This document shows, one piece after another, positions 1 through 64,000 of a DNA stretch of 64,000 nt. The first letter of the stretch is position 1; each line of letters starts with the position of its first letter. The translations under genes and the position numbers were made by a program. The notes beneath the pieces are model-generated. The model was not told the origin of the DNA, ran no database searches, and worked only from the letters and a program-made list of their open reading frames with translations. Source of the stretch: Burkholderiales bacterium (GTDB lineage Bacteria; Pseudomonadota; Gammaproteobacteria; Burkholderiales; Eutrophovitaceae); the NCBI GenBank assembly GCA_035528435.1, contig DATKYN010000141.1, positions 7,939-71,938 on the forward strand. The letters are read 5' to 3'.

Positions 1-695
1 GTGTCGCAATGGGAAGGGCCCTGGCGCGCGACCCGGCACTGTTCCTGTTTGATGAACCCCTCTCCAACCTGGACGCCAAGCTGCGTGTAGAAATGCGCGC
101 CGAGATCAAACTTCTTCACGAACGGCTCAAGGCAACCATCGTCTATGTGACGCACGACCAGATCGAAGCCATGACGCTAGGCGACCGGATCGCCGTAATG
201 AAATCCGGAGAGGTGCATCAACTCGCGAGTCCGCAGGAAGTATATGACGATCCCGCCGACCTGTTCGTCGCCGGGTTCATCGGTTCGCCTCCAATGAACC
301 TGATTCGCGCGCCCGTCGCAAGCCATGACGGCAGCGTCGGCGTTGACTTGCGTAGTGATAGTGAAACGGTTTTTTTCCGCGCGCCGGAGGCGATACACGA
401 AGGCCTGGCAAAATGGATCGGCCGGGAAGTCATTGTCGGTATTCGGCCGGAGCAGATCAGTGACGAAATATCGCGGGGCGTGGCACAGGAGGCCCACGTC
501 AAACGGCGAGCAAAAGTCGACGTCGTGCATCCGACCGGGCCGGATACGCTGATACTGATCGAGCTCAACGACACCCCGGTCACCTGCCGCGTTCATCCCG
601 AAACGATGGTTCGTAGTGGACAAACGACGGAGCTCATGTTCGATTTGTCCAAGCTCGTTTTCTTCGATCCGGAAACGGAAAGACGGATTCGCTAG
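1..695 (+). CDS. Sugar-type ABC transporter ATP-binding protein, MalK/UgpC family, 5'-truncated by the window edge
   Basis: The frame is open from nt 3. It shows the ABC signature/Walker B region (..[37 protein letters not shown]) followed by a MalK-like C-terminal regulatory domain (FIGSPPMNL). Confidence 0.85.
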
Positions 696-718
696 CTACG
701 TTGAATGTTGCCGGGCCT

Positions 719-1684
719 TCAGTTCGAGTACGTCAGAAGAGTAGCCAGTCCTTTGAGCGCTGGAGTCTCGGCAACAATGACGTAAGTCGGTATGCCCGAC
801 AGATACGCACGATAACGTCCCTTGTCTTCGAACCGCTGACGAAACACCGAACCGTCCAGATAACCACCAAGCTTCGGCACAATACCGCCACCGATAAATA
901 TGCCACCGCGCGCACCCAGGGTGACGGCGACATTTGCAGCGGCGGTACCGAGGGCGCCACAAAAGATTTCGACTGTTTCCCGGCACCTTGCATCGCTCCC
1001 GTCGAGGGCCTTGCCGGTAATCTGTGCGGGTTCGAGCGCTCGCGGTGTTTCGCCGTCAAGCGCGCATAGCGCCCGAAAGATATTCGTTAACCCCATTCCG
1101 CTGAGCAACCGCTCGTTCGATACGTGCGTTCCGTAGTCTCGGCGAAGCAAGCGCAGAATCTGATCTTCCCGGTCTGTCATCGGACTGAATGCTACGTGAC
1201 CGCCCTCACCCAGCAAGGGCACCCAGCGACCTGCGTCATGCACCAGCCCGGAGACACCAAGACCGGTGCCGGGACCAATGACGCCGATAGCGCTTCCGGC
1301 TACCGGCGCGCCGCCTCCGATCTGGCGTTTTTCATCGCCTTTGAGAATCGGCAGCGCCAGCGCCAGGGCGGTAAAGTCGTTTATGACGTGCAACCGCTCA
1401 AGGCCAAGCGCGTCACGCGTCGCGGACACTGAAAATGACCACGGACCGTTAGTCAGGCGAATCGTGTCTTCGGTAACCGCGGTTGCGACATCGAAAGCTC
1501 CTGTGCGGATAGCCGGCTTGCCGACAAGGTCAAGATAGTGGCGGGCCGCTTCGACCGGTCCGGAAAAGTCTGCACAGCGCAGATTGTGTTCTTGCTGCGG
1601 GCTTGTTTCGCCACGTCTGACCAGCCCAAAGCGCACATTGGTCCCGCCAATATCCGCCACCAATGCAAGATTCACTTCGGTCAT
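719..1684 (-). CDS. glk: Glucokinase
   Basis: 321 aa. The N-terminus LVADIGGTNVRFGLV is the ROK/glucokinase ATP-binding motif. Length and overall pattern fit bacterial Glk, and the gene lies directly downstream of tkt. Confidence 0.88.
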   Translation of the reverse strand: MTEVNLALVADIGGTNVRFGLVRRGETSPQQEHNLRCADFSGPVEAARHYLDLVGKPAIRTGAFDVATAVTEDTIRLTNGPWSFSVSATRDALGLERLHVINDFTALALALPILKGDEKRQIGGGAPVAGSAIGVIGPGTGLGVSGLVHDAGRWVPLLGEGGHVAFSPMTDREDQILRLLRRDYGTHVSNERLLSGMGLTNIFRALCALDGETPRALEPAQITGKALDGSDARCRETVEIFCGALGTAAANVAVTLGARGGIFIGGGIVPKLGGYLDGSVFRQRFEDKGRYRAYLSGIPTYVIVAETPALKGLATLLTYSN

Positions 1685-1704
1685 CGCGGTCTACCGGCGC
1701 CGGT

Positions 1705-3702
1705 TCAGCCTTTCAGTGTGTCTTCAACCGCGGCCACAACCGCGTCGGCGGTAATGCCGAAGTGCAGGTATAACTCACCGCCAGGAGCAGATTCGCCGAA
1801 ACGATCAATACCGACGACCGCGCCTTCCAGACCGACATACTTGCGCCAGAAATCCGTTACGCCGGCTTCAACCGCTACGCGCGGCAGACCAGCGGGCAAC
1901 ACGACGTCGCGATAGGCGGCTTCCTGACGATCAAACACATCGGTTGACGGCATCGAGACAACGCGAACCGCAATGCCCTTGTCGGCAAGAGTCCGCTGGG
2001 CGTCCATGGCCAGTGCCAGTTCCGATCCGGTGCCAATAATGATCGCGGCCGGCTGATCGACGTCCGCCAGTACGTATCCACCCCTGCATATCTGTTCGAC
2101 CTGTTGCGTGGTTCGCTGCTGGTGAGGCACACCCTGACGCGTCAGCAACAGTGTCGTCGGGCCGTTCCTGCGCTCGATAGCCATTGCCCAGGCCACGGTG
2201 GTTTCCACCGCATCGCATGGTCGCCACACGTCCAGATTCGGGATTTGTCGCAGCGTTGTCGCGTGTTCCACCGGCTGGTGGGTCGGGCCGTCTTCACCAA
2301 GACCGATTGAATCATGCGTAAACACAAAGATGCTGCCCGCACCCATCAGGGCGGCCACACGAAGCGCATTGCGGCAGTAGTCAGAGAAGACAAGAAAAGT
2401 GCCGCCATAGGGAATACATCCGCCGTGCAGCACCATGCCGTTCATGATCGCTGCCATGCCGAATTCACGCACGCCATAAAAGACGTAATTGCCGCCCGGC
2501 TTGGTGATGGATTTCGAGCCAGACCACATGGTGAGATTCGAACCCGCCAGATCAGCCGAGCCACCAATCAGTTCGGGAAGTGATGGTGCGAATGCTTCGA
2601 GCGCGTTCTGAGAGGCTTTACGGGTTGCGAGCTTCTGTGCTTTCTCCGCGATGCCGGTAACAATGGCATCGCGCTTCGACTCCCACTGCTCTGGCAATTT
2701 GCCTGCCGTGCGCCGCTTGAACTCGGCAGCTTCGGCGGGAAACTTGCCCGCGTAGGCTTCCAGAAGCTGGGTCCATTCCGATTCCAGGGCAGCGCCCTGC
2801 GCTCTTCCATCCCAACCGGCATAGATATCGTCCGGAATCTCGAATGGCGGACTCGTCCAGCCCAATGCCTTGCGCGTGGCCGCCACTTCATCCTCTCCAA
2901 GTGCTGCGCCGTGCGCCGCTCCGGTGTTTTCTTTACCCGGCGAGCCCTTGCCAATCCTCGTCTTGCAACAGATCAGGGATGGCTTGTCGGTGACCGCGCG
3001 GGCTTGCGCGATCGCGCCATCAACCGCGTCGGGGTCATGTCCGTCGATTCCGTCAATTACCTGCCAGCCATAGGCTTCGAAGCGCTTCGGCGTGTCATCG
3101 GAAAACCACTGTCCGATATTGGCCTTGTCAGAGTCAATGGAAATACCATTGTCATCGTACAGAACGACTAGCTTGCCCAGTCCTAGAACACCGGCCAGCG
3201 AACACGCTTCATGCGATACGCCCTCCATCAGGCAGCCGTCACCGACGTAGGCATAAGTATGATGATCGACGAGATCGAAGCCGGGTCGGTTGAAATCACT
3301 GGCGAGAATCTTTTCTGCGATCGCCATGCCAACGGCATTTGCCAGACCCTGCCCCAGCGGGCCTGTGGTGGTTTCGACACCAGGCGTTACGCCGTATTCC
3401 GGATGTCCCGGTGTCTTCGAGTGCAGTTGGCGGAACGCCTTGATCTGGTCCATCGGCAATTCATAGCCAGTCAGATGCAGCACCGCGTACAACAACATGG
3501 AACCATGGCCGTTCGACAACACAAACCGGTCGCGGTTTGGCCACGCCGGGTTGGCCGGATTGTGGCGCAGATATTTTCGCCACAGGACTTCGGTGATATC
3601 GGCCATTCCCATCGGCATTCCCGGGTGTCCGGAATTTGCCTTTTGCACTGCGTCCATCGCCAGCACGCGGATGGCGTTGGCCAATTCAGTTCTGTTCGCC
3701 AT
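1705..3702 (-). CDS. tkt: Transketolase
   Basis: 665 aa. Motifs seen are [13 protein letters not shown], the ThDP-binding [13 protein letters not shown], and [15 protein letters not shown]. Confidence 0.96.
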
Positions 3703-3715
3703 TGGTCCTCTTCCA

Positions 3716-3749
3716 GGAAAACAAAATCCCGGAACGGGTGTTCCGGGAT
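3716..3749 (-). terminator. Rho-independent terminator-like hairpin downstream of ntrX
   Basis: The minus strand reads ATCCCGGAAC-ACCC-GTTCCGGGAT, a 10-bp perfect stem, followed by TTTGTTTTC. It lies about 80 nt after the ntrX stop. Confidence 0.6.
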
Positions 3750-3827
3750 CGATCAGCGCCCGGCTTCTATTGGCTCCGGGATCCGCTCTATTCTATCTCA
3801 GGCAATGCCAGCCACACGGTGACACGG

Positions 3828-5087
3828 TCAATCGTCGGTTCGCCGTGGCGGCTTGAGCCCCAATTGTTTGATTTTGCGATATAGATGCGTTCGTTCCAGT
3901 CCTGCGCGGGTTGCCACCCGCGACATACTGCCGTTTTCCCGGCTGAGATGGTACTCAAAGTAGACCCGCTCGAAATCCTCTCTCGCTGCGCGCAGGTCTC
4001 GGTCCAGATTGAGACGCTCGTCGAGCACCGGTACTACGTCGTCAAACTCCGCCAGGGCATTGGTGACATCGCCAATACCGATTTCCGTTCCCGTAGCCAG
4101 CTGCAGACAACTCTTCACCACGGTCTGTAGCTGAACCAGATTGCCCGGCCAATGATAATTGCGCAGCATGTTGAGCGCTGCCATGGTGAATGTACGTGGC
4201 CGCGTGTCTCTTTCCGGCAGCGCTTGCAAAAGAATCAGTTCGATCAGCTCGGGTATGTCTTCAGACCGTTCGCGCAATGCCGGAAGACGAATAATGGTCC
4301 CTGCGAGGACAGCGTAAAGTCGTGCCTCGAACGTGGACGCGACAATGGATTCCGGCAACGACGCCGTTGTCGATGACAGCAGGCGCGCGCCGCTCGCTTC
4401 GAATTCCGCCATCATCGCCAACAGGGCAAACTGCTGTTCGCGTGAAAAGTCCTGAACGTCGCGCAGGTATATCGTTCCCTGCTGGGCCAAGCGGGGCAGT
4501 TCTTCGCGGCGTTCATCAAAATGACCAGGGCTTACGACTTCAACCCACGGATGTTCTTTTTTTGCCAGCAATTGCGCACATTGGTCGGCTCCGGCTCCCG
4601 GAGGCTCAACAAGTAATACCGAGCTTTGCAGTTTTCTTACACGCTCGAGTTGTTCCCGGGTCTGGCTCGCGGCAGCCGACTTGCCGATTGTGGCGAACAC
4701 GGGCAAGGGCTTGTCGCTCGAAATGCCTTGCTCAAGCGCCATCCCAACAGTCGAAAGCAGTTTTTGCAAGGCGATCGGCTTTTCCAGGAAACCATAGGCG
4801 CCTATCCGCGTTGCCTCTACCGCAGTGTCAATCGTGCCGTGCCCGGACATCATCACAACCGGCATGGTCAACTGCCCGGTAGACGCCCATTCCTTGAGCA
4901 AGGTGACACCATCGCTATCGGGCATCCAGATGTCGAGCAACACCAGATCCGGTTTTGATCGCGATCGTAAGTCGCGTGCCTGTGATGCACTGTCTGCAAG
5001 ATGAACCTGATGACCTTCTTCGCGAAGAATTTCGGACAACAATTCGCGGATGCCAACTTCATCGTCTACCACCATTATCTGGCTCAT
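3828..5087 (-). CDS. ntrX: NtrX-like response regulator: receiver domain, degenerate AAA+ domain and Fis-type HTH
   Basis: The receiver domain shows MVVDDEVGIRELL...LLDIWMPDSDG. The central region aligns to the NtrC family (WPGNLVQLQ resembles WPGNVREL). The C-terminal HTH is SRVATRAGLERTHLYRKIKQLGL. The gene sits immediately downstream of an NtrY-type kinase. Confidence 0.7.
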   Translation of the reverse strand: MSQIMVVDDEVGIRELLSEILREEGHQVHLADSASQARDLRSRSKPDLVLLDIWMPDSDGVTLLKEWASTGQLTMPVVMMSGHGTIDTAVEATRIGAYGFLEKPIALQKLLSTVGMALEQGISSDKPLPVFATIGKSAAASQTREQLERVRKLQSSVLLVEPPGAGADQCAQLLAKKEHPWVEVVSPGHFDERREELPRLAQQGTIYLRDVQDFSREQQFALLAMMAEFEASGARLLSSTTASLPESIVASTFEARLYAVLAGTIIRLPALRERSEDIPELIELILLQALPERDTRPRTFTMAALNMLRNYHWPGNLVQLQTVVKSCLQLATGTEIGIGDVTNALAEFDDVVPVLDERLNLDRDLRAAREDFERVYFEYHLSRENGSMSRVATRAGLERTHLYRKIKQLGLKPPRRTDD

Positions 5088-5101
5088 CGTTGCTCGATCC
5101 G

Positions 5102-7297
5102 CTATTGATTGATTGCCGCCTGGCGCGTGTCCGGCATGCCGGTTGCCCTGGCAAGCCGGATTTCAACAAGCGCGCCGCCGGATTCGGGATTCGAAACAGT
5201 GACGCTTCCACCGTGCTCCTCGACGATCTTCTTTACGATGGCGAGACCCAGACCGGTTCCCCGCGCCTTGCTGGTGACATAGGGTTCAAACACGCGCGCC
5301 ATCATCTGTTCAGGGAATCCCGGACCATTGTCACTTACGGAGAGCACAACTCCGTCCGACGCCATCCAGGTGCGCACAATGATCCGCGGCTGGCTGACTT
5401 CAGCGACGGCCTGCTCGGCATTCTGCAGAAGGTTGTGCACAAGCTGTCGTAGTTGGGTCGAATCACCGGATATCGCCGGCAGATCGCGGCCAAGTTCGAC
5501 GCTTAACCTCGGCCTCGACGCCTCGTACAGCTGGAGCACGTCACTAACGAGGGCGTTCAGATCGACCGGTACAAGGTCGGGCTCCGGAGACCGAGCGTAC
5601 TCGCTAAACGCGTTCACCATGTCCTTCAATGCCGACACCTGGTTAACGATGGTATGCGTCGACCGGTTCAGGACGTCCGAATCCGATGCATCCAGCTTTT
5701 CAGCCAACCTGCGCTCCAGGCGTTCGGCGGACAACTGAATTGGCGTGAGCGGATTCTTTATCTCATGCGCAAGCCGGCGCGCGACCTCGCCCCAGGCAGC
5801 GTAGCGCTGAGCCTGCAACAGCTTTGTGACGTCGTCGAACACGACTACGTAGCCTTTTTCCTCGCCTTCCTGCAGTTGCGATCCACGCAGCAACAGCACC
5901 TGTTTGCCCGTTTGCGTATCGACATCGATCTGCTGCTCCCAGGTTGATTCCGCCCCGTCAACAAACCGCGATCGTGCCACTTGCCAAATATTCACCAACC
6001 GAGGCGCACTGGCGGTCCAGTTCTCGGCCCTTTTACCGATAAGCTGAGTAAGGTCTGCACCAAGAATCTTCTCGGCACTTCGATTACTCGCCCGCAACCG
6101 GAATAGCTTGTCGAAAGAAAGTACCCCAGCCGACAGGTTGGCCAGAATACTTTCCAGGTAGGCTTTCGCAGCAGAGAGCGCTTCCTGGTGGTGCTGAGCT
6201 GCCCTCTGAGCTTCGGAAAGCTGGTCGGTCATGGCATTGAAGGATTCAGTGAGCACACCCAGCTCATCGTGTCTGTGCACCGGCTGGCGCAAACTGAAAT
6301 CACCTTGCGCGACAGCGCGCGTTCCTGCCGCCAGAAATCCCAGTGGCGAGGACAGACGGTTACTGAACAAGATTGCGAGCAGCAGAACCGACAGCAGGGC
6401 CAGACCAAGTGACAGGGTCAGCGCCAGTGTGTAGAGACGCTTCAGGCCATGGCGTGAAAGCGATAGTTCCTGGTAGTCGCGATAGGCTTCCTGAACCAGG
6501 GCCGCATCTCGCGCAAGCCTTTCTGATACCGGTTGCACGAGTTGCAGAATCTGGGTTTCGCCGCCCGGCTGATTGACCGGAACAGCCACACGAAGCCGCA
6601 ACTTCGATGCGCCGTCTTCCTCGACGGCAAGATAGGGCTGCTGCAGCCGGACCTGTCGCAGCATCGATGGATTGGGAACAACCGGCATCAACTGCTCGGA
6701 CTCCACACCGGAAAACGCGATTATGTTTCCATCCGCTGACAGCAACGCAGCTTCGTTTACTGCCGCCTTTTCGCGAAGCTCGTTGAGCGTGGAAACCGGC
6801 GTGACCATTTCGCCATCGGACAGGCTGACCGCCATCGAGTCGGCCTTTCGTTGCAATTCGCGCAAGCCGGTTTCGAGATTGACGCGACCCAGATTCAGGC
6901 CGCTCTCGAGAGCGCTATCAACACGCACATCGAACCATGATTCGATCGATCCCGCCAGGAACTGTACCGAGATGCCGTACATCACTACCCCGGGCAGCAC
7001 CGAGACGATGGTGAAAACAATCACCAGGCGCAGAGTCAGCTTGGAACCGAATATGCGCGCTTTGAGCCGACGCCGCAGCAAGACCAGTTGAAAACCGACC
7101 AGCAACAGCAGTGCAACCACAATGGCAACACCGAACCCAAGCAGCCTGGGGAGATCATTTCCGACGTCAGTGGTGTTGGTGCTCGCAGTCGACAACAGAT
7201 AGAGCATGACAACACCAAGGATAAGCGCAAGCCCGACCACATACCGCATACCCCGGGTCATCAAGGATCGGCGAAGTTTCTGCAGCGACCGGTTCAT
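5102..7297 (-). CDS. ntrY: NtrY-like sensor histidine kinase (multi-TM, HAMP, PAS, HisKA, HATPase)
   Basis: The H-box is RLAHEIKNPLTPIQLSAERL and the HATPase motifs are DNGPGF and GTGLGLAIVKKIV. The N-terminus has TM helices. I chose the ATG at 7297 (MNRSLQKL) because it makes an ATGA overlap with the upstream stop. The longest ORF would start at 7339. Confidence 0.78.
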   Translation of the reverse strand: MNRSLQKLRRSLMTRGMRYVVGLALILGVVMLYLLSTASTNTTDVGNDLPRLLGFGVAIVVALLLLVGFQLVLLRRRLKARIFGSKLTLRLVIVFTIVSVLPGVVMYGISVQFLAGSIESWFDVRVDSALESGLNLGRVNLETGLRELQRKADSMAVSLSDGEMVTPVSTLNELREKAAVNEAALLSADGNIIAFSGVESEQLMPVVPNPSMLRQVRLQQPYLAVEEDGASKLRLRVAVPVNQPGGETQILQLVQPVSERLARDAALVQEAYRDYQELSLSRHGLKRLYTLALTLSLGLALLSVLLLAILFSNRLSSPLGFLAAGTRAVAQGDFSLRQPVHRHDELGVLTESFNAMTDQLSEAQRAAQHHQEALSAAKAYLESILANLSAGVLSFDKLFRLRASNRSAEKILGADLTQLIGKRAENWTASAPRLVNIWQVARSRFVDGAESTWEQQIDVDTQTGKQVLLLRGSQLQEGEEKGYVVVFDDVTKLLQAQRYAAWGEVARRLAHEIKNPLTPIQLSAERLERRLAEKLDASDSDVLNRSTHTIVNQVSALKDMVNAFSEYARSPEPDLVPVDLNALVSDVLQLYEASRPRLSVELGRDLPAISGDSTQLRQLVHNLLQNAEQAVAEVSQPRIIVRTWMASDGVVLSVSDNGPGFPEQMMARVFEPYVTSKARGTGLGLAIVKKIVEEHGGSVTVSNPESGGALVEIRLARATGMPDTRQAAINQ

Positions 7298-7878
7298 CGC
7301 CCGATCGTCCACCGGAACCAGGACGAGGACACATCCCAATCGTCAGAGCCGAGGGCATCTATCTGAAACGGCTTGGGAAGTCGGGAGGTATCTAGACGCA
7401 TACGAAGCTGTGCTTCGTAGACCCGGTCTTCATCTAGTAGAGCTGCCTCGAAAACCGGTTGATCGGAAAGACCACCAAGGACCGACAGCGCGTTTTCCAG
7501 CGTGTTGAATGTCTGATGCAGAACTCCGTAACTGAGACGGTACTGGCGTGTCAGCGCGTTATAGCTCAGACGGTAAGTTTGTTGTAGCTCGACCAACCGC
7601 TTGTTCCAGAAATAAAGCGTGTACCAACGCGGATAGATCAGGGCAAACTCAACCAGGAAGTGCAGCGCGACACCACGGTTGAGTGCTTCTTCCACCGTTG
7701 GCGTAAGTCCAATGTTGAAACTCGCATTCAGGTAGTAATCACCGTTCTCGGGTGTAAGTTCAACCGACTGGACAAAGATACTGTCCGCCCTAGCCAGTGA
7801 GACACTCACCAGCAGCAATACGCCCAGCAACGAGCGTGACAGCCTAGACTTTTTCAAAAAGGGCGTGGAAAAAACCAT
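7294..7878 (-). CDS. DUF4390-like exported protein, in the conserved rsmB-DUF4390-ntrY-ntrX context
   Basis: A signal-peptide-like N-terminus (LLGVLLLVSVSLARA) follows the MVFSTPFLKK start. The position between rsmB and ntrY matches the arrangement I recall from betaproteobacteria. The start is uncertain; the longest ORF begins at 7950 inside rsmB. Confidence 0.6.
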   Translation of the reverse strand: MVFSTPFLKKSRLSRSLLGVLLLVSVSLARADSIFVQSVELTPENGDYYLNASFNIGLTPTVEEALNRGVALHFLVEFALIYPRWYTLYFWNKRLVELQQTYRLSYNALTRQYRLSYGVLHQTFNTLENALSVLGGLSDQPVFEAALLDEDRVYEAQLRMRLDTSRLPKPFQIDALGSDDWDVSSSWFRWTIGR

Positions 7879-9109
7879 CGTGTTCTTCGGTTGGAAGCAG
7901 CAACTCTCCTGCAGTACTTGCATGCCGCGACACCAGAGCTGCATCGGCATGGGTGGAAAGAAATTGCCTTACCTGATCCTGATTCTCTTCCTGAAAGACC
8001 GAGCAAGTGACATAAAGCAATTTACCACCGCCGGCGACTACCTGCCACAGCGCCTCCAGCAAACGCCTTTGCTGGCGTACGAAGCCGGCCACATCTTTTT
8101 CCCGGCGCAGCCACTTCACATCCGGGTGGCGCCGCACAACACCCGATGCAGTGCAGGGCGCGTCGAGTAGTACCCGATCGACCGGCTTACCATCCCACCA
8201 GGTGTCGAGTTGCGTCGCATCGGCACATCGCAGTTTCGCTTTAAGGGAAAGTCTTTGCAGATTGTCGCTGATACGGGTGAGCCGCTCTGCGTCGTGGTCC
8301 AGAGCGGTCAGACACACGTCGGCGAGTTCCAGAATGTGCCCGGCTTTGCCACCCGGTGCCGCGCATGCGTCGATCACAGTTTGCCCCGATCGCAAGTCGA
8401 GCATATTCGCTGACTGTTGCGCTCCGGCATCCTGAACCGAAACCAGGCCGTCGCTAAAACCGGGCAAGCGCTCAACCGCAAGCGGTACGTCGAGCAAAAC
8501 CGCGGACGGGCCCACCACTCTGGCCTCGATCTGACTCTGCTCGAGCATGGAAAGATACTGCGCTGGCGTAACGCGGCGCCGGTTCACGCGCAACGTCATC
8601 GGCGGATGCGTGTTTCCCAACTCGAGCACGGTGTCTGCCTGCGCGCCGATCTGCGAGCGCAGTTTCTCTATCCACCAGCGGGGGTAGGATAATCTCGCGA
8701 CATCATCGTGTTGCGCTGAGCGCAGCAAGTCCTCTCGCCTGCGCAGATACTCGCGCAGTACCGCATTCGCGAACGACTTCAGGCCCTGGCCGGCTACCAA
8801 ATTGATCGTCTTGACGGCATGATCAACGACCGCGTATTGAGGCGCCCTGCCAAATTCAAGCTGGTAGAGTGCGACCAGCAGCAGGGCACTCACGATCGGT
8901 TCTTTCGGTTTGCGCGTGACCAGCTTGTCAAGCATGTAGCGCAGCAGGCCCAGATGACGCAGCGTGCCGTAGCTGTAAGCTTGCACGGCTGCCCTCTCCT
9001 GATCGGTTAGCACGCCTTTCCGACGGGACGCAAGGAGGGCTGACGTCAGGTTCTGCCCGGATAGTACCGACTGAACTGCCTCCGCCGCTGCCTGCTGTAT
9101 TTTCTGCAC
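7844..9109 (-). CDS. rsmB: 16S rRNA (cytosine967-C5)-methyltransferase RsmB
   Basis: 421 aa with an NusB-like N-terminus and a SAM methyltransferase core (DACAAPGGK, DAPCTASGVVRRHPD, YVTCS). The def-fmt-rsmB order is conserved. Confidence 0.9.
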   Translation of the reverse strand: MQKIQQAAAEAVQSVLSGQNLTSALLASRRKGVLTDQERAAVQAYSYGTLRHLGLLRYMLDKLVTRKPKEPIVSALLLVALYQLEFGRAPQYAVVDHAVKTINLVAGQGLKSFANAVLREYLRRREDLLRSAQHDDVARLSYPRWWIEKLRSQIGAQADTVLELGNTHPPMTLRVNRRRVTPAQYLSMLEQSQIEARVVGPSAVLLDVPLAVERLPGFSDGLVSVQDAGAQQSANMLDLRSGQTVIDACAAPGGKAGHILELADVCLTALDHDAERLTRISDNLQRLSLKAKLRCADATQLDTWWDGKPVDRVLLDAPCTASGVVRRHPDVKWLRREKDVAGFVRQQRRLLEALWQVVAGGGKLLYVTCSVFQEENQDQVRQFLSTHADAALVSRHASTAGELLLPTEEHDGFFHALFEKV

Positions 9110-9118
9110 CAGCCTGCC

Positions 9119-10063
9119 TCAGTCAGCGAAGCGCTGACCTGGCGCGATCGGAAATCCCCGCAAAAATGCTCCCGCCGGCAGTCGTTTGCCACCTGATCTT
9201 TGCAATTCGGTCAGCCGCAGTGCCGTGCCATCACCACAATTCACCGTGATGCCGGCCTCCGATACTGCGTCCACCAGCCCGGGGCAACCGGATGCAGCTT
9301 TGGCAAACTCGGCCGCCCATATTTTGACCACGTGTTGGTCGAGCCGCGAAAACGCGCCCGGAAACGGGTTGAAAGCGCGTATTGTCCGTTCGATCTCGCT
9401 GGCCGGGCGGTCCCAATGAATCAGCGCCTGGTCCCGGGTGATTTTGTGGGCGTAACTGGCGCCTTCCGTGGGTTGCGCTGTTGCTTTCAAGTTACCCGAC
9501 GCGATACCTGACAGCGCTGCAACAATTGCGCGCGCGCCCAGTGCTGAAAGTTTGTCGTGCAGTGAACCCGCGGTATCACCCGGGGCGACAGGGATCGACT
9601 CTTTGAAGTAGACCGGTCCCGTATCGAGTCCTTCATCCATGCGCATGATGCTGATGCCGGTTTCGCTGTCACCGGCAAGCAACGCGTGCTGTATCGGGGC
9701 AGCACCACGCCAGCGCGGCAACAGCGAAGCGTGAATATTGATGCAACCACCTGGAAAGGCCGCAATGACGTCCGCTGGAAGGATCAGCCCATACGCGGCG
9801 ACGACCATCGCTTCTGCACCCACTGCCGCAATCCGTCTGACCGCTTCTGCGTCACGCAGCGTTGGTGGCTGAAAAACAGGCAGGCCATTCGACAGGGCAA
9901 GCTTTTTGACTTCGCTGGATGAGCGTTTCATACCGCGACCCGCTGCGGCATCAGGCCGCGTCAGGACCAGCACGATTTCGTGCTCACTCTGGATGAGCGC
10001 CTCAAGGGCATTAGCTGCAAATGCCGGTGTTCCGGCGAAAACCAGGCGCATGGGTTCAGGCAA
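9119..10063 (-). CDS. fmt: Methionyl-tRNA formyltransferase
   Basis: 314 aa with the motifs LVFAGTPAFA, NIHASLLPRWRGAAPIQ and the typical C-terminal domain. It lies downstream of def. Confidence 0.95.
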   Translation of the reverse strand: MPEPMRLVFAGTPAFAANALEALIQSEHEIVLVLTRPDAAAGRGMKRSSSEVKKLALSNGLPVFQPPTLRDAEAVRRIAAVGAEAMVVAAYGLILPADVIAAFPGGCINIHASLLPRWRGAAPIQHALLAGDSETGISIMRMDEGLDTGPVYFKESIPVAPGDTAGSLHDKLSALGARAIVAALSGIASGNLKATAQPTEGASYAHKITRDQALIHWDRPASEIERTIRAFNPFPGAFSRLDQHVVKIWAAEFAKAASGCPGLVDAVSEAGITVNCGDGTALRLTELQRSGGKRLPAGAFLRGFPIAPGQRFAD

Positions 10064-10072
10064 GTCGGGTTG

Positions 10073-10576
10073 TCAAATCGCCAGCCGCTCTGCCTTGCGC
10101 AGTTTCTTGACGATGCGTTGCTGTTTCAGGGGAGACAGATACTCTACAAATACCTTGCCTTTGAGGTGGTCCATTTCATGCTGCACACAGACAGCAAGCA
10201 GGCCTTCGGCATCGAATTCAAAGGGTTTGCCATCCCGATCAAGTGCCTTGACACGTATTTTCTCGGCCCGGGACACCTTGTCATAGATTCCGGGAACGCT
10301 CAAACAGCCTTCTTCGCATTCAATTTGACCAGATGATTCGATAATTTCAGGATTGATGAGTACCAAAAGTTGGTCTTTAGTCTCAGAAAGATCCATAACG
10401 ATCAGTTGCTTATGGACATTAACCTGTGTCGCCGCGAGACCGATACCAGGTGCCGCGTACATCGTCTCAGCCATGTCGTCGATCAACGAACGGGTGTTGT
10501 GGTCGACCTGCCGCACCGCTTCGGCGACGGTATACAGGCGTGGATCAGGGTATTTGAGAATCTGGAGAAATGCCAT
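10073..10576 (-). CDS. def: Peptide deformylase
   Basis: 167 aa carrying the three PDF motifs [16 protein letters not shown] and HEMDHL. Confidence 0.96.
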
Positions 10577-10621
10577 AAATGCTTGCTAATTTAATAGACT
10601 ATATGCAGAATTTAAACCAAA

Positions 10622-11779
10622 ATGTCTGATATGAAGAGGCTATCAATTTTCGCCGAAAACCTCTTGGGCCGACAACGCCTGAGCACAAGGACCTTACAAA
10701 TGGGCAAGTCAATTATATATATGGTGTTATCCGCGATCGCCATGTTCGCCAGCCCCGCCCTGGTGACTGCGCAGGACAGCAAGGCGACAGCGCCGCTCGC
10801 CCTGGTCGAGAATCCACCGTCCCGATACGTCGTTGTTAAAGGTGACACGCTTTGGGATATCTCTGGCAGGTTTCTGCGTGATCCCTGGCGATGGCCCGAT
10901 ATATGGGGTTTGAACCGTGACGAAATAAAGAACCCGCACTGGATTTATCCTGGCGATGTTCTTGTCCTCGATTTTTCCGGCCGGACACCCCGCCTGCGTT
11001 TCGAAGGCGACACCGGCTGGTCGCTGGTTAGAGAGCGTCTCAGTCCGGAGATACGTACCTCCGCACTGGGCTCGCCAGCGATCCCGACGTTCTCACCCAA
11101 CCTCGTGAGATCCTATCTGGCAAATACTCTGATCGTGGACGAGAAACAACTGGAGCTCGCGCCGAGAATCATCTCCGGTCATGAGGGTCGGATCGTACTC
11201 GGGCCCGGTGATATCGCCTACGCGAAAGGCGTCACGGATGCCCGAACCAAAAGCTACTATGCGGTAAGAGAGGGGCGCACGTTCACCGACCCCGATACTG
11301 ATGAAGTACTGGGATATGAAGCAGTGTATCTCGGTGATACGCGCGTCAAGGAAGTCGCCGACATTACAACGCTCTCGATCAGCCGGGCAGAGCGCGAAAT
11401 CAACCCCGGTGACCGTTTGCTGACCATGACCAAGCGTGACGACGCACCCTACATGCCACGGCCGCCAACCCGCAAGATTACCGGGAAGATCGTTGCGGCC
11501 GCCAAGGAAGGTGTGACCGAGATCGGCCCGCTCACCGTTGTGATTCTGAATCGCGGGCGCCGCGATGGCCTCGAGACCGGCAATGTTCTTGCGTTGTCAC
11601 GCACAGGTGAAACGGTTCGGCCCGCGGGTTCGAGCGATCCCGGAGAGCGGGTCAAACTACCCGACGAGCGATATGGCGTCGTCTTTGTCTTCAAGGTGTA
11701 CGACCGCTTGTCATACGCACTGGTGATGAACACAACTCGATCAGTCAAGATTAACGATACTGTACTGACACCATCCTGA
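10622..11779 (+). CDS. LysM domain-containing exported protein
   Basis: The LysM motif is YVVVKGDTLWDISGRFLRDPWRWPDIW...YPGDVLVL. A signal-like segment is AIAMFASPALVTAQ. The gene is divergent from def and upstream of dprA. The true start may be the internal ATG at 10700. Confidence 0.8.
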   Translation: MSDMKRLSIFAENLLGRQRLSTRTLQMGKSIIYMVLSAIAMFASPALVTAQDSKATAPLALVENPPSRYVVVKGDTLWDISGRFLRDPWRWPDIWGLNRDEIKNPHWIYPGDVLVLDFSGRTPRLRFEGDTGWSLVRERLSPEIRTSALGSPAIPTFSPNLVRSYLANTLIVDEKQLELAPRIISGHEGRIVLGPGDIAYAKGVTDARTKSYYAVREGRTFTDPDTDEVLGYEAVYLGDTRVKEVADITTLSISRAEREINPGDRLLTMTKRDDAPYMPRPPTRKITGKIVAAAKEGVTEIGPLTVVILNRGRRDGLETGNVLALSRTGETVRPAGSSDPGERVKLPDERYGVVFVFKVYDRLSYALVMNTTRSVKINDTVLTPS

Positions 11780-12859
11780 ATGACCGGTGCGGAGCTCAAG
11801 GCCTGGCTGGGGCTTGGGCTCATCCCGCGCCTGGGACCGGTTGGATTCCGCAAACTGCTGAGCCGTTTCGGCAACCCTGAGGCGGCACTTGGCGCGAGCA
11901 AGGCCGCGCTGGAACAGGTCATCGGCCCGGCATTGGCCGCGTCCGTGGCAGAAGGTCCTGATGCACAACAGCTGGCCGGCTCTCTCAACTGGGCGGCCGG
12001 CGAGCACAATCGCATTCTGACCCTCGCGGATAAAGATTATCCACGCGGTCTCCTCGAAATCTCTGATCCGCCCCCGTTGCTCTATCTAAAGGGGGAATCC
12101 AGGTTGCTGCAACAGGACGCACTCGCGATCGTCGGCAGCCGGAACGCAACACCGCAAGGAATCGATAACGCCGAAGCCTTCGCCCGGGATTTGTCAAACA
12201 ATGGTTTTACCGTTGTCAGCGGCCTGGCGCTCGGTATCGACGCGGCGGCCCATCGCGGAGGCTTGCGTGGGAAAGGCTCCTCGATTGCGGTGGTAGCGAC
12301 CGGACTGGATAGCGTTTATCCGGCACGTAACCGGGACCTCGCGCATGAAATTTCGCAACAAGGATTACTGCTTTCGGAATTTGCGCTAGGCACCAAACCG
12401 CTGGCGGGAAATTTCCCTCGCCGCAACCGTCTGATCAGTGGATTGGCGAAAGGTGTGCTGGTCGTAGAGGCTGCCGTCAAGAGCGGTTCACTGATCACCG
12501 CGCGCTACGCGCTTGAGCAGGGGCGTGAGGTTTTCGCGATACCAGGCTCGGTGCATTCTCCCCTGTCGAGGGGCTGCCACGCTCTTATCAAGCAAGGCGC
12601 AAAACTCGTTGAAACTTCTACTGACATTCTCGAAGAATTTGGCCGACAGACCGTCCTGGAAGGGACTACGCGTAAGCACACACCGGCACTTAGGCATCCT
12701 CTGCTGCTCCGGGGAATCGGATTCGACCCGGTCGATCTTGATACGATCTGCACTCGCTGCGGCTTGACTGCCGAGAAAGCATCGGCGATGCTGTTGGAAC
12801 TGGAACTCGACGGCGCGGTCGTAAAACTGGCTGGAGGGAAATTCCAGCGAGTCCGCTAG
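11780..12859 (+). CDS. dprA: DNA-processing protein DprA (Smf)
   Basis: 359 aa with the Rossmann-like DprA core (IVGSRNATPQG, VVSGLALGIDAAAHRG, FPRRNRLISGL). Confidence 0.9.
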   Translation: MTGAELKAWLGLGLIPRLGPVGFRKLLSRFGNPEAALGASKAALEQVIGPALAASVAEGPDAQQLAGSLNWAAGEHNRILTLADKDYPRGLLEISDPPPLLYLKGESRLLQQDALAIVGSRNATPQGIDNAEAFARDLSNNGFTVVSGLALGIDAAAHRGGLRGKGSSIAVVATGLDSVYPARNRDLAHEISQQGLLLSEFALGTKPLAGNFPRRNRLISGLAKGVLVVEAAVKSGSLITARYALEQGREVFAIPGSVHSPLSRGCHALIKQGAKLVETSTDILEEFGRQTVLEGTTRKHTPALRHPLLLRGIGFDPVDLDTICTRCGLTAEKASAMLLELELDGAVVKLAGGKFQRVR

Positions 12860-12893
12860 TGATAGCGGAATTATCAAACAGCCTTGGGGACTC

Positions 12894-13349
12894 ATGTTCG
12901 ACATACTTGTCTATCTCGTCGAAAACTATTTTCACAATGGCCAACTTCCCGATGCTGAAACGATAACCAAACGCCTGTCTGCAGCCGGTTTTGAAGAAGA
13001 AGACATTTCCGAGGCGCTTACCTGGCTGAGTGGCTTTGGTCACCCGGACGAAACAGATGGTGAGTCGGCGTTCGCCCAAAGTCGTGGTTTTCGCATTTAC
13101 GCTGACGAGGAACTGACTAACCTGACTGCCGAGGCACGTGGGTTTATTCTTTTTCTGCAGGACTCGGAGATTATCTCCGCGCCGCAACGCGAATTGATCA
13201 TTGAGCGCGTGCTTGCTTTGCCCGAAACTTCTGTGGATCTCGAAAGAATAAAACTGATTGTGCTGATGGTGTTATGGAACCAACAGCAGTCGGTCGACAG
13301 CCTCGTACTGGAGTTGCTGGCCAGTCGCGATAACAGTAGCCCTCAGTAA
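12894..13349 (+). CDS. smg: Smg (DUF494) protein
   Basis: 151 aa starting MFDILVYLVENYF, the typical Smg N-terminus. The dprA-smg-topA order is conserved. Confidence 0.85.
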   Translation: MFDILVYLVENYFHNGQLPDAETITKRLSAAGFEEEDISEALTWLSGFGHPDETDGESAFAQSRGFRIYADEELTNLTAEARGFILFLQDSEIISAPQRELIIERVLALPETSVDLERIKLIVLMVLWNQQQSVDSLVLELLASRDNSSPQ

Positions 13350-13434
13350 AAACGACTCCCCAAGCCCAGCATTTGCTTGCTCCGGAGCCGGCATCTTCTT
13401 ATTATCTCGCCCTCTTTTTCAAATCGCCGCGTGA

Positions 13435-16131
13435 ATGTCGCAAAATCTGCTGATTGTTGAGTCGCCCTCGAAGGCGAAAACCTTGAAGAAATACCTGGGT
13501 AAGGGCTTCGACATCCTTGCGTCCTACGGTCATGTTCGCGACCTGGAAGCGAAAGAGGGCGCTGTCGATCCCGAAAGCCATTTCAACATGCGCTACGCGC
13601 TGGTCGAGCGCAACAAGAAACATGTAGACAGCATCGTCAAAGCAGTCGCCAAGGCCAAGGAGGTTTATCTCGCGACCGACCCGGACCGCGAAGGTGAGGC
13701 CATAGCCTGGCATTTGTCGGAGATACTCAAGGACAAAAAGCTCCTGAAGGATCGCAAGCTGCATCGCGTGGTGTTTTATGAAATCACCGAATCTGCGGTG
13801 AAGGAAGCCGTACAGAATCCACGCAAGATTTCAATGCCGCTGGTTAATGCGCAACAGGCACGGCGCGCACTCGATCATCTGGTTGGCTTCAACCTGTCGC
13901 CTATCCTGTGGAAAAAAATCGGCCGTAGTCTTTCTGCCGGCCGCGTTCAGAGCCCGGCGTTGCGCCTGATCGTCGAGCGCGAACAGGATATCGAAAACTT
14001 CGATAGCCGCGAGTACTGGACCATCCACCTGGACTCCCAGAAAGGCCCGCAGGGTTTCTCGGCGAGACTGTTCCAGCACAAGGGCAAGAAAGTCGAACAG
14101 TTCTCCTTCGACAGCGAGGCCGAGCAGAAAAAGGCGATCGCACAGATTGAGAAAGCGGCGAAAGGTACGGTCACGGTCACCCGCGTCGATCGCAAACCGC
14201 GATCACGCCAGGCTGCGCCCCCGTTTATCACTTCGACGCTACAGCAAGAAGCGGTGCGCAAGCTGGGGATGACTTCCCGGACGACCATGAGCACCGCGCA
14301 ACAACTCTATGAAGGCATCGACATCGGTGGTTCGACGGTAGGTCTGATCACCTATATGCGAACGGACTCGGTCGCGCTTGCCAAGGAAGCGGTACAGGAA
14401 ATTCGCGGCTACATCGGCGAGAATTTCGACGTGGAATATCTTCCCAAGACCCCGGTAACCTTTCGGAACCGCTCCAAGAACGCGCAGGAAGCACACGAAG
14501 CGATCCGACCAACGTCAATCGCGCGCACACCCGCGTCAGTCAGGAAATATTTGCGTCCCGACCAGGCTGCACTATATGAAATGGTCTGGAAGCGAACTCT
14601 GGCGAGCCAGATGGCGCCGGCACGATTCGATACAACCAGTATCGATCTGGAGGCAGGTAACTCGGATACGGTCTTTCGTGCCAGCGGACAGGTGCTGGTG
14701 TTCCCGGGCTTCATCGCTGTCTATACCGAAGGCGCAGACGATACAGAGCAGGAAGAAGACGCAAAGCTGCCCAAACTGGAAGTGAATGACACCTTGCCGG
14801 TCAAGAAGCTCTATGGCGAGCAGCATTTTACCCAGCCGCCGCCGCGCTACACCGAGGCCAGTCTGGTCAAGACCCTCGAAGAGTACGGCATTGGCCGGCC
14901 GTCTACGTACGCGAACATCATTTCGACTCTGCAGGATCGCGGTTACGCACTTCTCGAGAAGAAGAGGTTTCTGCCGACCGATGTCGGCCGGCTGGTCAAC
15001 GGTTTTCTCACCTCGCACTTCAATCATTATCTCGATTACGGATTTACCGCGAATCTCGAGGCCGAGCTGGACGAGATTTCAAACGGTACCCTGGAGTGGG
15101 TATCCGTCATGGAAGAATTCTGGACGAGTTTCGCCGACAATCTGCGCAATAAGGAAACTATAAGCCGGGGTATCCCTCTGCCCGAAGCCAAAACACCGGT
15201 GCGTAGTTGGGAAGCCTACTCGCGTGGTTTTCTGGATCCCGCCTGGCAGGAAAAACAGCTCCCCGAAAAGTGTCCGAAGTGCAAGAGTGTCGTGCTTCTG
15301 CAAAACAGCAGTCGCGGACTATTTGTAGGGTGCAGTGCTTACCCGGATTGCGATTTCACGGAACCATTCGGCTCCGGACCGGTGCGCAAAGAACCGCTGG
15401 CAATGGGTACCCATGAAGAAACCGGGAAGACGATCTATCTTCTCAGCGGACCGTATGGACCATATGTGCAGATCGGTGAGACGCCACCGCAGAGCACAAA
15501 GGAAAAGGGTACAAAGAAAAAGAGTGCAAAGGCAAAGAGTGCGACGGAAAAGGCTGCAACGGAAAAACCAAAACGCGCAGCCTGGCCGAAGGGCGTTCCC
15601 TTACCATCCGAGGCTTCTCCGGAGGCCTTGCAGATCGCACTTAAATCACTTTCGCTGCCCCGGACGCTGGGCAATCACCCCGGGATAGACAAACCAGTTG
15701 AAGTCAATATTGGCCGGTTCGGTCCCTATATCAAGCATGACGGCGGTTTCAAATCGATACCAAAAACCGACAGCGTCTATGACATCGAGCTTGATCGGGC
15801 GGTAGAACTGCTGGCACAAGCCAAAGCCCGTGGCGGTGGTGGTCGAAAAATCGGCGTTCACCCGGACGACGAAAAAGCCATTACTGTGAACGCTGGCCGA
15901 TACGGTCCGTATCTGAAATACGGCTCAATGAATGTAACCATTCCGGAATCGATCGATCCGGAAAAGATTTCGCTGGAAGAAGCCCTGGATCTCATCGCCA
16001 GCAAGGGCGACAAAGGCAAGAAGCCAACGAAATCCACGAAGGCAAAGCCGAGAAAGACCAGCGCCGGAAAGAAGACCGCGGCGACGAAAGCGCCGGCCGC
16101 CAAGAAGAAAAGCCGCCGCAAGACGGCTTGA
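13435..16131 (+). CDS. topA: DNA topoisomerase I
   Basis: 898 aa. It has a TOPRIM N-terminus (LLIVESPSKAKTLKKYLG, ATDPDREGEAI), the active-site region YITYMRTDS, one Cys4 zinc ribbon (CPKCKS...CSAYPDC), repeated G(R)(F/Y)GPY C-terminal repeats, and Lys-rich tails. Confidence 0.96.
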   Translation: MSQNLLIVESPSKAKTLKKYLGKGFDILASYGHVRDLEAKEGAVDPESHFNMRYALVERNKKHVDSIVKAVAKAKEVYLATDPDREGEAIAWHLSEILKDKKLLKDRKLHRVVFYEITESAVKEAVQNPRKISMPLVNAQQARRALDHLVGFNLSPILWKKIGRSLSAGRVQSPALRLIVEREQDIENFDSREYWTIHLDSQKGPQGFSARLFQHKGKKVEQFSFDSEAEQKKAIAQIEKAAKGTVTVTRVDRKPRSRQAAPPFITSTLQQEAVRKLGMTSRTTMSTAQQLYEGIDIGGSTVGLITYMRTDSVALAKEAVQEIRGYIGENFDVEYLPKTPVTFRNRSKNAQEAHEAIRPTSIARTPASVRKYLRPDQAALYEMVWKRTLASQMAPARFDTTSIDLEAGNSDTVFRASGQVLVFPGFIAVYTEGADDTEQEEDAKLPKLEVNDTLPVKKLYGEQHFTQPPPRYTEASLVKTLEEYGIGRPSTYANIISTLQDRGYALLEKKRFLPTDVGRLVNGFLTSHFNHYLDYGFTANLEAELDEISNGTLEWVSVMEEFWTSFADNLRNKETISRGIPLPEAKTPVRSWEAYSRGFLDPAWQEKQLPEKCPKCKSVVLLQNSSRGLFVGCSAYPDCDFTEPFGSGPVRKEPLAMGTHEETGKTIYLLSGPYGPYVQIGETPPQSTKEKGTKKKSAKAKSATEKAATEKPKRAAWPKGVPLPSEASPEALQIALKSLSLPRTLGNHPGIDKPVEVNIGRFGPYIKHDGGFKSIPKTDSVYDIELDRAVELLAQAKARGGGGRKIGVHPDDEKAITVNAGRYGPYLKYGSMNVTIPESIDPEKISLEEALDLIASKGDKGKKPTKSTKAKPRKTSAGKKTAATKAPAAKKKSRRKTA

Positions 16132-16132
16132 G

Positions 16133-18532
<2,400 letters not shown>

Positions 18533-18555
18533 TTATCGTGTTCTTTCTTTTGTCG

Positions 18556-19662
18556 TCAGATTCGCATGGGCATGACGACGTACTTGAAGTCCTCGTCACC
18601 CGGCACAGTCATCAGCATGCTTGAATTGGCATCACCCAGCGCGCACTCGATTTGCTCCGAGGATACGTTACCCAGTAAATCAAGCAGGTACGTCACGTTA
18701 AAACCGATGTCCAGTGGTTCACCAGCATACTGCACTTCCAGTTCCTCTTCCGCTTCTTCCTGTTCCGCATTGGTGCAGACAATTCGTAACAGGTTCTTGG
18801 TCAGGACCCAGCGAACTCCCCTGAATTTCTCGTTCGAAAGAATCGATGCCCGTTGCAGGGCTTGCTGTAGCTCGATACGCGAGATCAGGAAGTGCCCTGG
18901 CGTACTGGAGGGAATCACGCGGGTGAAGTCCGGGAATTTTCCATCAACTACTTTGGAAACCAGATCTACCGACCCAAACCGGCTCCGGACCTGATTCTGC
19001 AGAATTTTCAGTTCTACTTTTTCGTCTGTTTCAGTCAACAGTTTGACCATCTCCAGCACGGCCTTTCGCGGCAGGATCGCTTCTGCGCGGGGATGTGAGC
19101 TTTCCAGAGTCGTCGAGATGTAAGCCAGCCGATGTCCGTCGGTCGCGACGAGGGTGAGCTTGTCATCCTCAACCAGCATCAGCAGTCCATTCAGGTAATA
19201 ACGAATATCCTGCTGCGCCATGGCGTACTGGACGAGCTGAAGCATTCTCTTCAGTTCTTTCTGCGAAACGATGACTGTCGTAGCGTCTCCTGAGCCTTCG
19301 GCCAGCCTCGGAAAATCCTCTGCCGGTAACGTTTGCAGATTAAAGCGGCTCTTGCCGGCTCTCACTACAAGTTTACTTTCCTGCGCTTCGAATGATACGG
19401 GTGCTTTTTCCGGCAAGGATCGCAGAATGTCCTGCAGCTTGCGGGCAGAAACGGTAATGGCGTGCGATTTGACTGATTTACTCAAAGTGGCTTCGGTAGC
19501 GACCTGTATCTCCAGGTCTGTAGCCAGCAACTTGAGCTCGTTATCCGATGTTTCCAACAGAACGTTCGACAGGATCGGAAGCGTATGGCGACGTTCAACA
19601 ATACCCGAGACCGCTTGCAACGGTTTGAGTAAGGTGTCGCGATCAATATCTAGTAGTTTCAT
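18556..19662 (-). CDS. dnaN: DNA polymerase III beta sliding clamp
   Basis: 368 aa. LLKPLQAVSGIVERRHTLPILSNVLLE matches the E. coli DnaN N-terminus pattern, and the protein ends MPMRI. Confidence 0.95.
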   Translation of the reverse strand: MKLLDIDRDTLLKPLQAVSGIVERRHTLPILSNVLLETSDNELKLLATDLEIQVATEATLSKSVKSHAITVSARKLQDILRSLPEKAPVSFEAQESKLVVRAGKSRFNLQTLPAEDFPRLAEGSGDATTVIVSQKELKRMLQLVQYAMAQQDIRYYLNGLLMLVEDDKLTLVATDGHRLAYISTTLESSHPRAEAILPRKAVLEMVKLLTETDEKVELKILQNQVRSRFGSVDLVSKVVDGKFPDFTRVIPSSTPGHFLISRIELQQALQRASILSNEKFRGVRWVLTKNLLRIVCTNAEQEEAEEELEVQYAGEPLDIGFNVTYLLDLLGNVSSEQIECALGDANSSMLMTVPGDEDFKYVVMPMRI

Positions 19663-19825
19663 TTTTTAAAGATAATAAGATTAATAAGGACACGCTCATT
19701 CCATGAACAAGTGAGTCAAGCTATTGAAACAAAAGTCTTACTGTTCTGTACAGAATCTCGTTAAAACAAGGTAGTGACCGTGGACAGTTTGTGCATGAAA
19801 ATACGAAAATCCTGTTTCGAGCTGG

Positions 19826-19856
19826 TTCTCCACAATTCATACAGTGCTTGTCCACA
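19826..19856. promoter_or_regulatory. Two direct DnaA-box-like 9-mers in the dnaA-dnaN spacer
   Basis: TTCTCCACA (19826-19834) and TTGTCCACA (19848-19856) each differ from TTATCCACA at one position and are spaced 22 nt apart. A weaker CTGTCCACG lies on the other strand at about 19779-19787. Confidence 0.5.
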
Positions 19857-19875
19857 ACATTTGCGTTGCCGATGC

Positions 19876-21201
19876 TCAACCGCGCAAAGTTTGTAGCAGT
19901 GAATCGAAATCCCGACTGATATCCGAATTGGTCGTTCGTAATTCAGCAACCTTGCGACAAGCATGCAATACCGTCGTATGGTCGCGGCCCCCGAAGGCAT
20001 CGCCAATGTCGGGCAAACTATTCGCTGTGAGCTCCTTTGCCAGCGCCATGGCGACTTGCCTTGGACGGGCAACGGCACGTGAGCGTTTCTTGGAATACAT
20101 CTCGGAGACCTTTATCTTGTAGTACTCCGCAACGCATTTCTGGATGTTCTCCAGCGATATCTGACGCGTCTGGACCGCTAGCAAATCTTTAAGTGCCTCG
20201 CGTGCGAGCTCCACGGATATCGGTTCTTTTGTGAAACGAGCATAGGCGAGGATGCGCTTTAATGCACCTTCCAGCTCCCGCACATTGGATTGAATGTGAT
20301 TGGCAATGAAGAAGGCGACGTCTTCAGGCAGGTCCATCCGTTCCATTTCGCCCTTCTTGAGCAAGATAGCGACCCGCATTTCCAGCTCGGGAGGCTCGAT
20401 AGCCACGGTAAGACCCCAATTGAACCGCGACACGAGGCGATCTTCCATGCCGGAAATTTCTTTTGGGAAAGTGTCACAGGTAATGATGACCTGCCGATGG
20501 GCCTCTGTCAGTGCATTGAAGAGGTAGAAAAACTCTTCCTGGGTCCGGTTTTTCCGGCTGAAAAACTGGATGTCGTCTATCAGTAGAAGGTCGAGCGAGT
20601 GGTAGTACTTCTTGAAGCCGTCGAAAGCCTTGTGCTGGTAAGCACGCACTACGTCTGAAACGTACTGCTCAGCGTGCGAGTAACGAATCTTTGCGTCCGG
20701 CTCCCGGGCCTGGACAGCATTACCGATCGCCTGGATCAGGTGTGTCTTTCCCAGGCCGACGCCGCCATAAACAAACAGCGGGTTATATGCGCTGCCGAGG
20801 TGCTCGGCTACTTGCAACGCGGCGGCGCGAGCGAGCTGATTCGCCTTGCCGGTTACAAAGGTGTCAAACGTAAAAAGCGGGTTGAGTCGACTCTTTTCGC
20901 GGTCTTTCGGCCTTGGCTGAGCGGGCACTTCGGGCGCTACCGAGGGGGCAGGTGCTTGCGACTGCCTTACGGTGAGAGTCATGTTAATGCCGACGTTCTT
21001 GTCGAGAAATTCGGACGATAGCCGCTGGATATCACGCAGATACTTGTCTCGCACCCACTCAAGGACGAATCGGTTCGGGGCAGCGATGTGTATCGTCTTT
21101 CCGTCAAACTCCGCGTTGAGGGGTTGAATCCAGGTCTTGAACTGTTGGGCCGGGATCGCCGATTGGAAATGGCGAAGACAATGTGTCCAGAAACTGTCCA
21201 T
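19876..21201 (-). CDS. dnaA: Chromosomal replication initiator DnaA
   Basis: 441 aa with the AAA+ motifs ([24 protein letters not shown]) and the domain IV DNA-binding signature ([20 protein letters not shown]). Confidence 0.96.
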
Positions 21202-21292
21202 TGATATGTATTCTTTTGGGGGCCAAGGCGTAGCGGACCGCGTTCTGCAGTGACCAGCAGGGGAAGGCGGATTCTAGCAGCCTCGTCAAAAG

Positions 21293-21301
21293 TTATCCAC
21301 A
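21293..21301. promoter_or_regulatory. Perfect consensus DnaA box (TTATCCACA) in the dnaA/rpmH divergent intergenic region
   Basis: An exact TTATCCACA reads on the plus strand at 21293-21301, about 90 nt upstream of the dnaA start codon. Confidence 0.65.
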
Positions 21302-21322
21302 GACAAGTTGGTATTGTCGGCA

Positions 21323-21351
21323 TTGACATAGGGCCGACAAATCAGTGTAAT
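21323..21351 (+). promoter_or_regulatory. Putative sigma70 promoter of the rpmH operon
   Basis: TTGACA (21323-21328), a 17-nt spacer, then TGTAAT (21346-21351), about 37 nt upstream of the rpmH ATG. Confidence 0.45.
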
Positions 21352-21387
21352 AGCGGGCTTTTTCAAAGACCGCATTGGAGATTACCT

Positions 21388-21522
21388 ATGAAGCGCACTT
21401 ATCAGCCTTCGAAAACGCGGCGGCAGCGCCGTCATGGCTTCCTCGTGCGCATGCGTACCCGCGGTGGCCGGGCAGTTATCAACGCGCGGCGTGCAAAGGG
21501 GCGGGCTCGACTGAGCGTGTGA
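21388..21522 (+). CDS. rpmH: 50S ribosomal protein L34
   Basis: [44 protein letters not shown] is the canonical 44-aa L34. The longer ORF starting at 21250 is a spurious extension. Confidence 0.97.
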
Positions 21523-21869
21523 TTGGGCCGCGCGCAACGTTTCCACGAACGATCCGACTGCGGGGCGCGGCGCAATTCACCGGTTCCTTTCAGGGCCGGT
21601 ATCGCAGTAAGCACTTCTTGTTATTGTCCCGGCCCGGCGGTTCCGAAAAGGAAAGCGCCCGGCTGGGAATGATCATTGGCCGACGGCAAGTCTCCCGGTC
21701 GGTAGACCGGTCGCGGCTGCGCCGCATTATTCGCGAAGCGTTCCGATCGGTCCGCCATGAACTGGGTCGAATTGATGTGGTTGTCAGATTTCGGTCAGAA
21801 CCGAACCAACAAACAAACACCATGCTTCGAACGGAGTTGAACGCTTTGCTGGAGCAAGCGAGGGCATGA
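21519..21869 (+). CDS. rnpA: Ribonuclease P protein component
   Basis: A basic protein with the RNR-like motif ([30 protein letters not shown]). The GTG start at 21519 overlaps the rpmH stop (GTGA). The start choice is uncertain. Confidence 0.85.
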
Positions 21870-22120
21870 AACATGTGCTCGGATGGCTGATTCGCGCGTA
21901 TCAGTACCTGATATCGCCGTGGGTAGGCAATCACTGCCGGTTTTACCCGACCTGTTCGGAGTACGCGCGCATTGCCGTTTCCGAGCATGGCAGTGCCAGA
22001 GGGAGCTGGCTGGCGGCGCGGCGCGTCGTTAAATGTCACCCATGGCACGAAGGTGGTATGGACCTGGTGCCAGGTACCTGTACGGACGGTGGCGCTGAAA
22101 ACAAGACAGAGAAACCATAA
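21866..22120 (+). CDS. yidD: Membrane protein insertion efficiency factor YidD
   Basis: 84 aa with [23 protein letters not shown]...KCHPWHEGG. Its start makes an ATGA overlap with rnpA. Confidence 0.92.
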
Positions 22121-23781
22121 TGGATAACGCACGAATCATTGCAGCAATCATATTTGCCGGTTCGGTTATTTTGCTGGCTGACGGCTGGTTCAAAGCCCAG
22201 AGGCCAGCGCCATCGGAGATTGCAGCGGTCGCACCGGCGGCGCCACTGAACGGTGGCGTGAACACGGTACCCGAAGTGACCCAACCTTCCAGTACCGCAA
22301 GCGGGATGCCGGTCGTGTCGGCGCGGGAAACGGCCACGCAATCGTCGAGAGTGGTGACAGTTCGCACTGATTTGTTCGAAGCCAGGATCAATACCCAAGG
22401 TGGTGTCTTGGAGGAGCTGAAACTGCTGGAGCACCGCAGTAAGGATGACCCGGACCTTACTTTGCAATTGTTCATGAAGACTGCGGACCGTACCTATGTG
22501 GCGCAGAGCGGATTGATTGGAGAGGGCCTTCCGAATCACGCGACCTTATTCGAGATTGACGGCGATCTTTTTGAATTGCGGTCAGGGGCGGAAAAGCTGG
22601 AACTGTCGTTGCGGGCGTCGGTACCGGGGAGCCACGAGGTCGTACAGCGCTATACCTTCCATCGTGGCAGTTACGTGATTGATGTCGATTACGAAATCGC
22701 GAACAAGGGCAATGCGCCGCTGTCGGCCCATGGGTACTTTCAGTTCTTGCGGGACGGTAATCCGGCTGCTGGCGATTCAAAAATGCAGCCGACTTACACC
22801 GGTGGAGCAATCTACACCGATGAATCCAAGTTCACAAAAGTTGATTTTGAGGACATGGACAAGGGTAAGGTCAAATATCCCAAGAAAACTGAAGATGGAT
22901 GGGCAGCGATCGTACAGCACTATTTTGTCGCAGCCTGGCTTCTGGAGCAGGGCCTGGAGCGTGAATACTTCACCAAAGCGCGTGATAACGGACTCTATGC
23001 TGTTGGCATAATCGTACCGGTGACAGCCATCGCACCGGGCGCGGCTGGCAGCATCAGCTCACGCCTTTACGCCGGCCCGCAGGACCAGGAAACGATATCG
23101 AAGCTGGCACCCGGACTTGAACTCACCGTGGATTATGGCTGGCTGACGGTGATCGCTGCTCCGCTTTTCTGGCTGCTCTCGGAAATCCATCAATGGGTCG
23201 GTAACTGGGGCGTCGCAATTATTCTTTTGACCGTCATCATCAAGCTGATCTTCTTTCCGCTGTCGGCAGCGAGTTACAAGTCGATGGCGAAAATGCGGGT
23301 GTTGGCGCCCAAGTTGCAGGCACTCAAGGAAACTTACGGTGACGACCGGCAGCGCATGCAGCAAGCGATGATGGAGATGTACAAGACGGAGAAGATCAAT
23401 CCGCTTGGGGGTTGCCTTCCTATTCTTGTTCAGATCCCGGTCTTTATTGCGTTGTATTGGGTGTTGCTGGCAAGCGTCGAGCTGCGCAACGCGCCCTTTA
23501 TATTGTGGATCAATGACCTCTCGGCAAAGGATCCTTATTACGTGTTACCGGTGTTGATGGGGCTTTCGATGATCGTGCAGTCGTGGCTTAGTCCTACGCC
23601 GCCGGATCCGGTGCAGGCGAAGATCATGAAGATCATGCCCGTCGTGTTCAGTGTTTTCTTCTTCTTCTTTCCAGCCGGGCTGGTGCTTTACTGGCTTGTA
23701 AACAATATTCTTTCCATTACCCAGCAATGGTACATAACGCGGGCGATCGAACGATCCAAACCCGCTAATGCAACCCGCTGA
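22120..23781 (+). CDS. yidC: Membrane protein insertase YidC
   Basis: 553 aa with a large periplasmic domain and the conserved C-terminal core (YGWLTVIAAPLFWLL, FFPLSAASYKSMAKM, NPLGGCLPILVQIPVFIALYW). Confidence 0.95.
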   Translation: MDNARIIAAIIFAGSVILLADGWFKAQRPAPSEIAAVAPAAPLNGGVNTVPEVTQPSSTASGMPVVSARETATQSSRVVTVRTDLFEARINTQGGVLEELKLLEHRSKDDPDLTLQLFMKTADRTYVAQSGLIGEGLPNHATLFEIDGDLFELRSGAEKLELSLRASVPGSHEVVQRYTFHRGSYVIDVDYEIANKGNAPLSAHGYFQFLRDGNPAAGDSKMQPTYTGGAIYTDESKFTKVDFEDMDKGKVKYPKKTEDGWAAIVQHYFVAAWLLEQGLEREYFTKARDNGLYAVGIIVPVTAIAPGAAGSISSRLYAGPQDQETISKLAPGLELTVDYGWLTVIAAPLFWLLSEIHQWVGNWGVAIILLTVIIKLIFFPLSAASYKSMAKMRVLAPKLQALKETYGDDRQRMQQAMMEMYKTEKINPLGGCLPILVQIPVFIALYWVLLASVELRNAPFILWINDLSAKDPYYVLPVLMGLSMIVQSWLSPTPPDPVQAKIMKIMPVVFSVFFFFFPAGLVLYWLVNNILSITQQWYITRAIERSKPANATR

Positions 23782-25108
23782 CACAATTGCGGCGGTTGCA
23801 ACTGCTTACGGCCGTGCCGGTATCGGAGTGGTCAGGGTTTCGGGACCCGGGACGCAATCGCTCGCCACGTCTCTGATAGGCAGAACACCGCCCGCGCGCC
23901 ACGCCACACTGAGTGAGTTTCGGGATGCTGATGGTCTGGCGATCGATCAGGGCATCGCGATTTTTTTCCCGGGGCCGCATTCCTATACCGGAGAGGATGT
24001 ATTCGAAATCCAGGGCCACGGCGGGGTTGCACTACTTCGCATGTTGTTGCGGCGCTGCGTTGAGCTGGGCGCGCGAGTTGCCGAACCGGGCGAGTTCACC
24101 AAACGGGCTTTCCTGAACGACAAGATGGATCTGGCGCAGGCGGAAAGCGTAGCTGATCTGATTGATGCCTCTTCCACAGACGCAGTTCGTAGCGCCCGGC
24201 GTTCGCTCGCAGGAGAGTTCTCGGCACGCGTCAATGCCATTCGTGAACAACTGATCGGGATCCGGTTGCTGGTGGAGGCGGTTCTTGATTTTCCCGAAGA
24301 GCAAGTTGATCTCATTGATCGTCACGATGTGCTCGGCCAACTGCAGGCAGTGCAGGGCGACATCACGACGTTGACTGACTCTGCAACGCAGGGGAATTTG
24401 TTGCGCGAAGGAGTCCGGGTAGTCCTGACCGGGGCCCCGAATGTTGGAAAATCCAGCCTGATGAACCGACTCGCCGAGGAGGAAGTGGCGATTGTTACCG
24501 AAGTGCCCGGCACAACCAGGGATGTCTTGCAGCGTGAGCTGGTGGTGTCGGGATTACCGATTCACGTCATCGATACAGCAGGATTGCGCGAAAGCGATGA
24601 TCCCGTTGAGCGCATCGGCGTGTCGCGGAGTCTGCAACAGCTTGAGCAGGCTGACGTGGTCCTGGAGATCCGGGATGCGTCGGTACCTTGCACGGACGAC
24701 GCGGGCAGCGATCTGGTGAGGCTGTCAGAAGGCGCTAGAAAAATTATTGTAATCAATAAGATAGATCTGATTAGCGAAACGCCAAAGGCAAGTCAGGAAG
24801 GCAGTGTGGACAAGGTATGGCTATCGGCGAAAACAGGGTCGGGGATCGACTTGCTGCGGCGGACCCTGTTACGCGTGAGTGGGCGGGATACTACGGACGA
24901 AGTGCCGTTTATGGCCAGAGAGCGACACATTCACTCGCTCAGGCAGACGTTGGCAAATGCTCAACGCGCTGAGACCGAAGTTGCGCGCCTTGAGCTGTGT
25001 GCCGAAGAGCTTCGTCTGGCACAGCAGGCACTGGGAAAGATTACCGGGGAGTTTTCTGCAGATGATCTGCTAGGGGAAATATTTTCCCGTTTCTGTATCG
25101 GTAAGTAA
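23768..25108 (+). CDS. mnmE: tRNA modification GTPase MnmE (TrmE)
   Basis: 446 aa with DTIAAVATAYGRAGIGVVRVSG, G-domain motifs GAPNVGKSSL and DTAGLR, and the C-terminal FCIGK. Confidence 0.95.
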   Translation: MQPADTIAAVATAYGRAGIGVVRVSGPGTQSLATSLIGRTPPARHATLSEFRDADGLAIDQGIAIFFPGPHSYTGEDVFEIQGHGGVALLRMLLRRCVELGARVAEPGEFTKRAFLNDKMDLAQAESVADLIDASSTDAVRSARRSLAGEFSARVNAIREQLIGIRLLVEAVLDFPEEQVDLIDRHDVLGQLQAVQGDITTLTDSATQGNLLREGVRVVLTGAPNVGKSSLMNRLAEEEVAIVTEVPGTTRDVLQRELVVSGLPIHVIDTAGLRESDDPVERIGVSRSLQQLEQADVVLEIRDASVPCTDDAGSDLVRLSEGARKIIVINKIDLISETPKASQEGSVDKVWLSAKTGSGIDLLRRTLLRVSGRDTTDEVPFMARERHIHSLRQTLANAQRAETEVARLELCAEELRLAQQALGKITGEFSADDLLGEIFSRFCIGK

Positions 25109-25241
25109 GGGCTGGCCGCACCACATTCCGGAGCCCGACATCAGATCAGGTTTCGTTCCTGTCAAGCGACCGGGTTGGTGAGTGGCTGCTTACTCAAAGG
25201 GTTCTTGACGTCGAGTCGGGTTAGGCAGGTAGATCGGGAGA

Positions 25242-25257
25242 TGTTCCACGTGAAACA
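25242..25257. promoter_or_regulatory. parS centromere site 1 (TGTTCCACGTGAAACA)
   Basis: This is an exact match to the classical 16-bp parS consensus TGTTNCACGTGAAACA. It lies in the mnmE-mnmG spacer about 2.7 kb upstream of parAB. Confidence 0.88.
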
Positions 25258-25298
25258 TCCGCGGCTAACAGGAGCCTGAGGGAAGCCAAACCAGCCCG

Positions 25299-25314
25299 TG
25301 TTTCACGTGAAACA
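25299..25314. promoter_or_regulatory. parS centromere site 2 (TGTTTCACGTGAAACA, a perfect palindrome)
   Basis: A perfect 16-bp palindromic parS lies 57 bp downstream of site 1. Both copies share the extension ...CACGTGAAACATCCGC. Confidence 0.88.
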
Positions 25315-25351
25315 TCCGCAGCGGGGAGTCTCTCGCGCCATTCTTTCCGGT

Positions 25352-27301
25352 ATGATTGCGCGCTCTCGAAAGGGCACTGTGTTTTTTCCAAAAGAGTTCG
25401 ACATTATCGTAATCGGTGGGGGTCATGCAGGCACCGAAGCCGCTCTGGCTGCTGCCCGAGCCGGTTGCAATACGCTGTTACTGACGCACAGCATCGAGAC
25501 ACTTGGTCAGATGTCTTGCAATCCCTCGATTGGCGGTATCGGCAAAGGGCACCTAGTCAAGGAAATCGACGCGCTTGGTGGTGCAATGGCCCAGGCGGCT
25601 GACGTGGCGGGGATTCAGTTCCGCACTTTGAACGCGAGCAAGGGACCAGCGGTCAGGGCAACGCGTGCTCAGGCCGATCGTGTGTTGTATCGACAGGCCA
25701 TACGATCCCGTCTGGAGAATCAGCCGAATCTCACCCTGTTCCAGCAGGCTGTTGATGATCTTCTGTTACAGGGTGATCGCGTCGTTGGCGTGGTAACCCA
25801 GATTGGCCTCCAATTCCGGGCACGCGCAGTGGTCTTGACGGCTGGCACCTTTTTGTCCGGGCGTATCCACGTTGGTCTGGAAAACTATCAGGCCGGCCGT
25901 GCCGGTGATCCCCCGTCTATCAGTCTTGCCCATCGGCTAAGGGAGCTGAAGTTACCGGTAGGGCGCCTGAAAACCGGAACCCCGCCGCGCCTGGACGGGC
26001 GCTCCATTGATTTCTCCATACTTGAGCAACAGCCTGGTGATCAGCCAGCTCCCGTGTTTTCGTATCTGGGCAAGACGGAACAACACCCTCGGCAGATATC
26101 CTGCTGGATTACCCATACCAACGAGCACACTCACGAGTCTATTCGTGCCGGACTAGATCGCTCGCCTATGTACTCTGGTGTGATCGAAGGGGTTGGGCCA
26201 CGCTATTGTCCGTCGATAGAAGACAAGGTGACACGGTTTGCGCACCGGTCCTCTCACCAGATTTTCCTTGAACCCGAGGGCCTGAATACACACGAGGTAT
26301 ACCCGAATGGAATTTCAACCAGCCTTCCTTTTGATGTCCAGCTCGAAATCGTGCATTCAATCAGAGGCTTGGAAAAGGCCCACATTCTCCGCCCGGGTTA
26401 TGCCATTGAATACGATTACTTCGATCCGCGGTCACTGAAGTCGTCGTTGGAGTCCAAATCCATCGGCAGTTTGTTTTTTGCGGGCCAGATCAATGGGACG
26501 ACCGGATATGAGGAAGCGGCGGCACAAGGACTATTGGCGGGCATAAACGCCGCCTTGCAAGTGCAGGGAAAGCCGGCCTGGTGCCCACGTCGGGACGAAG
26601 CCTACCTGGGTGTATTGGTTGATGATCTGGTCACACGTGGTGTTACCGAGCCCTACAGGATGTTTACCAGTCGGGCGGAATATCGGCTCAGTTTGCGCGA
26701 AGACAATGCTGACTTTCGCCTGACCGAAACCGGTCGGCGGCTCGGACTGGTGGACGAGCAACGCTGGGCGGTATTCCAGCGCAAACGGGATGCCGTCAAC
26801 GCGGAGCTGGAACGTCTCGAGAAATTGGTGATTGACCCGCGTCATGTCGGGCAGCAGGCTGTTACGGAAGCCATAGGTCAAACACTTGAACGCGAATATC
26901 CGGCATTGCAACTGTTGCGCCGACCCGAGGTTGACTACCGAAGCTTGATGAAACTGGCTGTAGCCGGGCCTGGTGTGGAAGATGATCAGGTCGCCGAACA
27001 GGTTGAAATTCAGACCAAATACAAAGGCTACATTGACCGGCAGCGTGAAGAGTGCGCCCGCCTTGAACAGGTCGAAACCGTTGGTATTCCGATCGATCTC
27101 GATTACACGCAAGTGCGTGGCCTGTCGTCAGAAGTACGTCAGAAACTGGCTGAGCAAAGGCCGCAAACGCTTGGTCAGGCGGGGCGGATTTCCGGCATTA
27201 CTCCAGCGGCCATTTCCCTGATGATGGTCCACCTGAAACGATTGAATGTTTTGCGAGAGCCGCCAGTGGATCGACTTCGGTCACAAGGGAGGCGCGCATG
27301 A
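25352..27301 (+). CDS. mnmG: tRNA uridine 5-carboxymethylaminomethyl modification enzyme MnmG (GidA)
   Basis: It shows the FAD motif [16 protein letters not shown] and the typical GidA core and C-terminus. I chose the start at 25352 (MIARSRKG..). The longest ORF start at 25298 lies inside parS site 2 and is probably not used. Confidence 0.93.
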
Positions 27302-27930
27302 GACAGTGGGGCCTCGCCGAGCACGCAGCATCCATGGGTTTACAACTATCATCCCAGGCCGTTGGTCAGCTGACATCATTGTTACAGCTTCTGGCGAAGT
27401 GGAACCGCGTCTATAACCTCACGTCATTATCCGCTGAAGAAAAGTGGGTGAGTCATCACTTACTGGATTCCTTAAGTATAGTAAGCTTGATCCCAGATGG
27501 TCGCTTGATTGACGTGGGATCCGGCGGTGGCTTTCCAGGTCTCCCTGTCGCAATTGCCAACCCTGATCGCGACATCGTATTGCTGGACAGCAACCACAAA
27601 AAGACGGCGTTTCTTCGCCAGGCAGCCGCTGAGCTGGGGCTCGCAAAGGTGTCAGTGGAAACAGCCCGGTCGGAGTCTTTCAGGCCGGATAGCGGCTTTG
27701 ATGTGGTCGTCTCGCGAGCCTTTTCGGATCTGAAGTCCTTCCTTGACCTGGCCGGACATCTTTGCCGAGACAACGGGACGCTGCTTGCAATGAAAGGCGT
27801 TTACCCCGCTGACGAAATCGCTGAACTTCCGGCTGGTGTCGTACGCAACACAGTCCGGCTCGAAGTGCCGATGATCGACGCGCAGCGGCACGCTGTATTC
27901 CTCAATCCGCCGGCGTCGCGGGAAGGTTAG
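27298..27930 (+). CDS. rsmG: 16S rRNA (guanine527-N7)-methyltransferase RsmG (GidB)
   Basis: 210 aa with WNRVYNLTS and the SAM motif [15 protein letters not shown]. Its start makes an ATGA overlap with mnmG. Confidence 0.9.
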
Positions 27931-27933
27931 CCA

Positions 27934-28707
27934 ATGGCGCGCATCCTGGCTGTCGCGAATCAGAAAGGCGGCGTCGGCAAGACGACGACAACCATCAATC
28001 TGGCAGCCGGGCTGTCGCAAGCCGGTAAGCGAGTGCTACTGATCGATCTCGATCCTCAGGGTAATGCGACCATGGGAAGTGGGATCGACAAGCGCGCCTC
28101 ACATGCCACGGTTTACGAGGTAGTTCTTGGTGAGAGTGATATTCGCAGTGCGCGGATTCACTGCGAAAACGGCGGATTCGATCTGGTGCCCGCCAATCAG
28201 GAACTCGCTGGCGCGGAGATAGAGCTGGTCGGTCTCGATCAGCGTGAAACCAGGCTGAAGACAGCGCTTGCCGATGTCGATTCCGAATACGACTATATTC
28301 TGATCGATTGTCCGCCGGCTCTGAATCTGTTGACGGTGAACGGCCTGACAGCGGCACAAGCCGTGATGATACCGATGCAATGCGAGTACTACGCACTCGA
28401 GGGGCTCAGTGACCTGGTCCAGACCATCAAGAAAGTACGCAATCATCTCAATCCAACGCTTGAGATCGAAGGTCTCCTGCGGACCATGTACGACCCGCGC
28501 AACACGCTTTCGCAACAAGTCTCGGATCAGTTGAAGAAGCATTTCGGCGACAAGGTGTACCGGACCATAATTCCGCGCAATGTACGGCTCGCCGAGGCGC
28601 CGAGTCACGGTATTCCGGCGATTCACTTCGACAAGCAGTCAAAGGGCGCAATAGCCTATCTGTCGCTCGCGGACGAAGTTCTGGCGCAACCGCGTCCGAC
28701 CCATTAA
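27934..28707 (+). CDS. parA: Chromosome partitioning ATPase ParA (Soj)
   Basis: 257 aa with the deviant Walker A NQKGGVGKTTT, then DLDPQGNAT and IDCPPAL. Confidence 0.93.
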   Translation: MARILAVANQKGGVGKTTTTINLAAGLSQAGKRVLLIDLDPQGNATMGSGIDKRASHATVYEVVLGESDIRSARIHCENGGFDLVPANQELAGAEIELVGLDQRETRLKTALADVDSEYDYILIDCPPALNLLTVNGLTAAQAVMIPMQCEYYALEGLSDLVQTIKKVRNHLNPTLEIEGLLRTMYDPRNTLSQQVSDQLKKHFGDKVYRTIIPRNVRLAEAPSHGIPAIHFDKQSKGAIAYLSLADEVLAQPRPTH

Positions 28708-28718
28708 GGACACAGCTG

Positions 28719-29570
28719 ATGGCGAAACTCAAAGGACTTGGACGCGGGCTGGATGCGTTGCTCGCTGCCGATGAATCAGATACAGAATCGACTGGCGGCG
28801 AGCTTCGAACGATTCCAACTGCGCGGCTGCGGCCTGGCCGCTATCAGCCGCGCAGTCGAATGGACGAAGCGTCGATAGCGGAACTCGCGGAATCGATCCG
28901 GTCACAGGGGGTTTTACAGCCGATCCTGGTGCGCTCGGTCAACGAGGGCTACGAAATCATCGCTGGTGAACGGCGTTGGCGAGCGGCGCAGTCTGCGGGG
29001 CTCAAGGAAGTGCCGGTAGTCGTGCGTGAAGTTGATGACAACGCGGCACTGGCGATGGCGCTGATAGAGAATATCCAGCGGGAAAACCTAAATCCGCTGG
29101 AAGAAGCGGTCGGCATTCAGCGCCTGATCGACGAGTTCGCGATGACTCATGAAACGGCGGGACAGGCTGTTGGGCGATCGCGTAGCGCTGTTAGCAATCT
29201 GCTGCGCCTGTTGTCATTGCAGCAGCCGGTTCAGGCCTTGTTGATGGACGGCAATATCGATATGGGTCACGCGCGGGCACTGCTGGCGGCACCAGCGTCG
29301 CGGCAGATCGAGCTCGCACAGCGCATCGTCGCTTTGGGGCTGTCGGTACGTGAAACCGAGCAGCTGGTGACGCAAAAAGTGCCTGCCGTGAAACGACCAT
29401 CGAAAGCGGCGAGCAAGGACCGCGACATCGCGGCGCTCGAAGAATCGCTGTCCGAGCGGCTCGGAGCGGCGGTGTCAATTCGGCATCGCAAAAGCGGCAG
29501 CGGAATATTGTCGATTGATTACACCGACCTTGACCAGCTGGACACGATTCTGGCGCGCCTCAGAGCTTGA
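28719..29570 (+). CDS. parB: Chromosome partitioning protein ParB (Spo0J)
   Basis: 283 aa with the ParB box QPILVR....[25 protein letters not shown] and an HTH ([20 protein letters not shown]). Confidence 0.93.
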
Positions 29571-29600
29571 CGGCCGGGCCCCCGGATGTGGTCAGACGCG

Positions 29601-29629
29601 TTGACAGTATTGCGATAAGCCAATAACAT
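29601..29629 (+). promoter_or_regulatory. Putative sigma70 promoter of the atp operon
   Basis: TTGACA (29601-29606), a 17-nt spacer, then TAACAT (29624-29629), between parB and atpI. Confidence 0.35.
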
Positions 29630-29667
29630 CTCGGCCTTTTTGTGGTTATGCTGCAGCCGCACAAGGA

Positions 29668-30859
<1,192 letters not shown>

Positions 30860-30896
30860 TTTTTTTCACGTTAACGATCACAACTACTGTACTTAG

Positions 30897-31169
<273 letters not shown>

Positions 31170-31203
31170 AAACGAATCCGTTTCATAAGCGCGGGAGGCT
31201 AGC

Positions 31204-31677
31204 GTGAATATCAACGCAACACTATTTGGCCAGGCGCTGTGGTTTGGTGTCTTCATCTGGTTGACGATGAAGTACATCTGGCCGCCGCTACAAAAAGCGA
31301 TGAAGGATCGGGAAAAGCAGATCGCGGAAGGTCTGGCGGCTTCCGAAAAAGGCAAGCAGGAGCTGGAGCAGGCCGCCCAGCGCGTCACAGAGGAATTACA
31401 CAAGGCGCGCGATCAGGCAAGTGAAATTCTGGCTCAGGCGGAAAAGCGTGGCGGCGAACTGGTCGAGGAAGCTAAGGCCAATGCCAGAGCCGAAGGCGAG
31501 CGTATTGTCACGGCCGCAAAAGCGGAGATCGAACAGGAAGTCAATCGTGCCAGAGAGCAGCTCAGGGCGCAGGTCTCGGTTCTTGCTGTGACCGGCGCAG
31601 AGAAAATTCTCAAGCGGGAAATTGACGCACAGGCACACGCCCAGCTGTTGCAGGGCCTGGAAACCGAGCTCAGGTAG
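31204..31677 (+). CDS. atpF: F0F1 ATP synthase subunit b
   Basis: 157 aa with an N-terminal TM segment ([26 protein letters not shown]) and a long charged coiled coil. The start codon is GTG. Confidence 0.9.
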
Positions 31678-31683
31678 AACCCG

Positions 31684-32220
31684 ATGGCCGAACTCGCAAC
31701 TATTGCCAGGCCGTATGCAGAGGCAGCTTTCGCGCTTGCCAAACAACGCGGCGAACTCGACTCTTGGTCCGGGATGCTTGCGCTGCTCGTCAACGTTTAC
31801 CAGGACACGCAGTTCCAGGCGGCGATCGCCGGACCCACGGTCACTGGTGGCGACGTCGAGAACCTGATGCTTACGATCTGTGGCGAAAATATTGACGCGC
31901 AGGCGCGCAATCTTGTCCAGCTGCTCATGCGAAATGGGCGTTTGTCCGTACTTGCGGAAATCCAGACGCTTTATGAACACCTCAAGTCGGATGACGAGGG
32001 CGTGATTGAAGCAAGCATCGCCTCTGCTTACCCGCTGCAAGACCAGCAACTTGAGCAAATCGTCAACATTCTGGCGAAGCGTTTCAACAAGAAAATAAGC
32101 CCGACTGTCGGTGTGGATTCTGAATTGATTGGTGGAATCAAGGTACAGGTCGGCGACAAGGTTTGGGATGCCTCGGTGCGTGGCCGGTTACAGGAAATGG
32201 CCACCACCCTTACGAAATAG
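31684..32220 (+). CDS. atpH: F0F1 ATP synthase subunit delta
   Basis: 178 aa. It starts ATIARPYAEAAFALA, and its position between atpF and atpA fits. Confidence 0.9.
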   Translation: MAELATIARPYAEAAFALAKQRGELDSWSGMLALLVNVYQDTQFQAAIAGPTVTGGDVENLMLTICGENIDAQARNLVQLLMRNGRLSVLAEIQTLYEHLKSDDEGVIEASIASAYPLQDQQLEQIVNILAKRFNKKISPTVGVDSELIGGIKVQVGDKVWDASVRGRLQEMATTLTK

Positions 32221-32232
32221 GAGCATTGATCT

Positions 32233-33780
32233 ATGCAGTTGAACCCATCCGAGATCAGCGAGCTGATCAAGACCAAGATCGAAAGTCTTGCCCCTGTGTC
32301 CGAAGCACGTACCCAGGGCACCGTAGTATCAGTCACCGATGGTATCTGTCGAATCCACGGACTGTCAGACGTGATGCAGGGCGAAATGCTCGAATTCCCT
32401 GGCAACACCTTTGGCCTTGCGCTGAACCTCGAGCGAGACTCCGTCGGCTCAGTGGTGCTGGGCGATTACACCCACATCACCGAAGGTGACATCGTCAAGT
32501 GTACGGGCCGGATTCTGGCCGTACCTGTCGGGCCCGAACTGATTGGTCGTGTCGTTGACGCGCTTGGTCAGCCGATTGATGGCAAGGGCCCGATCAATGC
32601 AAAAGAGACCGACGTTATTGAGAAAGTCGCGCCGGGTGTCATCTGGCGTCAGTCGGTGTCTCAACCGGTTCAGACCGGTCTGAAATCAATTGACGCAATG
32701 GTGCCGGTTGGTCGTGGCCAGCGGGAACTGATCATTGGCGACCGCCAGACGGGGAAGACGGCCGTAGCGGTCGACACCATCATTAACCAGAAGGGCAAGG
32801 ACCTGTTCTGTGTCTATGTCGCCATTGGTCAGAAGGCATCAACCGTGGCGAATGTGGTGCGCAAACTCGAAGAATACGGTGCGATGGATTACACCATTGT
32901 CGTTGCTGCAACGGCATCCGAGTCAGCGGCGATGCAATATATTGCTGCCTATTCTGGTTGCACCATGGGAGAGTACTTCCGCGATCGGGGCGAGGACGCC
33001 CTCATCATCTATGATGATTTGACCAAACAAGCTTGGGCTTATCGCCAGATCTCGCTGCTGCTGCGTCGGCCTCCGGGTCGAGAGGCCTACCCGGGGGACG
33101 TGTTTTATCTGCATTCGCGTCTGCTTGAGCGGGCAGCCCGTGTTTCGCCGGCCTGGGTCGAGAAGCACACCAACGGCGCAGTCAAAGGCAAGACAGGCTC
33201 ACTGACGGCGTTGCCGATCATTGAAACCCAGGCAGGTGACGTGTCTGCCTTCGTTCCGACCAATGTCATTTCGATTACCGATGGACAGATCTTCCTGGAG
33301 ACAGATTTGTTTAATGCTGGTATTCGACCTGCGATTAACGCGGGTGTGTCGGTGTCCCGGGTCGGTGGCGCAGCCCAGACCAAAATCATGAAACGCAAGG
33401 ACACAGGCGGCGGTGTTCGTCTGGCACTGGCGCAGTATCGTGAACTCGCTGCATTTGCACAGTTCGCGTCCGACCTCGACGAAGCCACTCGCAAGCAGCT
33501 CGAGCGTGGCCGGATGGTCACCGAGTTGATGAAGCAGCCGCAATACCAGCCGTTGGAAGTCTGGGAGATGGCTATCACGCTTTTCGCAGTTAACAATGAC
33601 GTGTTCGATGACATTGAAGTGAACAAGGCGCTGGCGGCGGAAAAATCAATGCGTGACTATGTCAAGAGCAAGTACGCAGACCTGATCAAGCGCATCGACG
33701 AAGAGCAGAATCTCAGCAAGGACGACGAGAAAGCGCTCAAGGAAGCGATTACCGACTGGAAGGCGAACGGTAGCTATTAA
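32233..33780 (+). CDS. atpA: F0F1 ATP synthase subunit alpha
   Basis: 515 aa with the Walker [10 protein letters not shown] and the typical alpha-subunit motifs. Confidence 0.97.
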
Positions 33781-33832
33781 TTGTCCCCGATACGATTGAC
33801 CATTCGGCGAAACCGAGGTCTAGAGGCGAACA

Positions 33833-34696
33833 ATGCCAGGCACTAAGGAAATACGAACCAAGATCAAGAGTGTTCAGAACACTCGCAAGATCACCAAGGC
33901 AATGGAGATGGTTGCCGCGTCGAAGATGCGAAAGGCGCAGGAACGCATGCGTGCGGCCCGGCCATACGCCGAGAAAATCCGCAACGTGGCAGCGCATATT
34001 TCACATGCCAATCCGGAGTATCGCCATCCGTTCCTGGTGGAACGTGACACCGTACAACGTGTGGGCATGATTATCGTGACCACGGATAAAGGCCTGTGCG
34101 GCGGACTTAATACCAACGTATTGCGTATGGCGTTGGGACAGTACAAGCAGTGGCAGGAAGAAGGCGAAGAAGTCGATGTTTGTTGCATCGGTGGCAAAGG
34201 CCTTGGTTTCATGCAACGTCTTGGCGCCAATATTATCTCCGAGGTGAGTGGACTGGGCGACCGGCCGCGTCTCGAACAGATCATCGGCGCGCTCAAAATC
34301 ATGCTCGACGGATATATGTCGGATCGATTCGATCGCGTAGTGTTGTTTTATACAAAGTTTGTCAACACCATGAAACAGGAACCAATGATGGAACAATTGC
34401 TGCCCATCAGCGGCGATCGTCTCGCCGCACCCGAGGGTTCCTGGGATTACATTTACGAGCCCGAGGCCAAGAGCGTGCTTGAGCAGGTCTTGACCCGCTA
34501 TATCGAGGCGGTAATTTTCCAGTCGGTTGCCGAAAACATGTCTTCTGAGCAATCAGCCCGCATGGTGGCAATGAAATCGGCTTCCGACAACGCGGGGACC
34601 CTGATTGATGAACTGACCCTGATTTACAACAAGTCGCGTCAGGCCTCCATTACCAAAGAGCTGGCTGAAATCGTCGGCGGCGCAGCCGCAGTCTGA
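33833..34696 (+). CDS. atpG: F0F1 ATP synthase subunit gamma
   Basis: 287 aa with [26 protein letters not shown] and the C-terminal [14 protein letters not shown]. Confidence 0.95.
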
Positions 34697-34733
34697 TCCG
34701 CCTTGATTGAATACACAGACACCAAATAACTGA

Positions 34734-36188
<1,455 letters not shown>

Positions 36189-36243
36189 CGTACGGCAGAG
36201 GCGGGACCGGTAACCAGATGAAAGCGCATTTTTCGAGGGACTG

Positions 36244-36663
36244 ATGGCAAATACGATACAGGTAGAAGTAGTAAGCGCCGAAGAGTCGGTTTACTCGGGT
36301 GAAGCGTCTTTTGTCGTCCTCCCCGGCGAATCCGGCGAACTCGGAATCTATCCCCGCCATACGCCTCTGATCACGCGTATCAAACCCGGTGCCATTCGCA
36401 TCCAGCCCAGCGGCGGCGGTGAAGAGCAGCTGATCTTTGTTGCCGGAGGTATCCTCGAAGTCCAGCCTGCGATGGTGACCGTGCTTGCAGACACCGCGAT
36501 TCGAGGACACGACCTGGACGAGGCAAAGGCGCTGGAAGCCAAACAGCGAGCCGAAGAAGCACTCCGCAGTGCCACCGACAAGCAGGAAATCGCTGTCGTG
36601 GAGGGCGAACTAGCAATGTTGGCAGCTCAACTCGCCGCGATTCGCAAGCTACGCAGACACTAG
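36244..36663 (+). CDS. atpC: F0F1 ATP synthase subunit epsilon
   Basis: 139 aa with [15 protein letters not shown]..., in the last position of the operon. Confidence 0.93.
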
Positions 36664-36715
36664 CGCGCATTCCTCAACGCTACATCGGCGCGGCACCTCA
36701 CAGGCGCCGGTTCTG

Positions 36716-36747
36716 AAAAAGAGCAGCAATCACGCTGCTCTTTTTTT
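36716..36747 (+). terminator. Rho-independent terminator of the atp operon
   Basis: AAAAA-GAGCAGC-aatcac-GCTGCTC-TTTTTTT. A second GC hairpin (CGGCGC...GCGCCG) lies just upstream at about 36687-36710. Confidence 0.8.
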
Positions 36748-36856
36748 GTTTCTGTGTATCCGTCACAATTGGAAAGCTGTGATATTGCCGGACGTCGGCA
36801 CCGGGTACTCTGCTTTGATGACTTACCCGGAAGCAAATGCGTTTACTGAGGCCATT

Positions 36857-38014
36857 ATGAAACTGAATCGGGCAACACTGATTACCACTTTGCTTGTCTT
36901 TCTCCTAGCCGGCTGTTCATCGGAGAAAGACACCGTCAAGATCGCCTTTATTGGTCCGCTCACCGGAGGCGTATCCGCAAATGGCCTCGGCGGAAGAAAT
37001 TCCGCAGAGCTCGCCGTCAGACTGCACAACGCCGAATCGTCCGGTAATTACACGTACGAACTGGTTGCGCTTGATGACGAGTGCAAGCCGAATATTGGCG
37101 TGCAGGTAGCGACAAAAGTAGCCGCTGACAAGGACGTCATTGCCGGAGTCACTCATTACTGCTCTGCCGTTGCCATGGGAACGGTCGATGTCTATCACAA
37201 GTTCGGTTTGCCGGTCGTCGTATGGGGTGCAGTACTGCCCGACATCACCTACGGCAACGACTACAAGGAAGTGCACCGCGTCAATGGCACGATGATCAAC
37301 CAGAATGAGGTCGCCGCAGATTTCATGCTGGAACAGGGTTACAAGAAATGGGTCATCATTCATGACACCACTGACTATGGAAAAGGTCACAACCGGTACT
37401 TCTCGAAATCTCTTGTTGCCAAGGGTGGGAGAATTCTCGGCACGTTCGGCGTCAGTTCGGACCAGCAGGACTTTAACGCCGAACTCACCAAGGTCAAGGA
37501 ACTCAATCCTGATGTCATATATTTCGGGGGGCTGGCGCCAACCGGTGTGCGATTGCGTTCGCAGATGGAAAAGCTCGGTATCGATGCCGTTTTTCAGGGT
37601 ACATCCGGAATAGTCTCGGATGCCTTCATTGAAGGCCTGGGCCCTTTGTCGGAGGGCGTGATTGCGTTTCGTGAGGGCGCACCGGTGGAGAATCTGCCCG
37701 GTGGTGAAGGTTTTCTGGTGCGGTACGACCAGCAGGGATTCGGCGAACCACCCGAAGCCTATGGCGCTTTTGCGTTCGCTGCAACCCAGCTCATCATCGA
37801 TGCAATCGAGAAAGTCGGTCCCGACCGCGCCGCAGTGAAGCAGGAACTGAATACAACGCGCGACCACGATTCCATTGTTGGACTCATTACGTTCGATGAC
37901 AACGGCCAGAACACGGTTGCCCTGATTACCCGCTATGTCATTCAGGACGGAGACTGGGTCGTCTGGGAACAGAGCGAATACGCTCAAGGCGAGCGCTCGC
38001 TGCAAAAACGCTAA
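36857..38014 (+). CDS. Liv-type (type I periplasmic binding fold) ABC substrate-binding lipoprotein
   Basis: A lipobox signal (LLVFLLAGCSS) is followed by IAFIGPLTGGVSANG, typical of LivJ/K-like Peripla_BP_6 proteins. I chose the start at 36857. Confidence 0.85.
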   Translation: MKLNRATLITTLLVFLLAGCSSEKDTVKIAFIGPLTGGVSANGLGGRNSAELAVRLHNAESSGNYTYELVALDDECKPNIGVQVATKVAADKDVIAGVTHYCSAVAMGTVDVYHKFGLPVVVWGAVLPDITYGNDYKEVHRVNGTMINQNEVAADFMLEQGYKKWVIIHDTTDYGKGHNRYFSKSLVAKGGRILGTFGVSSDQQDFNAELTKVKELNPDVIYFGGLAPTGVRLRSQMEKLGIDAVFQGTSGIVSDAFIEGLGPLSEGVIAFREGAPVENLPGGEGFLVRYDQQGFGEPPEAYGAFAFAATQLIIDAIEKVGPDRAAVKQELNTTRDHDSIVGLITFDDNGQNTVALITRYVIQDGDWVVWEQSEYAQGERSLQKR

Positions 38015-38033
38015 CGACTACCGGCACAAGGTC

Positions 38034-38951
38034 ATGGATCCGGGATTCATCGCGCAATACTTGCTTAACGGCATCGTGCTGGGCGTGATCTACGCCATGG
38101 TTGCAGTCGGATTTACATTGTTCTTTGGTGTGCTCGACGTCATCAAGTTTTCTCATGGTGACGTGGTAATGGCGGGAGCATTCACTGCTCTGGCAACCTA
38201 TGCCGGACTTGAGTATCTCGGTGTCGGTGATGGCGCGATTGCTGCCATTGTAATCACGGTAATGGGAATCGCCGCCATGGCCGTGCTCGGTGCGGTGCTG
38301 GCGAAGCTTCTGATTTTGCCCCTGCGCGAGGCTCCACCACTCAACACCTTGCTGATTACCCTGATGTTCGGGCTCGCCTTGCGCGAGTCGGTGCGACTGT
38401 TCTATCCGAACGGCTCAAACCCGAAACCGTTTCCGCAACTGTTGCCGGACGCAGCAATGACCATCGGTAACCTCGAACTACGTCTCGACAGCGTACTGTT
38501 GATTGTCCTGGGTCTGGGTGCGATCGTCGCGGTGCACCTGATGATTCAGCGCAGTCGTATCGGCCTGGCCATACGCGCTGTCGCGCAGGATCCCGAAACG
38601 GCTCGCCTCATGGGAATCAACTTCGAGCGCGTCGTGTTGATGACGTTTGCCCTCGGCTCCGCGCTGGCCGCGCTGGCGGGGATTACCAATGGCTTGTATT
38701 ACAGCGAAGTGAATTTTGGAATGGGTCTGCTGCTCGGCGTGATCGGTTTCAGTGCTGCCGTTGTGGGTGGCCTGGGAAGTCTCTATGGCGCGATTATCGG
38801 TGGATTTCTATTCGCTGCGTTGCAGACAATAGGTGCAGTCTGGTTTTCCGTGCCTGCCTACAAGGATGTGTTTGCATTTGCATGCATCATCGTCCTGATG
38901 GCCTGGAAGCCCACCGGACTTCTTGCAGACAAGTCAGCGGAACGCGTCTGA
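38034..38951 (+). CDS. Branched-chain-amino-acid-type ABC permease (LivH family)
   Basis: The N-terminus is QYLLNGIVLGVIYAMVAVGFTLFFGV. The protein is multi-TM, and its position follows the binding protein. Confidence 0.85.
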   Translation: MDPGFIAQYLLNGIVLGVIYAMVAVGFTLFFGVLDVIKFSHGDVVMAGAFTALATYAGLEYLGVGDGAIAAIVITVMGIAAMAVLGAVLAKLLILPLREAPPLNTLLITLMFGLALRESVRLFYPNGSNPKPFPQLLPDAAMTIGNLELRLDSVLLIVLGLGAIVAVHLMIQRSRIGLAIRAVAQDPETARLMGINFERVVLMTFALGSALAALAGITNGLYYSEVNFGMGLLLGVIGFSAAVVGGLGSLYGAIIGGFLFAALQTIGAVWFSVPAYKDVFAFACIIVLMAWKPTGLLADKSAERV

Positions 38952-38955
38952 GCCG

Positions 38956-40113
38956 ATGAAATTCAAACGCAAAAGCTTCTGGCCGGTTATTGTTACCGCG
39001 TTATCCGCAGCCTTGTTCGTTCTGCTCTTTTTGTACCTTGAGCACGAATGGGAAATTGCGCTGCTTGCAGTTGGCCTGGTTGCCGTGCTTTTCTTCTCGG
39101 CGCGATTCGGGTTACTGGCGCGCGTCGAAACCGCCGCCTCCGACCATCCGCGTACGACGATCCTGGTCAATGTTGTTTCGGCGTTGCTGGTGATTGTTTT
39201 TCTGCGTGAGGAACATTTTGCTTTGCTCATGCTCGCGACGGTGTTTCTGTATGTCACCATCTGTCTTGGTCTGACCCTGCAATTCGGCTATGCCGGCATT
39301 GTCAATTTCGCCGGCATAGCATTCTTCGGCATCGGCTCCTACACAGCGGCAGTCCTGGCCGTGCACAGTCCGCTACCGCATTTGCTGGTTATCCTCGTTT
39401 CCGGGCTTGTCGCCGGACTCATTGGATCGTTGCTGATTCTCCCCATGCTCAGAACGCGAGGCCATTACGCCGCGCTGGTCACTATTGCGTTCGGCATCCT
39501 GTTTCGAACGTTTCTGGAAGTGAATGATTTGCTGGGTGGTCCACAGGGGCTGAAAGTCCCTGGCATGCAATTGTTCGGCTGGTCGCTAAACGACAATATT
39601 TCGCTCGGTCCACTTGGCATGATTTCCTTTTACGCTTCGTACGCGGTTATCTCTTTGCTGTTGGCGGCCGGTGCTTACACGCTGATCAAACGCCTTGAAC
39701 GTTCCTGGCTTGGCTTGAATCTCGATGCTGTACGAACCGACGAAACTGCGGCTGCGTCCTTTGGAATTGACCTGCCTCGCTGGAAAATATTCGCCTTCAC
39801 AGCTGGAAATTGTCTCGCGGGTGTGGCGGGCGGTGTCTACGCGATGATGTCGGGTTTCATCGCGCCTGCCAGTTTCAACTTCGGTGATTCCCTGCTGCTT
39901 GTGTCCATTGTCCTGCTCGGAGGCAGTGGTAATCCGCTGGGAGTATTGCCGGCAGCGCTACTGGTGGTCGTGTTGCCCGAGAAGCTGCAGATCATCCAGG
40001 AGTACCGGTTGTTGTTGTTTGCGGTACTCGTGATTCTGATTCTGCGTTTTCGGCCCGAGGGGCTGCTGCCTCGAAGAATACGGGAGTATTACGCCGGCTG
40101 GGGACGCTCTTGA
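38956..40113 (+). CDS. Branched-chain-amino-acid-type ABC permease (LivM family)
   Basis: A multi-TM protein with the LivM-like core (LTLQFGYAGIVNFAGIAFFGIGSY). I chose the start at 38956, just after the LivH stop. Confidence 0.85.
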   Translation: MKFKRKSFWPVIVTALSAALFVLLFLYLEHEWEIALLAVGLVAVLFFSARFGLLARVETAASDHPRTTILVNVVSALLVIVFLREEHFALLMLATVFLYVTICLGLTLQFGYAGIVNFAGIAFFGIGSYTAAVLAVHSPLPHLLVILVSGLVAGLIGSLLILPMLRTRGHYAALVTIAFGILFRTFLEVNDLLGGPQGLKVPGMQLFGWSLNDNISLGPLGMISFYASYAVISLLLAAGAYTLIKRLERSWLGLNLDAVRTDETAAASFGIDLPRWKIFAFTAGNCLAGVAGGVYAMMSGFIAPASFNFGDSLLLVSIVLLGGSGNPLGVLPAALLVVVLPEKLQIIQEYRLLLFAVLVILILRFRPEGLLPRRIREYYAGWGRS

Positions 40114-40886
40114 CCAGTCCGGTACTCACGGTTGATGGCCTCACTGTGCGCTTTGGCGGACTCACTGCGCTTGACCGATTACAGTTTGAACTCAGTGCAG
40201 GAGATTTTGTCGGGCTGATCGGGCCCAATGGCTCCGGCAAGACCACTTTCTTCAATGCGCTAACCGGCATTTACACCCCCGCGTCAGGCAATGTAGTGCT
40301 TTCGGGAGAAGACATCACCGGTTTGCCGCCGCAGAAAATCTATGACGTGGGCATTACACGAACATTTCAGCGCCTGCGGCTTGCACCAACGTTGTCGGTA
40401 TTCGATAACCTGATGATCGGTAATCATCGAAATCTTGATCACGGCATTGTCGCCAACCTGTTCAGACGCAAGCGCCTGAAGCTTGAAATCGAAGACAATG
40501 TCGAGAAAAGCCGCTTGTTGCTGGAACAGTTCAGCGCCCCTCTGGCCTCGCGCCTGTTCGATCCGGTGTCGCAGTTGACGATGATTGACCGGCGCCGTGT
40601 CGAAGTCTGCCGTGCCTTGATCAGCGAGCCCGGGATACTTTTGCTTGATGAACCGTCTGCTGGCATGACACACGAAGAAACACGCGAGCTGATGGACGAC
40701 CTGCTGGCATCGCGCGAGCGCATGCCCGGACTCGCCATCGTGCTGATCGAGCATGAGATGGGTGTCATTGAGCGCGTTACAGACCGTTGCGTTGTGCTCA
40801 ATTACGGCGAGAAAATCGCCGAGGGCAGCTATCAGGAAGTGGCTCGTGACAGTGATGTTCGCGCTGCCTACCTCGGAGACGATTGA
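40110..40886 (+). CDS. ABC ATP-binding protein (LivG family)
   Basis: Walker A GPNGSGKTT, then LLLDEPSAGM and the C-terminal AYLG. The start overlaps the permease stop. Confidence 0.9.
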   Translation: MTSPVLTVDGLTVRFGGLTALDRLQFELSAGDFVGLIGPNGSGKTTFFNALTGIYTPASGNVVLSGEDITGLPPQKIYDVGITRTFQRLRLAPTLSVFDNLMIGNHRNLDHGIVANLFRRKRLKLEIEDNVEKSRLLLEQFSAPLASRLFDPVSQLTMIDRRRVEVCRALISEPGILLLDEPSAGMTHEETRELMDDLLASRERMPGLAIVLIEHEMGVIERVTDRCVVLNYGEKIAEGSYQEVARDSDVRAAYLGDD

Positions 40887-40889
40887 GCG

Positions 40890-41603
40890 GTGAGCAACGA
40901 ATTGATGATTCAAAACGTTGTCAGCGGCTACGACGAGGCTGATGTTCTCAGCGGGGTCTCTCTCGAGGTGCCTGAAAAGCAGATAACCTGTTTGCTTGGG
41001 TCTAACGGCGCCGGAAAGACGACACTGATTCGCGCTATTCTGGGCCTGACACCCGCGCGCAGCGGCCGCATCTGTTTCGGGCAAACGGATATAACCCATG
41101 AACCGACCCATCGAATTGTCGGCCTCGGGGTGACCTGTATTCCCGAAGGACGACGGGTGTTCCCGCGCATGAGCGTGACGGAGAATCTCAGGGTCGGTGC
41201 CTATACGGGTACCGACCGGCAAGCAATCGAAAGACGGTTCGATGAAGTGTTCGCTATTTTCCCGCGGTTGCGCGAGCGTGCCGATCAGCTTGCCGGAACC
41301 ATGTCAGGCGGCGAGCAGGCGATGTTGTCAATTGGCAGAGGATTGATGAGCGGGCCCAAACTGTTGATTGTCGATGAGCCATCGCTGGGCTTGTCGCCAT
41401 TGTTCGTCAAGGAAAATTTCAAGGTGATCCAGCGTATTAACGAACTCGGTGTTACGGTTTTGCTGGTCGAACAGAATGTGCGGCAAACGCTGGCGATTGC
41501 GCATCGAGGCTATGTATTGTCCCAGGGCCGCATTGTGGCGCAGGGCGATGCTGCGCAGTTGCGAGACAACGAGGAAGTCCGGGCCGCATACTTCGGCAGC
41601 TGA
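40890..41603 (+). CDS. ABC ATP-binding protein (LivF family)
   Basis: Walker A GSNGAGKTT, the signature MSGGEQAML, then LIVDEPSLGL and the C-terminal AYFG. The start codon is GTG. Confidence 0.9.
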   Translation: MSNELMIQNVVSGYDEADVLSGVSLEVPEKQITCLLGSNGAGKTTLIRAILGLTPARSGRICFGQTDITHEPTHRIVGLGVTCIPEGRRVFPRMSVTENLRVGAYTGTDRQAIERRFDEVFAIFPRLRERADQLAGTMSGGEQAMLSIGRGLMSGPKLLIVDEPSLGLSPLFVKENFKVIQRINELGVTVLLVEQNVRQTLAIAHRGYVLSQGRIVAQGDAAQLRDNEEVRAAYFGS

Positions 41604-41670
41604 GATTCATGTTTTACACGTGAGAAATTTTCAGATCACGTACGCATTGGAATGCAAAGGGGAGAATGAA

Positions 41671-42801
41671 ATGGCCAAGCCAGTCAATGCAGTGGAGTTG
41701 ACCAAACAGATCGTGCGGATGAACACGATTAACCCGCCAGGAGACGAAGAGGCATGTGCCCGTGTTCTGGGATCGTTGCTGGAGTCTGCCGGCTGCACAG
41801 TCGCGTACCACAAGCTTGGTGACAAGCGCGCGAGCCTGGTTGCCCGTATCGGAGGCAGCAGTGACAAGGCGCCTCTGTGTCTGACCGGGCATATCGACAC
41901 GGTACCGTTAGGCGCAGCCCCCTGGAGCAAGGATCCCTTTGCTGGCGAAACCGCTGATGGCCGGTTGTATGGTCGCGGTACCAGTGACATGAAGTGTGGC
42001 GTAGCGGCTTTCGTAGCGGCAACAGTCTCACTCGCGGCGAAGCTCGAGCGTTCACCCGGTCTCGAGCTGGTCATTACAGCCGGCGAGGAAGTCGGTTGCG
42101 AGGGCGCGTTCGATCTGGTTCGTCGTCAAGGTGCGCTCGGCCGCGCAGGAGCAGTGCTGGTAGGTGAGCCGACCTCGAATTTCCCGTACGTTGGACACAA
42201 GGGCGCGTTCTGGCTGTGCGCAAAAACGCATGGCGTCACCGCCCACGGCTCGATGCCGGAACGCGGCGACAATGCTGTATACAAGGCGGCCCGCGCCATC
42301 ACGGCGCTGGAGAATTTCCGGTTCGACAATCCCCCGCACGAGATGATGGGTCAGGCAACGCTTAATGTTGGTACCGTGCGTGGCGGGCTCAATATCAACT
42401 CGGTTCCGGATGAAGCCGCAATTGAAATCGATATTCGCAGCGTGCCAACATCGCGCCACGATGCCATCCGGAAAGCACTGCAGGAACGATTGGGCAGCGA
42501 GGTTGATCTCGAACCGATTATCGATCTCGAAAGCGTCTACAGTGAACCCGATCACGTTTGGATTCAGAAGCTGTTCGACATTACCCAAACCTATCTGGGC
42601 GCCCGCCCGGAACCAAAGGTGGCGACGTATTTCACTGACGCTGCGGCACTGACACCCGCATACGGCAATCCGCCGACGGTGATCCTCGGTCCCGGAGAAC
42701 CGCAAATGGCGCACCAGACCGACGAATACTGCGTTATCGAACGCGTCGCATCTTCGGTCAGTCTGTATGAACAGGTCATCGCCGACTGGTGTGGCGTCTG
42801 A
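41671..42801 (+). CDS. M20-family metallo-amidohydrolase (ArgE/DapE/ACY1 type)
   Basis: Metal and catalytic motifs are present: LTGHIDTVP, GRGTSDMKCGVAA, AGEEVGCEGA and VTAHGSMPERGDNA. An AAGGGGAG Shine-Dalgarno sequence precedes the ATG at 41671. The longer ORF from 41449 overlaps livF and is unlikely. Confidence 0.8.
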   Translation: MAKPVNAVELTKQIVRMNTINPPGDEEACARVLGSLLESAGCTVAYHKLGDKRASLVARIGGSSDKAPLCLTGHIDTVPLGAAPWSKDPFAGETADGRLYGRGTSDMKCGVAAFVAATVSLAAKLERSPGLELVITAGEEVGCEGAFDLVRRQGALGRAGAVLVGEPTSNFPYVGHKGAFWLCAKTHGVTAHGSMPERGDNAVYKAARAITALENFRFDNPPHEMMGQATLNVGTVRGGLNINSVPDEAAIEIDIRSVPTSRHDAIRKALQERLGSEVDLEPIIDLESVYSEPDHVWIQKLFDITQTYLGARPEPKVATYFTDAAALTPAYGNPPTVILGPGEPQMAHQTDEYCVIERVASSVSLYEQVIADWCGV

Positions 42802-43999
42802 CGCGTCGTGTGAGTCGTATTCTGCGGTGAAGACAGAAGCCGGATATCAAGCGTTGTTTGATCCGGGCGCGCGACTGGTCGAAACGGCGGGCGCGCTAAC
42901 GCTGGTCGAAGGTAAGTGTGATGGGCAGGTGTTGCGCGCCGCATTGACAGATCGAGCAGTTGCGGGAGGATCGTTTGGCGTCGAAGAGAGCGAGGCGCTT
43001 ACGAAGCATCTGCTTCGCAGCCACGACGATGGTACGCCCTTTGTTCTGATACTTGATTCGGCCGGCGCGCGGCTGGACGCCGGACTGGCGGGGTTGGGCG
43101 CTTTCCGCCGTCTCTATCGCGCTGCTCTTGATGTTCGCCTTGCCGGTGTTCCGATGGCCGCGCTGCTGGAACGCGACTGTTTCGGCGGGGCCAGTATGCT
43201 GGCAATGCTATGCCCGGTACGAGGCGCAATCCAAAGCGCACGAATCGGCATGTCCGGACCCGGCATCGTTGCAGCACTTTCAGGCGGGCAGGACCTTGAT
43301 GCATACGACCGTGATGCGGTTCGGGCGCTCTTTGGCGCACCGTCGCGAGCGCGGGCCGGTGCGATAGACTTCCTCTTCGATTCGAACACGCCACGACACG
43401 AAGCGCTGGCCCAGTTGCTTGGGCTTGCCATGAGCAAAAAAGCCGGGCTTGGTGCTCAGCACCAGATACTCGAAAAACGGTTGCGTGAAGCGGGCATCGA
43501 AACCGGTACGCCGGTGCTGGATAACGTGGCCGAATTGTTCCGTCGTGGAATTCCGGTCGGTGCTGCCGAACTCTGGCAACTCTCCGATGCAGTTCTTTCA
43601 TGCCAGCCCGGCGAGATCCTCGAGCTGGAAATTGACTGTCCCGGTCAGGCCGCATCGTCGCGCGACGAGTCATTGGTACTGTCCGAATATGTAGCGCACC
43701 TGGCTCTTTGTCTGCGTGAGCGTTATCACTGCGGTGTCGAAATTGTCATGCGTATCGAAGGAGAATCGGCCGGAGGGATCTATGTAGCGTTGGCGGCCGG
43801 TGCACAACGGGTCGAGGCAACGCCGATGGCGAATGTGCGGGTGTTGCCGGCTCGGGCAATAGAAGTCGTTTTGGGAAAGTTCCTGCCCGACGAATCACTC
43901 GCCGATGCCCTTGTGGCAGGCATTGTCGATTTTATCGTGCCGATTCGCGGATGCAGCGCTGCCGTGCCGGCAGTTCGACTCGGGAGCAGCAATGAATAA
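42767..43999 (+). CDS. Fused MdcD-like/MdcE-like carboxyltransferase (biotin-independent malonate decarboxylase beta+gamma-type domains in one compact polypeptide)
   Basis: The N-terminal half (GGSFGVEESEALTKHLL..FVLILDSAGARLDAGLAGLGAF..CFGGASMLAMLC..ARIGMSGPGIV) follows the MdcD/acyl-CoA carboxyltransferase pattern. The C-terminal half (IDCPGQAASSRDESLVLSEYVAHLA...GESAGGIYVALAAGAQRV) follows the MdcE pattern. The start is uncertain (ATG 42767, GTG 42791 or GTG 42827). The assignment comes from recalled motifs only. Confidence 0.6.
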   Translation: MNRSSPTGVASDASCESYSAVKTEAGYQALFDPGARLVETAGALTLVEGKCDGQVLRAALTDRAVAGGSFGVEESEALTKHLLRSHDDGTPFVLILDSAGARLDAGLAGLGAFRRLYRAALDVRLAGVPMAALLERDCFGGASMLAMLCPVRGAIQSARIGMSGPGIVAALSGGQDLDAYDRDAVRALFGAPSRARAGAIDFLFDSNTPRHEALAQLLGLAMSKKAGLGAQHQILEKRLREAGIETGTPVLDNVAELFRRGIPVGAAELWQLSDAVLSCQPGEILELEIDCPGQAASSRDESLVLSEYVAHLALCLRERYHCGVEIVMRIEGESAGGIYVALAAGAQRVEATPMANVRVLPARAIEVVLGKFLPDESLADALVAGIVDFIVPIRGCSAAVPAVRLGSSNE

Positions 44000-45494
44000 C
44001 AGCAATATGTATCTTGAAATCTCCGGCGTGGTTGAAGCCTATCGGGACCGAATCGCGTTGAGAGCCGGTAACGGCAACGAGTTAAGTTACGGCGAACTGG
44101 ATGCCGAGGTCGCCCGATATGCCAATGCCTTATGCGAGACTGGTCTGCGACGCGGAGACCGGGTAGCCGTTCAGCTTCGCAAGAGCATTCCTTCACTGTT
44201 CGTCTATCTCGCGTGCCTGCGCGCCGGGCTGGTTTATCTTCCCCTGAATACCGCTTACCGTAGTGCCGAACTGGACTATTTTCTGCGCGATGCCGAACCC
44301 GGTTTGATACTGGTCGAAGCAAAGCAACGCACGGCAATGGAAGATCTGGCCAAAGCAACGATTGGTGCAACGGTGATGACTGAGGAAGAGGTGACCGGGC
44401 TTGCGCAGCGAGCGGCGGGCTCGCACGAACAATTTCCCACCGCGACGTCGGGGCCCGATGACCTTGCGGTGATTATTTACACGTCCGGCACGACAGGACG
44501 CAGCAAGGGCGCAATGGTTACTCATGACAACCTCGTTTCCAATGCGCGTGCACTGACGCAGCAATGGAAGTTCACCGGTGACGACGTACTACTGCATGCT
44601 CTGCCAATTTTTCATGTTCATGGCCTGTTCGTCGCCAATCATTGCGCGCTGACAACTGGCGCGTGCTTGCTGTGGCATGACCGGTTCGACGCAAGCGATG
44701 TTGCGCGTGATATCAAGCGTTCCACCGTGCTTATGGGAGTTCCGACGTACTACGTGCGTTTACTCGGGGAGCCGGATTTTTCGCGAGAGGCCTGCTGCAG
44801 CATGCGGTTGTTCGTATCCGGATCGGCCCCCTTGCTGGCGGAAACGCATTATCAGTTCGAACAGCGTACTGGACATCGAATCCTTGAACGCTATGGTATG
44901 TCCGAAGCCGGCATGATCACGTCCAATCCGTATCACGGAGAGCGCCGCGCGGGGACCGTTGGTTTTCCGCTGCCGGGCGTCGATGTCCGAGTAGCCGACG
45001 AAGCGAACAAGCCCGTACCAAACGGTGAAAAGGGCGCAATACAGATCAAGGGCCGCAATGTCTTCAGTGGTTACTGGCGTATGCCTGAGAAAACGCGGGA
45101 AGAATTTACGCCCGATGGCTGGTTTCGCACCGGCGACATAGGCTTGTTCGATGCTGACGGTTATCTGTCGATTGTTGGCCGGGAGAAAGATCTCATCATT
45201 ACTGGCGGCTATAACGTCTATCCGAAAGAGATCGAACAGGTTATCGATGAATTACCCGGGGTAATTGAATCTGCGGTGATCGGCGTGCCGGACGCTGACT
45301 TCGGCGAGGCGGTGACGGCAGTCGTCGTTGCGACGGCGGGTGCGCAGATCGATCAGGCAACAACCATTAGTGCCCTGAAAACAAAGCTTGCAGGATATAA
45401 GGTGCCGAAGCACGTTCATATCGTCGAAGCGTTGCCGCGCAACGCGATGGGTAAGGTACAGAAAAAGCTGCTGCGCGAACGTTTCGGTCAGTAA
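43992..45494 (+). CDS. matB: Malonyl-CoA synthetase-like AMP-forming ligase (MatB family)
   Basis: Long colinear matches to rhizobial MatB as I recall it: GDRVAVQ..LACLRAGLVYLPLNTAY..AELDYF..DAEP, IIYTSGTTGRSKGAMVTH, LPIFHVHGLFVA, LMGVPTYYVRLL, SGSAPLLAETH, ILERYGM, AGTVGFPLPGV, GYWRMPEKT, GGYNVYPKEIE and NAMGKVQKKLLRE. The ATG at 43992 overlaps the upstream stop by 8 nt. Confidence 0.8.
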   Translation: MNNSNMYLEISGVVEAYRDRIALRAGNGNELSYGELDAEVARYANALCETGLRRGDRVAVQLRKSIPSLFVYLACLRAGLVYLPLNTAYRSAELDYFLRDAEPGLILVEAKQRTAMEDLAKATIGATVMTEEEVTGLAQRAAGSHEQFPTATSGPDDLAVIIYTSGTTGRSKGAMVTHDNLVSNARALTQQWKFTGDDVLLHALPIFHVHGLFVANHCALTTGACLLWHDRFDASDVARDIKRSTVLMGVPTYYVRLLGEPDFSREACCSMRLFVSGSAPLLAETHYQFEQRTGHRILERYGMSEAGMITSNPYHGERRAGTVGFPLPGVDVRVADEANKPVPNGEKGAIQIKGRNVFSGYWRMPEKTREEFTPDGWFRTGDIGLFDADGYLSIVGREKDLIITGGYNVYPKEIEQVIDELPGVIESAVIGVPDADFGEAVTAVVVATAGAQIDQATTISALKTKLAGYKVPKHVHIVEALPRNAMGKVQKKLLRERFGQ

Positions 45495-45519
45495 TTTCTA
45501 CTGTTGGCAAAGCAGAACG

Positions 45520-46320
45520 TCAACCGGAAAAAACGGACCACAGCATTCTCGCCGCGAGCGCAAACAAAATGAGCGCGAAGATCTGTTTCAGGCGCTCGAC
45601 CGGCATACTGTGCGCGAGCTGTGCGCCTACCGGAACCGTAATAAAGGTGCCAATCACAATAGAGATCAGGGCTGGCAGATAGATATAGCCCAGACTCATT
45701 GCTGGCAGGTTCGGTTCCGAAAAGCCGGTGTAGGCGTAACCGGCGGCGCCGGCGAGAGCAATTGGAAAACCGAGTGCCGCCGAGGTGCCAACTGCGTTGC
45801 GCATGGGCACATTGCACATCACCATCAACGGAATGGAAACGACACCGCCGCCAGCGCCCACCAGGCCCGAAATCACGCCGACGATCCCGGAGCCGGCGGA
45901 CATTCCTGCCGGACCCGGCAGTCGTCTGCTGGCAGCAGGTTTCCTGCCCACTATCATTTGTGTTGCCGAGTAGGACACGAATACGACGAACACGATTGCC
46001 AATAAGCGTGAGTCAAGCCAGTCGGCGATGAATGCCCCGAGTAAGGTGCCGACTACGAGGCCGGCTGCCGCCCCGCGAAAAATATCCCAGCGCACTGCGC
46101 CGCGCATGTAATGCGCTCGAATGCTCGACAACGACGTGAAAACAATCGTCGTCAATGAAGTACCGAGGGCAAGATGCAGGATTCGATCGGCAGGGAACTC
46201 CTGGGCAGAGAACATGAATACCAGCAGGGGTACCAATAACATTCCGCCGCCTATACCAAGCATGCCGGCGAACAAGCCGACGATCAGGCCCAGCAAGAGA
46301 TAAACGATCCACCAGTCCAA
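45520..46320 (-). CDS. TauE/SafE family membrane transporter (sulfite/anion exporter-like)
   Basis: 266 aa with about 7-8 TM segments and duplicated G-rich motifs (MLGIGGGMLLVPLL, LVGAGGGVVSIPLM) typical of the TauE/SafE (DUF81) family. Confidence 0.85.
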   Translation of the reverse strand: MDWWIVYLLLGLIVGLFAGMLGIGGGMLLVPLLVFMFSAQEFPADRILHLALGTSLTTIVFTSLSSIRAHYMRGAVRWDIFRGAAAGLVVGTLLGAFIADWLDSRLLAIVFVVFVSYSATQMIVGRKPAASRRLPGPAGMSAGSGIVGVISGLVGAGGGVVSIPLMVMCNVPMRNAVGTSAALGFPIALAGAAGYAYTGFSEPNLPAMSLGYIYLPALISIVIGTFITVPVGAQLAHSMPVERLKQIFALILFALAARMLWSVFSG

Positions 46321-46329
46321 GCTTTGCCT

Positions 46330-46791
46330 CTAGCTCTCGATGAGTGCCATGATGAACTGCCACTCTTCTTGTGTGACCGGCGTAATGGACAAGCGATTGC
46401 CGCGCTTCAGAATTTGCATGGTCGCAAGCTCAGGGTGCGAGCGCAGTTCCTGGATGCTGACCAGGCGTGTTTTCCGCACCAGCGTGACATTCACATTCAG
46501 CCAGCGCGGGTTTTCCCGTGTTGCCTTTGAGTCGAAGTACTCGCTGTTCTTGTCGAACTGCGTTTCGTCGGGATAGGCGTTGCGGGAAATCTTCATGAGT
46601 CCGGCGATGCCAGGCTGAGGGCAACTCGAGTGGTACAAGAAAACCAGGTCCCCACGCTTCATGTCGTCCCGCATGAAATTACGCGCCTGGTAATTACGTA
46701 CGCCGTTCCATGGTTCCGTTTTTTTCGGCCGTTTGGCCAGATCATCGACACCGAAGACGCTGGGTTCGGATTTCATCAGCCAGTAATGCAT
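46330..46791 (-). CDS. EVE (PUA-like) domain protein
   Basis: MHYWLMKSEPSVF...W.GVRNYQARNFMRDDMKRGDLVFLYHS matches the stand-alone EVE/THYN1-like domain. I chose the start at 46791. Confidence 0.85.
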   Translation of the reverse strand: MHYWLMKSEPSVFGVDDLAKRPKKTEPWNGVRNYQARNFMRDDMKRGDLVFLYHSSCPQPGIAGLMKISRNAYPDETQFDKNSEYFDSKATRENPRWLNVNVTLVRKTRLVSIQELRSHPELATMQILKRGNRLSITPVTQEEWQFIMALIES

Positions 46792-46834
46792 CGTTAACAC
46801 CGCAACTCAGTGCCGTCAAAACCAGAGCCGTTAA

Positions 46835-46858
46835 TAAAAAAAGCGGCTCAGCCGCTTT
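46835..46858 (-). terminator. Rho-independent terminator after 6S RNA
   Basis: The minus strand reads AAAGCGGC-tga-GCCGCTTT followed by TTTTTTT. Confidence 0.7.
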
Positions 46859-46869
46859 GATTACTTTCT

Positions 46870-47105
46870 TGTGTCGCTCCAACTGATCTTGCCGGCTGGA
46901 TGAATAGGGTGCCCCCCGCGAATGCCGTCAGACCGATATCCTGAACCGTATGGTTCAAGAGCGGCCACCTTCCGAACGTCTTAGGTACGTCCATGTCGGA
47001 CGCGCACAACAACGTTACTTAAGTCGGCGACCTGACGTAATCACATTGGTTCAGAGAAACAACAGCCTGGACGCACACTGCAGGGGACATGGAATCACAG
47101 GACAA
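46870..47105 (-). ncRNA. ssrS: 6S RNA (ssrS); ends approximate by about 30 nt
   Basis: It lies immediately downstream of zapA, as in E. coli. The minus strand contains 6S-like blocks GUCCCCUGC (47087-47080), pairing with GCGGGGGGC (46919-46911), and CUUGAACCAUACGGUUCAGG (compare E. coli CCUUGAACCAAGGGUUCAAGG). No covariance model was run. Confidence 0.6.
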
Positions 47106-47113
47106 CTGTCAAT

Positions 47114-47422
47114 TCAGAACAGTTCATCCTGAGCGGACAGAATCTCATCGATCTTCGTCTGCATTTCAGCCATTCTACGCCGCACTTCGCCGAGGTCAAC
47201 GCCATCGACGCGCACTGACAATAGCTCGTGTGCCATATTGAGAGCGGCCATGATGGCGATTCGTTCGACACCAATCACTTTGCCGCTGTCACGGATCTCG
47301 CGCATCTTGGCATCGAGGTAGCCGACGGCTTTTTGCAGCTCCGGCTGCTCTTCTTCGGTGCACGCGACCCGGAATTGTCGACCGAGTATGGAGACGTCCA
47401 TTCCGGGTGCTTCCTTGCTCAT
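47114..47422 (-). CDS. zapA: Cell division protein ZapA
   Basis: 102 aa with VSILGRQFRVACTEEEQPELQKAVGYLDAKMREIR...ERIAIMAALNMAHEL, the typical ZapA pattern. Confidence 0.9.
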   Translation of the reverse strand: MSKEAPGMDVSILGRQFRVACTEEEQPELQKAVGYLDAKMREIRDSGKVIGVERIAIMAALNMAHELLSVRVDGVDLGEVRRRMAEMQTKIDEILSAQDELF

Positions 47423-47619
47423 TGTGTGTCTTCCGGAATTTTCTCCACCAGGGCTTCGAGTCGGGTGGTGGCGGTACTGATCTTTTCAGTCAGGCGCTGG
47501 TTCTCATCGCGCGCGGTCGCCAGTTGCTGGCGCAATTGCGAATTGTCCTTGCGCAGCCGCTGGCAGAGTACTGCCAACTGCTGAACTTTATCGTCGAGGC
47601 TGTTGATCTCGGCTTCCAT
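47419..47619 (-). CDS. Small coiled-coil protein upstream of zapA (ZapB-like/TIGR02449-type)
   Basis: 66 aa, entirely heptad-like (LDDKVQQLAVLCQRLRKDNSQLRQQLATARDENQRL). Its stop overlaps the zapA start (ATGA). Confidence 0.6.
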   Translation of the reverse strand: MEAEINSLDDKVQQLAVLCQRLRKDNSQLRQQLATARDENQRLTEKISTATTRLEALVEKIPEDTQ

Positions 47620-47747
47620 GGCATCACTATATTTAAAAGTTCTGAAAAGTCAACTGCTAACGGTATATATTGAATGTTGTTTAGCATCTTTGGTGCCAGC
47701 CGCCCATGATTAATCGGCAGTCTGTTTTGTAATGACCGTGTACACTG

Positions 47748-48010
47748 ATCGGGTTCCAAGGTGCCCTGGATTATTTGTTTGTCAGGGTTAAACGGGAAAT
47801 CAGGTGAAATTGGGCTGGATTGGCGGTTTTTTCGCCGCAGATCCGGACGAATCAGTCCTGTGCTGCCCCCGCAACGGTAAGCGAGTGTGGGCGCGTCATT
47901 CTCGGATCTCTTCAATGGATCCGAAGCCACTGTGACAAGTAAGCGTGTTAGCGCTTACTTATTATGGGAAGGCGACGTGTCAAGACTCGCGAGCCCGGAT
48001 ACCGGCCGTG
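47748..48010 (+). promoter_or_regulatory. Cobalamin (B12) riboswitch
   Basis: Conserved blocks are present: GGUGCC..., GGUUAAACGGGAAAUCAGGUGAAAU, CUGUGCUGCCCCCGCAACGGUAA, the B12 box GAAGCCACUG, then GGGAAGGC and AGCCCGGAUACCGGCC. It lies upstream of a TonB-dependent receptor. Confidence 0.78.
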
Positions 48011-48138
48011 TGAACAGCGACGGAGTTTCCGCGAGGGGCGGTAAACCGGCTGGTTCAATGATGTTTGGCCGCCTACTGCAGAAATCTCCTTGTTTTTTTG
48101 TCACGTACACGGCGGGTGTGCGCATCCGGGAGAGCATC

Positions 48139-50244
48139 ATGGCCACCACACTTCGCCTGGCAAGCATCATCGGCACACTGATGTGTCTTTCGCAATCAGT
48201 CGCTGTTGCAAATGATGTGCACGCCGAATCTGTGCCTACCAATGTCCGCACGGACGACATCGTCGTAACGGCAACCCGGTTTGCCGAAACGGGACTTGAC
48301 CGACCAGTCAACTTAACCGTGATCAGCAGGGAGGCAATCGAAGCCAGCCCGGCGAAAACGGTGCCGGAAGTTCTTGCGGGCCAGGTTGGCATAGTCAACA
48401 CAGAACTGTTCGGTAATAACGGCGCCAATACCACTGTTGATTTGCGTGGCTTCGGCGCGACCGGTGGTCGAAACACCCTTATTCTCGTCGACGGTCGCCG
48501 TATCAATGATATTGACCTGTCCGGCGTGAAGTGGTCTTCCATTCCGCTGTCTTCGGTCGAGCGTATCGAAATTGTTCGTGGCAGTGGTTCGGTTCAGTAT
48601 GGTGACGGCGCGGTCGCGGGCGTGGTCAATATCATCACGCGGTCACCGTCGGGTGGGAGCAGCAGCGCGACTGTGGGTGCACGTTACGGCTCGCTCGATA
48701 CGCGGCAGGGGAAAGTCAACGCGACACTGCTCGAGGATGCCTACGGTCTGAACATCAATGCTTACAAATATTCTTCCGATGGCTATCGCGAGAATAATCA
48801 GAATGAAGATTCGGCGTTGCAGCTGGATGCCAGACGCACTGGAATCTCCAACGACCTTTCGTTCAAGCTCGGCAGCGACCGGCAGACCATCCGCTTGCCG
48901 GGAGGGCGTCGCGTGCAACCGAGCGCAGATATCAATCAGCTCGAAGACGATCGACGTGGCACTTCGACCCCGCTCGATTACGCGACGCGGGACGGCGCGT
49001 ACGCAACATTCGGGCTGTCAAGTCGACAGGATTTCGGTCTGATAGATGTCGAGTTAGGCTACCGTGAGAAAGAGCAGTCCTCCTATTTCGATTTTGGCGG
49101 CTTTCCGGACTACCGCGAGACGGACCTCGATGTCTGGAGTTTTACACCGCGTATCAAGATTCCGTACGTCTTCGGCAAAACCGATAACGAACTCGTGGTC
49201 GGTATCGACATCTACGATTGGGACTATCGCCTCGACACCTCGAACGATCCCATGAATATCGTTACGCCGATCAATCAGATACGCGCGACCCAACTGGACT
49301 ATGGTTACTATTTGTATGACACGGTCCGGGTCGGCGAAGCCTTGCAACTGTCGTTAGGCTGGCGCGAGCAGTGGCAGGAGATTGAAGCCCGGGACAGTTT
49401 CGACCCGACCGCACCAGGCGCTGGTTTCGGCTCGGGGGCGGCGGACGGTGACCAGGACCTGCGTGAATACGCCTACGAACTGGGGCTACGTTACGATCTG
49501 GATGCGACTTGGGCGATGCTCGCATCCACCGGCCGCAGCTTTCGGTTCGCAACGGTCGATGAAATCTACGAGTTCGCGGGTCCGCCGCTGTTCCAGCGTG
49601 AGTTCCAGTTTCTACTCCCACAGACCGCAGACAGTATCGACATCGGCGTCGAACGTCGATGGAACGCAAATGTGCTACGGGCGACAGTCTTCCAGATCGA
49701 TGTTGAAGACGAAATTCACCTCGATGTGTATAGCACCGGCATCGGAAACACCAACCTTCCGCCATCGCGGCGGCGCGGTATTGAACTCGAGCTGGCGTCC
49801 TCGCTTGGCGATGTCGATCTCGGTGTGACCTACGCTTATACGGAAGCAAAGTACCTTGAGGGCAGTTTTCCCAGCGCGGGAGGCAGCGTTGATATTGCCG
49901 GGAAGACGGTGCCTCTGGTGCCACGCGACAAGCTTACATTCAATGCGCATTGGGCGATTACCGGGGATGCCTACATGACCCTCGCGTATCGCTACGTCAG
50001 CGATCAATTTATGGACAATGACGAGCCAAACGATTTTGGCACGAAAATTCCCGCCTATTCCGTCTTCGATTGGAAGTATTCGCATCGATTCAATGCCTGG
50101 CAAGCTGGGCTGGTGGTAAACAATTTGCTCGACGAGAAGTACTACACCTATGCTGTGCGTAGCACGGCTACCGATGCTTACAATGCTTACCCGCTACCGG
50201 AACGAACCGTTACCGTTTTTGCCGAGTATCAATTCGGACAATAG
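48139..50244 (+). CDS. TonB-dependent outer-membrane receptor (BtuB-like, riboswitch-controlled)
   Basis: A signal peptide (ASIIGTLMCLSQSVAVA) is followed by the TonB box DDIVVTATR, plug motifs (IEIVRGSGSVQYG) and a C-terminal aromatic residue (EYQFGQ end). The first 84 codons of the longest ORF are a translation of the riboswitch. Confidence 0.9.
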   Translation: MATTLRLASIIGTLMCLSQSVAVANDVHAESVPTNVRTDDIVVTATRFAETGLDRPVNLTVISREAIEASPAKTVPEVLAGQVGIVNTELFGNNGANTTVDLRGFGATGGRNTLILVDGRRINDIDLSGVKWSSIPLSSVERIEIVRGSGSVQYGDGAVAGVVNIITRSPSGGSSSATVGARYGSLDTRQGKVNATLLEDAYGLNINAYKYSSDGYRENNQNEDSALQLDARRTGISNDLSFKLGSDRQTIRLPGGRRVQPSADINQLEDDRRGTSTPLDYATRDGAYATFGLSSRQDFGLIDVELGYREKEQSSYFDFGGFPDYRETDLDVWSFTPRIKIPYVFGKTDNELVVGIDIYDWDYRLDTSNDPMNIVTPINQIRATQLDYGYYLYDTVRVGEALQLSLGWREQWQEIEARDSFDPTAPGAGFGSGAADGDQDLREYAYELGLRYDLDATWAMLASTGRSFRFATVDEIYEFAGPPLFQREFQFLLPQTADSIDIGVERRWNANVLRATVFQIDVEDEIHLDVYSTGIGNTNLPPSRRRGIELELASSLGDVDLGVTYAYTEAKYLEGSFPSAGGSVDIAGKTVPLVPRDKLTFNAHWAITGDAYMTLAYRYVSDQFMDNDEPNDFGTKIPAYSVFDWKYSHRFNAWQAGLVVNNLLDEKYYTYAVRSTATDAYNAYPLPERTVTVFAEYQFGQ

Positions 50245-50246
50245 GC

Positions 50247-50279
50247 AACCTCCTGCCGGACGTTGCCCGGCAGGAGGTT
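50247..50279 (+). terminator. 13-bp perfect hairpin after the receptor gene; probable terminator with a weak U-tract
   Basis: AACCTCCTGCCGG-acgttgc-CCGGCAGGAGGTT starts 3 nt after the stop codon and is followed by only TT. Confidence 0.5.
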
Positions 50280-50370
50280 TATGGGCCACCAAAGGCGGTG
50301 GTTACCCCTCCGGCAAGTCGCCACGGGACGCCCATTTTGTTTTTTCATGTCCTCTGTTATGGTGCGCGCC

Positions 50371-52134
50371 ATGCAGCAGATGACCAGCACACAACTGTAT
50401 TTTCGATTGCTGGCGTACGTGCGTCCCTACCTGTGGGTGTTTTCCTTTTCCATTCTGGGAATGTTGATCAGCGCCGCGACCGAAGTGGCCCTGCCTGCCG
50501 CCGTCAAACCCTTCCTGGACGGCACCTTTGTCGACAAGGATCCGGTATTGATCACGTGGACACCGGTTGCCCTGGTTCTGTTGTTCGTGTTCCGGGGCAT
50601 CGGCAGCTTTCTCGGTCAGTATGCAAGTGCCTGGGTTGGTAACAAGGTGGTTATGGATCTGCGCGACCAGATGTTCCGCCAAATGCTTGCCCTGCCGCTG
50701 GGTTACTTCCATGACCACACCACGGGCAATCTGCTGTCACGGTTTACCTACGATGTTGCACAGGTCACCCAGGCCGCCACCCAGGTGGTAACAGTGTTGG
50801 TAAAGGACTCTCTTACCATCGTCGGTTTGTTTGCCTATCTCCTTTACGTAGACTGGAAACTGACGCTGATTTCGATGGTCATGATCCCGCCTATCGCGCT
50901 TGTCGTGCGTTATTTCAATGCACGGTTGCGAAACACCAGCCGTTCGACCCAGACGGCGATGGGTGATCTGACCCAGGTTGTGCAGGAAACCATTGACTGC
51001 AACAAAGTGGTAAAGATCTTTGGCGGCCAGTCGTACGAGACCAGGCGCTTCAACGATACCAGCAACACGCTTCGCGGGTTCATGATGAAGCAAACAGCGG
51101 CTGCCGCCGCAAATGTACCTATCGTGCAGTTATTCGCAGCGCTCGCAACCGCAGTTGTTGTTTACTATGTAACCGTCCAGGCGCAGCAGAATACGACAAC
51201 GGTGGGCGGTTTCGTTTCGTTTCTCGCGGCAATGCTGATGCTCACGGCGCCGTTGAAACGCCTCACCGGGGTAGCGGAACATTTGCAGAGAGGGCTCGCT
51301 GCCGCGGAATCGGTATTTGCGCTAATTGACCAGACGCCGGAACTCGATAGCGGTACCGTCGAGCTGTCCCGGGCCAAAGGCGAACTGCGCTTTGAGCATG
51401 TCGATTTTCAGTATCCGGGCAGCAACCGGCGGGCGTTGATCGATATCAACCTCACGATTACACCGGGAGAAACGGTCGCGCTGGTTGGATCGTCAGGGGG
51501 CGGCAAGACGACGTTTGCCAACATGGTGCCTCGTTTTTTCAGCCCTGACGCCGGCCAAATTCTTCTTGACGGGCATGACGTCAGTTCGCTGACATTGTCC
51601 AGTTTGCGCGCGAATATTGCGCTTGTCAGTCAGGAAGTCGCATTGTTTAATGACACGGTCGCCGCAAACATTGCCTACGGTGTTAATTCCGGTGCCACCC
51701 GCGACGATATCATTGCTGCAGCGCAAGCGGCCCACGCGATGGATTTCATTAATGCGATGCCACAGGGGCTTGATACGTTGATTGGCGAGAACGGAGTGCG
51801 CTTGTCGGGCGGGCAAAGGCAACGTCTCGCTATCGCCCGGACGATACTGAAGAACACGGCAGTGGTTATTCTCGACGAAGCGACTTCGGCGCTGGACTCC
51901 GAATCGGAGAAACACGTGCAGGCAGCACTGGATTCGCTGATGAAGGGTCGGACGACGGTAGTTATTGCTCACCGCCTGTCTACCATAGAGAATGCCGACC
52001 GGATCGTTGTTCTCGATGAAGGCCGTATCGCAGAAACCGGCAGCCACGCCGAGCTTTTGTCCCAGGGCGGCATCTACTCCCGCTTGCACCAGTTGCAGTT
52101 CGCACTCTCTGGAAATCAGCTCGAAACCGGTTGA
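50371..52134 (+). CDS. msbA: MsbA-like lipid A/lipid export ABC transporter (fused permease-ATPase)
   Basis: Six TM segments plus an NBD with Walker A GSSGGGKTT, signature LSGGQRQRLAIAR and Walker B VILDEATSALD. Taking the start at 50371 gives about 587 aa. The start is uncertain. Confidence 0.78.
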   Translation: MQQMTSTQLYFRLLAYVRPYLWVFSFSILGMLISAATEVALPAAVKPFLDGTFVDKDPVLITWTPVALVLLFVFRGIGSFLGQYASAWVGNKVVMDLRDQMFRQMLALPLGYFHDHTTGNLLSRFTYDVAQVTQAATQVVTVLVKDSLTIVGLFAYLLYVDWKLTLISMVMIPPIALVVRYFNARLRNTSRSTQTAMGDLTQVVQETIDCNKVVKIFGGQSYETRRFNDTSNTLRGFMMKQTAAAAANVPIVQLFAALATAVVVYYVTVQAQQNTTTVGGFVSFLAAMLMLTAPLKRLTGVAEHLQRGLAAAESVFALIDQTPELDSGTVELSRAKGELRFEHVDFQYPGSNRRALIDINLTITPGETVALVGSSGGGKTTFANMVPRFFSPDAGQILLDGHDVSSLTLSSLRANIALVSQEVALFNDTVAANIAYGVNSGATRDDIIAAAQAAHAMDFINAMPQGLDTLIGENGVRLSGGQRQRLAIARTILKNTAVVILDEATSALDSESEKHVQAALDSLMKGRTTVVIAHRLSTIENADRIVVLDEGRIAETGSHAELLSQGGIYSRLHQLQFALSGNQLETG

Positions 52135-52439
52135 ACCCGGGCCCACGGGTATTGCCTGTCGCTGATTCGAAGGTTCGGGCTCTGGCGCGATAATGGGGCG
52201 CGTCATACACGCCGGCCAATCACTCGCCTGCCCTACCGGCTGCGTTTTTGCCAGGCCGGACGCGTCTGAGAGCAATTCTTCGACTGGCATCTGTCAGCTC
52301 TTTCGCGCCGGGTTTGTTTCACTTATCTTGATCCGGCTCAGTGCATGAACACCCGCAAGGGTATTTAATACCCGGCAGGCCTTGTAACCTTATCGATAAA
52401 GTACCGATAGCAATCAAGTTGATCGCAAGAGGAGAGTGC

Positions 52440-53738
52440 GTGGTGAAGAAAACCCGGAAGAATATTTTCGAACTGTACGAACAGGATCCGCATCAGGCAG
52501 ACCGAGTGGTGTTCGGACGCGAAACGTATCGTGATCGGCGCGGATTCCTTAAGGGCGCCGGACTTGCGGGAATGGCGGCGCTCCTTGGTGGCGCCATTCC
52601 GTTTCATCGCAATATGCCAGGTGGGCTGATACCGGTAGCACTGGCGGAACAGGCGTTTCAAATTGAAAACAAGGACGGACTAATCATTCTCAATGATCGT
52701 CCGGTAAACGCCGAGTGTCCGCCCCATCTGCTCGACGATGAAGTAACGCCCAACGTACGCCATTTTGTCCGTAACAATGGTGTACCGCCCACCAGTGTCG
52801 ATGCTGCAAGCTGGAAGCTGCGCATAGACGGTGAAGTAGCCTCTGCCATGACGCTTGGCATTGATGACCTGAAAGAAAGATTTGAAGTCGTGAAGCTGCG
52901 ACTGCAGATCGAATGCGGTGGCAACGGGCGTGCCTATTTCGACCCGAAGGCCAAGGGCAATCAGTGGACGCTTGGTGCCGTCGGGTGTTCCGAGTGGACC
53001 GGCGTGCGGCTTGCCGATGTTTTGAAGGCCGCTGGTCTGAACAGCAACGCGGTCTATACCGCGCACTACGGCGCCGACACCCACCTCTCCGGTAATCCCG
53101 ACAAGGAGCCGATCTCGCGAGGCGTGCCGATCAAAAAGGCGCTCAGTCCGTACAATCTGATCGCGTTCGAGCAAAATGGGGGGCCGTTGCATCCGATGAA
53201 TGGCGCACCGTTACGGCTGGTGGTTCCGGGATGGCCGGGATCGTGTTCGCAAAAATGGCTCACCCGGATTCAGATTCGTGACAAGGTGCACGACGGTGCG
53301 AAGATGACCGGCACCTCCTACCGGGTGCCCGCCTATCCGGTTGCGCCCGGGGAAAAAGTGCCGAAGAAGGATTTCCGCATCATCGAATCGATGCCGGTCA
53401 AATCCCTCATTACCTGGCCTGAGAGTGGCATTGAATTGTCAGACGGACGTGAGCTCGTGGTTCGCGGCCATGCCTGGGCCGGGGACAATGCCGTAAGGTC
53501 GGTCGAATTATCGATCGATTTCGGCGCAACCTGGATTCGGGCTGACCTGCGCACCCCGGTAAACCCGTTTGCCTGGCAGCGTTTCAGCGCCCGGGTACGC
53601 TTCCCGGATAAAGGTTATTACGAAGTGTGGGCGCGCGCTACGGATGATACCGGCGCGCAGCAACCGTTCGCGATCGCCTGGAATCCGAAAGGTTACCTTA
53701 ACAACTCGATGCACCGCATCGCGGTCAGGGTTGCGTGA
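52440..53738 (+). CDS. sorA: Sulfite dehydrogenase/sulfite-oxidase-family molybdopterin subunit (SorA-like), Tat-exported
   Basis: The Tat motif is DRRGFLKGAGLAGMAALLGG. SUOX-family motifs include VRHFVRNNG, ECGGNGR and the dimerisation domain. The GTG start lies after a GGAGAG Shine-Dalgarno sequence. Confidence 0.78.
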   Translation: MVKKTRKNIFELYEQDPHQADRVVFGRETYRDRRGFLKGAGLAGMAALLGGAIPFHRNMPGGLIPVALAEQAFQIENKDGLIILNDRPVNAECPPHLLDDEVTPNVRHFVRNNGVPPTSVDAASWKLRIDGEVASAMTLGIDDLKERFEVVKLRLQIECGGNGRAYFDPKAKGNQWTLGAVGCSEWTGVRLADVLKAAGLNSNAVYTAHYGADTHLSGNPDKEPISRGVPIKKALSPYNLIAFEQNGGPLHPMNGAPLRLVVPGWPGSCSQKWLTRIQIRDKVHDGAKMTGTSYRVPAYPVAPGEKVPKKDFRIIESMPVKSLITWPESGIELSDGRELVVRGHAWAGDNAVRSVELSIDFGATWIRADLRTPVNPFAWQRFSARVRFPDKGYYEVWARATDDTGAQQPFAIAWNPKGYLNNSMHRIAVRVA

Positions 53739-54448
53739 GCGCGCGGGTCACTCTGTCGTTATGCCTTCTGGTTTTGAGTGTGTGGCTTGTGGCCGCCGCC
53801 CGTGCCGGACCGGTAGTCGAAGAAATATCGACAAGGCTGGCATCTGCCGATCCCGGCATAGGTGAGAAGGTTTTTGCGCAGTGCGCCGTATGTCATGTCG
53901 CCAGGCCCGGAGCAAAGTTCACGATCGGCCCCAATCTGTGGAATCTTCTCGGACGGTCGGTTGCGGCTGAACCCGGATTCGACTATTCGGAGTCGCTCAG
54001 GGGAGCATCCGGGCAATGGGATTTCGAGCGCCTCAACATTTATCTTTATGATCCCAAACTGGTGGCGCCCGAGGGGCGCATGCCATTCCCCGGAATCAAG
54101 GCGACAATGGAGCGCGCGCATCTCATCGCGTACCTGCGAACATTGAGCGACGAACCACATGCGTTACCGGACATGGGACCGGCGGCTGTGGGCGTGAGCG
54201 TCGCGGTCCCGGATGACGACCCTGAAAAATGGCAGGGTTTGCCGCCCGGTCCCGGTCGGGAGGATGTCTATTACCGCTGTGCAGCCTGTCACTCGCTGAT
54301 GATCGTCAAGCAGCAAGGCCTTGACCGGGCAGCATGGGAGGAATCCCTTGACTGGATGGTGGAGGAACAGGGAATGGCACCGATCGAGGACGCCGCGACC
54401 CGTAATCGCGTGCTCGATTATCTGGCGGATAAATTCGGTCGCGATTAG
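53735..54448 (+). CDS. Dihaem cytochrome c (SorB-like electron acceptor)
   Basis: A signal peptide and two CxxCH motifs (CAVCH, CAACH) are present. The N-terminal domain is cytochrome c2-like (GPNLWNLLGR..., MPFPGIK). The GTGA start overlaps the sorA stop. Confidence 0.72.
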   Translation: MSARVTLSLCLLVLSVWLVAAARAGPVVEEISTRLASADPGIGEKVFAQCAVCHVARPGAKFTIGPNLWNLLGRSVAAEPGFDYSESLRGASGQWDFERLNIYLYDPKLVAPEGRMPFPGIKATMERAHLIAYLRTLSDEPHALPDMGPAAVGVSVAVPDDDPEKWQGLPPGPGREDVYYRCAACHSLMIVKQQGLDRAAWEESLDWMVEEQGMAPIEDAATRNRVLDYLADKFGRD

Positions 54449-54568
54449 CGCCTGGCCACACCGGTAACGGCGCAATCGGCACAAAGCCACTACCGGACTT
54501 GACAGATGTGCATCGCGCTGGCGATGCTGCCCCCTGCCGACAAAAGCAGAGCACTGCGGGAGGGGAAA

Positions 54569-55639
54569 ATGAAGCACAAGAAAACTGGTATCACGGCGAT
54601 CTGTCTGGCCCTGATTGGCTGTGCGGTGCTGATGCCGGCGCACGCCGCGAAATACACCATGGCTATCAGCCATCTGGCGCCCGAGGACCTCAGTAATAAC
54701 GAGATGCATCCGGCCATGAAGCATTTCGAGTCAATACTCGAAGCGGCTACCGGCGGCGACATCGATGTGCAGGTCTTCGGTAACGGCCAACTTGGCTCCG
54801 AAGTGGAAACAGCGAAACAGGCCCAGGCCGGGCGCCTCGTCCAGGCTTCCCTTATTTCTTCCGGTGCCATGTCGTCTTTCTTTCCGGAATATCAGATCGT
54901 TACCACGCCGTTTCTGTTTCCCGACTATCGCATTGCGCGAGCCTATTTCGATGGCGAGTGGCACGCCAACTTCATGCGCGGCACCTTGAAATCGGGGCTG
55001 CGTTACCTCGGCACCCTCGATGATGGCGGCGGCTTCGTCGCCTTTACCAACAACAAACGGTTGATCAGGAATGTCGTCGACCTGAAGGGGTTAAAGATTC
55101 GCGTCGAGGAAAATCCGGCGCATGTTGCAACGATGAAAGCACTTGGCGCATCGGCCACGCCGTTGCCGTGGGGTGAGGTGGTCACTGCGCTCAGCACCGG
55201 TCTTGTGGACGGACAATTCAATGCCCCCGGTGTCAGCCTTGCGTTCAAGTTGTGGGAAGTGAACGACTACACCACGTGGAGCGGGCATGTTTACAACTCG
55301 ATCTCCTGGGTAGTCAGTGACAAGTGGTTTCGCAAGTTGCCAGAACAATATCAACTCGCGGTCTTGCAGGCCGCACGCGAGGCAGTACAGGTTTCGCATG
55401 GGATCGCCGTGCTTGCCGCAATCAAGGGCTGGGAAGCTTCCTGCAAGAACTTCAAAAAATGCCACATCCTGACGCAGAGTGAAAAGCAAGCCATGGCGGC
55501 AGTCGCCCGTCCGGCCTGGAAACAATGGATCACTGCCGACTTCGGCATCGATGAACAACTTGTTGACGACCTGTGGAAAGAAGTCACACGTCTCGAAGGC
55601 GAGGTCAATCAACGCGAGATTCGTCGCTATGGACGTTGA
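54569..55639 (+). CDS. TRAP transporter substrate-binding protein (DctP family)
   Basis: A signal peptide (ICLALIGCAVLMPAHA) is followed by DctP-like motifs (DLKGLKIRV, NPAHVATMKALGASATPLPWGEV). The start at 54569 follows a GGGAGGGG Shine-Dalgarno sequence. Confidence 0.85.
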   Translation: MKHKKTGITAICLALIGCAVLMPAHAAKYTMAISHLAPEDLSNNEMHPAMKHFESILEAATGGDIDVQVFGNGQLGSEVETAKQAQAGRLVQASLISSGAMSSFFPEYQIVTTPFLFPDYRIARAYFDGEWHANFMRGTLKSGLRYLGTLDDGGGFVAFTNNKRLIRNVVDLKGLKIRVEENPAHVATMKALGASATPLPWGEVVTALSTGLVDGQFNAPGVSLAFKLWEVNDYTTWSGHVYNSISWVVSDKWFRKLPEQYQLAVLQAAREAVQVSHGIAVLAAIKGWEASCKNFKKCHILTQSEKQAMAAVARPAWKQWITADFGIDEQLVDDLWKEVTRLEGEVNQREIRRYGR

Positions 55640-55687
55640 CTGTCGAACGACAGGTGTCGAGTTAAATCGCAGTAAAGTCCAACCTGA

Positions 55688-55745
55688 TTTGTTCAAGCCT
55701 GGCTTGTTCAAACATGGCTTGTTCAAACATGGTTGATCAACACGG
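55688..55745 (+). repeat. 15-bp tandem repeat (about 3.9 units) at the dctP-dctQ junction
   Basis: The units are TTTGTTCAAGCCTGG, CTTGTTCAAACATGG, CTTGTTCAAACATGG and a partial TTGATCAACACGG. Units 2 and 3 are identical. Confidence 0.85.
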
Positions 55746-56274
55746 ACTGTTTGGTTCTGCGCTCAGAAATATCAGCGCCAGGCTGAATACCATTGCGTTA
55801 CTGGTTTGTGTCGCCTGCGTGCTGTCGATGCTGTCGATTTCCTTCATCGGATTCTTCTACATGCTTGTCACAGGCGAAGCCCTTAGCTGGACATATTCGC
55901 TTGCGCGCCTGTTCATTCCCTGGATCGGCATGCTCAGCATCACAGTGGCTTTTCATGGTGGCGAACATGTTGCCATGAATCTGCTGTCGCGCCTGTTGCC
56001 GGCGCAGCTGGCCGTCATTCTGCGCTACGCGAGCCTTGCCGCGGTTGCCGTGTTTGCCGTCTTGCTACTGTGGTTCGGGTGGCAGTTCTTTTCCACCACG
56101 ACGCAGTACTACATGGTTTCCGATCAAATACAGATTCATGGGCGCTGGGTAGCTGCGTGCGTCCCTGTCAGTGGCGCAATCATGCTGGTGCACCTGGTTA
56201 ATGGCACAGCCATCCTGGAGTCGCAGGATGTCGACTCGCAAGGCTTTGCCACCCACGAAAGCGGGCCGGGTTGA
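55714..56274 (+). CDS. TRAP transporter small permease (DctQ family)
   Basis: A membrane protein of about 180 aa with 4 TM segments between DctP and DctM. The start is either 55714 or 55729; both ATGs lie inside the tandem repeat. Confidence 0.75.
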   Translation: MACSNMVDQHGLFGSALRNISARLNTIALLVCVACVLSMLSISFIGFFYMLVTGEALSWTYSLARLFIPWIGMLSITVAFHGGEHVAMNLLSRLLPAQLAVILRYASLAAVAVFAVLLLWFGWQFFSTTTQYYMVSDQIQIHGRWVAACVPVSGAIMLVHLVNGTAILESQDVDSQGFATHESGPG

Positions 56275-57551
56275 TGGCCGCAGCGCTCGTATTCTTTCTG
56301 ATCCTGTTATTGATTGGCGCACCGATCGCGCTGGTCATGGTGTTCTCCGGGCTTGCCGGTGCTGTCTCGTTAGGGGGCCTCGAGTTTCTCGAAATTCTCC
56401 CTGACCGCTTGTTCTCGGGTGTTAGTGGATTCCTGTTGATGGCCGTGCCCTACTTCATCTTTACCGCCGAGCTGATGAATCGTGCCGGTTTGACGCAACG
56501 CCTTATCGATTTCAACAATGCGCTGTTTGGCCGGGTGCGCGGCGCACTGAGCCACGTCAATATCACCACCAGCCTGTTCTTCGCAGGCCTTACGGGCGCT
56601 GCGATAACTGACACGGTAGCGGTTGGCAAGCTGATGATCCCGGCAATGAAGAAAGAGGGCTATCCGGCTGATTACTGTGCAGCGGTCACTGCGTGTTCGT
56701 CGGTGGTTGGGCCGATTATCCCGCCAAGCGTGGTGATGGTTGTTTACGCAACCATCCTGCAGGACATTTCGGTAATCTCGCTGTTTATTGCCGGAATCGT
56801 TCCGGGTTTGCTGCTGGTTGGCGCGCTCCTTATGGTAAGCGGTTGGCTCGCCTGGCGGCGCAATTTTCCGGTGCATGGCGACGGCGGGGTCGCGCTTGCG
56901 CTCAAGGCGTTTTTTCCGACACTGCCGGCGTTGCTGGTCCCGGTGATTATCCTTGGTGGGATTCTCAGTGGATTGAGCACGGTGACGGAAGCTTCGGCGT
57001 TTGCTGCCGTATACACGGTCGCGGTCGGCATGTTTGTGTACCGCCAGCTTTCGCTGAAGATGGTGTGGTCCGCCTTGCTCACCACGGTGCGCTTGTCGGG
57101 TGTGGTGTTCTTCCTACTCGGCGCATCGACGGTACTGGGCTGGTTTGTGACACGGTCGGGCATCACTCGCGAGGCTGCCGATTTGATTGCCGGTTTCAGC
57201 ACCGATCCGTTGGTGCAGATTTTTCTGGTCAATGGTTTGCTGTTGCTGATCGGCACGGCTGTAGATGTGTTGCCGGCGCTGGTGATTGTTGCTCCGGTGC
57301 TGGTGCCGGCGATGGTTCAGCTAGGGTTCGATCCATTGCACTTCGCGATGGTGATGATTCTTACCCTGAATATCGGAAACATTACCCCGCCGGTCGGCAT
57401 GACGCTGATGACTGCGGCGCAGATCGCCAAAGTCAGTTATGAGAGCGCCATCCGTGCCTCGCTGCCCTTCTATCTGAGTTTTATCGCGGTAATCGCCATT
57501 GTCTCTGTGTGGCCGAATGTCGTGTTGTGGTTGCCGGAACTGCTGAAGTAG
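56271..57551 (+). CDS. TRAP transporter large permease (DctM family)
   Basis: 426 aa and polytopic, with FIFTAELMNRAGLTQRLIDF typical of DctM. The start overlaps the dctQ stop. Confidence 0.9.
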   Translation: MMAAALVFFLILLLIGAPIALVMVFSGLAGAVSLGGLEFLEILPDRLFSGVSGFLLMAVPYFIFTAELMNRAGLTQRLIDFNNALFGRVRGALSHVNITTSLFFAGLTGAAITDTVAVGKLMIPAMKKEGYPADYCAAVTACSSVVGPIIPPSVVMVVYATILQDISVISLFIAGIVPGLLLVGALLMVSGWLAWRRNFPVHGDGGVALALKAFFPTLPALLVPVIILGGILSGLSTVTEASAFAAVYTVAVGMFVYRQLSLKMVWSALLTTVRLSGVVFFLLGASTVLGWFVTRSGITREAADLIAGFSTDPLVQIFLVNGLLLLIGTAVDVLPALVIVAPVLVPAMVQLGFDPLHFAMVMILTLNIGNITPPVGMTLMTAAQIAKVSYESAIRASLPFYLSFIAVIAIVSVWPNVVLWLPELLK

Positions 57552-57761
57552 ATCAGCAACGGCTTGATGGTGAACGGCGGAACGGTCCGGGTCCGCGCAC
57601 GATTTGAAACGATGCGTATCTGAATCAAGGGGAGTTCAGCGACCAAGCTGTTGGTATTGTCAGCAGCGCCAACAGATGAAGCACCGGCACCATGTCAGCG
57701 TGCGGTATATTTCCGGAGCAGTGGATGTCGGCGGACCAAAGTAACCCAACAGCAGCCAGAA

Positions 57762-58832
57762 ATGACCGGTAACGATTATTTTTCGAAAACATACGCGATC
57801 GCCCGCTCGCGCTTCATTGCCTCGGCCTGCGCTGCCGGCGCGACAATGGACGAGGTGAGCCTCGATGCAATGGGTCCGGCGGGTACGCCTCTGGCGATAG
57901 AAATTGCGTGGTTCGGAGCAGAGCGCCCGTCGCGCGTTGTCATTCATTCGTCCGGCATACACGGCGTCGAAGGATTTGCCGGCTCTGCCGTTCAGCTTGC
58001 CTTGCTCGACTCACCGCTCGACATCCCGCAGGACGCCGCTCTGATCATGGTTCACTGTCTCAACCCTTACGGGATGGCGTGGCTGCGACGGGTCAATGAA
58101 CACAATGTCGACCTGAACCGAAATTTTATTCTGGATGTCGAAGAAAGGTCCGGTGTCGCCGATACCTACCGCGCACTCAATAGCCTGCTCAACCCGGCAC
58201 GGCTGCCGGCGGGACCGGATCTGTTTTATCCGCGAGCAATTCGTTGCATCCTGAAATACGGTATGCCGGCGTTGCGGCAGGGTGTAGCGGAAGGGCAGTA
58301 CGAATATCCCGAGGGCCTGTTCTACGGCGGTACGGAGTTCGAGCAAGGCCCGCTGCTCTATCTCGGATGGCTTAGTCTTCGACTCAGGTCCGTAAGCCGC
58401 GTGATTGCAGTTGACGTGCATACCGGTCTTGGAAAGTGGGGTGAAGAAGCGCTCTATCTTCGATCTGGTCGCGATCAGCCGGATGAAGCCACAAGGCTTG
58501 GCGCCGAATTGGGCAGGACGCTTGTTACCGATGCCGTGGCGCATGGCGCCTACGAAATACGCGGAATGCTCTCGGATGTTTTCGGGATGCTCGAACCCGC
58601 GCCGGACTGGTCGTTCATTCTGCAGGAGTTCGGCACGTATCCCGGTCTGCGGGTGATCAATGCGCTGCGCCAGGAAAATTATTGGCATCATCATGGCAAC
58701 GTTGGCCCCGAGCACTCGAGCAAACAGAATCTCAAGCGCATGCTTGCACCGGAAAATGGAGCGTGGCGGACGTCCGTTGTCGACCGTGGTGTGTCGCTGT
58801 GCAGGAGCGTAATGGATCATGTGTTCGCCTGA
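57762..58832 (+). CDS. M14-like (DUF2817-type) putative zinc carboxypeptidase/deacylase
   Basis: An HxxE zinc motif (SGIHGVEGF) is followed by NPYGMAWLRRVNEHNVDLNRNF and a later DVHTG. I chose the start at 57762. The family name comes from memory of the motifs. Confidence 0.55.
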   Translation: MTGNDYFSKTYAIARSRFIASACAAGATMDEVSLDAMGPAGTPLAIEIAWFGAERPSRVVIHSSGIHGVEGFAGSAVQLALLDSPLDIPQDAALIMVHCLNPYGMAWLRRVNEHNVDLNRNFILDVEERSGVADTYRALNSLLNPARLPAGPDLFYPRAIRCILKYGMPALRQGVAEGQYEYPEGLFYGGTEFEQGPLLYLGWLSLRLRSVSRVIAVDVHTGLGKWGEEALYLRSGRDQPDEATRLGAELGRTLVTDAVAHGAYEIRGMLSDVFGMLEPAPDWSFILQEFGTYPGLRVINALRQENYWHHHGNVGPEHSSKQNLKRMLAPENGAWRTSVVDRGVSLCRSVMDHVFA

Positions 58833-58975
58833 GTGGGCCCGTCGGTAAACGCCTTTGCTGGTTTCCTTTTGTGCGTTATCTGGACTATCGTTACGCAACG
58901 TAGCGATTGACGGCGCACCGTATTCTCGACGCCGACGACCCTACCGGAGTGATTTTTCAACCGGGAGTAACCGCA

Positions 58976-60013
58976 ATGCCGAAAAGAATCGTAATTTGTG
59001 CCGACGGGACCTGGAACCGGCCCGAAGAAGATTTGAGCAAGGATTTTCCAACCAACGTGCTGCGCCTGGCACGAGCGGTCAAACCGCTTGGCAGCCGCCA
59101 GCATCCCCAGCAAGTGTTTTACGACTGGGGCGTTGGTTCCTATCATGACCAAGTGATGGGCGGAGCAACCGGTAAGGGATTGCACAAGAACATTGTCGAC
59201 GACTATCGCTACATCGTGCAGAACTATGCACCGGGCGATGAAATCTTCCTGTTTGGTTTCAGTCGTGGCGCCTACACGGTTCGCTGTCTGTGTGGCCTGA
59301 TCAACAATTGCGGCATTCTCAAGCGCCCGGACGCGCCCCTGATCCAGGCGGCGTTCGACCACTATAAGAATCCGGGTGCGGCTTATGCACCAAATGGTAG
59401 TCGGTCTATCCGGTTTCGCGACGCCCACTCGCATCCGTCGCGCGAGGTGAAATTTGTCGGCGTCTGGGACACCGTCGGCGCAATGGGCATCCCGTTTTCC
59501 TTTCTTGGGCTGTTTGACGACAAGGACGAGTTCTACGACACCAAAATCGGATCAAATGTGCGCATTGCCCGTCATGCTATGGCGGTCGATGAACTACGAG
59601 CGGATTTCGAGCCGACAGTGTGGTTGCCTCGTGACAAGCTCGATCTGAAACAGGTCTGGTTTGTCGGCGCGCACAGCGACGTTGGCGGTAGTTACCCGCC
59701 CGACCCGGGCGGCTGGCTGCTCTCCGACATTGCTCTTGACTGGATGATGCGCGAGGCGAACAAAGCAGGGTTGACGCTGGAGCCGCATTTGAAAGGCCGC
59801 CTTAAACCGAAAGCAACTGCGAGCTTGCACGAGTCGCGCCGCAGCTATTACCGCATCAAGAAGAAAGTCTTCCGCCCCATTGATCACGGCAAGGACAAGA
59901 TACTGATTCATCAGTCGGTGAAACAACGCTGGGACCGTGACAAGACCTACCGGCCGCAAAACCTGGTGGATTACGTGCGGGTAAAGGGCTGGCCGTCCAC
60001 ACTTGTCACCTGA
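58976..60013 (+). CDS. DUF2235 alpha/beta hydrolase (Tle1-like phospholipase fold)
   Basis: The N-terminus is IVICADGTWN, the GxSxG nucleophile motif is LFGFSRGAYTVR, and a later motif is FVGAHSDVGG. I chose the start at 58976. Confidence 0.7.
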   Translation: MPKRIVICADGTWNRPEEDLSKDFPTNVLRLARAVKPLGSRQHPQQVFYDWGVGSYHDQVMGGATGKGLHKNIVDDYRYIVQNYAPGDEIFLFGFSRGAYTVRCLCGLINNCGILKRPDAPLIQAAFDHYKNPGAAYAPNGSRSIRFRDAHSHPSREVKFVGVWDTVGAMGIPFSFLGLFDDKDEFYDTKIGSNVRIARHAMAVDELRADFEPTVWLPRDKLDLKQVWFVGAHSDVGGSYPPDPGGWLLSDIALDWMMREANKAGLTLEPHLKGRLKPKATASLHESRRSYYRIKKKVFRPIDHGKDKILIHQSVKQRWDRDKTYRPQNLVDYVRVKGWPSTLVT

Positions 60014-60087
60014 CTCGCCGGGAGCAGATCAAACAAGCCGGGCTGCGACAGACGCTACGATCGAAATATGCTTTCACGGGACACTCG

Positions 60088-60888
60088 ATGCCAGATTTCA
60101 ATGCAGTGAAGCATCAACAAAAAGAAACGTGGGCGACCGGGGACTTCGCAGTCATCGGCTGGAATACGGTGTTTCCGGGAGAGCTGTTGTGTGAAGCGGT
60201 CGACCTTCGGGCCGGTCACAAGGTACTCGATGTTGCTACGGGCTCCGGTAACGTCGCGTTATCGGCAGCGCGTAGAAACTGCGAAGCCGTTGGTATCGAT
60301 TATGTTCCGGAATTGATTGAACGTGCGCGCGCACGTGCCGGAGCTGAAGGACTGCCGGCGCGCTTTGAAGTGGCCGATTGCGAAGAGATTCCGTTTCCGG
60401 ACAGATCGTTCGACCGCGTCCTCTCACTGTACGGATCGATGTTTGCACCCGATCAGCAGATGGCGGCAAACGAACTGATTCGGGTCTGCCGGCCCGGTGG
60501 CAGGATTGGCATGGGTAACTGGACGCCAGACGGGTTCTGGGGACAGACGTTTGCTCTTGTTGGCCGCTATCGGCCACCCGCCAAAGGCGTTCGTCCCCCG
60601 CCGGAATGGGGCACCGGGAAACGGCTTGCAGAGTTGTTCGATATACCCGTTTCGGGCTTGAAGATCACCAGGCGAAGCGCGCTGTTTCGCTATCGTGACA
60701 ACCGGCACTGGATCGAAGTATTCAGTACCTGGTTCGGCCCGATCATGCGGGTGCTGGAGGCACTCGATGAGAACGGCAGGGGAGAATTCCTGCTGGAGCT
60801 GGACGAGATTCTCAGCCGATTCAACCGTTCGGGTGATGAGACCCTGATGGTTAGCGCAGACTATCTGGAAGTGGTGATCGACCTATAA
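60088..60888 (+). CDS. Class I SAM-dependent methyltransferase
   Basis: Motif I is VLDVATGSGNVAL, and the post-I acidic residue and motif II region (FDRVLSLYGSMF) are present. Confidence 0.8.
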   Translation: MPDFNAVKHQQKETWATGDFAVIGWNTVFPGELLCEAVDLRAGHKVLDVATGSGNVALSAARRNCEAVGIDYVPELIERARARAGAEGLPARFEVADCEEIPFPDRSFDRVLSLYGSMFAPDQQMAANELIRVCRPGGRIGMGNWTPDGFWGQTFALVGRYRPPAKGVRPPPEWGTGKRLAELFDIPVSGLKITRRSALFRYRDNRHWIEVFSTWFGPIMRVLEALDENGRGEFLLELDEILSRFNRSGDETLMVSADYLEVVIDL

Positions 60889-61073
60889 TTCGCCAGTCGC
60901 ACAAGCCCGATGAGTCAGGCGCTGCGGCGTGAATCCCCGGCGAGCGTGCTGGACGTTTCGCGTCTGTTTTGCGCACAGCCGCCGCCATCCATATTTGCTG
61001 TCATGAGACGTTTGCGGAGATTGGGTGTGGAGCAGAAGACCATTGCCGGTGACTCTCGGTTGATTGTGCCATT

Positions 61074-61952
61074 GTGCGAAAACTGATCGTTTCGATTGAT
61101 CGTTTTCTGTCGCAACTGCCCCGTGCGCAGCTGCTGATCGTTTGCCTGTTGACTGTCGCCGTGACCGCGGCGCTGGATTACCTTTCAGGGTACGAGGTAT
61201 CGTTTTCCCTGTTTTACCTCGCACCGGTGACAATGGCGGCCTGGTATCTGGGCAAGCGACCGGGCATCATGGTGGCGGCGTTGTCCTGCCTTAGCTGGGT
61301 TGCTGCCGACGTTACAGCGGGAAACCATTACAGTTCCTGGACAGTACCGATATGGAATGCGCTGATACGGTTTGGATTCTTCCTGACAAACGGCATTCTG
61401 GTTGTGATGCTCCGGCAGGCATTGATCGATCAGCAGCAACGCGCGAGCACCGATGCCCTGACGGGTGTTTTCAGTCGCCGCGCATTTCACGATCGTTTGC
61501 AACACGATCTGCAAATTGCGCGACGCAATCGCGCGCAGATCACATTGGCGCTGCTTGATCTGGATAACTTCAAGTCCCTGAATGATACGTACGGTCATGC
61601 CAAGGGCGACCAGGCGCTCACGCGTGTGGCCCGGGCGCTCAGGAACGCGACGCGCGCAATGGATACGGTAGCGAGGCTCGGCGGTGACGAGTTCGTGCTC
61701 GTTCTTCCCGAAACGGATCAATCAGGTGCCCAGGAGGTTGTATCCAAGCTACGCCTTGAACTGCGTACCACGCTTGAAGATGTGGCGCCAGGCGTGACCT
61801 GCAGTATTGGTGTGCTGACGTTTCTGAACGCGCCCGACAGCGCTGACGAGGCCGTTGGTGCTGCCGATGCGCTCATGTATCAGGCGAAGCGAAGAGGCAG
61901 AAACACGGTCACCTATGGCACTGAACCCGGCAGCCTCCCTGCAAACAGATGA
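61074..61952 (+). CDS. Membrane-anchored diguanylate cyclase (GGDEF)
   Basis: Four N-terminal TM segments are followed by the GGDEF domain (DALTGVFSRRAF, LLDLDNFKSLNDTYGH, RLGGDEFVLVL). The start codon is GTG. Confidence 0.85.
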   Translation: MRKLIVSIDRFLSQLPRAQLLIVCLLTVAVTAALDYLSGYEVSFSLFYLAPVTMAAWYLGKRPGIMVAALSCLSWVAADVTAGNHYSSWTVPIWNALIRFGFFLTNGILVVMLRQALIDQQQRASTDALTGVFSRRAFHDRLQHDLQIARRNRAQITLALLDLDNFKSLNDTYGHAKGDQALTRVARALRNATRAMDTVARLGGDEFVLVLPETDQSGAQEVVSKLRLELRTTLEDVAPGVTCSIGVLTFLNAPDSADEAVGAADALMYQAKRRGRNTVTYGTEPGSLPANR

Positions 61953-62074
61953 AGTCCGAAGCAAATTGCAAAGCCATCCTAATGTCGCTGTGGGGTTGCG
62001 TGGGCTCTAGCTGGTAGCTTCAAAGGCCGTTTCGGCATCTGCGTACGCGCTGTAAACGTAGAAACAACAAGGTA

Positions 62075-63271
62075 ATGATCTTGTGTGGAGGCCTGGCGAT
62101 GACTTCGATCCGGCAACGGTTTTGCTCGTGCGTACCAATTTCGCTAATAGCGATTTTTCTCGGAAGCTGTGATCAGGCGTCGAATGGGCCGCACGCGCTA
62201 GCGGTTGAACCAGCCGCTTTAATATCGCCGCAGACTTCTTCGGAGTGGCCGAACACCGACTTCTCGCGGCGCACTGTCGAGCTGGATGAGATCCAGTCCG
62301 GCGGGCCACCGAAGGACGGCATCCCGGCGATCGACGCACCGCAATTCGTCTCAACGGGCGCTGCACGTGCCTGGCTCAACGACGATGAACCGGTAATTGT
62401 GATCCGAATCGATCGTGACGCACGTGCTTACCCTCTGCAAATTCTGATGTTTCACGAGATCGTCAACGATGAGATCGGTGGCCTGCCGGTGGCCATTACA
62501 TTCTGCCCGCTGTGCAACGCCTCGATGGTGTTCGAGCGCGAAGTGGACGGAGTGATGCTTGAATTCGGTACGACAGGGCGTTTGAGACGAAGTGATCTGG
62601 TGATGTATGACCGGCAAACCGAGAGCTGGTGGCAGCAGTTCACCGGCAAGGGGATCATCGGACACTACGCGGGGACCGAACTGACCGAAGTCAGCTCGCA
62701 AATCACGGGGTTCGGTGATTTCCGCACGACCTACCCGGCGGGACGGGTGTTGTCGCGTGCCACCGGATACAGCCGTCCCTATGGCCGTAATCCGTATCGT
62801 GGTTACGACAATATCGCACAAACACCTTTCCTTCTGGACGATCCGGCTGATCCGCGTTTACCACCGATGGAGCGCGTGCTCGGCATCTCTGTTGGCGACC
62901 AGCATCGGGTTCATCCGTTTGCCGGACTCGAGCAGCATCCGGTGATTAATAGTGAATTTGCCGGTGTGCCCTATGTTGTGTTCAGCCGGGACGGACTGCG
63001 TTCAGCGCTCGACGCCGAGCAGATTTCCGAATCGCGTATGGTGGCGGCCGCGGTTGCCTTCCGGCGCAGTGGCGAGAGCGGGGTATATACTTTCGTCTTG
63101 CAGGACGGTCGGATTTTTGACGAGCAAACGGGTTCGGAATGGAATTTGTTCGGACAGTCAATCGCCGGTTTGCGAAGCGGCGAACAGCTGGTACCCATAG
63201 CAGGTGGAGTCCATTTTGCGTTTGCCTGGCTTGCATTCAAACCGGATACGGAAATCTATCGGCTACGGTAG
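62075..63271 (+). CDS. DUF3179 domain lipoprotein
   Basis: A lipobox (IFLGSCDQ) is followed by DUF3179-type motifs (GGPPKDGIPAIDAPQF, AYPLQILMFHEIVND, ITFCPLCNAS, FGTTGRLRRSDLVMYDRQTESWWQQ). The start may be the ATG at 62099. Confidence 0.72.
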   Translation: MILCGGLAMTSIRQRFCSCVPISLIAIFLGSCDQASNGPHALAVEPAALISPQTSSEWPNTDFSRRTVELDEIQSGGPPKDGIPAIDAPQFVSTGAARAWLNDDEPVIVIRIDRDARAYPLQILMFHEIVNDEIGGLPVAITFCPLCNASMVFEREVDGVMLEFGTTGRLRRSDLVMYDRQTESWWQQFTGKGIIGHYAGTELTEVSSQITGFGDFRTTYPAGRVLSRATGYSRPYGRNPYRGYDNIAQTPFLLDDPADPRLPPMERVLGISVGDQHRVHPFAGLEQHPVINSEFAGVPYVVFSRDGLRSALDAEQISESRMVAAAVAFRRSGESGVYTFVLQDGRIFDEQTGSEWNLFGQSIAGLRSGEQLVPIAGGVHFAFAWLAFKPDTEIYRLR

Positions 63272-63340
63272 CCCGGGCCGTTTCACATCATTGGCTTGTG
63301 CGGTGAGGATTCAGCCTGGAACCGCAGGAAAAAAATAACG

Positions 63341-64000
63341 ATGCTCAGGCAGGTTCAAGCCGGTGTCCTTGACGTCGGATATTTTGACCACGGGCCGGCT
63401 GAAGGTGAGGCCGTCGTCTTGTTGCACGGCTTTCCCTACGACGTGCATGCCTATGACAATGTGGTACCGCGGCTGGTGTCACAGGGTTTTCGTGTTCTGA
63501 CGCCATATTTGCGGGGTTACGGCCCGACGCGCTTCCTGTCCGGGGCCACACCGCGTTCGGGACAGCAAGCCTGTCTTGCGCAGGACGTCATCGCTTTCAT
63601 GGACGCTTTGCAGATTCCGCATGCAGTGCTGGCCGGTTATGACTGGGGCGGACGTGCAGCCTGCATCGTGGCAGCGCTTTGGCCACAGCGAGTGCGTGGG
63701 CTGATTTCGGCTTGTGGTTACAACATACAGGACATCGCCGCCGCCGCCGTACCTCAGGAACCGGAAGTCGAATTGAAGCTGTGGTATCAGTACTATTTTC
63801 ATGGCGAGCGTGGCCGGCTGGGGTTGCAACAGCACCGGTCTCGGTTTTGCCATTTGCTTTGGCAACTTTGGTCACCGACCTGGCGTTTTGACGAATCAAC
63901 CTATCAGCGCACAGCCGCCGCATTTGATAACCCTGATTTTGTCGAGGTGGTCATTCATTCATACCGGCACCGCTACGGGCTGGTGCAAGGTGATCCCGCC
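63341..64000 (+). CDS. Alpha/beta hydrolase (epoxide hydrolase/haloacetate dehalogenase-like), 3'-truncated by the window edge
   Basis: I translated this by hand because the ORF is open to the window end and absent from the ORF track: MLRQVQAGVLDVGYFDHGPAEGEAVVLLHGFPYDVHAYD...AVLAGYDWGGRAA (HGxP oxyanion motif and a GxDWG nucleophile elbow). Confidence 0.72.
   Translation, partial: MLRQVQAGVLDVGYFDHGPAEGEAVVLLHGFPYDVHAYDNVVPRLVSQGFRVLTPYLRGYGPTRFLSGATPRSGQQACLAQDVIAFMDALQIPHAVLAGYDWGGRAACIVAALWPQRVRGLISACGYNIQDIAAAAVPQEPEVELKLWYQYYFHGERGRLGLQQHRSRFCHLLWQLWSPTWRFDESTYQRTAAAFDNPDFVEVVIHSYRHRYGLVQGDPA

Follow-up and report, generated by a model that had tools for sequence, protein, structure and literature searches.

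Downstream of the atp operon in a Burkholderiales genome, genes for a Liv-type ABC importer and an M20 amidohydrolase are followed by genes for a carboxyltransferase-fold protein and a malonyl-CoA synthetase. The question raised by this locus, for which the entire window of 64,000 nucleotides and related loci in other genomes were analyzed, is whether its products act in a single pathway, with malonate as the connecting metabolite, or whether two functions share one operon.

Organization and boundaries of the operon

The operon consists of eight co-directional genes on the plus strand that encode, in this order, a binding protein, LivH, LivM, LivG, LivF, the M20 hydrolase, a fused MdcD/MdcE-like protein and MatB (Table 1). 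The initial annotation had counted nine genes; all eight are located where it placed them, with the same junction spacing, and its domain assignments for the importer, the M20 hydrolase, the fused carboxyltransferase-fold protein and MatB hold. Apart from the spacer upstream of the M20 gene, the intergenic gaps are 16, 4 and 3 nt long, and LivM and LivG overlap by 4 nt. The overlaps of 35 nt between the M20 gene and the fused gene, and of 8 nt between the fused gene and MatB (ATGAATAA), suggest translational coupling. The start of the fused gene is uncertain, either ATG at 42767 or GTG at 42791. No site resembling a promoter or a terminator above chance was detected in the spacer, and no Rfam element was found in the non-coding leader of about 110 nt that follows the atp terminator; the operon genes are presumably co-transcribed. 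The TauE, EVE and ZapA flank is also kept at related loci. A Pfam scan of the ∼50 ORFs in the whole 64-kb window identified none of MCD/MatA, MdcA/B/C/G/H, MatC, MdcF and MadLM, in agreement with the earlier statement that the canonical mat and mdc partners are missing.

Table 1. Features of the operon and of its boundaries
Feature	Coordinates	Strand	Remarks
atp operon intrinsic terminator (atpC)	36715..36746	+	13-bp stem + T-run; upstream boundary
Periplasmic substrate-binding protein, HAAT/Liv-type ABC importer	36857..38014	+	Peripla_BP_6, PF13458, 156 bits
LivH-type permease	38031..38951	+	PF02653; under both LivH and UrtB cutoffs
LivM-type permease	38956..40113	+	PF02653; LivM subfamily, 172 bits
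LivG-type ATPase	40110..40886	+	ABC_tran + BCA_ABC_TP_C
LivF-type ATPase	40890..41603	+	ABC_tran + BCA_ABC_TP_C
Spacer before M20	41604..41670	+	67 nt; GGGGAG ribosome-binding site; sole sizeable intergenic spacer
M20 amidohydrolase	41671..42801	+	Peptidase_M20 + M20_dimer; TIGR01910 ArgE/DapE subfamily, 238 bits vs cutoff 217.6
Single-chain MdcD-like (beta) + MdcE-like (gamma) fusion	42767..43999	+	Carboxyl_trans N-terminal, MdcE C-terminal; 410 aa
MatB, malonyl/methylmalonyl-CoA synthetase	43992..45494	+	NF005702 malonyl-CoA synthase, 763 bits vs cutoff 558
TauE/SafE-family membrane protein	45520..46320	-	Convergent; closes unit downstream; outside system

Two modules, each conserved independently of the other, are juxtaposed in the operon: Liv ABC + M20 (hereinafter module 1) and the fused MdcDE-like protein + MatB (module 2).

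A putative malonate to acetyl-CoA module

The assignment of MatB is borne out by the NCBIfam model for malonyl-CoA synthase, which the protein passes; it shares 55.5% identity over 479 residues (E 2e-169) with the characterized MatB of R. palustris (4fuq/4fut) and contains the catalytic Lys of the GKVQK motif. For the fused protein, the AF2 model is a confident two-domain carboxyltransferase fold (pLDDT 84.7, pTM 0.86), with acyl-CoA carboxylase beta/12S carboxyltransferase as the best Foldseek matches. The fused family numbers 143 representatives at E<=1e-30. In this family, the oxyanion hole (G100-A101 and G140-G141) and Q294, the counterpart of MdcE Gln100, are invariant; MdcE Tyr102 and Ser142 are replaced by Ala296 and Gly336. 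The fused protein is proposed to be a biotin-independent malonyl-CoA decarboxylase. That a carboxyltransferase-fold protein could decarboxylate the malonyl-CoA made by MatB, as the initial annotation suggested, is supported by the in vitro decarboxylation of malonyl-CoA by MdcD-MdcE from two species (PMC5534430), and by the pairing of the fused family with MatB in unrelated contexts, also within one polypeptide.

The similarity to MdcD and MdcE is remote (70 bits against a cutoff of 228 and 50 bits against 237, respectively), only one of the three residues proposed to contact malonyl in MdcE is conserved, and distant family members occur in GST/NIPSNAP or KS-containing cluster contexts, all of which would fit a carboxyl- or acyltransferase or a non-catalytic partner of MatB. 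Given the invariant oxyanion-hole motifs, the repeated pairing with or fusion to MatB in the place of MatA, and the lack of a biotin carrier or acyl carrier protein near the fused gene in any locus, such a role appears very unlikely.

The pair also recurs without M20, in loci where the MatB orthologues are 48-52% identical to that of the window, and in at least 15 protein clusters, the MdcDE-like protein and MatB form a single polypeptide of 875-955 aa. In Herbaspirillum sp. NPDC087042, the gene for this fusion polypeptide is flanked by those for a GntR regulator and a TRAP transporter (GntR / fusion / TRAP DctPQM), which is the layout of a classical mat locus with MatA replaced. An MFS or TRAP transporter accompanies the stand-alone copies of the module, whereas the operon includes no dicarboxylate transporter. 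The recurrence without M20, the one-chain fusions and the Herbaspirillum layout together make module 2 well supported as a MatA-independent route, and it is likely that it converts malonate to acetyl-CoA. We found no earlier description of such a MatA-independent route through malonyl-CoA; this would be a previously undescribed two-enzyme conversion of malonate to acetyl-CoA.

The ligase and the decarboxylase might work chiefly on substituted malonates (methylmalonate or ethylmalonate), yielding propionyl-CoA or butyryl-CoA: the closest relative with a solved structure, MatB of R. palustris, has been described as a methylmalonyl-CoA synthetase, and the N-terminal domain of the fused protein matches the methylmalonyl-CoA carboxyltransferase 12S subunit (93.6 bits) as well as it does MdcD (87.3 bits). 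This appears unlikely because the malonyl-CoA synthase model is passed comfortably, the Herbaspirillum layout mirrors malonate loci, and none of the loci seen has an adjacent gene for the handling of propionyl-CoA.

The importer and the M20 hydrolase

The binding protein, in which the motif LLAGCSS suggests a lipoprotein-like signal, has E. coli LivK/LivJ as the best solved relatives. The LivJ contacts Ser79 and Tyr150 are retained, but Glu226, Tyr202 and Thr102 are substituted by Ser250, Leu226 and Val126, with no variation at these pocket positions among 41 orthologues. Thus, the LivJ alpha-ammonium clamp is absent (Glu226 = Ser); with all three clamp residues replaced, the protein is unlikely to bind a free branched-chain amino acid. 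The replacing residues are small or hydrophobic, and there is no sign of an added cationic residue.

The M20 protein passes TIGR01910, in accord with the ArgE/DapE-type assignment made initially, and is probably a dinuclear-zinc N-acyl-alpha-amino-acid deacylase of this subfamily. Its metal and catalytic residues are complete (H74, D106, E139/E140, E166, H348), H192 corresponds to HiDapE His194, and R256, T322 and N243 correspond to Arg258/Thr325/Asn245, the alpha-carboxylate clamp of HiDapE (PMC5919655); none of these residues varies in the orthologues compared. The motif GHKG is of the E. coli ArgE (acetyl) type, as opposed to GRRG in HiDapE, and would be no less compatible with acetyl or another neutral acyl group.

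Could the M20 protein be a housekeeping DapE or ArgE that is found in this operon by chance? Enzymes of these two families are its best solved relatives, it is annotated as succinyl-diaminopimelate desuccinylase in the sources, and it is strongly conserved (65-94% identity). Nevertheless, a bona fide DapE or ArgE, which the initial annotation had named as a finding that would speak against its own proposal, is rejected because the protein falls below all equivalog cutoffs (123 against 362 for the proteobacterial DapE model TIGR01246, and 157 against 284 for NF009557). Furthermore, HiDapE Ser181, which contacts the distal DAP carboxylate, is Ala179 in M20, and a Liv importer precedes the M20 orthologues in many lineages, making a housekeeping role highly improbable.

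Are the two modules functionally linked?

Many metagenome contigs carry Liv + M20 as a six-gene unit of its own, without MatB. Neither MatB nor MdcDE is found near 35 of the 38 M20 homologues with less than 64% identity, and nothing is conserved downstream of these MatB-less loci. The pocket positions that we infer for the binding protein and M20 are the same whether or not MatB is linked, which implies that the substrate of module 1 predates the association. The modules are joined only in a single uncultured clade of Burkholderiales, in which synteny is generally rigid. In the 43 species-level genome loci retrieved via the fused protein, the gene immediately upstream of the fused gene is M20 in all 38 cases in which the contig extends far enough, and the gene immediately downstream is MatB in all 37 such cases. 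This arrangement is not due to chance, but coming from a single clade, these loci are not independent events. A single origin of the junction is probable, and synteny across the clade extends over the entire region from atp to TauE, EVE, ZapA and the TonB receptor, so that the conserved adjacency carries little weight. In one sublineage, the decarboxylase gene is absent and M20 and MatB adjoin (Liv-M20-MatB); some relatives have a Dpp-type importer instead of Liv, or no importer, and M20 stays with MatB. The genes downstream of MatB vary (2OG oxygenase, YpfJ, M48, YbjQ), which indicates that this site accumulates unrelated genes. The idea that the four modules recognized initially form one inseparable unit does not survive these observations, with each half existing without the other, the decarboxylase gene absent in one sublineage and the importer swapped or missing in some relatives.

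In the proposed linked pathway, an N-blocked alpha-amino acid would be imported by module 1, and M20 would split the amide into a free amino acid and a carboxylic acid. MatB would use ATP and CoA to convert malonate to malonyl-CoA (possibly methylmalonyl-CoA), and the fused protein would release acetyl-CoA and CO2 without biotin or an acyl carrier protein. The most economical link between the modules would be for the acid freed by M20 to be malonate, in which case the importer would take up an N-malonyl (or N-methylmalonyl) amino acid. In the Burkholderiales clade, module 2 would have lost the dicarboxylate transporter and the GntR regulator found with it elsewhere, and would be translationally coupled behind the importer and the deacylase. 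We infer the substrates throughout, and above all the malonate link; the evidence for an N-malonyl substrate is adjacency within one clade, where flanking synteny is conserved too, and this substrate is offered as a hypothesis.

Alternatively, the two modules might be functionally independent and only co-located. Liv + M20 would then serve to salvage some ubiquitous N-blocked amino acid (such as an N-acetyl, N-formyl or N-succinyl amino acid, or a small peptide-like compound), with the products entering general metabolism. Free malonate, produced in the cell or imported by a transporter whose gene lies elsewhere, would be detoxified or assimilated separately by MatB and the fused decarboxylase. 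Both the existence of each module alone and the MatB-independent pocket positions fit this reading, as do the single-origin junction among equally syntenic unrelated genes, the variable genes 3' of MatB, and the binding-protein and M20 motifs, which lean to a neutral acyl group. The loss of MdcE Tyr102 and Ser142 and the lack, in the literature, of any description that we could find of a bacterial N-malonyl-amino-acid hydrolase also count against the linked pathway. In its favor are the tight gene overlaps, including that across the module boundary, the lack of a malonate transporter or regulator, unlike stand-alone module 2, the retention of M20 beside MatB when Liv is swapped or lost or the fused gene is absent, and the presence, in two loci, of another hydrolase, with an alpha/beta fold, encoded immediately before the fusion. 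On this balance, independence of the modules is a distinct possibility, albeit one that we consider doubtful, and the whole linked pathway, with an N-malonyl conjugate as the shared substrate, is the leading hypothesis, held tentatively and somewhat short of even confidence.

Comparison with known systems

The importer shares the five-component architecture and the protein families of LIV-I/HAAT (LivJ/K-HMGF), but the binding protein shows low identity to LivJ/K, and the clamp for the free alpha-ammonium and alpha-carboxylate groups is substituted. With DapE and ArgE, M20 has in common the fold, the dinuclear-zinc ligands, the general base, the trans-subunit His and the alpha-carboxylate clamp, and DapE is a precedent for the removal of a dicarboxylic acyl group. 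Unlike these biosynthetic enzymes, M20 scores under all equivalog cutoffs, lacks the distal DAP carboxylate contact and, encoded behind an importer, would have a catabolic or salvage role.

The biotin-independent Mdc malonate decarboxylase, MdcACDE(+BGH), is the system of Pseudomonas, Klebsiella and Acinetobacter. The fused protein resembles it in the MdcD-like and MdcE-like domains, the oxyanion-hole positions and Gln100, but is a single 410-aa chain, compared with two subunits of ∼570 aa in total, and scores far under the family cutoffs. MdcA, the acyl carrier protein MdcC and the prosthetic-group genes are missing from the operon, and the substrate would be a CoA thioester produced by an ATP-dependent ligase instead of malonyl-ACP.

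The rhizobial MatABC and MatPQM-MatAB systems combine the MatB synthetase with the malonyl-CoA decarboxylase MatA, under a GntR-type regulator, MatR. Module 2 would follow the same two-step course, from malonate through malonyl-CoA to acetyl-CoA and CO2, with an orthologous MatB, and its Herbaspirillum relative includes a GntR regulator, a TRAP transporter, a ligase and a decarboxylase. It differs in that MatA (MCD family) was not found, its place being taken by an unrelated carboxyltransferase-fold protein, and in that, within the window, the malonate transporter and the regulator give way to a Liv importer and an M20 hydrolase encoded upstream.

Operon organization and genomic environment

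The operon consists of eight co-directional genes, not the nine counted in the initial annotation, and starts directly 3' of the atpC terminator. The junctions are as tight as described there, with gaps of 16, 4 and 3 nt, a 4-nt overlap between the LivM- and LivG-type genes and a 67-nt spacer 5' of the M20 gene. The M20 gene overlaps the gene for the fused MdcD/E-like protein by 35 nt, the latter overlaps the MatB gene by 8 nt (ATGAATAA), and a convergent TauE gene marks the downstream end. The mat and mdc partners reported missing are indeed absent: Pfam search of the ~50 ORFs of the whole window detected no MatA/MCD, MdcA/B/C/G/H, MatC, MdcF or MadLM, no MatA adjoins MatB in the Pfam-labelled related loci, and no MdcA, MdcC or MdcB/G/H is found beside the 43 genome loci described below. 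The operon includes no dedicated malonate transporter, Liv being the only importer there. Neither the leader nor the operon interior (36500–46500) yields an Rfam match at E ≤ 1, and promoter and terminator predictions are at the chance level (6 vs 4.8 expected and 13 vs 12.6 expected), with the atpC terminator the only convincing one.

The window covers the chromosomal replication origin region, with the minimum of the cumulative GC skew at ~20 kb and a flip of gene orientation between dnaA and yidC. The operon is a leading-strand unit at a distance of ~16–24 kb from the origin, and this position, near the origin and directly 3' of atp, points to a high gene dosage and perhaps to read-through expression.

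Several neighboring features deserve mention in their own right. The cobalamin riboswitch precedes the TonB-dependent receptor ORF, the true start of which is probably further downstream than the position in the table, and an ABC_membrane/ABC_tran gene, a set that is likely to be a B12 uptake unit. The 6S RNA gene adjoins zapA. The 237-aa ORF is possibly the redox partner of the preceding molybdopterin oxidoreductase, and related loci carry a homolog (family f29) downstream. The TRAP system, 9 kb off the operon, was considered as a MatPQM-like malonate transporter and found no support; its binding protein shows 29% identity, over a fragment only, to that of the Herbaspirillum TRAP system discussed below.

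Features of the window and of the compared loci
Feature	Sequence	Positions	Strand	Domains, scores and remarks
gyrB	window	16133–18532	−	
dnaN	window	18556–19662	−	
dnaA	window	19876–21201	−	
yidC	window	22120–23781	+	followed by mnmE, mnmG, rsmG, parA, parB, atp operon (region 16133–30000)
atpC terminator	window	36715–36746		
Operon	window	36857–45494	+	
Binding protein	window		+	Peripla_BP_6 (Pfam/NCBIfam)
Permeases	window		+	LivH-type, LivM-type (Pfam/NCBIfam)
ATPases	window		+	LivG-type, LivF-type (Pfam/NCBIfam)
Fused protein	window		+	410 aa; N-half Carboxyl_trans/MdcD-like, C-half MdcE-like (Pfam/NCBIfam)
6S/SsrS RNA gene	window	46909–47089	−	47.3 vs gathering 46.4
zapA	window	47114–47422	−	
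Cobalamin riboswitch	window	47742–48024	+	78.6 bits vs gathering 31.5
TonB-dependent receptor ORF	window	47887–50244		
Molybdopterin oxidoreductase unit	window	52341–54448	+	sulfite-oxidase-type (Oxidored_molyb + Mo-co_dimer), then 237-aa ORF without Pfam match
TRAP and following genes	window	54506–60013	+	DctP, DctQ, DctM, then DUF2817 protein, Tle1-like (T6SS phospholipase-type) catalytic-domain protein
TRAP system	window	54506–57551		
Dpp/Opp-type ABC (example)	L038	3091–8480	−	
MatB–TauE interval (examples)	L012	12905–15145		
	L041	8928–10431		
	L044	12719–13321		
Hydantoinase locus	L130 (Variovorax sp. RA8 plasmid 2)	323410–332001		IclR, amidohydrolase, hydantoinase A, hydantoinase B, M20 (49%), TTT binding protein
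Decarboxylase–MatB fusions	L132, L133, L143, L144			proteins P0273, P0285, P0385–P0392, P0407–P0413

The fused, proposed decarboxylase and MatB

The best-founded new element of the operon is the module formed by the fused, proposed decarboxylase and MatB, including its single-polypeptide form in cultured Herbaspirillum. By family model and similarity, the ligase is assigned as a MatB malonyl-CoA synthetase: it passes the malonyl-CoA synthase model NF005702 of the ANL superfamily (763.4 bits vs the cutoff of 558), shares 55.5% identity with the characterized R. palustris MatB in an alignment of 479 residues, and retains the catalytic lysine (the Lys of GKVQK, aligned with the residue mutated in 4fut).

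The fused protein passes the Pfam thresholds for MdcE (50.3 vs 32.7) and Carboxyl_trans (33.1 vs 22.3), and is below the equivalog cutoffs in both its beta half (MdcD, 70 vs 228 and 64 vs 278 bits) and its gamma half (MdcE, 50 vs 237 bits). The pairs G100-A101 and G140-G141, invariant in the family, align with the oxyanion-hole residues Val121 and Gly162 of MdcD; among the proposed malonyl contacts of MdcE, in an alignment with an E-value of 0.002, Gln100 is kept (Q294, invariant), and Tyr102 and Ser142 are replaced by Ala296 and Gly336, respectively. A confident AlphaFold model (pLDDT 84.7, pTM 0.86) matches, in a Foldseek search, two-domain acyl-CoA carboxyltransferases with low global TM-scores of ~0.4, a result to be taken as evidence of the predicted fold rather than of quaternary similarity. 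The domain arrangement differs from that of the solved carboxyltransferases because their active site spans a dimer. The proposed decarboxylation of malonyl-CoA has a biochemical precedent, given that MdcD-MdcE of P. aeruginosa and A. calcoaceticus catalyzes this reaction in vitro (PMC5534430).

The fused protein belongs to a real family. A word-indexed search returned ~300 matches, all unnamed or misnamed, and an exhaustive profile search yielded 143 representatives at E ≤ 1e-30 (clusters at 50% identity); the names in the sources include 'acetyl-CoA carboxylase beta subunit', 'malonate decarboxylase gamma', 'enoyl-CoA hydratase' and 'hypothetical protein', or there is none. The plasmid collection contains no homolog. 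Two longer single chains (P0317 and P0330, 533–557 aa) combine the canonical MdcD motifs GGVRL.EAN and GCFGG with an MdcE-like half, so that beta-gamma fusion apparently also happened in a lineage nearer to the true malonate decarboxylases.

Two of the profile-search representatives, with lengths of 899 and 939 aa, are single polypeptides in which the C-terminal 500 residues are 51–52% identical to the full-length MatB of the window. Such decarboxylase–MatB fusions (875–955 aa) comprise at least 15 clusters at 90% identity in two divergent groups, with one cluster found on up to 18 contigs, and come from the isolate genome of Herbaspirillum sp. NPDC087042, from Collimonas and Ramlibacter MAGs and from metagenomes, where they are named merely 'AMP-binding protein' or malonyl-CoA synthetase. 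In Herbaspirillum, the gene for the fusion, a protein of 905 aa, is located between a GntR/FCD regulator and TRAP DctPQM, a layout like that of the classical mat locus with MatA replaced. Another fusion is accompanied by a divergent GntR regulator and an MFS transporter, and in two loci an alpha/beta hydrolase is encoded directly upstream, with or without an SDR. Unfused pairs of the MdcD/E-like protein and MatB, without M20, have MFS, GST or SDR neighbors or are located beside acyl-CoA dehydrogenase genes. That the MdcD/E-like protein and MatB act on consecutive steps is strongly supported by the single-chain fusions, and the sequence comparisons make it quite probable that this module is a MatA-independent route from malonate via malonyl-CoA to acetyl-CoA, of which no description was found in the literature searched.

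The M20 hydrolase and the importer

Of the ArgE/DapE models, the M20 protein passes that of the broad subfamily, TIGR01910, alone (238 bits vs the cutoff of 217.6) and is below the cutoff of every DapE and ArgE equivalog; it is not the bona fide ArgE or DapE ortholog that the initial annotation had allowed for. All metal and catalytic residues of DapE are kept (H74, D106, E139/E140, E166 and H348), along with the trans-subunit histidine (H192). When the substrate contacts described for DapE are compared, the alpha-carboxylate clamp R256/T322/N243 corresponds to Arg258/Thr325/Asn245 of HiDapE, and Ser181, the contact for the distal carboxylate of DAP, is an alanine. Because the catalytic and clamp residues are complete and the Ser181 contact is absent, the protein is most likely an N-acyl-alpha-amino-acid amidohydrolase, not DapE. 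Homologs in the plasmid collection (47–49% identity) occur in unrelated contexts, namely, hydantoinase A/B, M20 and TTT in Variovorax, and ABC, PTE-like, GATase and M20 in Pantoea, and provide no clue to the substrate. In the Variovorax locus, the M20 subfamily member is predicted to catalyze the final deacylation in a ring-opening pathway.

The importer comprises the complete LIV-I/HAAT set, with a binding protein, two BPD_transp_2 permeases and two ATPases carrying the BCA C-terminal motif. The closest solved relatives of the binding protein are E. coli LivK and LivJ, and the LivJ clamp for free amino acids is replaced (Glu226 by Ser250, Tyr202 by Leu226 and Thr102 by Val126), with these substitutions invariant among orthologs; a ligand with a blocked amino group is plausible.

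Conservation and separability of the two modules

A genome search with the fused protein identified 43 species-level loci, all in MAGs of uncultured Burkholderiales/Betaproteobacteria, the closest relatives including 'Betaproteobacteria bacterium SG8_40'. The fused gene is immediately preceded by M20 in 38 of 38 loci and immediately followed by MatB in 37 of 37; Liv genes were found in 23 of 29. In six loci (L012, L023, L028, L038, L021 and L011), a divergent Dpp/Opp-type ABC system, with a family-5 binding protein, two permeases and two ATPases, replaces Liv in the slot between atp and M20, and in two (L036 and L041) no transporter is found there. A sublineage with M20 of 74% identity shows the order atp-Liv-M20-MatB-2OG oxygenase, without the fused gene, and a low-GC marine lineage repeats the entire atp-Liv-M20-fused-MatB architecture.

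Many relatives carry a variable set of same-strand genes 3' of MatB that is absent from the window: a ~200-aa 2OG-Fe(II) oxygenase (21 loci), a YpfJ-type neutral zinc metallopeptidase, an M48 peptidase and two YbjQ-like proteins. The 'M20 ... ligase' arrangement of L106 and L107 was rejected as an analog because the ligase is just 33% identical to MatB and an oppositely oriented dehydrogenase gene intervenes.

An M20-based search recovered 80 metagenome loci. Among homologs with at least 64% identity, the fused gene or MatB comes next in all seven informative cases, compared with just 3 of 38 below 64%; many of the latter are located directly 3' of an orthologous Liv system (binding protein 64–69% identical), with nothing kept downstream. 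In the Liv+M20 group without adjacent MatB, M20 has 51–63% identity. The inferred pocket positions of the binding protein and M20 are the same in MatB-linked (n = 34) and MatB-less (n = 7) loci. Because Liv+M20 is found without MatB and its pocket positions do not change, we infer that it is an older, self-contained module with a substrate independent of MatB. The four modules of the initial annotation are found together within one clade, and each of the two halves is also found separately elsewhere.

Whether M20 releases malonate from an imported N-malonyl compound for use by the decarboxylase and MatB has to be weighed against this separability. Such a linked pathway is quite possible, if short of probable, and several observations are consistent with it: the gene overlap spans the module boundary, M20 remains beside MatB in loci with another importer or none and in those without the fused gene, the operon lacks the malonate transporter and regulator that accompany stand-alone copies of the decarboxylase–MatB module, and a different type of hydrolase is encoded directly 5' of the fusion in two loci. 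DapE, which removes a dicarboxylic acyl group, is a precedent. That the modules are functionally independent is only slightly less likely. Both halves are separable, with pocket residues unaltered with or without MatB; the junction probably originated once, and the unrelated flanks, atp on one side and TauE-EVE-ZapA-6S RNA-TonB receptor on the other, are equally kept; the substitutions in the binding protein and the ArgE-like GHKG of M20 are at least equally compatible with a neutral acyl group; and the literature searched yielded no precedent for the hydrolysis of N-malonyl amino acids by bacteria, nor anything relevant on an N-malonyl amidohydrolase or on MatB with M20. Substrate variants, such as methylmalonate, or other roles share the remaining probability. 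The genes and layout of the initial annotation stand, and its interpretation holds in part: the four modules do not form a fixed unit, as both halves stand alone elsewhere.

In its most specific form, a dedicated operon for the catabolism of N-malonyl amino acids in an uncultured, widespread Burkholderiales clade, the linked pathway is rather unlikely. The candidate compounds, N-malonyl-D-amino acids and malonyl-ACC from plants or algae, would be taken up by a Liv (or Dpp) system re-tuned for them, the amide would be split by M20 acting as a new N-malonyl-amino-acid amidohydrolase, and the malonate would be converted to acetyl-CoA by MatB and a single-chain, biotin- and ACP-independent malonyl-CoA decarboxylase of a new class, derived from MdcD/MdcE.

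Implications and comparison with known systems

To our knowledge, N-malonyl amino acids form a large pool of plant conjugates the microbial fate of which is not known; if the link between the importer, M20 and malonate use is real, the operon would be the first bacterial route for these compounds, and if it is not, a clear case of adjacency conserved in one clade misleading pathway inference. Assignment of the function would correct family annotations and predictions of malonate utilization in Burkholderiales, and the natural ligase–decarboxylase fusion would be a compact engineering part for the control of malonyl-CoA levels. The hypothesis is directly testable because the single-polypeptide form exists in cultured Herbaspirillum.

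The M20 protein of the window, a member of the ArgE/DapE subfamily, is neither ArgE nor DapE. Two modes of malonate use are known in bacteria, one through MatB with MatA and the other through the multi-subunit Mdc/Mad decarboxylases. The system described here would work like MatAB, but lacks MatA and a malonate transporter and hence is not Mat; its decarboxylase comes from the beta/gamma core of the Mdc holoenzyme, yet is a single chain, without MdcA or MdcC, and below the family cutoffs. If the proposed activities are correct, the core of the Mdc decarboxylase has been stripped of the acyl carrier protein and acts on the CoA ester that MatB produces, and the MdcD/E-like protein with MatB, partnered or fused, would be a third solution to malonate use.

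Follow-up and report, generated by a model that had tools for sequence, protein, structure and literature searches.

What does a compact, single-chain protein with motifs of both the beta (MdcD) and gamma (MdcE) subunits of malonate decarboxylase do when its gene directly precedes matB, the gene for a malonyl-CoA synthetase? The gene in question (the target) lies in a 64-kb stretch of DNA, here called the window, within the following arrangement:

36715..36746, + strand: terminator-like hairpin (a 13-pair stem, then a run of T) immediately downstream of atpC
36857..38014, + strand: Liv/HAAT-type periplasmic substrate-binding lipoprotein, SBP (Pfam Peripla_BP_6, E 2.8e-45)
37935..38951, + strand: ABC permease, LivH/UrtB-like (Pfam BPD_transp_2, E 1.8e-43)
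38923..40113, + strand: ABC permease, LivM-like (Pfam BPD_transp_2, E 8.3e-35; NCBIfam LivM, 172 bits)
40110..40886, + strand: ABC ATPase, LivG-like (Pfam/NCBIfam)
40890..41603, + strand: ABC ATPase, LivF-like (Pfam/NCBIfam)
41671..42801, + strand: M20 metallohydrolase, ArgE/DapE deacylase type (TIGR01910, 237 bits, cutoff 217.6)
42767-43999, + strand: target gene, ATG to TAA, 410 aa; compact single-chain MdcD/MdcE-like protein
43992..45494, + strand: MatB, malonyl-CoA (methylmalonyl-CoA) synthetase (NCBIfam PRK07514, 763 bits, cutoff 558)

The hairpin separates the atp operon from the target operon. The SBP start was placed at ATG 36857, which opens a signal peptide with an LAGC lipobox; the longest open reading frame begins at TTG 36746, inside the hairpin. 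The likely M20 start is ATG 41671, preceded by a GGGGAG Shine-Dalgarno sequence, and the longest frame (from GTG 41449) would overlap the ATPase gene. The best PDB match of the M20 protein is the DapE-like 7uoi (E 6e-45), and comparison with Rhodopseudomonas palustris MatB 4fuq (E 1.8e-169) identifies the downstream product as a MatB. In a sediment metatranscriptome, contigs of this organism, or of a strain close to it, show that the SBP, M20, target and matB genes are transcribed.

The first-pass annotation had described translational overlaps on both sides of the target. The downstream one stands: matB starts at ATG 43992, still within the target gene, so that the two genes share 8 nt up to the TAA stop (43997-43999), and a GGGAG Shine-Dalgarno sequence lies upstream of that ATG. 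The upstream overlap with the M20 gene, which ends at 42801, is 35 nt only if translation starts at ATG 42767. In-frame GTG codons at 42791 and 42827 are alternatives, which would place the true start up to 20 codons later, and a clear Shine-Dalgarno sequence precedes none of the three candidates. Public gene calls in the 90% cluster that contains the target are 410, 402 and 381 aa long, and residues 1-18 are not conserved and are disordered in the predicted structure.

Searches with the MdcD (TIGR03133), MdcE (TIGR03134) and Carboxyl_trans profiles confirmed the earlier reading of both sets of motifs in one chain of about 400 aa, with a two-domain Mdc-like architecture matched by Pfam and NCBIfam in both halves. 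The N-domain comprises residues ~20-205 and is joined by a helical linker (~210-257) to a shortened C-domain (~260-390). Pfam Carboxyl_trans (PF01039) matches residues 47-179 (E 3.3e-8, 33.1 bits, cutoff 22.3), and Pfam MdcE (PF06833) matches residues 262-365 (E 3.2e-13, 50.3 bits, cutoff 32.7) over profile positions 4-110 of 196. The top NCBIfam models are those of MdcD (PRK07189, 70.3 bits; TIGR03133, 63.8 bits) and MdcE (TIGR03134, 49.9 bits), although all three scores fall below the respective equivalog cutoffs of 228, 278 and 237, so that the only MdcE family model passed is the looser Pfam domain model. AccD (35.9 bits) and MmdA (26.8 bits) scored lower, so that the profiles speak against an AccA/AccD or MmdA identity. 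The target has no match to the Pfam MCD model, which recognises genuine malonyl-CoA decarboxylases in related loci at E 7e-94. Against the PDB, the N-domain matches 12S transcarboxylase (1on3, 1.8e-25) and MdcD (5vip_B, 6.4e-25), and the C-domain match to MdcE is barely detectable (E 0.007-0.1). The target is a single-chain MdcD+MdcE-type protein.

It shares its domain order and its crotonase/carboxyltransferase fold with the two-chain MdcD-MdcE of Pseudomonas aeruginosa (5VIP/5VJ1) and Acinetobacter calcoaceticus, the source of the best profile for each half. As had been noted, its length falls short of the two subunits combined: one chain of ~390-410 aa (410 aa as called here) compared with ~280 aa for MdcD and ~268 aa for MdcE (the crystallised P. 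aeruginosa chains have 287 and 284 residues). The first-pass annotation, which described the subunits of characterised enzymes as separate proteins, needs one correction: full-size fused MdcD-MdcE proteins of 530-590 aa are present in databases (for example P0196, P0204 and P0210). Fusion as such is thus not unique to the target family; its compact size and its linkage to MatB are. The full-size fusions have the same beta-gamma order in a single chain, but they are 120-180 aa longer than the target. Their beta half scores 360-392 bits with the MdcD model, above its equivalog cutoff of 228, and their gamma half (178-222 bits) is close to complete.

At individual positions, MdcD V121/L123, G162 and R180 align with target A101/L103, G141 and R159, which lie in the motifs LDSAGARL, CFGG and SARIG, respectively. 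Both elements of the MdcD site, the oxyanion hole formed by the backbone of V121 and G162 and the CoA-pyrophosphate Arg180, thus have counterparts in the target. A101 and G141 reach at least 90% conservation in each of the family's two clades, and R159 is invariant in a 35-sequence alignment, yet is only a 50-80% majority residue in the sister clade. In MdcE, Gln100, Tyr102 and Ser142 have been proposed to bind the malonyl group (PMC5534430). In the weak MdcE alignment, Gln100 corresponds to target Q294, a position where 90% of the window's clade has Q and the whole sister clade (100%) has H, and Tyr102 and Ser142 are replaced by A296 and G336. The conserved C-domain ends ~96 residues past Q294, at about MdcE residue 196-200, and has no counterpart of the C-terminal extension (residues 241-266) by which MdcE docks MdcA.

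The family is rare. An exhaustive HMMER scan of 1.84 billion proteins returned 148 representatives at E<=1e-30, nearly all from uncultured Betaproteobacteria, and we found no biochemical or genetic study of any member in the literature. Among the matches that rank next below the family are genuine MdcD proteins above the PRK07189 cutoff (P0239, P0252 and P0255) as well as the full-size fusions. All 41 loci of the window's clade and 29 of the 31 in the sister clade encode MatB directly downstream of the homologue, as a rule overlapping it or no more than 100 nt away. Moreover, two independent lineages fuse the MdcDE-like protein to MatB in one polypeptide. One fusion, of 939 aa, is represented by several distinct members in separate assemblies and is directly preceded by an alpha/beta hydrolase gene. 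The other, of 899 aa, includes RefSeq WP_083439307.1 of the cultured species Herbaspirillum autotrophicum, where the order is a GntR/FCD regulator, the fusion and a DctPQM TRAP dicarboxylate transporter; the 15 kb covered there contain no MatA. This locus looks like a mat locus, with a logic of GntR regulator, synthetase and dicarboxylate transporter similar to that of rhizobial matABC.

The adjacency and the two fusions make action on the free CoA thioester produced by MatB the natural reading. The MdcD-MdcE pairs of A. calcoaceticus and P. aeruginosa, once isolated, can decarboxylate free malonyl-CoA in vitro, at a rate 14-fold slower than that of human MCD (PMC5534430). We consider the target to be probably (roughly 60%) a descendant of the MdcD/MdcE module that has become independent of ACP and MdcA and acts on free, MatB-made CoA thioester. 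On this reading the substrate would be malonyl-CoA or a 2-substituted malonyl-CoA, and most likely the enzyme would convert the MatB product to acetyl-CoA. Direct action on free malonyl-CoA had been proposed at the outset; the MatB link and the lack of ACP and MdcA genes nearby favour it, and the reaction itself is read from homology.

Potential partners of other decarboxylase systems were sought in the surroundings. Pfam annotation of essentially every large open reading frame in the window found no MdcA, MdcC, CitG/MdcB, MdcG, MdcH, BCCP or MCD, in agreement with the earlier statement that ACP, acyl-transferase and prosthetic-group genes are lacking nearby, and tblastn of the window with an MCD query gave no match. 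The flanks of 85 related loci, covered by a biotinylation-motif screen of their open reading frames and Pfam annotation of ~16 representative neighbour proteins, likewise revealed no MdcA, MdcC or BCCP. The same screens of the window and the 85 loci brought up neither a biotin carboxylase nor a membrane decarboxylase subunit, and no biotinylation motif occurs in the window or in the locus reading frames. The family is paired with or fused to MatB in place of the usual mdcA, mdcC, mdcB, mdcG and mdcH context.

A further claim, that the target replaces MatA, fared unevenly. MatA/MCD (PF05292, GNAT-type fold, rhizobial matABC) would occupy the same pathway position after MatB, although it has no sequence or fold relationship with the target. 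Replacement is consistent with the window's clade, where MatA was found within 10 kb in 0/43 loci, but it fails as a family rule: of the 37 loci in the sister clade, 17 place a canonical MCD/MatA (PF05292+PF17408) next to the homologue-MatB pair, 11 of them immediately behind matB and on its strand, and this co-occurrence is stable across a whole subclade. There at least, the homologue and MatA are not simple equivalents and not interchangeable. Two enzymes that only make acetyl-CoA from malonyl-CoA would be redundant, so the substrate or role of the family may differ from that of MatA.

One such difference would be decarboxylation of 2-substituted malonyl-CoA (methylmalonyl-, ethylmalonyl- or hydroxymalonyl-CoA), by which the target would complement MatA and not replace it. 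We regard this as unlikely. Besides the MCD genes in the same operon of the 17 sister-clade loci, it draws on the activation of substituted malonates by MatB enzymes, and the closest solved MatB, 4fuq of R. palustris, has also been described as a methylmalonyl-CoA synthetase. The N-domain fits the methylmalonyl-CoA-binding 12S subunit as well as it fits MdcD, and two of the three proposed malonyl-contact residues of MdcE are changed while the third differs between the clades. Against this, the glutamine matching Gln100 is kept in the window's clade, MatB scores well above the malonyl-CoA synthase model cutoff, no neighbourhood gene points to a source of substituted malonates, and the H. autotrophicum locus looks like a plain malonate locus.

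A second alternative is that the target is a minimal biotin-dependent carboxyltransferase that hands the malonyl-CoA carboxyl group on to a BCCP encoded elsewhere, so that it is not lost as CO2. The AlphaFold2 model is confident (pLDDT 89.1, pTM 0.88), and its full-length Foldseek matches are all biotin-dependent two-domain carboxyltransferases such as AccD6, PCC and 12S (best E 4.8e-18), a finding that, with the Carboxyl_trans domain, establishes the carboxyltransferase fold. The family also has an invariant C-domain motif, GG(I/V)YVA, where MdcE has MSGAFLA; it aligns with the GGxY of 12S, presumably the biotin oxyanion-hole position of PccB/12S-type enzymes. Such a role would in addition be non-redundant with MCD in the sister clade. 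However, although 12S transcarboxylase, PccB, AccD6 and MmdA/GcdA match over the full length (Foldseek E ~1e-17) and share the N-domain motifs and the GGxY-type motif, the target is 100-120 aa shorter and scores lower with their profiles than with those of the biotin-independent Mdc subunits. Its C-domain is shortened to ~130 residues in a chain of 410 aa, in contrast to the two full crotonase-type domains (~500 aa) of a PccB-like arrangement, and superposition on full carboxyltransferase chains gives a TM-score of ~0.43 and an rmsd of ~17 A, which indicates that the two domains are arranged differently. The biotin carrier partner typical of these enzymes was not found by the screens described above. 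A backbone oxyanion hole serves plain decarboxylation too. Escherichia coli YgfG/ScpB, a biotin-independent, crotonase-fold methylmalonyl-CoA decarboxylase, acts on 2-carboxyacyl-CoA through one, although, unlike the target, it is a hexamer of one classical crotonase domain, is not of the carboxyltransferase subtype and has no MatB link. We infer that the target is biotin-independent, and consider carboxyl transfer to biotin improbable.

Still less probable is a non-catabolic role in which the enolate formed from malonyl-CoA is trapped by a second substrate, or another crotonase-type reaction takes place. Crotonase-fold enzymes such as CarB can trap a decarboxylation-derived enolate to form a C-C bond; this role too would be non-redundant with MCD, and the hydrolase encoded directly upstream in independent lineages (M20 or alpha/beta hydrolase) could supply the co-substrate. 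Nevertheless, no partner other than MatB is universally conserved, the neighbourhoods showed no conserved biosynthetic genes, and the H. autotrophicum locus consists of regulator, fusion and transporter only. Finally, it is very unlikely that the target supplies the beta/gamma part of a classical, ACP-dependent malonate decarboxylase whose MdcA, MdcC and prosthetic-group genes lie elsewhere in the genome. The Pfam MdcE score above gathering and the best NCBIfam matches to MdcD and MdcE speak for it. Against it stand scores 3- to 5-fold under the equivalog cutoffs, the lack of mdcA and mdcC in these 64 kb or any of the 85 flanks, the missing extension without which MdcE could not keep MdcA in the holoenzyme, and the strict coupling, with fusion in two lineages, to MatB, the maker of a CoA and not an ACP thioester.

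For the preferred reading, an ACP/MdcA-independent decarboxylase, homology suggests how catalysis might proceed. The N-domain would bind the acyl-CoA, with R159 holding the CoA pyrophosphate and the backbone NH groups of A101 and G141 forming an oxyanion hole that stabilises the enolate. The C-domain, carrying Q294 and GG(I/V)YVA, would close the active site; CO2 would then depart and acetyl-CoA, or the corresponding acyl-CoA from a 2-substituted substrate, would be released.

The neighbouring genes suggest a broader pathway. The M20 gene is directly upstream of the homologue in 41 of 42 loci of the window's clade, and the SBP gene is kept upstream in most. The importer varies by locus: L012, L023, L028 and L038 have one of Dpp/Opp type, whereas most loci have a Liv-type one. 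Both importer types carry amino-acid or peptide-like solutes. The Liv-type importer, M20 deacylase, decarboxylase and MatB may form one transcription unit, in which the importer would take up an amide-linked malonyl conjugate, for example an N-malonyl amino compound, M20 would free the malonate, MatB would activate it and the target would turn malonyl-CoA into acetyl-CoA as the last chemical step. We propose only tentatively that, in a malonate pathway lacking MatA, malonyl-CoA is decarboxylated physiologically by this family, a third independent solution after the GNAT-fold MCD and the ACP-dependent Mdc holoenzyme, and that the eight-gene operon is an undescribed route by which N-malonylated amino compounds serve as carbon sources (Liv/Dpp-type import, M20 "demalonylase", MatB and decarboxylase).

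If this is true, bacteria would have a third route from malonate to acetyl-CoA, through a one-chain enzyme of ~390 aa that works without the exotic prosthetic group on the ACP of the Mdc holoenzyme and without the unrelated MCD/MatA protein. The decarboxylation of malonyl-CoA that MdcD-MdcE shows as a side activity would gain a physiological meaning, a question left open by a 2017 structural paper, and a compact part for tuning malonyl-CoA levels in engineered strains would become available. The MatB-fused H. autotrophicum protein WP_083439307.1, from a cultured species, makes the function directly testable. For the uncultured soil and sediment Betaproteobacteria concerned, the operon points to an unstudied class of carbon source, amide- or ester-linked malonyl conjugates cut by M20 or alpha/beta hydrolases, and the coexistence with MatA in the sister clade is a puzzle that may reveal a substrate split between two decarboxylases.

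The window covers the origin region of a betaproteobacterial chromosome, with the minimum of cumulative GC skew near 18-20 kb, and the gene considered here is framed by the following features.

16133-29570: gyrB-dnaN-dnaA (minus strand), then yidC, mnmE, mnmG, rsmG, parA and parB (plus strand); chromosomal origin region
36715-36746: strong terminator-like hairpin closing the atp operon
42767-43999, plus strand: MdcDE-like gene, ATG to TAA, 410 aa

Downstream of the hairpin lies a co-directional, tightly packed unit comprising a binding lipoprotein of the Liv/HAAT type, two permeases, two ATPases, an M20 hydrolase, the MdcDE-like protein and MatB, and terminated by a convergent TauE gene. The order of the atp operon followed by this unit is syntenic in approximately 25 related loci. 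A promoter scan performed no better than on shuffled sequence. For the binding lipoprotein the most probable start is ATG 36857, yielding a lipoprotein signal with LAGC; the longest-ORF start (TTG 36746) falls inside the atpC terminator hairpin. For the M20 gene the most likely start is ATG 41671, with a GGGGAG Shine-Dalgarno sequence, rather than the longest-ORF GTG 41449. The M20 product is an ArgE/DapE-type deacylase (TIGR01910, 237 bits versus 217.6) with the DapE-like 7uoi as best PDB match, and the gene 3' of the MdcDE-like gene is clearly matB (NCBIfam PRK07514, 763 bits against a cutoff of 558; E 1.8e-169 to R. palustris MatB, 4fuq). The region is present in soil, sediment, estuary and salt-marsh metagenomes, and one sediment metatranscriptome contains contigs on the binding protein, M20, MdcDE-like and matB genes at >=90% identity (~96% for the MdcDE-like gene).

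Several other features of the window were recorded. At 30819-32058, two ORFs on the minus strand (194 and 220 aa), the longer without a Pfam match, occupy the place expected for small plus-strand atpE, atpF and atpH and are probably spurious antisense ORFs. A 6S RNA (Rfam RF00013, 46909-47089, minus strand; 47.3 bits, barely exceeding the gathering score of 46.4) is situated between an EVE-domain gene and a cobalamin riboswitch (RF00174, 78.6 bits; 47742-48024, plus strand), the latter upstream of genes for a TonB-dependent receptor and an ABC_membrane/ABC_tran protein. For the receptor, the longest-ORF start, GTG 47887, is inside the riboswitch, so its true start must be further downstream. 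A sulfite-oxidase-type molybdopterin oxidoreductase (Oxidored_molyb and Mo-co_dimer) followed by a cytochrome c gene (52341-54448, plus strand) looks SorAB-like, and 54506-60013 (plus strand) encodes a DctPQM TRAP transporter followed by a DUF2817 protein and by one that carries a T6SS Tle1-like phospholipase catalytic domain, with no further T6SS genes in the window.

The MdcDE-like protein combines MdcD and MdcE in one short chain, as judged from its domain matches. Both Pfam domains, Carboxyl_trans (residues 47-179) and MdcE (262-365), exceed their gathering scores. Among the NCBIfam models, MdcD scores highest (70 and 64 bits), followed by MdcE (50 bits), AccD (36 bits) and MmdA (27 bits); all of these scores fall far short of the equivalog cutoffs (228-278). 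The first-pass annotation, which had recognized motifs of both subunits in one short polypeptide, is thereby borne out, and among the profiles compared the protein is closest to MdcD and MdcE. Its start is uncertain, because the in-frame alternatives GTG 42791 and GTG 42827, like ATG 42767, lack a clear ribosome-binding site, public gene calls within its 90% cluster give 410, 402 or 381 aa, and residues 1-18 are without conservation in the family alignment and disordered in the AlphaFold2 model.

That model is confident (pLDDT 89.1, pTM 0.88) and consists of an N-domain (~20-205), a helical linker (~210-257) and a small C-domain (~260-390). Foldseek aligned it end to end with the two-domain carboxyltransferases AccD6, PCC beta and 12S (E ~1e-17); in single-chain comparison with PccB-type chains the TM-score was ~0.43 and the rmsd ~17 Å, so that the domains match and their mutual arrangement is unlike that of a PccB-type chain. 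Active-site residues were mapped with the P. aeruginosa structure paper (PMC5534430) and HMMER alignments.

Mapping of Mdc active-site residues onto the MdcDE-like protein
MdcD V121 to A101: oxyanion hole, backbone NH
MdcD G162 to G141: oxyanion hole, backbone NH
MdcD L123 to L103: adenine recognition
MdcD R180 to R159: CoA pyrophosphate
MdcE Gln100 to Q294: proposed malonyl contact
MdcE Tyr102 to A296: proposed malonyl contact
MdcE Ser142 to G336: proposed malonyl contact

All four MdcD-derived positions are within family-conserved motifs. The MdcE mapping is tentative, since MdcE was matched by the full-length profile only at E 0.0068 and by a C-domain-only profile at E 0.099 (top match an AccD chain, E 0.008); three residue types matching at one constant numbering offset support it. 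G336 is inside an invariant GG(I/V)YVA motif that aligns with the GGxY motif of the 12S carboxyltransferase. The conserved C-domain ends at approximately the equivalent of MdcE residue 200 and therefore lacks the extension (241-266) that binds MdcA and whose removal breaks the malonate decarboxylase holoenzyme.

A word-indexed search with the protein returned 301 relatives; among the matches listed, most have both domains and a length of ~380-430 aa, the shorter ones appear to be fragments, and annotations go no further than "hypothetical", "ACC beta subunit" or "malonate decarboxylase gamma". Of 1.84 billion representatives searched exhaustively with HMMER, only 148 reach E<=1e-30 and 684 reach E<=1e-10, and the family is thus rare. 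The proteins next beyond it include some that pass the MdcD equivalog model (representatives P0239, P0252 and P0255) and MdcD-MdcE fusions of full size (530-590 aa; P0196, P0204 and P0210), plus intermediates, which traces the family to the Mdc beta/gamma lineage and not to AccA/AccD or PccB. These full-size fusions also mean that the union of beta and gamma, which the first-pass annotation set against the separate subunits of characterised malonate decarboxylases, is not a unique trait. Among species-representative genomes, 97 stretches encode a relative, the best at only 71% identity; all 80 loci kept belong to betaproteobacterial MAGs or SAGs (Burkholderiales, Usitatibacter, Hydrogenophilales), with strain UKL13-2 in addition. 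In the homologue of that strain (L061, Betaproteobacteria bacterium UKL13-2, CP012157.1, 9947-11170), codon 189, where the N-domain ends, is an in-frame TAA, which marks either a pseudogene (or a sequencing error) or a gene naturally divided into two subunits. Literature searches turned up nothing about the family, an N-malonyl deacylase of the M20 type, or the use of malonate by Herbaspirillum autotrophicum.

In a tree, 74 full-length members fall into two clades, that of the window and a sister clade (29-36% identity). Neighbourhoods within 10 kb were counted for 43 places of the former (including the window) and 37 loci of the latter, with coordinates anchored by tblastn, as longest-ORF calls gave spurious giant ORFs in high-GC loci. 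MatB is directly downstream in 41/41 places of the window's clade with enough sequence (38 of them within 100 nt or overlapping) and in 29/31 of the sister clade. M20 is directly upstream in 41 of 42 places in the window's clade and in none of the sister clade. Most of the window's clade has a Liv-type ABC importer and four loci (L012, L023, L028, L038) a divergent Dpp/Opp-type one; no importer was found in the sister-clade loci. The gene overlaps recorded in the first-pass annotation are present in the window, where the stop overlaps the matB ATG (43992) by 8 nt and the M20 gene, ending at 42801, overlaps by 35 nt if translation begins at ATG 42767.

The link to MatB extends to fusion. Two 50%-identity representatives are MdcDE-like::MatB polypeptides.

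L081 10001-12700: 899-aa fusion, Herbaspirillum autotrophicum GCA_001189915.1, LFLS01000056.1
L083 10001-12820: 939-aa fusion

The MatB halves of the 939- and 899-aa proteins score 714 and 711 bits (cutoff 558). Frameshift or gene-calling artefacts were considered and rejected: the 939-aa cluster has four distinct full-length members in separate assemblies, and the 899-aa cluster includes RefSeq WP_083439307.1 from cultured H. autotrophicum, so the fusions are real. RefSeq names the latter only 'AMP-binding protein'. On one side of it is a GntR/FCD regulator in divergent orientation and on the other a DctPQM TRAP transporter, and the 15 kb seen contain no MCD; we take this to be the layout of the rhizobial mat locus, with the MdcDE-like domain in the position of matA. 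Directly 5' of the 939-aa fusion is an alpha/beta hydrolase, which echoes the M20 hydrolase of the window's clade.

As MatB is the sole invariant partner, by adjacency, translational overlap and fusion, the protein almost certainly handles an acyl-CoA made by MatB, and this part of the first-pass annotation is strongly supported. The reaction open to a crotonase fold of the carboxyltransferase type whose acyl-CoA oxyanion hole is intact is loss or transfer of a malonyl-thioester carboxyl, and isolated MdcD-MdcE decarboxylates malonyl-CoA in vitro (PMC5534430). The earlier report of no ACP, acyl-transferase or prosthetic-group genes nearby extends to all 64 kb of the window, which contains no MdcA, MdcC, CitG/MdcB, MdcG, MdcH, BCCP or MCD/MatA; no biotin carrier emerged when all locus ORFs and the window in six frames were scanned for the biotinylation motif. 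With no carrier nearby, the MdcA-docking tail missing and biotin-independent Mdc subunits as nearest profiles, the observations fit best with an ACP- and biotin-independent decarboxylase.

The further proposal that the protein replaces MatA is plausible for the window's clade (MCD/MatA within 10 kb in 0/43) and for H. autotrophicum, but fails as a general rule, being contradicted by 17/37 sister loci in which a canonical MCD (PF05292 and PF17408, E 7e-94) is adjacent to the pair. The order MdcDE-like, MatB, MCD on one strand, found in 11 of these 17, is stable across a whole high-GC subclade.

L041, L042, L045-L048, L053, L054, L059, L062, L066: MCD downstream of matB
L056, L058, L063, L064, L067: MCD upstream, opposite strand
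L060: MCD beside the MdcDE-like/MatB pair

In these loci a DUF1178 gene often comes next. Such stable coexistence argues that the MdcDE-like protein and MatA are not plain equivalents. The former could use a different substrate, a 2-substituted malonyl-CoA, an option compatible with the promiscuity of MatB; alternatively, it could transfer the carboxyl to a biotin carrier encoded elsewhere, or the two enzymes could be truly redundant. The position equivalent to MdcE Gln100 (residue 294) is Q in 90% of the window's clade and H in 100% of the sister clade, a fixed difference that may mark a functional split.

For the window's operon, the decarboxylase reading suggests a pathway in which the ABC importer would take up an amide-linked malonyl conjugate, M20 would hydrolyse it, MatB would activate the product and the MdcDE-like protein would decarboxylate it to acetyl-CoA. 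DapE-type deacylases act on a dicarboxylic acyl group. The imported compound and the M20 step are tentative proposals, with limited support from this acyl group and from the amino-acid- or peptide-like solutes carried by both importer types. As an offshoot of the Mdc beta/gamma decarboxylase, the family is rare, compact and coupled to MatB, and a cultured species carries a member.
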